DNA of 50,959 bases, filler included, from Sphacelaria rigidula (GCA_964200075.2; 2 parts of 2 records of this genome joined end to end with filler, not necessarily neighbours in it), one strand, 5' to 3'. Positions 1-50,959 are shown, counted from the first letter of the whole stretch. Made by a program: numbers and translations. Notes: generated from the letters alone by a model not told the origin.

Positions 1-2264
1 TCGCCGTGAGTGTAGCTGCTTGTCCATTGGGGGCTCGGCAAAAGCCTCGGTTTTGAGTTCTGCTCCAAAACTTTATGAGAACAACAACAACAACAAAAAC
101 GCTCGGGAAAAGCCGAAAATACGTACGATAAATGCGGCAAAACCTCCAAACGGGCCTATCTTGTGGGGCAGAGGAAGTATCATTTACAATGAGGGCCTTC
201 ACACACCCTGCCGAGAAAAAAGTGTCTCGTGTATTAGAGGCCGTTGACTCATGGATGCTCCGGAGAACGGGGTGTTCATTTTATTTGTCCTCTTTCATCT
301 ACTGTACTCCGTGCGTGCCAAAAATATCCTTGAACATATACGACCACACTAAATTCAAGACATAGAAAATACACAACAAAAAGAAAAAATGATCCGCTCA
401 AGAACATGAGTGGTGTCGAGATAGAAACATCGTCACCAGCAAGTCCCGACGGCATTTTGAACCTCTCCCCCCCCCCCCCCCCCACCTATTTTTTACCCAC
501 CCTGATCAACTCGGGGGAAGCTATGTCTCTCTCTGTTTTCCTGACGGTTCTCTTATTGTTTCGAAATTTGGTGTTATTTTGCTTCTTTCGTTCTGCTTTT
601 GTTTTTCTGGAGACTCAGAAAAAACAATGAGGGTTCCATCTCTTGCGAGGATTAAATAGCATGCACGGTATTGGAAAAACGAGCTTGCGTCTGTTACCAC
701 GGATTCGAGAGATCGGGCAACTCGTAATGTGTGGAAATGATAATAATGATGATGATGATGATGATCTGAGCACGTTTAGCACGGGGGAGGAGTTATATCT
801 CTTGTGTGATTCGACACCTTTTGAGTTCATTCCTTTCGATCTTGGTTGATTTTTTTTAATTCGATTCCCGCTCGTAAAAGGATCCGTCACGAATCTTTGC
901 GCGAATCTCAAGACATTGACGTACTCGGCGACACCACGACGGAAGTACCCCCTAAACAAAATGCGCGACGAAAAAAAACGATAACAAAATATGCGAAACG
1001 CCAGCGCAGGCTCGAGCGAATCCTTTGTCTCTACAGAACACGATTGTCACACAAATTATCGCTCGCATTTCGAGGTCGAATGCTGTACGTGAGATATCTT
1101 CGATCTTGAACGTATCCAGTATGCTTGAGCTCGAAACTTGCTGTGCGCACGAAAAAAAGAGAAGAGGATCATGCTTATGCTTGGATTTCTTTTTTTTTTG
1201 CCCGTACATCTCAACGGGAAAAAAAAAAATCTGACCGGGCTGTTGAGTAGATGGGCATCTGCCCCTTGAGTAGACGATGGGCAAGATGTGGGGATCACGG
1301 CTCAATTACTCTGCGTCAATGGGATGTGGTTATGACCCTTTACATCCGTCTAAGGCTGGCCCAGATCGTATGTCTTGGGTATAACGCCATGTTGTGATGA
1401 CTGCTTGAGTCGGAGCGGATCGAATAACGTGAGATAATCAACAAACTCATCAACCAATCGATAAAATTATAGTGTCGGGGACTGGACCAGTATCTACTGA
1501 CAGTATTCCTGTACTGGCAGTTTTCCTGTACTGCGTCAGAGGCTGGCAGTACAGCCAGTACATACCCATCTTACGTACGTCCTATGTCATGCCTCCTAGA
1601 CCACATGGAAACCCACCGAAACTGCGCCGCATGAGAGGCAAGAGAGGAGAAAGGTTGAAAACAGGGCACACACACACTAGAGGAAGACCACAAAACCGAT
1701 GGACCAATATGTCACTAGCAGCAGCAGCCCGCCCGCTTCAGACCCGAGTCCGGGGCCTCAGATCCCTGAACCCACCGCGGCCTCTAGCGAATCACGATTG
1801 TTGAAGTTCTTCTCTGGGTATACTAACAGTTATTTGAAGAAGAAACGTTCCCTGGGTATACTAAACACCCGGGCAGGCATCATCGAAGTGGCCCAAAATC
1901 ACCCGAAAAATATCTTTTAGTGAAGCCAAATCGGGTAAAAAATATGCCTCCGGCCGGGCCCCCTCACCAGCCGGGGGGGGGCGATGGTCGCGGCTTCGCC
2001 GCGACACCAATGCACTAATAGGATCCAGTAAACTGGCTGCTCTCCGCAGCCAGTTTACCTGGTACTGGCGCGTAGCGCCAGTCCCCAACCCTATAAAATT
2101 AACCAATGAACGCGATTGTTCCGGCAGCGAAGGCTCCCGACTGCTGTTCAGTAAAAAATACCACTTGACCGCCAGCGAATCGATCACTGTGGCCGATAGT
2201 GCAAGCAGAGAGAGAGAGAGGGGAACGGCGAATGACGACTATGGTTGAACAAAAACCCGACAAC

Positions 2265-4580
2265 CTTGCCAGTCAAAAAGACGATTGCATTGTGCTTTAC
2301 GAGTACAGCTACGGGAACGTATGCAGGCCGAAACCAGTCATCCCTGTCACCGCACCTGATGGGGTCCTGCGGTACTTCATCTGTCGGGTCCAGCATGGCC
2401 AACTTCCCCTGTAACACTACGCCGCTGTTGCCTTCCTTTCCTCCGTCCCATACCGGCCCACCATAAAGACCACCATCACGATAATATTGATCGCTGCTCT
2501 CCTGTAGAAAACGACAAAAAAAAAAGACGCACGGAGAAGCATCAGCAAATTTCCTCGCAGAATTTGCATATGAGTAGGGAAGCAACGGCTTTCGACAGGG
2601 GCAGACGCTGTACAAACGTAGTACACACCGAAGGGAAGAAACAAAGTCCAGGTCGATATTCCTTGAAATCAAGCGGAATGCTTAGGAGATTCCCCTCTCA
2701 ACCCGTCCCTTCTTTGCTGTTCCCCGTCCTCGGCCGAGTCGAGCGACACAGAGCTCTACAGCAACAAACAACAGCCATGGTCGCCACCACCAGCCACACA
2801 GCAACAACAACGCAAACTCACCCCGTCGCTGCCACTGCTGCTGCCGCTACTGCTAGCATCACTGCTCCAACTCCTCGCATTGCTAGAACTACTCCACGAT
2901 CGTCGCCGCCGCCGGCGCGCCGGCGGAGGGGGGGAGGGGCTTGCAGACGGCCCCCGCATTGCCATCATGCGCCGCCACCCCAACGCCGCCGCCATCCCAC
3001 TCGCCTCGTCATCACTGCTGTTAGAAGTAGCAGCAGCAGTAACATCAGCAGTAGCAGTGCCTCCTGTGGACCGCTTCTTCGCCGTCGGCGATGAGTTTGT
3101 TCGGGGGCGGCGGCGGCGGTGGTGACCAGTGGAGGTGCGGCTACGGCTGCGGTTGGGATCTGCACTGGCGCCGAGAGGATGTTCGCGGTCTTTCACTGGA
3201 CGGCTGTCTAGGGAGTCGTTGGAGGGGGCTCGGTTGCGCTCTCGCCCTAGGGAGTCGACGCTCCTGATTGGTTTGGTGGGTTTGTGGCAAGTGGTAAATG
3301 GAATGGTTGGGACGTGGTTGGGGTGCACGGTATTCAAACAACTTTTGAATAAAACTAAGGTGTGTGTTCAGGGACTAAGATTCGACCTCTGGGTGAGGAC
3401 TGGAAGTATTACAATCTACTTGAGGGGGGGGGCGAGGGGGATTCAAATGAGGTGGTATATGACAATCGAAGGTCAGAAAATAAAGGGAGTCGGGGAACGG
3501 GTGGTGGGTGTAGGAGAACGTGAGCACAGCATTTGTACGCTGTTGACACGACTGGGCACAGGTGTATGTGTTGCGAGCGCAAAGACAAGTTACTTGCCTG
3601 CATATGGTAAGATCTCGCAGCAGTTTCACGTTCAAGTTGGCGGTGTATCAAAGGCGAGTAACTAACAGCCTTCAATATACGTTAGCCCTTGGACGGCGAG
3701 AGTAGGTCATCTGTTGAATCGGCATCACTTCCACTTGAAAAAGGAATGCATGATCTAGCTGGACTGCCCTCGTGGTGCAAGGGTTGAACTGACACACGGT
3801 GAGACGGGGGCGGGAGCAGGTCACGAACAACCACAAAAACACAGCAGGACATTAAACTAACTGGTACCGACCACTTCAAGAAGGAGAGTAGGGCTGGCTC
3901 GTAATCAGATGTAACATCCATGGCCGACTTTTTCTTGTCTGGTCAAAATGTGCAGGGTTTCTTTTCTGCCGGAAGAGTCTTCGATTGTACCTGCCTCGCC
4001 TTTGATGACTTTTTCTGTCTTGTCAAAATATTCAGGATTTTTTTTCTGCAGGAATTGTCTTCGAGTGTACCTACCTCGCTTAGAAAGGGGCTACAAAATA
4101 TGAGTACAAAATCGACCGCTTCAACAAGGAGAGTGGGGCTGGCTCGTGTTGGAATGTAACATCTATGGTTGACCTTTTTTTTTTTGTCTTGCCAAAATGT
4201 GCAGGAATTATTTTTTGCCGGATGAAGTCTTCGAGTTTACCTACCTCGCTTAGAAAGGGGTTACAAAGTACGAGTACAAAACACAACGTGCTATATACTT
4301 ACGGTAGTCGTGGCGAACCAAAATTTGACCACCTCTCGCCGGGCGAATAAAGATAGAAAAGGTACAATATCTTCACGCACCCGAGGCTTGGACTCCTACT
4401 CCTACTTCTGCCCCTGCCCTTGCTGCGCTCCTTCTTTTCCTTTTTACCCGCAGCGCTCTTCCGTTTTTTCTTCTTTTTCTTCTCCTGTGTTCCTTCAGGT
4501 GCGAGCTTGTGCTTCCGCTTTTTGCGATCGACATTCTTCCCCTCCTTTCGCCGCCTACGGCCTGACCCCATTCCTTGTGC
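2265..4580 (-). CDS. Three internal exons of a minus-strand gene: Lys-rich/RS-rich (NLS-like) region followed by a likely globular segment; function unknown
   Basis: Exons 4580-4381 (AQGMGSGRRRRKEGK...KKKKKKRK...RSRSRSPSLG; donor GG|GTGCGT, phase 2), 3263-2822 (acceptor ATCAG|G, phase 2; donor GGG|GTGAGT, phase 0) and 2501-2265 (acceptor CTACAG|; ESSDQYYRDGGLYGGPVWDGG...AIVFLTGK; donor AAG|GTTG). Phases are mutually consistent. The gene probably continues toward and beyond position 1. Confidence 0.7.
3684..3790 (+). repeat. Dispersed ~100-bp repeat, three copies (3684-3790 +, 7295-7400 +, 8870-8960 -)
   Basis: Shared core GAG(A/G)GTAGG..A...G..GAATCGGCATCA.(T)TCCACT.GAAA...TGATC.AG.TG.AC. 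Confidence 0.7.
3867..4285 (+). repeat. Local ~245-bp diverged tandem duplication in an intron
   Basis: CGACC.CTTCAA.AAGGAGAGT.GGGCTGGCTCGT...ATGTAACATC.ATGG at ~3868 and ~4112; TACCTACCTCGCTTAGAAAGGGG at ~4068 and ~4238. Confidence 0.75.
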
Positions 4581-6139
4581 CTACAAAAGCGTAGAATGCA
4601 AGGTGCCATGCGGCGAGTGCGTTAAAAACCATATTGTTCGACGAGTGACGGTGGCGCCGAGATCTTCACCCTTTGAGCGCAAACAGATGGATAGCCATGG
4701 CTGACGGGAAAATTATACTGATTCAACAGACGCGTACACTCGGTAGTTCGAAGGCCTAGCCTCTGTACCCCTTATGCAGAGACCCTTCCTGTACTGTAGT
4801 CTGGATAGAATACACAGAAGGCATGTTATACCCAGATATCATACTATCTGGCCTTAGCTAGATCGGAGTTGAACGCTCGTTTAGCTGTGAAACTTGCCTT
4901 CATTCCTCGTCGATGGCAGAGCGAAGGATGGAGGGTGTGGGGTAGGTATTGGCGAGCAGTTTGGAGGGCAGAGCAATTCAGAAAAAAACGTTTAGACACA
5001 CAACTTACACAACTCAAATTGAGATGATGATGGACGCATTATCATCAGGTGGATATCCTCATCCGTGTTAGATATCGTAAGTAAGGATATGCGGTTGACC
5101 CATCTTTTCCCGCTGGGGGTCCCTGCTGGGACCGGGGCTGGCGTAGGGGGTGGTATTCTCCGTTCCCCGTGTACCATACGGACTTACTTCTCTGGAAGAA
5201 AACTACCAAATCATCAGAACGCACGGGATTTTAGAGAACACATCTCAGGATGCTCGGGTACATCATACCGTGCATGAGCAAGGAATATAGCCACCTCGGC
5301 GTACTCATTGTTAGCTGGTCTAGCCATGGTAGCGTACATGTGCTGAAGTACGGACAGTTATCAAGTCGGAAAGCACTCACGGAGCCTCGTGCGAGACATT
5401 CGAATGTTGAACCACAGCACAGGCACCATGCCGTACCCTTGATCAAAAGACTCGGACAGGGCATGCGGTGAACAAATCATGGATTATACAGCCGGACATC
5501 ATACCTCGGCTTGCTTCAAGCTGGCCTGAAGTTGCATGTTTCGCCGCCAGGCTGCAGCGGCCAACTCGGCATCTGTAAACCCCGAAGGCCTGGCCATGGT
5601 CACTACCGTCACCGTCGCCAGGTGCGTGTCCACCGATGTGTAGGATCAATGACTTGCAATGACGGGGCCGAAAGTGGACCCTTTGTCACCATCTAGCGGT
5701 AATTCTACGAATACTCTGTGCTGTACTTTATCTATCACTCAGGTTCTATGCTGTACAATTGATCCCAGCAGCGCGCAGAGCAGGAGGGTGTTAAAAGCGT
5801 TACAAATTCCCACACGCGACATCAATATCTCATCCATTCCCGTTGATAATATTCTGATCAACTGCAGGGCCCGCCCGGCACTGGTGGTACCATAGCCCTG
5901 CAAGACACATCACTTCTCCCGAGGTGCTACCGCCCAAGGGTTTTATGGAGTTCCGTGTCATACCCATTGACCACCACAGAGAAAAACACCCATTTCTCAG
6001 CGTATGCTAGGTGGCTTCACCGCCTGTGTCGCACTGTGCTTCGCTCGTATAGTTCTCGTCGTGTTGCGGCACGTGAAACATCCTCGTATATACATGTGAA
6101 GCGATCACACATATTTTCCTCGTGCATTTCCTTTTCTAG

Positions 6140-6479
6140 CCGGTCGCCCCGGTGGCTCAGTTGGTGACCTCGTAACCCTCTGATGGTTGAGTTGTGGGGT
6201 TCGATTCCCGGAGCGATCTGAGATTTTTCTTACACCATGCCCAACAATGGAGAGCGACCATGTCGTCGGTACACAAAATCGACTTGACAGTCGACGAGTG
6301 ACGGAGACTGCTGAACCCCTCTCGCGGTAAAAAAGAAAGGGAAGCACCGCAGAAGGAAGGTGGGGCATTAAAAACAAATAAAAAGAAAAACGCTCCTCCT
6401 GTGTTGACCTTCCTCCTGTGTGACCCCGGCTGATGCGCCCACATATCACGAAAGGGGTAGACTGGCGCCCAGAATAAAT
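6140..6479 (+). mobile_element. tRNA-derived SINE-like element, family A
   Basis: The head has Pol III A-box TGGCTCAGTTGG (6153-6164) and B-box GGTTCGATTCC (6198-6208). The 3' body (GTTGACCTTCCTCCTGTGTGACCCC...GCGCCCACATAT..AAAGGGGTA) recurs at 15123-15472 and 16170-16384. Confidence 0.75.
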
Positions 6480-8439
6480 GGGACGATAACACGACAAAAC
6501 AGTAAGGTACAGCGGGTCTGACGACGCACCAACTTCGTTTGATGACAGCTGGTAGAATTGAAGGTCAGTGAAGGTCGGGGAACCAATGAAGATCCTGTCA
6601 TCGTTGAGGTTGCGTCCATCGCAATGTTGTATGCCGTAGCTACCTCCGGCGATTCTATCACTCCGCAAAAACAGATTCACTGCGCACTACTTTCTTCGAC
6701 CTATAGCAGACTTTGATGATCATGCACCAATCGTTTGAGCGCCTACAGGTGGATACGCAGTAGTACCTGAGTCCTGGGCTCATTTTCGAAATACATGATG
6801 CCGATTCAGTGGATGAGCACAGTTCAGGATGCAACAAGAAGAGCTCGCAGCCAGAAGTAACGAGGGCCTTTTATCGTTCGTTGATACAAAGAAGAAAACG
6901 CCAAGTGACCATTGATGCCATTCCACAACGGCTTTTGTTATTCGACCCTTTGATCAGTTATCCGAAAGCTGTCTGAGATATTTATCGTAACTAACGACTC
7001 GATAGGTTGGCTGCTCTACCACCGTCTCAGATACCCAAACGCAAGCCGCATCCACGGTATGGTTAGTCCTTGCCGGCGCATGTTTGTGGAGAGCTGTACG
7101 CTGGGCCCGCATTCGGGGCCGCTCAGGCGCGAGGCTGAGCTTCATTCGGATAGAGTACGATGTTTGCCAAGGAATGAATGAACGTTTCGACTCGGAAATG
7201 CGCTTTGCCGGTGCCGGTGACTTTTTGGAACAACGGACAAGTTCAATGAGATAACCAGTCACACGAAAGCGCGGTCATTTTTTGTTTCCCACTTGAACCC
7301 TTTGACCGCGAGGGTAGGTCAAGTGCGGAATCGGCATCAGTTCCACTCGAAAAAAATGCATATGATCCAGATGTACTACCCGCATTGCGGTCTGATAATC
7401 TGGGAATCTGCTGGAATTTGTGTGCAGCGCTCATGTGCATCTCTGCACTCTGAAGCGTGACCCATGCTAGTTATCCTTGCTGATCGAACTCGTCGGCAAC
7501 CTGATAGCTGGGCCCTCCCTTTAGCCAGCTCGGGAGAGGCAGAGCTGCAGGTAGTACAGTGGCTGGGGAGAAATGATATAATTTGACCCAGACATCCTCT
7601 TTCGACGATTGTTCCAACCAACGCTTGATTGCAACACACAAGGGTTGTACTATACACAATACACATACAGTATATTTAAATATTTCCCCGCCTCTCCTGT
7701 CTGTTGTGCCCCTTCTCTCTCACGACTCGGATGTGATAACTCGTTGTTCATACCGTACTCGTGCAAACAAGAAAACTGGCCTATTCTTGATTTCGAGACT
7801 TTCTCAGAACTTCCAGAAGTCTACCCGATCGAATACAATTGTGGTGGCCATGACACCTTGCCACCTTGGAGAGACCAACAAGACGAACCTACTCCCCTCT
7901 CGCCGTCTTCTCCAAGAACAAGATCAGACAGCATAAAACACACGTCATATATGAAGAAGAAATCACTATCACAACCATGATCTCTCTCCGATGCGAAAGT
8001 AGATAGCGACATGGAACCATACACTTCTGGAGCTTGAAATACTCAAAATACCAAAAGAAGCACACGAAATAGATTTGTGGGGATGCTCTGCTGCGCGTGC
8101 GCGATTGCAGTTCCACTTTGAACGCGGACGTTCATTTTCCCGAACAATTTCCACGACAACTTTCTGTTGGATCTTCAACATAAATCCTGATGGTGTAAGG
8201 ATCCAGACCGGATACTCACGCACGGCCTGCTCCAACGTGTTGGATGCCCCCTCTCCCCCAGCCTACCTCTGTCAGTCCAGTCCTTCCAGTTCGGTTCTAG
8301 TTGTGAACGTGGCTTCTCTGTGCCGCATAAGTTAGGATTGCGTAAGAAGTGCAGCGGAGCAGCTGTATATTGTGCTACTTGCGTATCAACGTCCAAGGTG
8401 AGCCTCGCTGGTTTCGTGTTTCCGGGTTATGGTGTGTAC

Positions 8440-9931
8440 CTTGGCAAAGATGTGCTTGTTAACTGAGGTTTTTGGTTCATCACAGTCAACCGCGCTTCTG
8501 TCGTTCTGTGTGCGGTGCCGGGAGAACAAGTTGCGGTAGGTGCAAGGTGCTAGAACGCCAGCTGATGCAGTGTATGGTCCGTTGAAAGATGATTGGTTTC
8601 TGTGCTGGACCCGCAACTTCATTGCCTTTTGTCAGGTGGTGCAAGGTGGTGGTACTGACAGTAAAGTTTGTCTACAACACCACATTTTCGTGCTGTATGT
8701 CGCATAGTACAGTCGACCGCTCGCGAAACATACCACCTTTTCTGAGTCCGTCTGGCGTTGATGCTCAAATTTCAAGAGAAGTCGGGAAACACTCGCTTTC
8801 TGTGTTCGCGACGAAACATTTCTTCAGCAGCTTGCGAATACTTTGTCTCTCTTGGTCTAACCCTCAATCACGTTGCGAGTTGTCCACCTGGATCACCTAT
8901 ACTTGTTTCAAGTGGAGTGATGCCGATTCAGCAGGTGCCCTACCCTCCCGACGAAAGTCCATCTGGATCATGCACACTTTCAAGTGAATTGAAGCCGATT
9001 CAACGGATGACCTATGCTCTCTGTCAAAGGGTTGACTATGCGCCCACCCGCATGCACATTTATTTGCACCTCGTTCTTATTCGGCAGAGGATGTCGTCGT
9101 CGCCATTCTGTGCTATGCTATATCGTTTCCGGTTGAAGCTGTTGTGTCAACGTATCGAGTCTACAATAGGCACGTCTGTCTCATGTTTGCCGTTCTGCTG
9201 CTGTGAGCTTCGTGCGTGCCCCTACTTTGCCCTACTCGCAACGGCCACAGAGAAAAGGCCGACTTCTGTTTTATGACGGAGGTGGTCGGCATAGTTGAGT
9301 GAAGAGTCTCGTTTTGTTTTTTCGCCTGCATTTCGCGGCGAATCTTCTCGTATCTGGATATGAGATATTCTGGGGGGATTCTCGAACGACATGTGATTTC
9401 CAACGTTTTTGTCGCCGTTCATTATACTTCAACTTCCCAGACTCACCACCCGCGCGACGGATGCGTGCGTGAAGATTTTGGCAGCAGTGAAGCCCATTTT
9501 CGCTTCACGACTATCCCTCTCCACCTGTTCCGAGGAGGTTTAGACAGTCTTCGACAAAGAGCGAAGCGTTTCACCCGCCGACACATATTGTATCCTGCTT
9601 TGTCCAACGATCCCCCCTTGGCATATTTATGGTCGTGTAGTTCACCCTCAAAAGTCCCGTGTAAACCCCACTGGAGTCATGCAATGAATATTCGACTCAT
9701 CGTCCATGTGCATAGGAAAGTCCTTGAAAAAACATAACAAACCCTGTAGGTGGGGTTGTGCTCGCCTCTCGGGATGACAGTTACTTCATTCGCTTTCGTC
9801 TCCCCTGCATTTGAGTCGCTTGTGAAATTGCGATTCCGCGGCATGTATGTGCGCCTGAAGCACCCGTCTTGCTCAATTGCGCACATCGAGTGGCAGCAAA
9901 GCTTGAACTTATCAACAAAACTCTGGAACAT
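8440..9931 (-). CDS. Probable 5' exons of a minus-strand gene (possibly the same gene as 2265-4580), head-to-head with the multi-knottin gene
   Basis: Exons 9931-9785 (MFQSF...GETKANE|GTAACT), 9524-9447 (VERDSREAKMGFTAAKIFTHASVARV|GTGAGT) and 8625-8440 (AMKLRVQHRN...KHIFAK|GTACAC), all phase 0. The start codon and the link to downstream exons (candidates near 8220-8320, 7030-7220, 6530-6650) are unresolved. Confidence 0.5.
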
Positions 9932-10130
9932 GCTGGAAATGCCGGAAGGACATGGTGGCTTGCAACCTTTTTACCTCTATACAGGAGCGATGGTGGTCGT
10001 TTCCGGCTTGACCTTCGTTGTGGAAGATAGAAATTAACAGTGTATTGTAGTCATGAAGGCAACGAAGTGACGAGGTCCACAATTGCCTCTCTCTCCCCTC
10101 CCCTTCCCCTGTGCATCTGTCATTGTTGGA

Positions 10131-10269
10131 ATGCCTTCGTTGTCGCAGATGCGGACTGTTGGTACGGCGACAGTCGTGCTGTTAGCCGGCCTCCCCGCCG
10201 TGCTGGGCACATGGGGACACCATGGTGGAGATGAAAGATATGGCAAGGACGACGACAACGACTACGTTG
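10131..10269 (+). CDS. Exon 1 of the multi-knottin gene: signal peptide plus short His/Asp-rich N-terminus
   Basis: ATG at 10131; hydrophobic stretch TATVVLLAGLPAVLG; ends GTTG|GTGAGC (phase 1), matching the phase-1 acceptor TGTAG|GA at 12050. Confidence 0.75.
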
Positions 10270-13200
10270 GTGAGCTGACAATCTGTTTCACATATTCAAA
10301 CACAAAGAGACACCACGTCATCGCCCCCCAGAAAATCAAAACCCTTTAACCGGCTAGGCCAGTCATCTGGGTCTAAATTCATTGTTTGACAAGCGAAAAG
10401 TTATTCGAATTTAATAGATTAACCACACTGGCGCTCGAAGGGTTAACGCCTGCCTGGTATAACAGCATTTTTGTATGGCTTTCGGCCTTTCAGAAATTGG
10501 CCTATCGAGTTTGTTCTAGCGAGTATTTCCCCGTTGTTCACCTTGGGTATGCCCATCTTGTACCTCCGGCTGCAATCCTCGGGAAATAGTTGATGTGCGA
10601 CAATTAATCAATCCATCCATTGTAAACAATCTGGATGCGCTAGAGGCACGATGTTTTCGTGCACTGGCACGGCACATTGTGTTGGCAGTCCATGAGACCG
10701 TTTGACCGCTCATGCATGAAAGGTGCCGATTTCACCGATAGCCCAGTCGGTGGTGGTCCAAGGGTCCTTCGATCACGTCGGTGCATCACTCACCCTTTGA
10801 ACCGGCATCTTTTTCGATTGAAAATACGTGCAAGGCCCAACTAATTGACCCTCGTGATCAAAAGTCCTGAAGCTGCAGATTATTTGTCCCATCAATGTAG
10901 GGTGTATGTAAACAGCCAGAGCGTGGCAGGATATTAGATTTGCAAATCGGAGACAGATGGTTAGAATGTTCAGTGTTCAATGATTTGTTCGCATCAGTCT
11001 TGGATTGAAGTTCGAGTATCTAGATACCGATAGCGGACGCCTTATTGGTGAGGAAAAGGGCGGTTGCTGCCGTAAGTTTGGGAGTTCAAAGTAATACTAC
11101 AGTACAGCACGGTACGGTACTGCACAGATCCGTGTTCTCAGGTGAGCGGGGTTGCGTTGGATGCCTACTCTGCCGATGTGCGAGAAATGACTTTCCAAGG
11201 GAGGTTAGGGTAGGGTACGCAGCCTGGGGTACCCTGCCTCTGTATGTTTCGGATACTTTCGACTACATATTAATAGTTCCCTATCGTAGGGTTCTGAGGG
11301 TATCGACCACCCGAAATACCTAGTATTACAAGGGTGTGTCGGGTAGGGTTGATACCCGGGTATCTAATGTCGCGCTTTTTTATTGCTATGGTCCGATCTC
11401 CAAACTCTACCCAAATGGGTGAAGTGGCGTACGATCGCAATACTCTACTCAATGTCTAGGCATTGTTGAGTACGATCTCAATACTCGTACTCTATGCGCG
11501 CTTTGTGTACTCAGTAAGATTCAAGAAAATTCCCAAATGTAAGAAATACCTCCCTTAATACTCCCTTGCAGTATGCCAGGGTCCCAGGGTATCGACATGC
11601 CGAAATACCGGACTGTAACCTACCCTACCATACCCACGTATATGTTCTGGCTGCATGAGGACCTCAGTCTTCTGTAATGTGCTTCTCGCAGTCTTTGTCT
11701 GCTGCCACTGTTTGGATTGCGCATATGTGCGCGTACTTGGATCTACAATAGGGTTTCGAGTGTTGAAGCGTGCGTGTGCCCTTTGAATAGCCATCCAAAT
11801 TTAGAATTAACCGACCTGGTCCTTCAGTATTCACCCATAACTTTGCATCCGCATTACTTCGGTCAATACCCCCCAACTTTGAAGATTCATTGTTCGTTCC
11901 ACCCACCCTGTGTACACTCCAAAAAACGATGTCACTGGATGTTTGAATTGACTGGTTCAAGCCTACCCTCGCGCAGCCCCCTGCTCCCCGTTCACTCACA
12001 TTATCCCACCCTTGGAAACGCGTCGTCCGTAACTTGTCTTGCTGTGTAGGAAGTGAGTCTACAGTCAACTCCTCATGCGGCGAAGTGGGCGAGTACTGTG
12101 GTGGTAGTCACTGGTACTCGTGGGGCAAGTCGTCCACCGAGTGCTGTAGTGGCCTTGTGTGCGAGCACAACTACTGCGCAGGTGAGGATTAAACTTTGCG
12201 AGTTTGGCACGACGCTATTTATACCAATGGCAGTATGGGCCCGTTACGGATGGGTTTAATCTTTTCATTCATTTCGATCATTAATTCATGAAATTAGTGA
12301 CAATTGATGAAAACATGAATGAAAAATGAAGCCCGTTGATGTTATTGTGACGAATCCTCGCGCCTCTGACGCAGAGGAGCAATGCCGCGGTAGGGGTGCA
12401 CACTGTTTTTTCTGGAGCTCTTTGCTGTAGGAGTGACTCTCGATCACAAATGTCAAATGTCTGTCTTGTAGTGCAGCCTCAGCGTTTCGTGATATTGAGA
12501 GTAGATGATTGATTGAGAGCGGGTTTAATCCTTGGCTTTCATGTGACCAATTTTACAGTATGTGTGTTTTTCTCGCCTGTACCACTAGCGTGTGCTTACA
12601 GCTGCACGTCCATATCCTACTCGGGGATATCAATGGCTTCAGTGGAAAGCTACTACGAGAAAGATAATATCGGGCCTCGTGGAGAGTCATTTCGGAACTG
12701 AAACGATTGGTTAATTAATTGAACGCTTTTCACTCTCGATCGTGTCCTCTATCCTCAATAGCACGAAAGCGTTGTTGGCATTACTCAGAGCTAACAGCAA
12801 CGGACCGAAAAACATCAATCAACAACAGCTGGGGTGATCAGAACACCACACTTCCTTTGTCATGGGAAGAGTTCCATTCCTTGAAGCACATATTATACGG
12901 CACTCGCAGTGACCGCCAAGCGTTCTACCTGTTCGCTGTCAGTAGAAACAGAAAGGAAAACGGAGAGAAATACATGGCAAACAGGGACTAAGCTCAAATG
13001 TAGTACTAGTCCTGAACAGAACTCAACGGGCCCCCGCCAGTGCTTTCGGTGAGAAGGCTGCAAAAAGTCATGTGGGAGTAAGATGCGACTCAGCTATGTG
13101 AGAACTGCCGTTCTCGAGCGAGAATTCTCACCCGCCAGCTCGTCTGGAGCGAGGCACGAGCATGAATGCTGTGAAGTAGTATGATCTCTCGGGAAAAAAA

Positions 13201-16200
13201 AAGTTGACGGACGTGTGCTTGCCTCACTCGATGTTTACATCTATACACCCCCCCCCTCAAGGTGTCGAAAAGCCCGTCAGCACTAGCGTCCCTCCTGTTC
13301 TTCACCTCTCCAGCTAGCTAGCTATCTGTCGGGCGCTTCCTGTATCAACGCAGTTCTACCTGTAATTCTTCTACTTGTGTTCCTTTCTTGAGTGTCGGGT
13401 ATTGATCACTACTGAGCGTATTGCAGCCACTCTCCCTTGAGTGTCCGACGTTCTCACATCGATGCGTTGCGATTCGTCTCATATGTAAACGTGCACTGAA
13501 CATTAATTACTCGGTCCTGCGACCTGACTTGCACGGAGGATTTGTTGTGTCGCTCGTCATCCACGGACCAGCCGAAACCTTGTACCACCCACCTACTCCC
13601 TTCTGTCGTTATATTTTGTTGCTGAATAACGTTACAGAGGACGCCGACAATGGTGGGTCCGGTGGAGGTAAGGACTCTAGTGACGACAGCGGGTCTGGAA
13701 AAGACGGCGACTCTAGTGACGACAGCGGGTCTGGAAAAGACGGCGACTCTAGTGACGACAGCGGGTCTGGAAAAGACGGCGACTCCAGTGACGACAGCGG
13801 GTCCGGAAAAGACAGCGACTCTAGTGACGACGGCGGGTCTGGCAAGGACAGCGACTCTAGTGACGACGGCGGGTCTGGCAAGGACAGCGACTCTAGTGAC
13901 GACAGCGGGTCTGGCAGAGACAGTGACTCCAGTGATGACCGCGGGTCTAGCGACGACAGCAATCCTCAAGATGATGCCGGTGATGATGGGTGCGTGTCCC
14001 AGATGAGCCACTGCGACTCCAACTCGGACTGCTGCTCCAACCTGTCGTGTGTATACGACGACACCCTATCCGATACCGGTAAGAGGAAGATACTCCCTAT
14101 CTCGGAAGGGATGCGTGGTCAATTGTCAAACGGCTAAGGCAACCAGCGAATAAGTACCCCTCTCCCCCCCCCCTCGCCCCCCCTGTGCGCCATGCCCCCG
14201 AAAAAGTGAAGAAATAAGATCGATTGCTAGTATACCGGAGATAACCAGGATGCACAGTATGCGGTGTATTTCTTCCAAGAACATGGATCGTCATCACTGA
14301 CCGCGAACCATTGGTCTTCACCTCACTGTGAAACTGTTCGTTACAACGTGCGGGGAAGCCCGATTCAGCATATCAACAACCTCATAGCTGATAACCACGA
14401 ATCATGCGGGGACTACGAAGGTCTTTGCGGAGGAGACCCGCCAAGACACGATCCATTTATCGTGTCCACCCGGTCGTCGGAATAGCATTTACTTCTTCCG
14501 TGTAGCACCATCGCTTTTTGTTTGTGAGATTACACACGTTTCGTGCAGGTCAAGACTTGTTTTTGCTTGACTTCCTCGCCTTCTCTCGTCCCACCTGCTC
14601 TGGAAGTTGCAACGATTTCATCCTTCCATCGCCTCGGTTGTTGGCGTAATTCTCAAGCATTCCCTTCGGCCAAGGGCAGTCAGTATGTTGATATATTCTA
14701 TGCCAATGGCAAACAGTATCTTCTTTACGGATGCACAGCACCACTTTTGGGCTGTGCGTTTTGCAGTCGCGCATTCCTTGTGCCGTCCGTTTTGGGACTG
14801 GTGACACCTGAGGGGGGTATTTGACTGACAACTGCACCGCACCGTGGTGCATTTAACTCTACCAGTGAACGCAAGACAGAACACGGGGTGCGTATTTGCT
14901 TCATCCTTGTTATTAAATTTCAAACACGAACTCACGCGTGAACGGTTCAATTTCTTGAGGTACGTTTTGTTCGGCCCCATGGTTTCTCTACGTGATCCAT
15001 GATATTCACCTTGCCGGGATCTGAGGTACAGCCTGGTACGGTTGGTGGTTCATTCACCTAAAAAGCACTCCCGAATGACGAGCTTTTCCTGCGAACATTG
15101 TGTGTCATCCCCTCTAATATGACCGCCAGTGTACCCCTTTCGGAATGTTCTTTAGACGTGTATCAGCAGGGGTCACTCGGAAGGAAGGTCAACACAGGAT
15201 TTTTCTGAAGTTCATTCCTTTTTCTTTCAGCAAATTCTTCCTTCTGCGATGTTCACCCCTACTTTTCACCGCTAAAGGGATTCAGCGGTCCCTTTTCATC
15301 GTCGATCGTAAAGACGAACTCTGTATACCCACGACGTACAGTAGGCGCTTTCCACTGTTGCGCATGATGATGAGGAAAACATTCCTATATCGTGTGACTT
15401 CACCGAGATTCGAATCCACTTCCCAACCGTCAGGAGGATTCGAGGATACAACTGAGCCACCCGGGCGACCGGACTTGTGCGGGGCCCTTAACCTGGCACA
15501 GACATCGTGCACATCTTTGGCGTGAACACCCCATTTGACCTAAGCATGTAGTTCCGGAACTTGCGTAAGATGGTGTGCGAATGTGGCACTTACGAGGACG
15601 TATTCTTGTCGAGAACCCTTGAAATGCACATTGCTTGCTTGATTGCTAACACATGCCTCGATTCAAAACTCGCTTGCGGTTGACGAACGAAACGAACGTC
15701 TGCGGTACAACTACTTTCCGCCATGTCCTCATGCCTTTGCGTCCACCTTCCATGAATCCGATAGTGTGCAAGCCCTGCGGTACTAACCATGGGTGCGCGG
15801 CGGAGAACGAAGAATGCTCGGACTCCGTCATCTGCTGTGCAGGAACCACGTGCACGGCCGTCGACGGCAAGACGGGTGAGTCGTATTTGGGAGATTCTCC
15901 GACAATACCCCCACCTACCGGCATCCCAGTGGGTCACGTTGTAATTCTGCACTCGGAAGTCTAGACGGAGTTCTGATTGCTACGGCCGTTGGAAATTGAG
16001 ACAACGCGGTCTACATCTCGTGTGCGAGAATTTCGACTCCAAAGCGAACTTGTAGTATAGCTTGTCATGGTTGAACGATATCTTGGATCTTGCTACCTTT
16101 TACTTCATATCTATGACCTTCCCTTTTGTTTCTGCTGTCATCCCAACTATCCTGAACGTCAGCTTACACATTCCCGTATATGTGGGCGCATCAACCAGGG

Positions 16201-19200
16201 TCACACAGGAGGAAGGTCAATACGGGAAGCTTTTTTTCTTATTGCCCCCCCTCTTTCTGCGGTGCTTGCCTTACTTTTGATTGTGAAAAGGGTTCAGCGG
16301 CCCCTTTCTCTCCCTCCGAGATTCGAACCCACGTCCCATATGTCCGAAGGTTTCAAGGTTACCTACCAACTGGCGCGACTGGCCTGTCATTCCGTTCTGG
16401 AAGAAAATCCGCCGACGTAGTAGATTGCAGAAGAATACTGTAGCTAAGATACTAGGGTACGTAGCTTACAGTACATCTGGTGTAGATGTTGACGCGTTGA
16501 ACGTCAGCAGCCGGTTGAATCAGATCATCCGACCTGGATTCACGTACGTTCAGTGACGCAGAATTATGTTATATATTACGGGACGTGTCAACTTAAATGT
16601 GACAATCGCCATCCCCCCCCTCGCTACTTGCTCTCAGAACTGTTCTCTTATTCCGTAATAGATGGCGTATTTAATTCTGTCTCGGCCAGAGGAGCGCCCA
16701 TAACACCATTTTTACCCCTTCCAATACACGCAAGGGAGCCTCGCATCTACCGTGCACCCTCAGCAATTCTGTGCACTGAAGTGTGAAATCTTGTTGACAT
16801 TCTAGTCCACAAAACCCGTCAATTGTTGTACTCGTGCGCTTTGGGCAGTTTGTGTGGCTCCTACGCCGTCTCCGACTCCTTGCGCCAAGGAATTTGACGT
16901 TTGTACCACGAATTCAGACTGCTGCGAGGGCTTGGAGTGCGGCAACAACGGGATGGTCGACTTGTGCTTGGCGCTGGTTGCTCCCACACCCGAACCGGTC
17001 ACCCCGACCCCCGAACCAGTCGCCCCCACCCGCGAACCGAACATGCCTTCCCCGGAGCCAGAGCCGACTTGCGCTAAGGAGTTCGACGCTTGCGCCGACA
17101 CCGCCGACTGCTGCGAGGGCTTGGAGTGCGGCAACAACGGGATGGTCGACTTGTGCTTGGCGCCGGTTCCCCCCACCCCCGAGCCGGTCACCCCTACCCC
17201 GGAACCGGAGCCTGTCTGTTCTAAGGAGTTCGACGCTTGCACCACCACAGTCGACTGCTGCGATGGCTTGGAGTGCGGCAACAACGGCGACGTGGACTTG
17301 TGCTTGGTGGCGGTTGCTCCCACACCCGAACCGGTCACCCCTACCCCCGAGCCTGCGGCGCCGACCCCCGTGGAGCCCACCTGCTCGGAACTGACCGAGA
17401 CCTGCAAGGCTGACGCCGACTGCTGTGACCCGTACGATTGCTCGACCATTGCCGGGGAGCGAGGTGGGTTGTTGGTAGCTTGGGGCATGCCCCATGAAAC
17501 TCTATTGAAAAAGAGGTTACTAGAACTTGCACGGGAGGGCGCCCGGACAAGCGGTCACATTTTATCCCTTGAGGAATGTCGTGCACGATGTAAGCGTTCA
17601 CAACAAGATGGAATCTGCTTCTGGAGGCGATGTTTCTCTATTTTCATACTATTCCGAGATCTGTGATGTTGTCCGAAATGGTGATTTTTTAGCTTGGCTT
17701 GAAGGGCATTCGAAACATTTTTTTTCATGGGAAAACATTCGTACTTGCTGACCTGCGTGATGTTTGGGTTTCCTGTGTGTCGCAGTGTGCTCTGAAAAGT
17801 GTGGCGTCGAGGCTGACGTATGCAGCGCCGATCCCGACATCACGGAGAGGGAGTGCTGTAGTGGCTTCCAGTGCGTGGACGACGGTGCGTATGCCTTCAG
17901 CCGATGGCATTCATATTGAAATGCAAAACAATGTCTTTTGTGCGGTGATGACATCTTGCGCGATCTCTCTCCATCTGCACTAGATCATGCTTTTGCGTGA
18001 TGTGGACGTGTCTCGAGACAACTGACGTTGTAGTTTGCCACTGGTGCCTTGTGCCGCTGTTCATCTCGGGCAGTGTGTGTGGCTGATGGTTCTCCCACAC
18101 CCGAACCCGTCACCCCTACCCCGGAGCCTGAGCCTACCTGCGCTAGGGAGTTCGACGCCTGCAACGATAGCGCCGACTGCTGCGAGGGCTTGGAGTGCGG
18201 CAACAACGGCGACGTGGACTTATGCGTAGCGCCGACTGCTCCTACCCCCGAGCCAGTCACGCCAACTCCGGAACCCGCGGCACCGACCCCGGTGGATCCC
18301 ACCTGCTCCGACTTGACCGAAACCTGCAAATCTGACTCCGACTGTTGTGACCCTTACGACTGCTCAACCATTGCTAGGGAGCGAGGTGGGTTCTTCCCGG
18401 TGGCTTTGCTTTTTATGATGATCCGTCGGCTAAGGGGTTACAAGTAGGTTATAGCCTCCTCCGAGAATGACAACCTGGTAGGGCGGAGTATTGGATGGTT
18501 CGAACCCTCGAACTAGCTCCTTGACACCGCTTGATGGCTGGGTGTTTCCATGTGTGTCGAAACCGCTTGGTCTACGCTTTCAATATATGATTTGAAGGTA
18601 CATCCTGTGTTTTCAGGTGCCAGTAACAGGCACTACGTTGTTCTTTTTTCGCAGCTGATCTTTCATTCTCTGCATGGTTGGACCTCGTTGTGAAGCTCCA
18701 GTTGTTTGGAATCTTTGCATGTTTTGCAGTGTGTTCTGAAAAGTGCGGCGTGGAGGCCGACGTTTGCAGCGCCGATCCCGAGATAACGGAACGGGAGTGC
18801 TGCAAGGGCTTCCAGTGCGTGGACGACGGTACGTGTTACTTCGGAAGACAGTCTTGCTTTTCGGGAACGATTGTCTACATTGCGGTAATATCTCAACCTT
18901 GCTTGCTGTTTCCTTCTTTGCGCCAGATGACCGGGCACGGAGAATGTGTGGCACATGGACATTTTGGCGGCACATTTTTAGATGAGTATGATCACGTGGG
19001 TAAGATCTTTGACCTTCACATGATCTCGCAAAATCACTGATGTAGCAGTTCGCCTCTGGGGTCTTGTGTTGCTGTTCATCTCGGGCAGTGTGTGTGGCCG
19101 ACGGTTCTCCGATACCCGAACCGATCACCCCCACCCCGGAGCCTGAGCCTACCTGCGCTAAGGAGTTCGACGCCTGCGCCGATAGCGCCGACTGCTGCGA

Positions 19201-22200
19201 GGGCTTGAAGTGCGGCAACAACGGCGAGGCAGACTTGTGCTTAGAGCCGACTTCTCCTACCCCCGAGCCCGTGTCACCCACCCCGGAACCGGAGCCTACC
19301 TGCGCTCGGGAGTTCGACGCCTGCGGCGCCACAGCCGACTGCTGCGAGGGCTTGGAGTGCGGTAACGACGGTGAGGTAGACTTGTGCGTATTGGCGGCCT
19401 CTGCGACCCCCGAACCAGTGACCCCGACTCCGCAACCTGCGGCACCGACCCCCGTGGACCCCGCTTGCTTGAACCTGACCGAGACCTGCAAATCTGATGC
19501 TGACTGTTGCGACCCGTACGACTGCTCAACAATTGCTGGGGAGCGAGGTGGGTTCCCGGTGGCTTGAGGTTTGCTTCGCAGGATGCTCTGTCAGCAGTGT
19601 CGGCAGAGGGATTGCTAGTAGGTCACGGCCTCACACGAGGCTGAGCAGTCGGTCGGGCAGTATGATGAAGATGAGCGTGGGAGGGAAATGTTCGGTCATG
19701 TGAGGACATGATGGCAGGTAGTTGCAGATGGTAATCGGCGGGCTTGATCAGAATGAAGTGGGTGCAGCGAATCTAGAGCTGGTGTCAAACCACAGCACAA
19801 CAGAAGATGAGGGGCCTGTCACCTAGAAGTTCGGTTTGTACGCTTAAACGTAGGGTTACGGTGCCGGAAAAAGGCAACAAACCCTTCTGTAGCTGATTAT
19901 ATTTCCCATGTCTGCTTGGCCGTACGATCTAGAGAACCTATAGTGTCGCATGGGAAATCATCCACCCTTGCTCATGCGGGGATCATGTTCGGAATCCCTT
20001 GGTGTCCTGTAGTGTGCTCTGAAAGGTGCGGCGTTGAGGCCGACGTTTGCAGCGCTGATCCCGAGCTCACGGAGAGGGAGTGCTGCAATGGTTTCCAGTG
20101 CGTGGAGGATGGTACGTATTCTTCTCGCTGACGCCTCTCGGTATGTTGACCCGTCACGGGGCTTCGTTCCCTTCAACAGATGATCGGGCATGGCAGTTGT
20201 GCAAATATGGGACATTTTGGCAGTATGTTCTTCAATAATACAATCACACACATGATGAAAAGCGCGTTATGACATGCGTGCGATTTTATGGGAGAACTGA
20301 TGTGGTTTGACGCTGGTGGCGTCTCGTGTCCCTGTTTTGTACCGCAGTGTGTGTAGCCGACGGTTCCCCGACCCCCGAACCCGCCACCCCTGCCCCGGAG
20401 CCTGAGCCTACCTGCGCTAAAGAATTCGACGCCTGCGCCGATAACGCCGACTGCTGCGAGGGCTTGGAGTGCGGCAACAACGGCGAGGCGGACTTATGCG
20501 TGGCGCCGACGTCTCCTACCCCCGAGCCGGTCACTCCCACCCCGGAACCCGAGCCTACCTGCGCTCGGGAGTTCGACGCCTGCGCCGATAACGCCGACTG
20601 CTGCGATGGCTTGGAGTGCGGCAACAACGGCGAGGCGGACTTGTGCATGGTCCCTGTCGCTCCCACACCCGAGCCGGTCACTCCCACCCCGGAACCCGAG
20701 CCTACCTGCGCTCGGGAGTTCGACGCTTGCGCCGATAGCGCCGACTGCTGCGATGGCTTGGAGTGCGGCAACAACGGCGAGGCGGACTTGTGCATGGTCC
20801 CTGTCGCTCCCACACCCGAGCCGGTCACTCCCACCCCGGAACCCGAGCCTACCTGCGCTCGGGAGTTCGACGCTTGCGCCGATAGCGCCGACTGCTGCGA
20901 TGGCTTGGAGTGCGGCAGCAGCGACGAGGCGGACTTGTGCGTAGCGCCGACGTCTCCGACCCCCGAACCAGCCACCCCAACTCCGCAACCTCCGGCGCCG
21001 ACCCCCGTGAACCCCACCTGCTTGGACTTGACCGAGATTTGCAAGTCTGACGCCGACTGTTGCGACTTCTACGACTGCTTAACTATCGCCGGGGAACGGG
21101 GTGCGTTCTCAATACCCCGACTTGTTGGCTAAGAAGCGTGAGATAATTATTTGTCCCATGATGGTATCGAAGGTAGTTGGCTCATGATAATCGGGGCGTT
21201 TGATCGGCAACGCCGAGGTGATGTATTTAACGGCTGTCGAATCGCAACGGAACGACAGTGGAATCGTGAGGTTGAGCAGAAGTCGCGCTCGATGTGAGCT
21301 CTCATGTTGGATTCCAACTCTTTCGTGGTGGCTCAGGTGCCGGCAACAGCAGAGGGGCTTTTAGCTGCCTGTGTGTTCCACCTGTGCGGTCATACAGCGT
21401 GATGAAGCTTGAAATCCGCTCCGGAGACATTCAAAAGAATATTTCGCGCGAAAAACAATGTTTCGACTCTGCCGTGTTGTATTTGGAATTCCTACGTTTC
21501 GCAGTGTGCTCTGATAGGTGCGGCGTTGAGGCCGACGTTTGCAGCGCCGATCCCGAGATCACGGAGAGGGAGTGCTGCAGCGGCTTCCAGTGCGTGGACG
21601 ACGGTACGTATACTTCCCGATGATAACCGTTCATGAAACTGGGAACGTGTTCTGATTTCGACGTACAACCTTTTGGTTGGAAAGCTCGCAAAAAGTGTCG
21701 CCGGTCTGGTTCGTATGAAGCTGATGCATGATGAAAGGCATCCTTGACCCGCATAGAGAGAACTGATGTGGCCGCTCGCTACTGGCGTCGTTTGTCGGCG
21801 TTTGTCTCGGGCAGAGTGTGTGGCCGACAGTTCTCCGACACCCGAACCCGTCACCCCTACCCCGGAGCCTGGGCCTACCTGCGCTAAGGAGTTCGACGCC
21901 TGCGACGATAGCGCCGACTGCTGCGAGGGCTTGGAGTGCGGCAACGACGGCAAGGTGGACCTATGCCTGATGCCGACTTCTCCTACCCCCGAGCCCGTGT
22001 CTCCCTCCCCGGAACCTGCGGCACCGACCCCTGTGGACCCAACCTGCTTGGACGTGGCCGAGACCTGTAAGTCCGATGCTGATTGCTGTGACTCGCTGGT
22101 GTGCTTCTCCATTGCTGGCGCGCAAGAATGCTCCGAAATTTGCGGCGTGGAGGTCGACGTGTGCGGCACCGATACCGACAGGGAGTGCTGCGACGGCTTC

Positions 22201-25155
22201 GAGTGCCGCGACGACGTTTGCGTGGCGGAAGGTACCTCTCCCCCACCTTCGCCCGATGGCTGTTCCAACGAGTTCGGCACATGCCACGGCAAGATCCCTT
22301 GCTGTGAAGGCCTAGAGTGCACCAACGACCTGTGCCTGTTGGTCGCCTCCTGCAAGAAGGAATTCGAAGCTTGCGCGGTGAATGCCAACTGCTGTGACGG
22401 CTTGGAATGCGGGAACAACGGCGAGGCAGACGTATGCATGAGGCCGAGTGCTCCGACCCCCGAGCCTGTCACCCCCACTCCTGAACCAGAGCCTGTCTGC
22501 AGTGACGAGTTCGAGGTGTGTACCATGGACAAGGACTGCTGCGAGGGCTTGGAGTGCGGGAACAACGGTGTGGTGGACCTGTGCTTGCTGCCGACCGCGC
22601 CCACCCCCGAGCCGGTGACGCCCACTCCGGAACCAGAGCCCATGTGCGCGAAGGGTTTGGAAGCATGCGACATTGATGCCGACTGCTGCGACGGCCTTGA
22701 GTGCCGCAACGACGGGGATAGGGACCGTGAGTAAAAATCATTTTTGCCCTTTCCCCCCTTTTGACGTAGTCGAGATCGATATAATGTGAAGTACTGCAGG
22801 CTACTCTTCACTAGACTGAGGGGGGTTTTGGGCTACGCTGTTGAAGGACAGCTGATCGATACATGTTTCGCCTGTTTGAACGTATTCTGTTGTCATGTTA
22901 TATGTGTATGAGAAACAAATCCTCACCTGGAACGCCGAAGGCCGCGAACGGTATGGTGAAATTTTGTGTTTGGGCGTACTCGTGGTGAAAATATTCAGCA
23001 CGTGAATTTCACGGCCATAGTAATTGAAGCGTTAGCAGAATGGAAAGCTCGCCGAGACACTGTTCGTGTCTGACCACAATTCTCGACTGTTGCTGCCCCC
23101 GAACGAATTCCTGTGATGCCGACTTCAACCAGTGTGTGTCTTCCCAGCGCCAAACCCGGAGTGCAAGGACGTTGCCGGGGTTTGCGCTTCCTCCGCAGAC
23201 TGCTGCGACGACCTGTTCTGCGCTCTCGGTGGTGAGTTTAGCTTTGCTCTCTGTATCGCTGGTAAAAATGTTGACAAACCTCCGCTGCTGAACCACGTAC
23301 GTCCCTGCTTGTTTTTGGTAGCCTTCATGCATGTATTATTCACATGCTATTTTGCACACGCTTTGAACGTTGTGATGAAAAAGCTTGATATTTCATCGTC
23401 TCGAGTACCGTCGACTGGTAACCCTGAAACCCGCCATTGACTTCTTGCGACATCACAGTGGTCATGTAAAACGTCACACACTTGGTCCTTCGCAGCTTGC
23501 TGTTCGAGCAGAAAGTAGAAAATTTCATTGGCGCCGTCGCTGGTAGGATTAGCCGTCCTCCATACCTCTGGTTCTTTTATCGGGCATATTATGCACTCCG
23601 TGTAAACCTAGCGTTATCGTACCTCGTGTCGTAGACAGTTTGATCCCGGCATCGCTAAAGTAGTGACCCTTTATCGCAGGCAGCATTAATGAATTGCCTG
23701 CCTTTCTAAATCATCTTTGCGCCTTCGCGTTTCGTGTTGACCGTTGCTTCTCGGCAATTGTGTTCTCAGAATGCGTGGGACACTCCGATTGCGGAAATGT
23801 GGCCGACAGCTGTGCTAACGATGAGGGCTGCTGCGGCGATCTCAAGTGCGAGATGGACGGTGCGTGAACAGGGGATAGCTCTCCCGTTGTCTGCGAATCT
23901 ATCTAGCCTGCATGCGAGGCCTTTGCTTCTCGACCCGATTGTGTCGGGCGTATATTCGAGCCGTATTTTGATGGCTGAGCCGTCCAAGACAATCTAAGTG
24001 CTTGGATGTGCTCCCGAGCATACCGAGTTGACGGCGATTAATCCAGGTGTCGAACAGAATGGGAGTATGCGTTCCGAGGGCTATTTGCAGAGTTTCTTGA
24101 TTGGCAACAAAGCTTAGCTCTGCTCTGCTCTATTGTGGCTCGTTGGTGTTGAATCGTAGATGTTGACGAGTGTCTGGTTGCTGCCGCTTCTTCATTCTGA
24201 GGTGCCTTACAGTATCCCGTCCTCTTTGCTTGCACGCCCCGTTCTCCACATATTCACGTTCCATCCTCGTACATAAATCTAAATTCTCATTTTCTCTATT
24301 GTGCCGACGCTGGAAAAAACCATGCAACATAATTACCGCGTTCAGTGTGCGTGGACAAAGAAGCGGCCACCTGCTCAGCTGAGTTCGACCGTTGCGGAGA
24401 TGACGTGAAGTGCTGCGACGGCCTGGAGTGCGACGACACAGGCGAGTACGGGGCAATATCGGGGGGAAGTGGAGATGAATTGATCCCTCGGCCGTAGACG
24501 TTGTATATCAGAGAGTTTCGGAAAACGCTTTTTTTGTCGTTTCAAAGTGCGGATATGTCGGGATCAGAGTGAAAAAATAATTTATTTCCCCCTCCGTAAA
24601 TGTGGTTTCCTCTCGATTTTTGTTTTTTTTCGATCAGGTGTTTTTTGTTTATTCTAAACTTCAGTCTTGCAATATTTGCACTCTCAGATGACGAAATAGC
24701 GTTTGCTCAAACTCTCTGTTGTTCAGACTCCTTCGTAGAGCATATTGACACAGTGGAGATCGAAAGTACTTCCTTTCTTGCTACCCTTCACTGCTTATAT
24801 ACACTCCGGAGCATTTGTTATTGGTTTTTTCGCGACCGGATCCTTGCCTCCCCTTTCATCAGCCGGTGCGTTTTCCCTCTGTTGCCTTCTTGCTTCATGT
24901 GGCATCGATCTTTGTGCTCAGTGTGTGTCGTGCCCGAGGTGCTGTGCGAATTCTTCGGCGGAGCTTGCGGATCCACAGAGGACTGCTGCAAGGGTGGTCT
25001 GGTGTGCATCGATGAACGTGAGTTGGTTGTTGACTAGCATTGACCAGAGACGACTACGTATCCCGTCGTTGTACGGGTACGCTCGTCGATTCATTTCTCA
25101 TCCAGAATGTGCAGTCGTAGTAGATTGGCTGCAATCTTTCGACCTTTTGTCTTGA
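10131..25155 (+). CDS. Secreted multi-knottin (C-C-CC-C-C) repeat protein, 18 exons, ~1566 aa, 32 cysteine modules with PTPEP linkers and an Asp/Ser/Gly repeat
   Basis: Manual splice model: join(10131-10269,12050-12181,13638-14078,15765-15875,16849-17463,17786-17884,18074-18385,18730-18828,19089-19547,20013-20111,20348-21100,21505-21603,21815-22726,23133-23231,23770-23859,24346-24441,24922-25017,25106-25155) = 4701 nt with an open frame. All introns are phase 1 with AG acceptors and GT donors (one GC donor at 24442). The N-terminus MPSLSQMRTVGTATVVLLAGLPAVLG-TWGHH is signal-peptide-like (alternative ATG at 10149). Dominant module: C-x6-C-x5-CC-x4-C-x8-C (CAKEFDACADSADCCEGLECGNNGEADLC). The terminal exon 25106-25155 is the least certain part. 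Confidence 0.88.
11203..11635. mobile_element. MITE-like element with imperfect terminal inverted repeats (intron 1 of the multi-knottin gene)
   Basis: Left end GGTTAGGGTAGGGTAC versus right end GTAACCTACCCTACCATACCC. Internal GGGTATCGAC..CCGAAATACC is repeated (~11299, ~11587). A related fragment lies at 29540-29600. Confidence 0.55.
13674..13950 (+). repeat. Coding 36-bp tandem repeat (DSSDDSGSGKDG/S) x7 plus a degenerate copy, in exon 3
   Basis: The unit gactctagtgacgacagcgggtctggaaaagacggc is repeated in frame inside exon 13638-14078. Confidence 0.92.
15123..15472 (-). mobile_element. tRNA-derived SINE-like element, family A (intron 3 of the multi-knottin gene)
   Basis: The reverse complement begins CCGGTCGCCCGGGTGGCTCAGTTG...GGATTCGAATCTCGG and shares the body of 6140-6479. 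Confidence 0.75.
16170..16384 (-). mobile_element. Internally deleted/diverged family-A SINE-like copy (intron 4)
   Basis: TATGTGGGCGCATCAACCAGGGTCACACAGGAGGAAGGTCAA matches the reverse complement of ~6405-6445; B-box GGGTTCGAATC on the minus strand near 16320. Confidence 0.7.
16849..22726 (+). repeat. Tandem segmental duplication of a long-exon + 99-nt-exon unit (4 copies of the 99-nt exon) with a nested 147-bp coding repeat
   Basis: The 99-nt exons at 17786, 18730, 20013 and 21505 all encode VCS(E/D)(K/R)CGVEADVCSADPx(I/L)TERECCxGFQCV(D/E)D. Long exons of 312, 459 and 753 nt differ by multiples of 147. Intron 3' ends (ACTGA(C/T)G...TCTCGGGCAG) are homologous between copies. Confidence 0.92.
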
Positions 25156-25370
25156 CTTACCAGACACTTGTCAACAAAATGTACGATCCTCCCGAGCTGC
25201 TCATGCAACCGTTCACTCCTGATAAAGAATTTCTTAGTAATTGAACTGCTACACATGCGGTACAAATGTCATGGTACAAATCCTGTATCGGATCACTTAT
25301 TCAACAGTACACTACAGCAGACTGCATCCGCCAACGCCTCGACCGTCAACTATAGAAGAGCAGACTGGGC

Positions 25371-25411
<41 letters not shown>

Positions 25412-25437
25412 CCCCACACCAACCACCAACGCGACAC

Positions 25438-25537
25438 NNNNNNNNNNNNNNNNNNNNNNNNNNNNNNNNNNNNNNNNNNNNTTAATTAATTAANNNNNNN
25501 NNNNNNNNNNNNNNNNNNNNNNNNNNNNNNNNNNNNN
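25438..25537. other. Artificial scaffold gap (100 nt of N with an embedded TTAATTAATTAA spacer)
   Basis: N runs flank TTAATTAATTAA at 25482-25493, a palindromic six-frame-stop linker of the kind used to join contigs. Confidence 0.9.
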
Positions 25538-26690
25538 CCTACGATACCAGGGTATTTCGAGATTCCAATACCTACCGTACCCGCCCAGTCCGGTATTTTG
25601 AAATGTCATACCTACGATACCTACGATACCAGGGTACTTCGAGATTTCAGTACCTACCGTACCCGCCCAGTCCGGTATTATCGAAACTCATACCTACGAT
25701 ACCTACGATACCAGGGTACTTCGAGATTTCAGTACCTACCGTACCCGCCCAATCCGGTATTTTCAAAACTCATACCTACGATACCTACGATACCAGGGTA
25801 TTTTGAGATTTCAATACCTACCGTACCCGCCCAGTCCGGTATTTTGGAATGTCATACCCACGATACCTACGATACCAGGGTATTTCGAGATTTCAATACC
25901 TACCGTACCGCCCCAATCTGGTATTTTGAAATGTCGTATCTACGATACCTACGCAAAGCACGGTATAGGATACCCCGGTAAATACCGGGGGACGCTCGGT
26001 ACGGTACCTCACCTACGGTGCCTGTGAAAACTTCGACTGCCCAGCTTGCACCCTGATCTGAAACGCTTCGCACTGCCAGATGACAGTTTTGAACTCGGTA
26101 TAGAAGGTAAGGCAGGTACCCGGTACCGGTATTTGGGACATCTCATATCCTACAGATACGGACCCGATCCGGTATTTTCGAAACTCATACCTACGATACC
26201 TACGATACCACGGTATTTCGAGATTTCAACACCTACCGTACTTGCCAACTCCGGTATTTTCGAAACTCATACCTACGATACCTGTGATACCAGGGTATTC
26301 CGAGATTTCAATACCTACCGTACCCGCCAAATCCGGCATTTTGAAATGTCATACACCTACGATACCTACGATACCAGGGTATTTCGAAATTTCAATACCT
26401 ACCGCACCCGCCCAATCCGGTATTTTCAAAACTCATACCTACGATACCTACGATACCTACGATACCAGGGTATTTCGAAATTTCAATACCTACCGTACCC
26501 GCCCAATCCGGTATTTTGGAATGTCATACCCACGATACCTACGATACCAGGGTATTTTGAGATTTCAATACCTACCGTACCGGCCCAATCTGGTATTTTG
26601 GAATGTCATACTCACGATACCTACGCAAAGCACGGTATGGGATACCCCGGTAAATACCGGGGGTACGCTCGGTACGGTACCTCACCTCCG
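25538..26690. repeat. Two adjacent copies of an element built from an ~82-bp tandem unit (CCTACGATACCTACGATACCAGGGTATTTCGAGATTTCAATACCTACCGTACCCGCCCAATCCGGTATTTT...)
   Basis: Unit starts at 25611, 25693 and 25775 (82-bp period). Both arrays end with the same cap (TACGCAAAGCACGGTAT..GATACCCCGGTAAATACCGGGGG..CGCTCGGTACGGTACCTCACCT) at ~25950-26015 and ~26622-26688. The second copy starts near 26106 with GGTAAGGCAGGTACC. Confidence 0.88.
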
Positions 26691-26984
26691 GTCCTGTGGA
26701 AAGTACCTAGCCAGTAAAATACGTAAAAACATGGGCACCGTACTGTGTGGTGCCAGCATTCGTTTTTTGACCAATCTGAGCGTCGAACGTGTACGCGAGG
26801 GTCAAGGAACCCTGGTGACAAGTATTGTAGTTTCGACTCGCGGCTGCCTACAGACAGTAGCTCGACCACCACAACAAGGAGCGAGGAGGCTTTCGAAATG
26901 AGATTAGCTTGTCCGCGTGTGCACTTCTTCTTCCCAACACTCTGTACTACGATCAACCACAAACAGATAACACTTTTATCGTAC

Positions 26985-27128
26985 CTTCGCTGGAAACCAA
27001 ACACCATCGATGTCCCTCTCCACCACATCGTCCACCCGCAGTCTTCTCTGTGGAGAACAACCGTCATCCCCCCCGAAATCCTGGCGGCTCTGCGTATGGC
27101 CCCGCTGGCCAGTCTTATCACCAAGCAT
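26985..27128 (-). CDS. Probable first coding exon of a minus-strand gene beginning a Tudor/Agenet-like strand motif
   Basis: ATG at 27128 gives MLGDKTGQRGHTQSRQDFGGDDGCSPQRRLRVDDVVERDIDGVWFPAK, then donor AAG|GTACGA. 'VDDVVERDIDGVWFPAK' resembles the Tudor/Agenet VGxxVE...DGxWxxAxV pattern. Downstream exons were not identified (a scaffold gap lies downstream). Confidence 0.45.
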
Positions 27129-27685
27129 TTCATCCGGATCGCTGCTGCGACAGTTTGCACGCCACCGTCTTGTCGTTATTGAACTGTACAAACCCAAGAA
27201 CAGCGCCCGGAATATATTGTTGCAATAGGCTGGTGAGGACACACAAGCACTGTTCTACTTTCTCCATGGCACGCTGACCTCGCAACGATGCTCTGTACTT
27301 TCCTACACGAGATCTAACGTCGCGAACGCCAGATGACCTTGCATCCGCCTAGAAAAACATGCCTGCCCAACGGCACACAAAGCCACACGAAATCCACGTA
27401 TATTTCACCTCCGTAGTTGATGGATGACTGATTATGGAGCAAGGGGGGGGCAGGATACAACCTCCCGGTCGTCCAACCCAGGTTCAAAACACCTGTGCCT
27501 TCCACGCTGGACGCGCAAAAGTCCTGTTTGGATATTCGAAAAAAACAATAGCAGCTCAGTTCACTAATGGAAAATGACTCACCTTCCGAAGCGTGTCCGG
27601 GTAGCGTCTGGAGTGTCGTTTGTGCTGTACTTTGCGGGTGCAGAAGAGCTTTACACCCGAGAGTCGCTTAGCAGTACAGTACAAC

Positions 27686-30600
27686 ATGGTGGAGCTTAAG
27701 CCGCACCAGATTCCGGGGCACAGGTTTTATGTGGACAAGGCAACAGCGCCCGTGCACTGGCACAAGCTTCCCTTCCACAAACAGGCTATTTCGCACCTAA
27801 CGCACAAGCCCTACTTACCCTTCTTGATGGGCGGAATGTGAGTTGTGTCAAGTCACTTGGAGCCGGGAAAAGGCACACATCCTTTGCAGGGTGATAAAGA
27901 GAAGGGTGGTGCCTGCAGCAATCGCAATCGTTGCGATACTTATGTTCGTCTCGTGATGGTGATTTTTACCCCTATTTTCTCAACCCCTGTGCTGCGTTGC
28001 TTGCGTGTAGCAGAGCAGACTGCAAACTTTACCGTTGCTGGTCCTTGCTGTTGCCGAGCAGCGCAATAGAACGCAGACGTGTAATTCTTATTTACTCTTC
28101 ACTCACCTGGCTTGTCGATGTGTTCGTCGAGAATCGGATGGCCGCGTTAGATCATGAGTAGTAGTGCCGTGCCCTCAGCTGTGCTCCCCTCATTCAGAGC
28201 CTCCCCGTAAAATAAGTCTTGCGAAGCATGCATTATGTACGCTGCGACTTGAACACAACCGTTCTGTTGTTCAGTACCATCTAGTCCACTGATGGAGAAA
28301 AGAGGGAAGATGTATCCGCAGGCGCTCAGTTCTTGGCATATGCTCGTACACACGTTGCGCACTTCACGTGAGCACATTGGTCAATCTGCTCATGCTAGGT
28401 GCAGAGCAAATCGACTGTCACCGGACACAAACAAGTGACGCTTTGCTGTCTGCACTATGTGGAACATTTACCGGCGTTGTTGTTCCCAACCCCTATACCT
28501 GTCGGTCATTTCTCCGGGATCAATTCAGCAAAATACCATTCGCGTGTGATGCATTTGTATTCTTCGCGTGTGCATCATGTCGGGTCCCTCCACTACCGCA
28601 CACAGGACAGACAATACAACAACAGCCAGTGCAGCACTGTCCATCATGGTATGACGCCAATCGACTAATGATTTGACGTACCACCTGACATGGTGCTTGT
28701 TTTTCTGTCTCGTAAGGTACACAGATGCTACATAGATAGTTCATGAGTTTGTGACCCTGAATTTGTCCACATCCTTGCAAGATGTATCTCGCTAGACTCG
28801 TGTCAAACCCCGTCCACGGGCAGTACAGAGAATCAGCGATGTACAGGGAGAAAATCGTGCATAAGTCACTATGCCATACTCCAACCCATCTTCGATCCAT
28901 TCCGTGAGATGTTCTCCGCGGCTCAGTGCCTCATCCCAGGTTTCTTCACCTCGATGCATGAACGTGCCATCCACAGTTTGATCCACGACGGCGGCGCATC
29001 CAGGACCCTATCGCTGTGATCGTGAGCGTCACTTTTTCCTTCGTTCAATTACTCCGTATATATTTTTCATTTATTCCCCACGCGAAGACGTTCGACCCCT
29101 GGGGCTGACTGCTTTTTGTGTCCACATACAAGCTACTCACTGTTTCAACGGTGGGCTTGTCCCTCTACCGGTTTGCTCGTCTGACGAGTAGTCGTTAAAC
29201 TCTTGCAGCCTAGGTTTCGGAGACCACCACCACTCCTTACACCTGCTGTACCAGTACGGTAGTTATCATACATGATTTTACCCGACAAGGACCGCCCCGA
29301 CGATCGTCCGCAGGAAGGAGCACGGTGATACCTCCGTTCATATCGACAAAGTAGCTCATACAGTGCCCCACCTTTGCGTATACACGACATACAAACATGT
29401 TTGACATCCATGCACGAGCGGAAGCCCCCTGACATGCCTGTCAAAAGCACCCCACGCAGTTGTACATGACCCACCCGGCGTCTTCCTTGCTGTTCTGAAA
29501 GACGTGAAGTTTTTTTCGTCGCTGTTTTGTACGACGTTGCAGGGTACTCGGGGTTTCGACACCCGAAAAATCCCTGCCCCGTACCCTACCTTACCCGGCT
29601 GTCGATTCATCATCTTTGGAACAATGCCTTCCTGGCGGGTTACCCCGGAGTCAATGGCGAACGGCGTGGCAGCCACGGATCTGCACATTTACATGTGTAA
29701 ACTCACTGTTTTTTATTTTTCCTCACACTTTGAACCCCTTCCCTTCCTCGGGATGAGTCCGTTGTCTCAAGGGATCAGCCCATCGCACTCCCGGTCAGCC
29801 CCGCCCTAGTCATCAGCCTATAGACCGCGAATCCNNNNNNNNNNCTACTTTGTTTGCTCACGTTCTCACGCTTTCCACGGTGGAAATCATACATGACGAA
29901 GAAAAAAACCAACGCGACGGTACGTTGGGAGTCCAGGCTCATACAGACGAGTGTACACACTTGGGAAGCACAGAATCCTGTTGAAGGGTGACACGTGTTT
30001 TCGCATAGGCCGAAATATATGCTAGGTCCTCCTCATGGGTGCTGTTCACTCAACTTTTGTCAACCAGGCTCATATGCCACGAGCGGCCATCCAATTTTAC
30101 GTCTCATTCACCAGAGAAACATACTTTTAATGGATACTTTCAAACGATAGCGTATCACCCATGATTTGTTTTTGATACCACTCCGCAGGAAGCTGCGAAA
30201 TCCCGAGGTGCAATCAAACTTGCTCATGCAGATTTCACCTCGTTCACCTTCGCCCCGAACAACGTTCTCGGCGGAACTCGAATGTCCACTTTTTTGTCCC
30301 TTGCGCCGGTGCTTTTTTATTTTTGTCCCCCCCCCTCCGACCCCCACTTCCCGGAACGAGTGCGTGATAATCACCCGTTGTTTTCCCGTCGACTTTCTTC
30401 GGATTTCTATTTTTTACTCTCTCTCACGCATTTAAAGACGGAAACCGGATGGCAAATATGTTCTCTCACGATTTGAATCCACGTAATCCTTCAAGCCGGG
30501 CGTTGAATTATCACCTCTCGAGTCGCGGCGATTGTGCTTTGTACTTGGTATCGAGCATTGGAGCAGCACTGGTGCAGTCCTTCGATTGTAATCGATTTTC

Positions 30601-31682
30601 TCTCCCTAAATCTCGGAATGTGCAAGAGAATAGCGTCTCGCTGCACGTGCTTTGAAAAGCATATCGAGTTTTGCGGGCTGTCTCCTGTATGTGTAGTTCT
30701 TAAGGTTGAACCTTTCGGAGCCGTTGATGAAAAAATGATGATTTGTAATTAACGTTCTATTGGGCAAGATATGGCTGTTTTTTCTGCATTTGTTGATTGT
30801 GCAGTACCGAAACGGTGGGCCACTCTTGACTTCAAGTTTAATGTGACAGATTCGTGCACCGAAGTCGAAGTGACGTTTTCTGTTGACGGAAGTTCGTATA
30901 TTGCAGTTTTCACTGTTTGTCGCGAGTTCCAAAAATATTGAGGTTTGTCTCGTATTTATGTACCCCATCCAGGTATGAGTTCGGTGTTGATTTCGATAAA
31001 ATGCTATGTTCCTCGTTCATACAGAACGTGATTCTCTGCCAAGTACAGATGGAAGTGTACGATTAGGATGCAGTGAAATAATCGTTTTGTTTTCTCTCAC
31101 AAGATGACACATCATGGCGGGGGCGTGGCTCGTCTTTTGAGTAATGTTCATTGAATCCCATCGTATCTACCAATGTATCCTCTGTCGTTCGTATAAACTC
31201 GGACGCAGATTCAATGCTCCCACATCCTGGGCTCATAATCATGACATGATGTACCCTCCCTCCACGATGTGCCACCTCCTCGTTGTGTTACTTCGCCTCC
31301 GCCCCACGTATACCCACCGTCCAGTCTCGTCTCACGATGTAGCGATGACGTCGGTTGTGACGCTTTTTTATGGACTGTATAGAGTATATAATTAGGCATC
31401 TATGTATGGATGACTGTTATCTGCCCCCTTCTTATTCGTGACTTCATTTGTTCTCGATAGATGGACATGTGTCGATACTTGAACTTCGCTGAGTCCTTCA
31501 TTCTCCTGTTCCTGCCTCCTTGTTTTCGATTTCCCGCGCTGCTTTCCTCCCTGTTTTCCAGTGTCGCCACTCTCGTGGTGGGCACCATTATTCCGGCTAT
31601 GTCGCTTACAAAGGAGGACAAGGAGGCGTCGGTATACGGCCAGATGAGGGCCCGGACCTACCAGTTCCCCGAAGACCACTAA
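27686..31682 (+). CDS. ATP18: Small single-TM protein (90 aa), mitochondrial ATP synthase subunit i/j (ATP18 / plant 6-kDa subunit)-like
   Basis: join(27686-27837,31562-31682) with a phase-2 intron (AT|GTGAGT ... TTCCAG|T) gives MVELKPHQIPGHRFYVDKATAPVHWHKLPFHKQAISHLTHKPYLPFLMGGIVATLVVGTIIPAMSLTKEDKEASVYGQMRARTYQFPEDH*. From memory, KPYLPFLMGG resembles the yeast Atp18 'YWPFF' motif and LTKEDKEASVY resembles the plant 6-kDa subunit 'LTEED..NSKF' tail. The gene structure is more certain than the family assignment. Confidence 0.6.
29715..29915 (-). mobile_element. 5'-truncated family-B repeat copy (contains small N gap)
   Basis: Aligns by eye with 50040-50270. Confidence 0.55.
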
Positions 31683-32327
31683 AGCCATCGTATATTCGGC
31701 TGCACCTTGGGGGGGGGGTGGAATAGGGGAAATAGGAACATGTACGGCTATTCTGAGAAGAGTGCGTTGGACATGGATGTGAGACGCGTGCGGCTGCTCT
31801 GAGAAGAGCAAGTCCCGACACATGGTTGACCTCGAGGGAAGAAATGGGTCAGGGCGGGGGGGGGAAGTTGCTTCCGCAACCGTACAGTGGTATACTGTAG
31901 TCATGTCTCCGGTTGATTTCGATGGAAGAGTTGAGACGTGCGTTGAGACGTACGCAGTTATGGGCATCGCTTCAGTGTATCCATGCTGTACGTTCGGGAA
32001 TGGGCACTGCTGGGGTTGAAGGAAATAGGGGTGGTCGATCGCGAAAGGAGGGAAATGTAGGCAGTCAGTTGGCTATGTCTGCCAAGAGATGACCCAAGTG
32101 CAGCCAGGTTTCATTCCGAAAAGATGCGTTAGAAGAAGTCACCCTAGGTTTTTTGGGGGGGGTGAGCCTGGGTGAGCGATCACTTCCCCACTTTTATCAA
32201 CAATTTATGTGCACAATGGTTCACGCTTGAGTACGTGGAGTGCCGCATGTTTGAACGCTTCGTGTTTGACAATGCAGATGTCCACATGAGCAATTATGAC
32301 TGCAGTGTCAAGAGTGACACAGCGTCT

Positions 32328-34249
32328 CTAATTGTCCTCTTCAACTTTGGCTCGGATACTCGAGTACATCGCGAGCGGGTTGATGATGGTGTTGTCGTTT
32401 GTCGGGTTGCGCAGATCGTGTGCCCGCCAAGTTTTGTGGGGATAACTTGAATACTGCAACGAGGGATGGCAACAGTCACGGACAGTACTACTCCGTACTA
32501 TTCTAGTACATTGAACAGTCGAATTTGTGTGCATCCAACCACACGTGCACTTTCATCTCTGCATGATTATAGTCGTGATCTGCTTCCTGAATCGAACGTC
32601 TATCGTGTCTGCTCATGAGACCAATCCTACCGTAGTCAGTTCCCCTACCTCCCCCTTTTTTGGTGCTGGTCTGTTCTCTGTTTCGCCGAAAAGAAATACG
32701 GTAGTGGATGGAGTGCACTGTTGTGGAATACCATCACCATCACAGCGTGTGTACGCGGGCGACTCCCACGTACGTCGCGAACTTTTTCGCCTGATGTCCA
32801 ACGCTGAGCATCTCGTCCTGATGTGCACACACATCAGTTAGAGTGCAGCGAGTATGTGTGGCGAATGTCCTGCCTGCTGCATATCGGACTTGTCCTCTTG
32901 AAGCCTGCTCAGAAAATGCCCGCATGGTTGCAGTCACTTCTGTAAACCGTTGTTTTGTCACATGGGTACATACCACACAGATGGTAATGGGCGGCGAACC
33001 GAACCCAACACCGAGGAAAACAAATGCCACTGATGACTGCTGCATTCTGGTGTATAATGAGTGATCGGTTTTCAGGTCAACAATCACTCGAAAAATCATT
33101 TAGCTTACGCTCGACAACCGTTTGTCTTGTATCATGGTTCATCAAGGAGTGGTGTGCTTAGCACTCCGCTGAAGGATGCCGTCATTTATGTCAAGCAGGC
33201 CGAGGCTACGTATGGGTCCTTCATCTTTCGAACGAACACATTATACCGACAATGAACAGATGATTACCCCACTCTGTCGGCCTTGGGGCTGATCCATTCA
33301 TAATCGAAGTAAACAGCATAAACACGTTTCAGTCATCATGACCGACATGCAGATCGTGACGTGTATCAACACACGCTCGGGGGCCCCTTTGTCAACACGA
33401 ATGAGAGCATACATTCAGCGGAGTCGTTCACTGACGAACTGTAGCTATAGCCTTTACCGATGAACTCAACGGTATAAAATCGGTGTTGGTGGAGATGGAT
33501 ACTGCTGTTGCGTTGTACCTGCCTCCGTAAATACTGCACACGAAGGAACCCACGAGGACAGACATGAAAGGGGTAAAGAGTATAGTATGAAAAAAAGAGA
33601 CAAGCCATGGTCATAAACAACGACACAAGACAACAGTATTTCATGTGTTCTGACATCACGTTTGTCAGGTTCTTCAGTATCGAAATAGTGCAACGCCAAG
33701 CGAAACACAACAAATGTACCAACCGGAACACTATTGATAGCTACCCTGAGTGGTAAACTCCCGGTGAATGCTCAACAGTCGTCAGTAAGTGGCTGTTCAC
33801 AGAGCAGACAACATCACGGAAAACATGCTAAATTTTGTTTACAGAAATATCCCTCTAATTCCATTAATGCTGGGACATTTCACAGCGTAGATTTTTTGTG
33901 AAATCGAAAATCAGCATTTTGTATCGAAAACCAAAGTACAAGGTCAGTACGGTCAGGTATATGAACGCCTGAGGAGCTGCCGGCTGATACCTCAGGCAGC
34001 TCACGGAGTATGGAAGTACGGAACCTAAGATACGGCACTGCAGGTACTCGCACAGCTCTCAAGGTGATGATCTTGTCGCTCCCAGGAGTCTTGGTTGGAA
34101 GCAAATCGAGGTAGAAATTCGGAGGAAAAAACACGGCAAAACAACTCTCCTGTGATTTTTCAAAGGTTTTGGGGCAAAAACTGAATTTGTGAAAAAACGT
34201 AGTGCGTGATTTTATGGACGCGGGGCATTCTGCGTCCTACATCGTACAT
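32328..34249 (-). CDS. Possible small multi-exon minus-strand gene, divergent from the 35135 gene; structure unresolved
   Basis: ATG at 34249 (MYDVGRRMPRVHK...). Exon-like blocks with AG/GT ends lie near 33950-34090, 33455-33530 and 32700-32815, with a possible terminal exon ending ...SIRAKVEEDN* at 32328. I could not make all phases agree. Confidence 0.2.
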
Positions 34250-35134
34250 GGCGAACCTTGGGAGCAGGTAGCACAGGCTGCTGATGAGCTGAGGGTAGCT
34301 TGGTGTGTGTGTGGGTTAAAGTGAGAGGGTTGGTGCTAGGTAACGTTTCTTGGGTCACGGCTTTGATCTAGAGCTCTACTCCGCTGTAACACGTGGTGGC
34401 TCTTTTTTTGTTTACAGTACAGTACAGTACAGTACACTACAGTACAGACTGAAGAATCGCGCTCAATTTGCTGTTGCCTGTGTGACAGGTGACGGTACGT
34501 TTTTGTCGTTGTTTTCTTGTCTCGCCCAGTCATGTGACTCGGTTACTCGTACCTATTCGCTTTTCCATGTTTTTCCTTATCGCCATCTGTCGTCCGGCAC
34601 ACAAGCATGCGTCTGTCGTATTAATGTCTTGACTGTTTCATGTCGATATCGCAGAGCGTTGTTTGCCGCAACCATCTGTCTGTTCGTATGTACTTATTTA
34701 CACCAGCGTAGTCTTGTTCACCGACGGCATCATCAAAGATTTTCTAACCTTTTTAAAAAAACGGCGCAAAGCAGGCGGCAACCAGAGAGAACTCAAGTAC
34801 AGTACGGTACAGTCCAGTATCCCTTGGCACACAGACGCACATGGAAGTGGTTTATGAGGACTGATTTGTGAACTATGCAGTACATGTGCAACATGTCTGG
34901 GCACGAGTTCCCCGTCGCGTAGTTGTCAAACCAGCCTTCTTGTCGAGCTCGATAAAATCATCGTCTCGGCGAAGCTAACATGTTACTTCATCCGTGTTCC
35001 TTCCATAGGAGCCAGAAGGAGTTTTCTCCGACTGTAGAACGAGAAGCGACGCCATTGGACTTGCTCAGCTCGTGGGCGATCGCAACGCAAGCGGTTGTTT
35101 GGAGAAAGTTGTGCCACAGTAGAATCATAATCAT

Positions 35135-38100
35135 ATGACTAGGCATAGCACCGGCGAAACGGGCAGAGAAACTGAGAAGGACAGGAAGCACGACAGTATC
35201 AGTAGTAGTGTCGGTACCATCCGACGCTCGGCGAAACCATGCCCCCCTTCACCGAAGACAGCAACCCGTGCACAGCAGCAGCAGCAGCAGCAGTACTCTT
35301 TGTCCGACCTAAACAGCTGTGAGACCCAGCAGCCGACGCAAGAATCTGCGGCCGCTGCACCGACAGTAGATACCGCGGTGGCGGTATCGCAGAACCCCGC
35401 TTGCCCACAAACCGAAGGGGAAGCAGGCGACACTGGCGGCAGTATGGGAGGTCGTTATCATGAACGTGATAACGGTAACAGTCAGCACCACCAGCAGGCG
35501 CAGGGCCCCCTTCAAGGCACGATCATGCTGGATGACCGCTGTAGTAGCGCCACCGGGGTACAAGAACCAGGGCACGTGTCAGCCGTTCCTGCGATTACAA
35601 GCAGCACCTCCTCGACATCATCTGTGCATCCTGCAGTGGCGGCGGCGGCAGCGGAGGCAGCGGCGGCGGCAGTTGCCGCAGGTATATCAAGGACTCCCGT
35701 CCGAGCGGCGACTCCAGCTGCACCAAGCACCAACACCCGACAATCGGACAGCCGCAATTTCTCCCCAGCGCACACCCGGACGAGATCGCACTCCGCCGGG
35801 CCGGGTGGTCGATCGCCGCCGCACGCACGACCACTGTCGGCGCCCGCTGCACCACCGCCGCCGGAGTCAACGGCCGTCGGCAACCCGGACTCCATCGCTG
35901 GCGAGGTGGCGGCAGCCGGAATCAACGATACCCGGCTACCGCTGCGGGCCAATCTGCACCCTGCCCTGCAAGACGCAGGAGCAGACGCAGGGGCGCAGTT
36001 GGAGGCCGCTGCCGCCGCACTGCAGCAGGCTGCGTTACCGTCGCCGACACTCGACGCCGACAATGCCGCGCCTGCGACGGCCGACCCCGCCACTCTCGAC
36101 GCTTGTGACCCACACCACAGCAGCACGAACGGGACTATGTCGGGGCGGGCAGGGCGGGGGCGGCGTGGGAGGGGCCGGGGGTGCGGTACGCGGGGTCAGG
36201 ATGGGACTAGCGCTGGTGCGACTGACAGCGGCGAGCCTGCGCGGGGGGGTGGTGTAGAGGCAGCATGGGACGAGGAAGAAGGATACGCTGTAGGTTCCGG
36301 GGCGAAGAAGGGGAAAGGGCCGGATGAGTCACTGGAAGACATTCGGAGTCGCATGCATCAGGTGAGCGCTTGTAGCATGTGTATGCTTGGGTTTGCTCGC
36401 ACAGGTGGATGCTTGCAGGTGTTGTGATGATATATTCAGAAAATCCGCAGGTGCTGTCGTACTTCCGAGCGTGCATCCTTAGAAAACTATGGAGTTCACT
36501 CCCCCGCTATGAGGAGTGCAGCTATGGCTTTCAGCGGTGGCAGTCTTGTCCTGCTGATGCGCCATCGTGAATTTCTGCCGAGGTTCGATGATGGCTGAAT
36601 CCCATCAGCAAACTATGGAGCATAACAAGGTCAACATTCATGCGCAGTGCTACACAGGGTGCTTGTACACAAAGGAGACTCAAGCAACAAGCGGTTTGTA
36701 AAAAAAGTTCCGCTGATTTTGTGCCGCGAGCGCGGAAATTGTGCAGCCTATTGATACGCTCCATCTGAGACCGTAGTTGACACTGTAGGAGACAGCCTGG
36801 TGCGCCCATGGCGTCGTGTGTGTGTAAAGTATGTCGCTGGTATGTTATCGAGGAGTTTTTGAGCTCTTCTCGGGATATTTTACACAGGATACCAACAGCA
36901 TGACCCGATCGACCAATTGACATCGATCTCCGGAGTAATACAATTCCTCTTGCGATGACTCCGCCTCTGCGGATTCTCTGCATATATATCTCATTTTTTT
37001 CTAGCGGAAGTATAGTCGTGAAAGCTGCCAGGCATGGATTGTGTACGGTGGAAAGTGATGCGTATCAAGCTCGACGAGCGGCGGCACTGGTTGTCCAGTG
37101 TTTTTTCTTTGTCGAGCTGCGGGGTGGTAGCTCTTGATGTCACATGTTGCACGTGCATGGCATGATACGATCATTAACCCAACAGGTGGACGCCTTGTCT
37201 GCCAAGGTGAACAACGCGATGCAGGAGACGGAGTCAAAGCCGGAGACAAAGTCGGAGACAAGAGAGACGAGCTCACGCAGTAAAACGGGAGCGAGCGCAT
37301 CAGCTTCTGCTGGCGCGTGGGATCCATCTTCCCTTCCGGCGACCCGAGATACTGGCTCACGCCGACAACGAACACCGGTGCGTTCCGACCTTCTTGTCAT
37401 TGCCCAGTGCCTGCTGCAGTCACGACCATGCCCATGCGTATCTCCGTGCAAGATGGGCCAAATGAGGGGAATTATCTGTTGCAACCAGGGGGTCTTTGAA
37501 GATTATATTTCGGCGGCATCAGCTGTATTTCTGTCCACTCCGTGTGATTTTGTGCGCCAAAAGTACGCTGCCACCGTGCTGTGTCCGCGTTGTTGGTGAG
37601 CATAGACCTCGCCCAGCCTTTTTCGCGGGCCTGATACGTTCGTTATGCCCACGGTGTGGATGATCTGCGTGTTTGGTGCTGTCCTTACCTAAAGTCGCAG
37701 AAGCAGAAGCGGTAGCAACTGCTGCAATAGTAACAGCACAAACAGATGAAAAAGGCCAAACGGAGTGCATTACTTATGCTCTCTTGCGCAGCACAACGGA
37801 TGTCACGAGTGATCCCCGCTTTCTTTACCCAGTACTTCGCTTCGTGTATATATCGAGTGCGATGGTGTGTTGATGACTTGTTTCCGGCGACGAGGTGAAC
37901 TCTCGCTCGATATTCTTCATTTCTTTTGGTTTTCAAATTTTTAATTTGTCCGTTCAGCGGTGGGTCTGGGGGGTGCTCTTGGACGAATTCCCACACAACC
38001 AGTACGAAGAATGTACAGTTGCGCCACTTGAAAACAAATGCCGTGTCCTGGAGTACTTTTTTCCGTAACCACGGTCCTCGGAGGGTAAGTTCTTGGGGTC

Positions 38101-40193
38101 GTGGGGTCACTCTCCATGTTGAAAAATACTGGCGATTATGTGCACCCATGCACGCGAGAACGCCTGACGACAGTTTGAACCGTTTGATGTGGCGGGTGCG
38201 CTCCGAATAGGCGCACATCGCCTCCGATATTGAGAAGCTAGCCTCAGCACTTGAAAATAAGTTGTGTATCCGACGAGGAAGTGTCTTTGACACCTAAACG
38301 CCTGCATGTAATCCGGCGTTCCTGTAGTGTCATACGGTTTTAACTGATCTCCTCTTGAGTGCTGCGTGCCTACATGACCGAACAATGCGTTCGTGCTGCG
38401 CACTGGGTACACAATAGTGGGTACACAGTGCTTTACTTTGGAATCGTCGTCGCTAATTCGTACTCCATCATAGACTGTTCGATTTTAGTATCGGCCAATT
38501 AACGACCAGTGTATCGTATAAACGACTATAAATAAAGGGTTACTTGAATGCAGTATGGCTATTCTTCACCCGATACACTGCGCTCACACGGCATGTATGA
38601 ATGTGATCATGTAGAGGCTTACTTTTCTTTCAAGGTTTTTCATGTTTCATGTGCGGGCCCATGTGTGAGGACTTCGGAACCTCTAGAGCGTTGTAGTTCA
38701 GTTTTTGTCTTAATTTAGCAGACACTTTTTTCAGCCGTGTGAATATGGACGGCCCTACCGTGAGTGCGTTGTGTAATCTGGGAAGGCAAGAGGCACAGAT
38801 GTGCTCAATGGCAACTGCTGAATAAGCTTGATATGCTTGAACGTAAATTATCAAATATTCGTGGTGTGGTCGAATGAAGAACACAACACGATAGCATCCT
38901 CCCCCGCGTTTCATCTTTTTGCCGTTACAGACGGCTCGGCTCCAGCAGCACTTGACGGAAGTGCGGCGGAATTCCCGCTCGCGTCAACAGCCACCTGCCT
39001 CCAACCAACAGCAACCGCAACCAACTCCACCACCACGTCGCACTGAGACACCAGGTATGTTGTCCGTGTCAGCGTTTTGGACCCAACCTTCGGAACGTAT
39101 CACCTCCTGTGCACCCACCACGACTTACTTCCGCTAGCAATACAAAAGTAATTCAGAGAGCACTCGTGGACGCGTCCAATGTGCTGGAGCATTTGTCGCC
39201 AAGTATTCTCGAAGCAAGAGAGGTGCGAATTGAGGCAGGATGTCCCAAATGTGTAATTTCACGTCGCGTTGCATGCTGCATGTGCTGGTTGGTATGCCGT
39301 CAGCTACTATATGTAGGATCATCGACGACAAAACCAATATCGCAGCTTGATACCCTACATAGTTAGCAGTAACGCTTCACCGACATATGCGATACATAGT
39401 TAGCAGTAACGCTTCACCGATTTGACCAAACGAGGGTTTCACCATTTCACTCGAACGCTCTGGGATTCCGTTCCAAGATATTGTCCGCTGACAGAGTTCT
39501 GCGATTTTGGGAGGGGATGGTTTCGTAGACGTAAATAGACGCTAGGGAGACGCAGGCCTTGGCAGAGGTGATGCAAAACAACACGTTTTCAGCCGAGAGG
39601 CGTGCAGCAGCATTTTACCATGATTGGGCAAGGCGGGTGTACATTTTCTGCCCTTCGTGCATCAGTCCGCTATTCGTAATGTCGAGCTCACTGCTGTTGG
39701 GGCGATGGGCAGGCATCCTCGCCACATCTTGCTACCCAGCTTGGTGAGGACGACAAGCTCATCGCTGTGCTTTCATGCGCAATGCTTGAGTGTGATTCAA
39801 CTTGTGCTCGTGTCGCTCGCTTGGCTGTCGGGAATGTGGGGAAAGCTCTCCCCAAACCTGAGGCACTGGATCAAGACAGCACCCTACCACATCCACATGA
39901 GCCGCGCCTACAACACGTGAACCCCCGGGGAAATTGGTAACCCACACCGTTCAGGTTTTCGGCAACAACTATTTGTGTTGTCCGCACGTGTGTCTTCCCG
40001 AGACGGCGAAGCGCTGCTGGTCGTGGCTCATTCACGACACACTATGACGCGCGTGTATATGCGTGGCAACGACATTTGGTATCTAGGCGTTGTGTCTCCA
40101 CCAAAAAAACGCTACTCTGGACATATTTCCCCTCTGGACCCCCCCCCCCCCCCCCCCCCCCCCCACCCCCCCCCCCACCACCCCCCCCCCCCC

Positions 40194-40242
<49 letters not shown>

Positions 40243-40923
40243 GAAGGGTGTCCTTATAGCGTCCAAGTAGGGTCCCGGGCTTCAAAGGAATCAACCTCAC
40301 ACATTTGTGCTCAACCCGAGGCTTCCAACCCACGCGGAACTTGATTATACACTCCCAGCTGCTACTCCACGGATCACCACGAGAGGGGTAGCTCGAGGCG
40401 GAGCCGCAGCAGTTAAAGTCGCGCCGGCTTCTACCGCGGGGAACGGGAGTGGTACTGGAAGGAGCGGTGGTGCTATCGGAAGCTCTGGAGGAACCGCGGC
40501 CGGCAAAGGTGGCAAAAAGCGGAAACGACCGCTGGACGGTGTGGTTGATAAATCTTCTCAAGGCGGGGGGGGCAGCGCTGATGCTAGTGCGGGCGGTGCA
40601 GGAGGTGCGGATAGTAGGCAGCCAGGGGAAGGGGTGACGGTGATGCCACCAGCCGATGCTGCAGAGCGGCTTCCGCTGCCGCCGCCACCGACAGTGGCGA
40701 CAGCGGTGGCGGTGACTCAAGATGCGGGCGGCGGCGGGGGTGCAATGGATGTTGCGGAGAGCGAGAGCGGACCGGTGGCGGTACGAGGAGAGACGACTTC
40801 CGCTGTGGGTGTGAGAGAGCAAAATGCATCAGCACAACCGCCACTGCAGCCGCCAGATTCGTCTGGTGATACTGCAAACGCAGTAGCAACGGCGGCAGCA
40901 GCAGCAAAAGCAGCGGTAGCACT

Positions 40924-40954
<31 letters not shown>

Positions 40955-43900
40955 CCTCCGCCTCCGGTGGCGGAAGCACAGGCCGTCCACTCGTCGTCTG
41001 CCGCGCATGCAGAACCATTAGCAGGAGAAACGGTAGCGGCGGCAAGTTACGATGTCCCAGCGACAGCTACAGCAGTGCCGTCTCCTTCAAGCGGGATAAG
41101 CAGCGCCAGCACTCGTGCGATAAATTCTGGTGGATATGCAACGCCTGCTGCTGTTGTGGGTCAGACCAGGCTCTACGGCGGTGGCGGCGGCGGAGGAGGA
41201 GGAGGAACACACTCAGTACGTTCTGCTCCAGCTCCTGCCGCGTCGCCGGGCAGCAGTACGAGCCGCAACAGCAGCGTGACGGGGTACGGCGCCGGAGGCG
41301 TTGAAGCGGCCGTTGCTCCTCCGCCACAAGGCACTACTGTCGTGCAGCAGGGCGCGGTCGTAACACCCTCTGACGTTGCAGCGGCTGGAGAGGCTCCGAG
41401 TTCGCGGCAAAGGTGAAGATGTGTTCTACTATTCTTGTCGGGCACGTTCAATCTCTCCCGTGTCCGAATCTCGCCAGTGGCAGGGCGATTCAGCCAGTCC
41501 ACGTTCGAGTAAAGTGTTGTAGCGGCGCACGCGGGTGTTTGCCCTTACGCTGGATTGACGTGCTCGGTATAATACAATACTACTTCGAACGTGTTGTTGA
41601 CCGATGGTTATCGAGAAGTCTTTTTTCTCTTACGAATGCCGCAAAATTTATGCTCGGGCGCTTTCCTCTTAAGCCTCGTACAGTTCCAGGACAGGCAGTC
41701 GCTCGAAACACCGTGCGAGCAATAAGGCGACAAAGTATACCCCAGCCTACGAAAGACACATGTGTTCACATATATCCACGTTGATATACATGTATATATA
41801 ACCGGCTGTGCGATATCTGTATCTCAAATTGACAGTGTGCGTTCCGCTGCTCGTGGTTTTCAACTGGGTGACGTATCCATGACTCAACAGCTAACGTTCT
41901 TGTATTCGATCGATGCTCGTGACGCTTTCGAGGCAACAAGTAGTCAAAGGGGGGTTGAGGCTAAGTGCCGGAAAAGTAGGTACCAGAATGTTCGGGGATA
42001 ACAGTACCCTCAGACGAAGTGGTGAGCCAAGAAAAGCTACGTGGCACCATATACTTTCGTTTACACCACATACGGCCGCAGTTAACCTGAGCTCCGTGGC
42101 AACCACGTGAGACTATGTGCTATGTAACATGACAGTACCCCTTGTATCCATAAAATTTCGTTCCGGCCGATTCTTTCAACGTTGTGTTTCGCTCCCAAAG
42201 CCTGAAAACTTCGCTGAATGTTTAGCCGTCCTTTTCTCCAATTTTCTCCGACGAGTTTATCCGACGAACGCTCTGTCAAGCAACTACATCGCCACCTTGA
42301 GGCTTGTGCAAAGAACTGTAGTGCCGCATCTCGGGGTCCGTGCTGAGTGAAGTATCGGACGGCACTTCCACATTATCGGTCGTACAAGTGACCTCTTGTG
42401 CCTGTTACTTCGACCCCATGCGGACATGGTTACGATTTGCCATGAAATAGTCTACTATGCTTGGGAATCTCCAAATGTTAAAAAATCGGAGGCAGTTTTT
42501 GGGCCTTGAGTTTGTCGTGTGTTGATGTATGATTTGCAGCGTGACTGGCCATGTATGAGGACTGTGCCGTGACGTGAACACACTCGTACGCTCTTGGGGG
42601 ACGTATTTGCGTTCACCCCGCTTTCTCGGCACCAGTGTTTGGATGGCCAGCACATCGCGATCGTATTCTGTACGTGTGTTCGTCACAGTGATTCCCACCC
42701 ACAGCCAACCAGGCGACCCCGCGGGTATGCTGAAATAGCTCATCGTGCAATTGTTGATTGGTCCGTCAGATTGATATAGAATCGACATCATTGTGTCTTG
42801 TACGCTAAAACGCAGGAGGGAGGAAACGAAGTTCGAGGCGGCTGCGCTGGCGGTTTCCAGAGCGAAGCTGGCCAAGCCACGGAAGTGGGAAGAGTGCGCT
42901 GAGGGCGGGGAAGCGTACTACGTTACGGCCATGTTGGCGAGTGTTGTGCGAAGCTTGGCCGAGGGGCCTAAAACTGAAGTCGAGCTTGACCAGGTACAGG
43001 GCAGCGAGGGCGTTTGACGTAGTTTTTTTTCGTTGCTGCTTTTGTGTACAGGCCATGTGTACAGTGACTAATCGTGGCGGCAGCGTCGGCTGGCGGGGCT
43101 ACTGTAGTTAGATAGATGGTATGCCTCCCTCCCCCCCCCCCCCCCCCCCCCCCCCCCCCGCCCGCCCGCCCTCGGCGGGCGGTGGGCCCGCCCCGCGCCC
43201 GCGGGCGGCGGGGGGGGCGGGGCAAGGGNNNNNNNNNNGGCCATGGGTACAGGGGCTAATCGGGGGGGGGGGGGGGGGGGGGGGGGGTACTGTGGTTAGA
43301 TAGGGGGTGGGCCCCCCCCCCCCCCCCCCCCCCCGCGCTCGACGGCGATTGCTTCATTGGGGTACGATGCTGTGCTCCATCGTCTCGAGGACGGGATGGC
43401 AAAGGTCTAGCATGGTCTCGCAACTATTATATACATATTCTGGTATTGCCAAGGTACATTTGACGACCTCTCTCTCCGCTGATCTGCGGTGCTTACTATG
43501 ACTCGACAACGAGCAGTCTGTTCGCAAGGATATGGAAACTGGGCGTGCGGCGGTCGGACTAGCCACGGCGGACTGGACTGAGTCACACATGGTCAATGTC
43601 CGCCTTGTCGTGGACGTGCTGATTGCGCTTGGTTTGGTGAAGTCTGAATTGTGCACGGAGCAGAGCTGTGTATTGGGCTGGCCCGGAGACGTCCACCCTC
43701 CAAGCGAGGCGCACAACGGGTGAGTAGCGGCGATGTGGTTTATCTCGCGTGATATGCACGAATTCAGGTTGATGTAGCGTTATTCCAGGGTATGCAAGAG
43801 ATGAGAGTGTAGATTTTTTCATCATCGTGTACCCATTGTAGGTTTATTTCGCAAGTTGCTGGTCGCACAGGCTCCGTTTTCGAGCCATGTTTCATTCACC

Positions 43901-46263
43901 CACAAAAGGGCGGGGTTCAGACGTTAATTTGTTCTCGTGTACGTGATCGGCACGGTAGTCTCTTTTTTTGGGGGGGGGGGGGGGGGGGGGTGGAAAAGGG
44001 TGCGCGTTGATGGACGGGGGCGTTGCTTGGCGCAANNNNNNNNNNTGGTGTTTTGGGGTGGGGGGGGGGGGGGGGGGGGGGGGGGGGTGTGGGGGGGGGG
44101 GGGGGGGGGGGCGGTTGTTGAAAAGGATGCGACGTTAGTTCCGGCCGTAATAGCTGCACCATCCCCTTCCGGGTTTTGTTCTTGCCCTGTTTTTGCTGTG
44201 TGTCAAACTCCATGCCCTCGCCCCCCTCGCCCCCCTCGCCCCCTTTTCACCCCCTTCACCCCCCTTCATCGATCCCACCTTCGACACTGCATGTGAACCC
44301 TCGTCTTGGTGCAGTGCACCGGCCCCTTGTTTCTGTGCTTCGGTGATGTGCCGAGCTGTCGCGCACAACACACGAGCGATGGTGGTACCGTCTTCCGTGG
44401 CATCCTTGACATCCTTGCCAGCAGGATCCGTTCCAATCGCAGCATCAACAGCAGCAGCAGCGGCAGCAGCAGCAACGGCAGCAGCAAATATGCCGCCTCA
44501 CACCGTCCCAGGCGCGACCGTACACCCTCTTCCTCTTGGTATACAGTGGAACAAGCCTGGCAGCAGTAGCAGTAGCTCACCTCCTTCGTCGCCGCTCACC
44601 CTTCCCTTAGGCAGTAGTGAAGGAACAACCCGCCTTCCCGCGCCTCCAGGAAGTGCCACAGCCCCCGCTCTCGAGCAAGCAGCGCTGCTCGCATCTACGG
44701 CGGCGGTAAACGCGTCTTCGGGGGCGGGGCACCCACCACTTGTTCACGTTAACCAGACGTCCACCTACGGCGTTCCTGCGCAGCTTGTTCCGACTGCCAC
44801 GGCGCACCGAGGAGAATCGGGGCTGGACTTGAAGATACAGCAGCCAGCAAGAACCGCAGTTGTTGGAGCTGCTGCTTCCGCGGTTTCACCGCTCGCTGGA
44901 GCTGCGTCGCCAGCGGCGGGGAAGACATGCCGAATGGGGAACGGGGGCACGGGAGATCCTGGGGCTGCGAGCGCTGTTGGCGGCAGCGGTGGGGCTGGGG
45001 CGGACGGTTCCATTGGAGCTATCCAAGCGAACGACGCGGTTGCTGAAGCGAATTCGGTCGAGGCGGGGGCGGAGGTGGGAGATGAGGCTACCGGGGACGA
45101 GTCCTCACAACAGGGTCAGCAATCGGGGGAATCACAGTCTGCCGCGACGCAGCCACTGCCGCTGTCTCCATCATTTTCGCAGAATTACCTGAATGCCTTG
45201 TCGAGGGGGATGTTGGCAGAAGCGGGGTTTCAGCCTGTGCCGGGCGGGATGGTTTCGAGGGGAGCAAGTGCGCCGTCACCTCCGCCACGTCTACCGCCGA
45301 CACCACCGGTGCATGCCCCGGTGCATGGGCAGAAGTCAAGTGTCCAACCGCTTCCCCCTGTTTCTGCATGGGGGAAACTGCCGGGGTTCAAGATGGACGA
45401 TGACGATAACACTCCTGAACGAACACCCGCCACCGCCGCCGCCGCCGGCCCTGGCGTAGGCATCGGCGGCCGTCACCAAGTGCACCGCCCCTACCAACAC
45501 CATTACCCCGCACCACAACAACAGCGACCGTCACAGCCCAAAGCGTCGCCGATTGAACCAAGGGATGCTGCTGCAGCGGCCAGGGAAGCGGTAGTCCCGC
45601 GCAACCAGGGTGTGCAAGGAGCTCCACCAACATCGGCAGCAGCAACACGGCCGGGTAGGGTGGCAACGCGAGGGTCGAGGGTGGTTGGCACTGGTGATGA
45701 GCACCCTAGCCAAGTGGGGGCGACGGGGGCAGCCGGGTCGACGTCGACTACCTCAGGGTGGAATGCAGCCGGCAGGAGTGCAGCTGTCGGGGCTGTGGCG
45801 GCACCCCCTCATGTGGCTACCCCTGCTTCCATGCCGGTGAGGGTATATTCGTTCCGTGTCTTTTTTTTTTTATGGCTTTCGACTGGTGCAGCCTTTATCG
45901 CCACTTCTGCTCTTTTGCTCCGGCATGTTAACTGCGAGTAATTCCCACTGCATCATACTTTCATTTTGCATGGGTGTCTATCGATCGTCATGTAATCTCA
46001 CGAGCACTGCTAGTGCTCGTACACTTCGTTTTTATTTTTTACGTTGCATACGGGCCGTTGCTGCCGTCAACCTATCACTGTTGTTGGATCTGCGTTAAAC
46101 ACCGCCTTGCGGACACTGATTCAACAGCTGTGCACGCTCCGCTGCGTTACGCCTATCTGCTCGCTCCGCTCTGTGTACCGTAGGTCACCTCAACCACTGC
46201 CTACGGTCCCAGCAGCCATGCTGGAAGAGGTCAGGTAGGAGTTCCAGGCGCGAAAACCATCCA

Positions 46264-46296
<33 letters not shown>

Positions 46297-46303
46297 GCAG
46301 CAA

Positions 46304-46338
<35 letters not shown>

Positions 46339-49300
46339 GCAGCGAGGACATGCGGTCATCTACAAAGACGCTAATAACGCAACATCAACAGCGATACCAA
46401 CAGCAAGCAAAGGCACCTCGACCATGATCAACAACACGCTTCCTGGTGGTGCTGCTGCCTCCGCCGCTGCCGCTGCCGCCGCTGCCGCCGCTGCTGCGGC
46501 TACCGGTGGCTACAGTCTCAACACCCCACCAACTGCATCGCCGTCCCCCATCCCCTCTTCGGCAGACACGCCAAACATGCAAACAACTATCTCCGGAACA
46601 GGAGCGGTCTCGTGCGTGACGGCGCCAGGGACGTCATCGTCGTCGGCGACGGCCGCGGCGGGCGTCAGTAGTATCGGCGGAGTTGCCAGAGAAGCATTTC
46701 CGCTGGCGCGGGGGGCGGACGGGACAGGGGTAGGTGTTCACCCGTCAGTTGCCGCGTTTCACGATGAGGCAAGGCAAGCTGCTGCGGCTGCTGCGGCAGC
46801 GACTACTGGGACTCCGGCGTGGTCCTCGCCCTCGCCCATGGCGGTAGCAGTCTCCAGTAAGGCTGCCTCTCCTTTGATGGCATCACAACAAGCCGTTGCC
46901 GCTGCGCCGGCTACTGTTATGGGAGCAACTGGGGTCGCGGAGGGGGGGCGGCTAACCGCGGGAGCGACGGGGGCGGCGGCGGCCGCGACAGTAGCCACGA
47001 CGGCGGCGGCTGTATTGGCGGAGAGGTAGGTGTGATTTCCACGCGTGTTCCACGCCCGACATATCTTGACGCCACGTACGTCATGCTCCAATCTTTGGCC
47101 TCTTGAATGTTTACACTTTGCTCGGTGATCCCTCTGAGTGCGTAGTCCTACATGGAGAAAAGAAAAATGTCGCCAGCGGCATGGGAGTCGGGCGGTTGGT
47201 ACATGGTACGTGCGTCGCCCAATGGAAAGTGGTAATCTTGCAAGAGTCTCATGTCGAAGGTCTTCACCTTTTTTTTACTTCTCCAACAGCGCTCAACGTG
47301 TTAGCTCTTCTGTTGTCTGCTGCCCCCCCCCCCCGTGCCTCTTTCCTAACTCCAATAATACAAGCAGAAACGAGAAAGCCGCTCTGTATGCCAATTTCCT
47401 AAAAGACCCGACGGGAGTGGTCATCACCCATTCCAACGTTAACGACGGCGCTGTCGCCGCCGACAGCGAGATAAGTGGTCGCCACCACCAGCAAAAGTCA
47501 CGATTAGGAGCGCATGTAGCGGTGGGTGCAGCTGGCACAGCAGCTATGGCCGTCGCAGCCGCCGGCGCTGGAGCAAGCATGGACACAGGCATCAATATGG
47601 CAGGCTGGGAAGAGGTGGTTCCGCCGGGGAGTTTCGGGAATCTGTCTGATGAGGTGATTTATAAGTCAATAATTACGATGATAATAGTCATGATGGTAGA
47701 AATAATGAGAGAAGAAAAGAACAACAGAGCAAACGCCATTTCAATGCTTTGTTTGCAAGCAGTTGAAGCATGTGGATCATGGACCAAGAATTGTACATTT
47801 ACAGTAGTGAGTCCACGATGTGCTTATTCTATTTCTTGTTTTCACCGTAGCTATTTTGAATTTTTTGCTCCACCTGCAGACACATTGTCCAGTCAGGTGG
47901 GTAGTAGTCAGAAGATGTGCTGTACGGCCGCTGTGCAAGAGAAGGCTGGAGTGTGCTTGGAAGGGTTGAAGAGGCGTCAGCTCTTTTGAAGCAGCGACAC
48001 GCAGTCTCAGTTGAAGCGGTTGTGGAACAGTGTGCTTGTTGACGAACCGCGCGTGTTGAGGACCCAAGTGTCACAGGGTGTGTTCAAGTAAAGTTTACCC
48101 CAGTTTCCTCTACCTAAATCCATGGTTGAAACATACCTGATTCGAGTGTAAATACCGAGATTCGTATCTTCGGAGGGGCTGACAATCCCAAGTACTATGG
48201 CGTGCGCACAAGGCAATTTTATCCAAATCGGTGCCGATTTGAGGTCTGCTAACGCACACTTTGTCTAGGGCACCCTTCGCAACCCCCTTGCCCGACGGTT
48301 CTCGCTGTATGCCTTGGTTAGGATTAAGGTGAAGGTTAGGGTTAGGATTAGCTTTATTTAAAAAAATGTGTCAAACATGGATCTGGATAGAACTTGGGTA
48401 TACCCAAGTAGTATGTGTTGACGCCATGGCCTTTCCTGTGCTCCGCCTTCGCTCTTGGTTGAGGCAGTTGCTGTTCGTTTTGGTTGTCCAGTGTAGAACA
48501 AACGGGCGCCCTACATTTCGCGGGGTTGACGCAAACACAAAACACACACACATATGAAACACCTGCGTCGTATCGGGCTTTCACTCGTGTGCAATAGGAT
48601 CTGTACCTCTGACTCATTGTCCATTATTATTCGCGGCATCTGTGGCCGTCGCCGTTATCCATAAGTACGAAACGATGCAAATCCTCGCAGTGCTACATTA
48701 CAGCACTCCAGTTGTGAAGCCGTTTCATAATCGTTCTGCCTGCACTCAAACAGTAACCTGCCTGGCTGTTCAGGCCGCCGTTCCGCACGTGTGGTGATGC
48801 GTCTGCCTTCCAATCCCTCAGCGTGTTAATTGACAATCGCTTCGATGTTGAGCATCACCGGGAAAATGCCTTCTAAACACGTTTCGCTGTGTTCCTGTAT
48901 CGCTTCATCTTTTACCTTTTCTTGTGCAGTACTCGTCTTTCGTTTTGCTTAGCTGTGCTTTGCTTTGCGTGTCTTTTTTTTTTTTGTCATCTCACCTCGA
49001 GTATTAAATGTTTGTATCTTGTGAAATCACCACGGATAGACTCGTAGCGCATCGGTCAGTATTGTACCATATCATGGAAGTATTATCGAGATGATTTGCT
49101 TCCTCTCCTCTCTACTCGTGTTTTTTTTCTCTTCAAGTTCATGATACCTCGTGACTTCTCACTCTCGCTCTTATGGTCATTGTCCATGACTCGCTTTTTC
49201 TATAGGCGAAGGCCCTTGCTGAGGAGGGTTTGTTTGACCTGGTCGCCGATGCGTGGGGACCCGACACGGGTGATTTGTGCTTCCGCTACGTGGAAGAGCA

Positions 49301-49409
49301 AACGCGGACGGAGATACCGCTTGACGCTAGGGCGTTTCAGCTGGCCCTGGAGGGCCGAACAGAGCCGAAGGGGGAGCTGGAGAGTATTTACGGGAAGCCC
49401 GCTGTCGAG
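35135..49409 (+). CDS. Large (>1940 aa) Ala/Pro/Gly/Gln-rich, probably nuclear protein with a candidate winged-helix segment; 3' end not identified in window
   Basis: join(35135-36361,37186-37377,38931-39054,40359-41412,42816-42993,43517-43719,44315-45836,46184-47025,47368-47653,49206-49409) = 5832 nt, open frame, canonical GT/AG with consistent phases (0,0,1,2,0,2,0,2,0). An in-frame stop upstream of ATG 35135 supports the start. Contains NLS-like GKGGKKRKRP and Q27. The 44315 acceptor is the least certain. Confidence 0.78.
39356..39420 (+). repeat. Perfect 28-bp direct repeat (37-bp period)
   Basis: TACATAGTTAGCAGTAACGCTTCACCGA at 39356 and 39393. Confidence 0.9.
40139..40240 (+). repeat. 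Poly-C tract followed by (CA)n microsatellite
   Basis: Directly visible; the poly-C part may be sequencing decay. Confidence 0.85.
46262..46342 (+). repeat. Coding CAG/CAA repeat, 27 Gln
   Basis: 81 nt of CAG/CAA in frame within exon 46184-47025. Confidence 0.9.
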
Positions 49410-50039
49410 GTGAGAATGGAAGGGCAGACGGAGAGGAGGCGAGGGTGCTATAATAGTGGAAGATGACCACGATAAATGAAGATGAACGTTCCACCAGGGA
49501 ACTTTCTCTGCTTGGTTGATTGGTTTGGATTGGTTTGTCTTGCATGGCGTAACTTGAGATGGCGAAACGTTCGCATATAGGTAGCTTGTCCTGGGGTAGA
49601 TCGTGAACGCTCACGAAAAGAATTACAGGAGTCGGTCGTGAATAGCCGGGAATGTGCTCCAGGCAAGATAACAACAATGTCGATCATACAGATACTTTTA
49701 CAATGATCTTGATGGCGAAAAAATTCAAGCACGAGTGATCTTCATACCGGAATATTCGTCACTACATGAGTGGTTTATTGCGGGGTGTGTACGCAGCATG
49801 TTTCTGTACAAACAGTAGCGTACTGGCGTGTGGGTTCACCATACAACCGCAGTAGCACGGTAGTAGCAGGAGAAATGACAATCCTAACAGAGGAAGATGC
49901 GTGAAACAGAGAACGTTGTGCATAGGAGGAGAGAGAAGCTCAAGAATGTAAGTAGTACCCTACTCGGGTTGTTGGCATGAAGGCGTGAAGTGCGTTTTTA
50001 GATGCCTCTTATTTTTGGTATCATTTTTTTTTTTTTCAC

Positions 50040-50345
50040 TTGTCGCACTGTGAACCCCTTCCCTTCTCGGGACGAGTCCGTGGTGTCGTGTCCCAAGGGA
50101 TCAAGCCATCTCTTCGCGGTACACGCCTTGCATTTTTACCTCGCAGATCGGGTCAGCACTCCCGCACCGCCTAAACTCTCATCAACCACACTCAGTCACT
50201 TGCGTTTTGTTTACTTGCGTACTCACGCTTCCGACGATGGAAATTAGATACTTTGAAGAAAAAAGCCAACGCATCGAGAATCGAACCCATGTTCTCTCAA
50301 TCCTAATGGTGATAGGCGGACCATTTTAATTTTCACCACCGGGCC
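50040..50345 (-). mobile_element. SINE-like element, family B
   Basis: B-box GGGTTCGATTC on the minus strand near 50280. The body (TGAACCCCTTCCCTT..CGGGA.GAGTCCGT...CAAGGGATCA, CTCACGCTT...TGGAAAT) is shared with 29715-29915. Confidence 0.55.
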
Positions 50346-50959
50346 GCGGCGGTGATATCTCCCTGCCCGAACCCTGTTTCTTCATGCTTGTTGCTGTTAT
50401 CGCGTCTGTGTGTTGGTTCATTGTCTTTTCATTGACATAAAATGGTTGAGTAGTACCATGGTCAGTATCATATGCGTGGCGAGCACTCCCTCTCCCTGCT
50501 CTCTCTTGATTGGTTCATTGGTTCGTCGTGTCGCACATAAACTGATCTCCTACGAATCCAGCCGTAGTTATTAGTACAAGATGGACGTACGTGGGCACCC
50601 GAGGTTGAAAGATATACGGAAACACTTGCTGAAAAGGAGACTCGAGAACGCTACTCGAACTCCAGAAAGGGGGATGCTGGAAAAGGAATGAGAAAACGAA
50701 CACAGTGGCACAGTGAACATGATGTCAATTGAACGAAGAGAAGGGAAAAGGAGAAAACAAATGACACAACAACGGCAGCCCCCACGACTCTGGGAGTGGC
50801 GATACCAGAAAATAAAACAACTCATTGGAGGCTGTCATGCAAATGCAAGATAATCAGTAGGTCTCGGGCCGAACAATCTTAGCAGGATGTAGCTCACTCT
50901 TCATGCGACTCGCCGAAGACACCACGGCGCGTCGCGCTTGGTGATTGAGTGCGAGCCTG

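What the first reader, a model, noticed from the sequence alone, without database searches (positions are those of the whole stretch)
13638..25155. All-phase-1 cassette exons that split each knot before its last cysteine, allowing combinatorial splicing or exon shuffling
Seen: all 17 introns are phase 1 and all internal exons are multiples of 3 (132, 441, 111, 615, 99, 312, 99, 459, 99, 753, 99, 912, 99, 90, 96, 96 nt). From exon 3 onward, every exon ends after the 5th Cys of a module and the next begins NN-TGY (V/E/L/Q-Cys), supplying the 6th Cys. Any exon from 4 to 17 can therefore be skipped, duplicated or reordered and still give an in-frame protein with complete six-Cys modules. Established: one-repeat-per-exon shuffling has been described for Ectocarpus LRR-ROCO and NB-ARC-TPR genes. 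Inference: this may be an extracellular, knottin-based counterpart generating isoform or allelic diversity.
Basis: partly seen in the sequence, partly recalled or inferred. Interest (0 to 1): 0.85.

Follow-up and report, generated by a model that had tools for sequence, protein, structure and literature searches.

The report
Secreted 32-knot protein gene, phase-1 exons
This is a real, transcribed gene for a very long secreted protein made of about 32 small disulfide knots, and its uniform intron pattern looks like the footprint of repeated exon duplication, not a system for mixing exons.

Summary
The anatomy is largely real. Exons 2-17 have exactly the listed lengths. All 16 introns between exons 1 and 17 are phase 1. 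Exons 4-17 all begin NN-TGY. Three RNA contig sets print 9 of the 16 junctions, and contig lengths imply 2 more.

Corrections:
- Only 15 of 32 knots are split; 17 lie whole inside exons.
- The proposed exon 18 is not supported by the RNA contigs.
- One module has seven Cys, and one intron is GC-AG.

The modules are knottin-like (Pfam Toxin_12, PDB profile hits, a confident model).

Best reading: the gene grew by tandem duplication of a founder exon carrying the previous knot's sixth Cys, a linker and Cys 1-5. Later came duplication of a two-exon block, 147-nt repeat expansion inside exons, and probably intron loss.

Skipping any exon would stay in frame (210 of 210 pairings). No printed junction skips an exon, and paralogous knots show dN/dS of about 0.05-0.2. 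Combinatorial splicing is therefore possible but unsupported.

The parts
10131..10269 (+). Exon 1. It has an ATG at 10131 (a second ATG at 10149), a hydrophobic signal-peptide-like N-terminus (MPSLSQMRTVGTATVVLLAGLPAVLG...), and ends in phase 1 with donor GTGAGC.
   Evidence: One search gives the translation and donor. One search shows an RNA contig from 10147 and a joint from 10268/9 to 12049/50 in X1, X2 and X3. The signal peptide is read from the sequence; no predictor was run.
12050..12181 (+). Exon 2, 132 nt, phase 1-1. It holds one complete six-Cys knot with a long second loop.
13638..14078 (+). Exon 3, 441 nt. It holds an acidic 36-nt repeat (7.7 copies, 93% matches, encoding DSSDDSGSGKDG), then Cys 1-5 of a knot.
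   Evidence: The RNA joint 12181 to 13638 is.
15765..15875 (+). Exon 4, 111 nt. It starts TG-TGC and holds 7 Cys: the previous knot's sixth Cys plus six more.
   Evidence: Its inclusion is implied by a 111-nt gap inside the RNA contigs that join exons 3 and 5 (records 2 and 9).
16849..17463 (+). Exon 5, 615 nt. It holds the sixth Cys of the previous knot, three A-type knots with Pro/Thr linkers, and Cys 1-5 of a B-type knot.
   Evidence: The 147-nt repeat has 2.2 copies. Pfam Toxin_12 scores 48 bits.
17786..17884 (+). Exon 6, 99 nt, C-type knot exon of block 1.
18074..18385 (+). Exon 7, 312 nt. It holds one A knot and Cys 1-5 of a B knot (block 1).
   Evidence: The RNA joint 18385 to 18730 is.
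18730..18828 (+). Exon 8, 99 nt, C-type knot exon of block 2.
19089..19547 (+). Exon 9, 459 nt (312+147). It holds two A knots and Cys 1-5 of a B knot (block 2).
20013..20111 (+). Exon 10, 99 nt, C-type knot exon of block 3.
20348..21100 (+). Exon 11, 753 nt (312+3x147). It holds four A knots and Cys 1-5 of a B knot. Units 11b and 11c are 98% identical.
   Evidence: The 147-nt repeat has 4.1 copies at 92%. The RNA joint 21100 to 21505 is.
21505..21603 (+). Exon 12, 99 nt, C-type knot exon of block 4.
21815..22726 (+). Exon 13, 912 nt. It holds six whole knots plus Cys 1-5 of a seventh.
   Evidence: RNA contigs of 1123-2640 nt start at 21916.
22045..22233 (+). Intronless copy of the B | C | next-exon arrangement inside exon 13. 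The junction residues are ..AGAQ-E-C.. and ..RDD-V-C.., with the same spacing as the spliced copies.
   Evidence: That this reflects intron loss is an inference.
23133..23231 (+). Exon 14, 99 nt. It holds the previous knot's sixth Cys plus Cys 1-5 of the next knot.
23770..23859 (+). Exon 15, 90 nt, same layout as exon 14.
24346..24441 (+). Exon 16, 96 nt, followed by a GC-AG intron.
   Evidence: One search shows the donor gcgagt. The RNA joint is printed as 24438 to 24919 with 3 ambiguous letters, which equals 24441 to 24922.
24922..25017 (+). Exon 17, 96 nt. This is the last exon seen in the RNA contigs within the stretch laid.
25106..25155 (+). It has the best polypyrimidine tract of the 16 AG|NN-TGY candidates scanned, but the RNA contigs do not support it.
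   Evidence: One search lists the candidates. Against it: bin-depth arithmetic and the absence of a printed joint from 25017 to 25106, although that contig's other joints are printed.

Best explanation
**What it is.** The locus is one transcribed gene of at least 17 exons on the + strand (10131-25017, 3' end unresolved). It encodes a secreted, very acidic protein of more than 1550 residues. The protein has a signal-peptide-like N-terminus, an acidic Ser/Asp/Gly repeat, and then 32 knottin-like modules (C-C-CC-C-C) joined by Pro/Thr-rich linkers.

**How the intron pattern arose.** The uniform phase-1 pattern with the intron before the last Cys is inherited, not assembled piece by piece.
- A founder exon carried the previous knot's sixth Cys, a linker, and Cys 1-5 of the next knot. 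It was bounded by phase-1 introns and was duplicated in tandem. Exons 14-17 still have this form.
- A two-exon block was later duplicated to four copies. The block is a 99-nt C-knot exon, an intron, an exon holding A knots and a B knot, and an intron.
- Inside the large exons a 147-nt unit (one A knot plus linker) expanded as an ordinary tandem repeat. This explains the lengths 312, 459 and 753.
- Some introns were probably lost, as in the intronless B-C copy in exon 13.

Symmetry of phase is the condition under which such duplicates survive, so it is a footprint of growth.

**Splicing and function.** In the RNA sets at hand the exons are spliced in genomic order. I infer that the protein is a multivalent, probably O-glycosylated, extracellular matrix or surface glycoprotein whose knots serve as stable binding or cross-linking beads. 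That function is not shown.
For: **Shown**
- Exon coordinates, phases and Cys layout.
- RNA joints between neighbouring exons in three RNA contig sets. Intron bins have zero RNA depth where the DNA run has ~70-80.
- Paralogous introns share their 5' and 3' ends. For example, the last ~65 nt of introns 6, 8, 10 and 12 align, and introns 5, 7, 9 and 11 align at both ends. BLAST finds only 2 intron-intron pairs.
- The first A knots of blocks 1-4 are 88-91% identical to each other. Units 11b and 11c inside one exon are 98% identical.
- 147-nt tandem repeats lie in exons 5, 9, 11 and 13.
- Purifying selection on the paralogous knots: C exons have dN 0.04-0.07 against dS 0.26-0.80, and B knots have dN 0.06-0.13 against dS 0.56-0.88 (codon positions).
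- Knottin assignment:
  - Pfam Toxin_12 scores 48-55 bits (cut-off 21) on the three large exons and 21.4 bits on exon 3.
  - A profile of 16 modules hits solved ICK peptides, best E = 1.4e-7.
  - The model of one A knot has pLDDT 87.8 and a beta-hairpin. Its top fold matches are ICK peptides with TM about 0.7.
- Protein composition: D+E 21.8%, K+R 4.1%, P+T 18.5%, and only 1 dibasic site in 1550 residues.

**Inferred**
- The order of events, the intron loss, the signal peptide and the function.
- Two unnamed relatives' ORFs (P0001, P0003) leave the A-knot consensus right after ..VD with C-E. That is the translation of T|GTGAG, so an intron probably sits at the same place in one-knot exons there.
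Against: - 5 of the 16 junctions (introns 5, 6, 8, 9, 10) were not among the printed joints, and 12 joints were not shown. Constitutive splicing of the central blocks therefore rests on contig lengths only.
- Contigs drop rare variants, so minor exon-skipped isoforms cannot be excluded.
- A-type knots show higher dN/dS, with summed pairwise counts of 297 nonsynonymous against 174 synonymous differences. Some relaxation or diversification of A-knot loops is therefore possible.
- Intron loss against intron gain in exon 13 is argued by parsimony, not shown.
- The relatives' DNA could not be fetched, so the intron there is inferred from peptide read-through only.
- The C-terminus is unknown, so an anchor or a further domain could change the functional reading.
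- No genome was available to count paralogues.
- The organism was not identified.
Confidence: 0.72

Rival explanations
1. The symmetric phase-1 exons are used as cassettes. Regulated exon skipping, or frequent unequal exchange between exons, produces many isoforms or alleles of an extracellular knottin array. It would be an extracellular counterpart of the exon-shuffled LRR and TPR receptors of brown algae.
For: - All 210 of 210 donor-acceptor pairings stay in frame and complete a knot, because the whole fifth-to-sixth-Cys loop lies in the upstream exon and only the Cys comes from the next exon.
- Exon-level duplication did occur.
- Brown-alga ROCO genes with one LRR per 72-bp phase-2 exon are reported to be alternatively spliced (PMC11378527, passages).
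- A-knot loops are less constrained than B and C knots.
Against: - Among the 15 joints printed, every RNA joint links neighbouring exons, each as one contig in each of three RNA sets.
- B and C knots are under purifying selection, with dN/dS about 0.05-0.2.
- dS of 0.26-0.88 between blocks, and introns diverged beyond BLAST detection for all but 2 pairs, show that the exon array is old and stable, not highly dynamic.
- The newest expansion is intra-exonic.
- The protein shows no receptor or signalling domain through exon 17.
Confidence: 0.12
2. The gene encodes a polyprotein precursor. The protein would be cut in the linkers to release many free knottin peptides, antimicrobial or inhibitory, as in multi-copy defence-peptide precursors.
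For: - There are many near-identical copies of a small, stable, disulfide-rich unit.
- The fold resembles bioactive ICK peptides.
- The protein has a signal-peptide-like N-terminus.
Against: - There is only 1 dibasic site in 1550 residues, and none in the Pro/Thr linkers.
- The linkers look like O-glycosylated spacers, not propeptides. This is an inference from composition.
- B and C knots are separated by only 3 residues.
- The modules are acidic, unlike most cationic antimicrobial peptides.
Confidence: 0.08
3. The knot is a true mobile class 1-1 module. It would have been shuffled between different genes of this lineage's secretome, which is exon shuffling in the strict sense, outside Metazoa. 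This gene would be only the largest array.
For: - Phase 1-1 exons follow a signal-peptide exon that also ends in phase 1. This is the configuration Patthy links to the origin of class 1-1 modules (PMC8001218, passages).
- A metagenome contig (L001) carries one such knot at the C-terminus of an unrelated Cys-containing protein.
- Unnamed relatives seem to have one-knot exons.
Against: - The intron lies inside the fold, before the sixth Cys, so an exon is not a self-sufficient domain. A single transplanted exon would bring one stray Cys and an incomplete knot.
- No other knot-bearing gene lies in the 51-kb window.
- No genome was available.
- Only 16 relatives at E <= 0.001 were found among 1.84 billion representative proteins.
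- The organism of L001 is unknown, and its contig shows no intron.
Confidence: 0.15

Closest known systems
Class 1-1 (phase 1 - phase 1) symmetric module exons of metazoan extracellular proteins, such as EGF-like arrays (Patthy; PMC8001218, passages read)
   Same: - The protein is secreted.
- The modules are small, disulfide-rich and mainly beta.
- Every exon is flanked by phase-1 introns.
- The signal-peptide exon ends in phase 1.
- The array grew by tandem exon duplication.
   Different: - The intron sits one Cys inside the fold and not in the linker, so exon and domain are out of register.
- The module is a knottin, not one of the metazoan module types.
- Only intragenic duplication is shown here; movement between genes is not.
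- The organism is not an animal.
Exon-shuffled LRR-ROCO and NB-ARC-TPR genes of Ectocarpus and other brown algae (PMC3341825, section 17 and passages; PMC11378527, passages)
   Same: - They have tandem symmetric exons that each carry a repeat.
- Skipping or duplication of an exon is frame-neutral.
   Different: - Those exons are 72 bp, of identical length and phase 2. They encode intracellular repeat domains fused to signalling domains.
- They are reported to show diversifying selection and several splice variants.
- Here the exons are phase 1 and of unequal length (90-912 nt), and the protein is extracellular.
- B and C knots are under purifying selection, and no variant joint was printed.
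- The 2012 genome screen concluded that shuffling was overwhelmingly restricted to TPR and LRR loci. Its supplementary table could not be read.
Secreted cysteine-rich repeat proteins, SCREPs (PMC6262176, passages; ScrepYard, search listing only), and bivalent spider ICK toxins (PMC13172734, passages)
   Same: - They have a signal peptide followed by tandem copies of a disulfide-rich domain.
- ICK domains occur in tandem.
- Intra-exon duplication is the mechanism of domain gain, as with the 147-nt units here.
   Different: - The spider ICK mature peptides, bivalent ones included, lie wholly in one exon with no intron between or within domains.
- Here there are 32 knots, 15 of them split by an intron.
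- The SCREP paper has no occurrence of 'alga', 'stramenopil', 'intron' or 'exon'.
Pfam Toxin_12 (PF07740), the ICK / knottin fold
   Same: - The Cys framework is C-C-CC-C-C.
- HMM scores are above the curated cut-off.
- The predicted hairpin fold matches psalmotoxin, conotoxin GXIA and asteropsin G.
   Different: - This is a giant acidic multi-domain protein, not a short basic venom peptide.
- Nothing suggests ion-channel activity.
- The disulfide connectivity was not tested.

Membership tests
Knottin / inhibitor cystine knot (Pfam Toxin_12, PF07740) | Six Cys in the framework C-C-CC-C-C within about 30 residues | tested here: met
   31 matches to the five-Cys core pattern lie on the + strand inside the gene, plus the exon 2 knot, giving 32 in all. 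The scan also gave one hit in intron 13 and one on the - strand, both taken as chance. 16 whole modules align with 6 invariant Cys columns. Exon 4's module has one extra Cys.
Knottin / inhibitor cystine knot (Pfam Toxin_12, PF07740) | Profile HMM score above the curated gathering cut-off | tested here: met
   Scores are 55.0, 52.1, 48.0 and 21.4 bits against a cut-off of 21 for 4 of the 5 pieces scanned. The 32-residue C-type exon on its own gave no hit. A PDB profile search returned 60 sequences at E <= 1, nearly all ICK peptides, with a best E of 1.4e-7.
Knottin / inhibitor cystine knot (Pfam Toxin_12, PF07740) | Compact fold with a C-terminal beta-hairpin, superposable on solved ICK peptides | tested here: met
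   The AlphaFold2 model of one A knot has pLDDT 87.8 and strands at 23-26 and 31-34. The Foldseek top hits are psalmotoxin-1 (TM 0.71, rmsd 1.9-2.0) and conotoxin GXIA (rmsd 0.8). 0 of 64 matches reach E <= 0.001, because the domain is so small. This is a prediction, not a solved structure.
Knottin / inhibitor cystine knot (Pfam Toxin_12, PF07740) | Disulfides I-IV, II-V and III-VI, with the third threading the ring | not testable with these tools
   Model coordinates are not returned. This needs NMR or mass-spectrometric disulfide mapping.
Class 1-1 mobile modules (exon shuffling in Patthy's sense) | Both flanking introns in phase 1 | tested here: met
   16 of 16 introns between exons 1 and 17 are phase 1.
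Class 1-1 mobile modules (exon shuffling in Patthy's sense) | The exon corresponds to one autonomous folding domain, with introns at the domain boundaries | tested here: not met
   The intron lies between the fifth-to-sixth-Cys loop and the sixth Cys. Each exon therefore holds the previous knot's last Cys and an incomplete knot. Large exons hold 2-7 knots.
Class 1-1 mobile modules (exon shuffling in Patthy's sense) | The same module occurs in different genes, next to unrelated domains | tested here: inconclusive
   One metagenome contig (L001) has a single knot on an unrelated protein of unknown organism. No genome is held for the window.
Brown-alga exon-shuffled repeat receptors (LRR-ROCO, NB-ARC-TPR) | One repeat per exon, with successive exons of identical length | tested here: not met
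   Only exons 16 and 17 (96 and 96 nt) are adjacent and equal in length. The 99-nt exons alternate with exons of 312-912 nt.
Brown-alga exon-shuffled repeat receptors (LRR-ROCO, NB-ARC-TPR) | Diversifying selection on the repeat exons | tested here: not met
   dN/dS is about 0.05-0.2 for C-type exons and about 0.07-0.17 for B knots. A knots are higher but below 1 overall. The sample is small: 32-40 codons per comparison.
Brown-alga exon-shuffled repeat receptors (LRR-ROCO, NB-ARC-TPR) | Several splice variants with different repeat-exon content | tested here: inconclusive
   Only neighbour-to-neighbour RNA joints appear among the 15 printed, and 12 were not printed. Assembled contigs drop rare variants.
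Secreted cysteine-rich repeat proteins (SCREPs) | A signal peptide followed by two or more tandem disulfide-rich domains | tested here: met
   A hydrophobic N-terminus is read from the sequence (no predictor was run). There are 32 modules.

The most novel reading that the evidence does not exclude
The register shift puts the sixth Cys at the start of the next exon and makes every exon from 4 to 17 interchangeable without breaking a knot. The organism may exploit this. Stage- or challenge-specific exon skipping, or frequent unequal exchange between the paralogous exons, would produce a repertoire of extracellular poly-knottin isoforms or alleles. This would be an extracellular, class 1-1 counterpart of the exon-shuffled LRR and TPR receptors. 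It would also be a case of class 1-1 modular evolution outside animals.
Probability: 0.1. Interest if true: 0.8.

Novelty: new member of a known kind. Interest (0 to 1): 0.4.

Why it matters
- Symmetric phase-1 exons that encode small disulfide-rich extracellular modules are the hallmark of how animals built their matrix and receptor proteins. One review I read in passages asks why such exon shuffling is restricted to Metazoa (PMC8001218).
- A transcribed 32-knot array with the same intron logic in a non-animal eukaryote shows that the first step can arise independently. That step is tandem growth of a class 1-1 exon behind a phase-1 signal-peptide exon.
- The locus also records four modes of repeat growth side by side: exon duplication, block duplication, intra-exon repeat expansion and probable intron loss.
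- The library searches found no description of cystine-knot proteins in brown algae. 'phaeophyceae' plus 'cystine knot' returned 0 papers. 'brown alga' plus 'knottin' returned 17 papers; none of the 15 titles listed concerns an algal knottin.
- The protein itself may therefore be an undescribed matrix or surface component.
- As a diversity generator, however, it remains only a possibility.

Tried and rejected
- **Whole genome.** None is held for this window. Paralogue counts and a genome-wide scan for phase-1 knot exons could not be done.
- **Fetching relatives' DNA.** The DNA of the relatives' contigs (P0001, P0003, P0012 and others) could not be read.
- **The search for homologous proteins.** All 3 of 3 searches with the exon 13 translation gave no hit at E <= 0.001: 'longer', 'near', and region 74-212 'near' (only 18 candidates). 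The first two were swamped by Pro/Thr words. This is no evidence that the protein stands alone.
- **The search of protein representatives.** It gave only 16 hits at E <= 0.001. All 10 looked up are unnamed.
- **ESM Atlas.** The best score was 0.76, to a bacterial cluster, which is below the usable level.
- **RNA runs.** No listed holder is on record as RNA. X1-X3 were taken as RNA because they carry GT..AG joints absent from the DNA run and leave introns uncovered.
- **The 3' end.**
  - The 30-letter loose end at 25080 (X2) occurs nowhere in the window.
  - A scan for AG|NN-TGY acceptors from 25018 to 34000 gave 16 candidates, none decisive.
  - No further knot pattern lies downstream of 25017 on the + strand.
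- **Double-knot model.** The exon 13 B-C pair folded from a single sequence gave pLDDT 70.4 with two hairpins and a low-confidence junction. This is too weak to say whether the two knots pack together.
- **tRNA scan** of 9000-27000 found none.
- **Pfam on neighbouring ORFs.** 9 long ORFs elsewhere in the window gave 0 families. The organism was not identified.
- **Supplementary table 2 of PMC3341825** lists non-LRR, non-TPR candidates and may bear on whether a locus like this was seen before. It could not be read.
- **Assembly artefact, rejected.** DNA contigs of run X6 agree with the window across 21916-25361, and RNA joints match the predicted splice sites.
Full report
**1. The observation**

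I rebuilt the gene model from the sequence.
- Searching for open, phase-1 exons of the listed lengths, bounded by AG and GT/GC, recovers one consistent chain. The chain is exon 3 (13638-14078), exon 4 (15765-15875), exon 5 (16849-17463), exon 6 (17786-17884), exon 7 (18074-18385), exon 8 (18730-18828), exon 9 (19089-19547), exon 10 (20013-20111), exon 11 (20348-21100), exon 12 (21505-21603), exon 13 (21815-22726), exon 14 (23133-23231), exon 15 (23770-23859), exon 16 (24346-24441) and exon 17 (24922-25017).
- Exon 2 is 12050-12181. Exon 1 ends at 10269.
- All 14 exons from 4 to 17 start NN-TGY.
- 15 of 15 acceptors of exons 3-17 are AG. Donors are 14 GT and one GC.
- Every one of the 210 possible pairings of a donor exon (3-17) with an acceptor exon (4-17) gives V, E, L or Q and never a stop.

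The formal claim therefore holds: any of exons 4-17 can be removed, repeated or moved while keeping the frame and the Cys count.

**2. RNA evidence**

One call of read laying put contigs of four coded runs on 9000-25400.
- Runs X1-X3 behave as RNA. They carry GT..AG joints that the DNA run X6 lacks. They have zero depth in the intron bins 12829-13375 and 14470-15016, and in the non-exonic bins 9000-10093 and 10641-11187, where X6 has ~70-80.
- The printed joints confirm introns 1, 2, 7, 11, 12, 13, 14 and 15. They also confirm intron 16 once its 3 ambiguous letters are allowed for, which makes it a GC-AG intron.
- Contig arithmetic implies that exon 4 lies between exons 3 and 5: 205+111+135 = 451 nt in X1 and 204+111+252 = 567 nt in X2.
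- Joints for introns 5, 6, 8, 9 and 10 were not among the 15 printed. Twelve joints were not shown.
- No printed RNA joint skips an exon.

**3. Corrections to the observation**

(a) *The last exon is not supported.* The contig that carries exons 13-17 in X1 has depth 59.7. Bin depths reproduce exon lengths exactly: 9.82 = 59.7 x 90/547 for exon 15. The bin 24863-25400 has depth 11.0 = 59.7 x 99/538, which is exon 17 only. Yet this contig (2552 nt) and its X3 counterpart (2640 nt) have about 1360-1448 nt beyond exon 17. The DNA contig of X6 agrees with the window through 25361. The transcript therefore splices from 25017 to somewhere outside the stretch laid. That place could lie beyond the poly-C run, the two N gaps and the 82-nt satellite at 25372-26659, or off the window.

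(b) *Not every knot is split.* The gene holds 32 knots. 17 are whole within one exon and 15 are split before the sixth Cys. What holds is that every intron from intron 3 onward splits a knot; it is not true that every knot is split.

(c) *Exon 4 holds seven Cys*.

**4. What the modules are**

- Pfam Toxin_12 (ICK) scores 48-55 bits on the three large exons tested and 21.4 bits on exon 3, against a cut-off of 21. The 32-residue C-type exon alone gives nothing.
- Sixteen whole modules align with six invariant Cys plus a near-invariant G-L.
- A profile of that alignment hits 60 PDB sequences at E <= 1. Almost all are ICK peptides, such as Xt3a (1.4e-7), SGTx1, DkTx, asteropsin G and gurmarin.
- An AlphaFold2 model of one A knot has pLDDT 87.8 and a beta-hairpin. 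Its best fold matches are psalmotoxin-1, conotoxin GXIA and asteropsin G at TM about 0.7. No match reaches E <= 0.001, as expected for 37 residues.
- The knotted disulfide connectivity could not be tested.
- The protein through exon 17 has 1550 residues and 192 Cys. D+E is 21.8%, K+R is 4.1% and P+T is 18.5%. There is one dibasic site. It has a hydrophobic signal-peptide-like start and an acidic 12-residue repeat in exon 3.

**5. How the architecture arose**

The modules fall into four groups:
- 14 A-type knots (C[AS][KR]EFDAC..ADCC[ED]GLECGNNG..DLC followed by a PTPEP linker);
- 5 B-type knots (C..L.E.CK.D.DCCD.YDC.TIAGER);
- 5 C-type knots (CGVEADVCSADPEITERECC.GFQCVDD);
- 8 others.

Exons 6-13 form four blocks. 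Each block is a 99-nt C exon, an intron, an exon with A knots and a B knot, and an intron.
- The first A knots of the four blocks are 88-91% identical to each other, more than to their neighbours in the same exon. This points to block duplication.
- The matching introns align at their 5' and 3' ends but are otherwise diverged. BLAST recovers only 2 intron pairs.
- Inside the exons a 147-nt unit is tandemly repeated: 2.2, 2.0, 4.1 and 2.3 copies in exons 5, 9, 11 and 13. This explains 312, 459 = 312+147 and 753 = 312+3x147.
- Two units in exon 11 are 98% identical. The newest growth is therefore intra-exonic and needs no introns.
- Exon 13 contains a B knot, a C knot and the start of the next unit in the usual order and spacing but without the two introns. 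The same intron position occurs in A, B, C and the terminal knots. Loss of two adjacent introns is therefore the simpler reading than parallel gain. This is an inference.
- Two unnamed relatives' ORFs (P0001, P0003) depart from the A-knot consensus after ..VD with C-E, the translation of T|GTGAG. P0001 and P0012 begin with ..V-C followed by a Pro-rich linker. This fits one-knot exons with the same register in a relative. It is inferred from peptides only, because the contigs could not be fetched.
- In this window 10 of 13 unsplit A knots use TTR for the Leu before the sixth Cys, which is compatible with that history.

**6. Selection**

- Between paralogous C exons, first and second codon positions are 94-100% identical and third positions 69-81%.
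- Nei-Gojobori estimates give dN 0.04-0.07 against dS 0.26-0.80 for C exons, and dN 0.06-0.13 against dS 0.56-0.88 for B knots.
- A knots are less constrained, but summed differences still give a ratio below one.
- The units are short, so these are rough figures. They still point to old duplicates kept alike by purifying selection, not to a fast-diversifying repertoire.

**7. Comparison with what is known**

Zambounis et al. describe exon shuffling in Ectocarpus LRR-ROCO and NB-ARC-TPR genes. Their genome screen concluded that it is overwhelmingly restricted to those loci (PMC3341825, section 17 and passages; the supplement could not be read).
- Teng et al. report 72-bp phase-2 LRR exons with diversifying selection and several splice variants (PMC11378527, passages).
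- The present gene differs in phase, exon length, cellular location and selection.
- The closer analogue is the class 1-1 module of animal extracellular proteins (PMC8001218, passages). That includes a signal-peptide exon ending in phase 1. Here, though, the exon boundaries are shifted one Cys into the fold.
- Spider ICK genes keep the whole mature peptide in one exon and gain domains by intra-exon duplication (PMC13172734, passages). Only the 147-nt units here share that mechanism.
- Tandem disulfide-rich secreted proteins are known as SCREPs (PMC6262176, passages).
- The library holds 0 papers with 'phaeophyceae' plus 'cystine knot'. None of the 15 titles listed, out of 17 papers with 'brown alga' plus 'knottin', concerns an algal knottin. 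'PF07740' occurs in 3 papers, all on animals.

**8. Verdict**

- The sequence observation is accurate in its core and is backed by RNA.
- The mechanism proposed for it, combinatorial use of cassette exons, is permitted by the architecture. It has no positive support in the data I could reach, and some evidence stands against it.
- The most likely account is ordinary tandem exon and block duplication, plus intra-exon repeat expansion, in a gene for a secreted poly-knottin glycoprotein.
- The organism was not identified here, no genome was available, and the 3' end is open.
- I rate it a new member of a known kind, of moderate interest.

Noticed in passing
window 25372-26659: A 44-nt poly-C run (25372-25415) is followed by two 44-nt N gaps (25438-25481, 25494-25537). 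An 82-nt satellite of about 13 copies (25538-26625) follows directly downstream of the gene. This messy stretch may hide the true last exon or an assembly join.
   Followed up: partly
window 12282-12828, 13923-14469, 15017-15563, 16111-16657, 24316-24862: These intron bins have DNA-run depth of about 1,000-26,000 against a baseline of about 70-80, and they have RNA cover too. They are high-copy repeats, probably transposable elements, sitting in introns 2, 3, 4 and 16. A 47-nt element at 15403-15449 recurs at 16316-16362 (79%). ARAGORN finds no tRNA there.
   Followed up: partly
window 13673-13948 (exon 3): A 36-nt coding repeat (7.7 copies, 93% matches) encodes an extremely acidic Ser/Asp/Gly stretch (DSSDDSGSGKDG). 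It lies ahead of the knot array and could bind cations or be phosphorylated. This was not studied.
   Followed up: no
window 16945, 16952, 16953 (exon 5): Three clustered base differences from the window appear in RNA runs X1 and X2 and in DNA run X6. They could be an allele, a conversion between repeat units, or a small assembly error in the repeat.
   Followed up: no
window 24515-24948 and 25080-25400: An X2 RNA contig runs from inside intron 16 into exon 17, so it is unspliced or repeat-initiated RNA. Another X2 contig starts to match at 25080 after 228 letters that occur nowhere in the window.
   Followed up: partly
window 16802-17554, 18613-19590, 20286-21068, 21492-22832 (- strand): Long stop-free frames of 250-446 aa lie antisense to the large exons. 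They look like a by-product of the repetitive GC-rich coding sequence and not like genes.
   Followed up: no
L001:61-900: A 1006-nt metagenome contig encodes a 279-aa open frame. It has a hydrophobic start, an unrelated Cys-containing region and a single C-terminal knot (C..HVCNDNRDCCDGLEC...C). The knot therefore occurs singly on another kind of protein in some unidentified organism.
   Followed up: partly
P0002, P0005, P0007, P0008, P0009, P0011, P0015: Unnamed full-length proteins from other sources carry 3-9 similar knots, some with Pro/Thr linkers and one with a lipoprotein-like start. The knot-plus-linker design seems widespread and largely unannotated.
   Followed up: no
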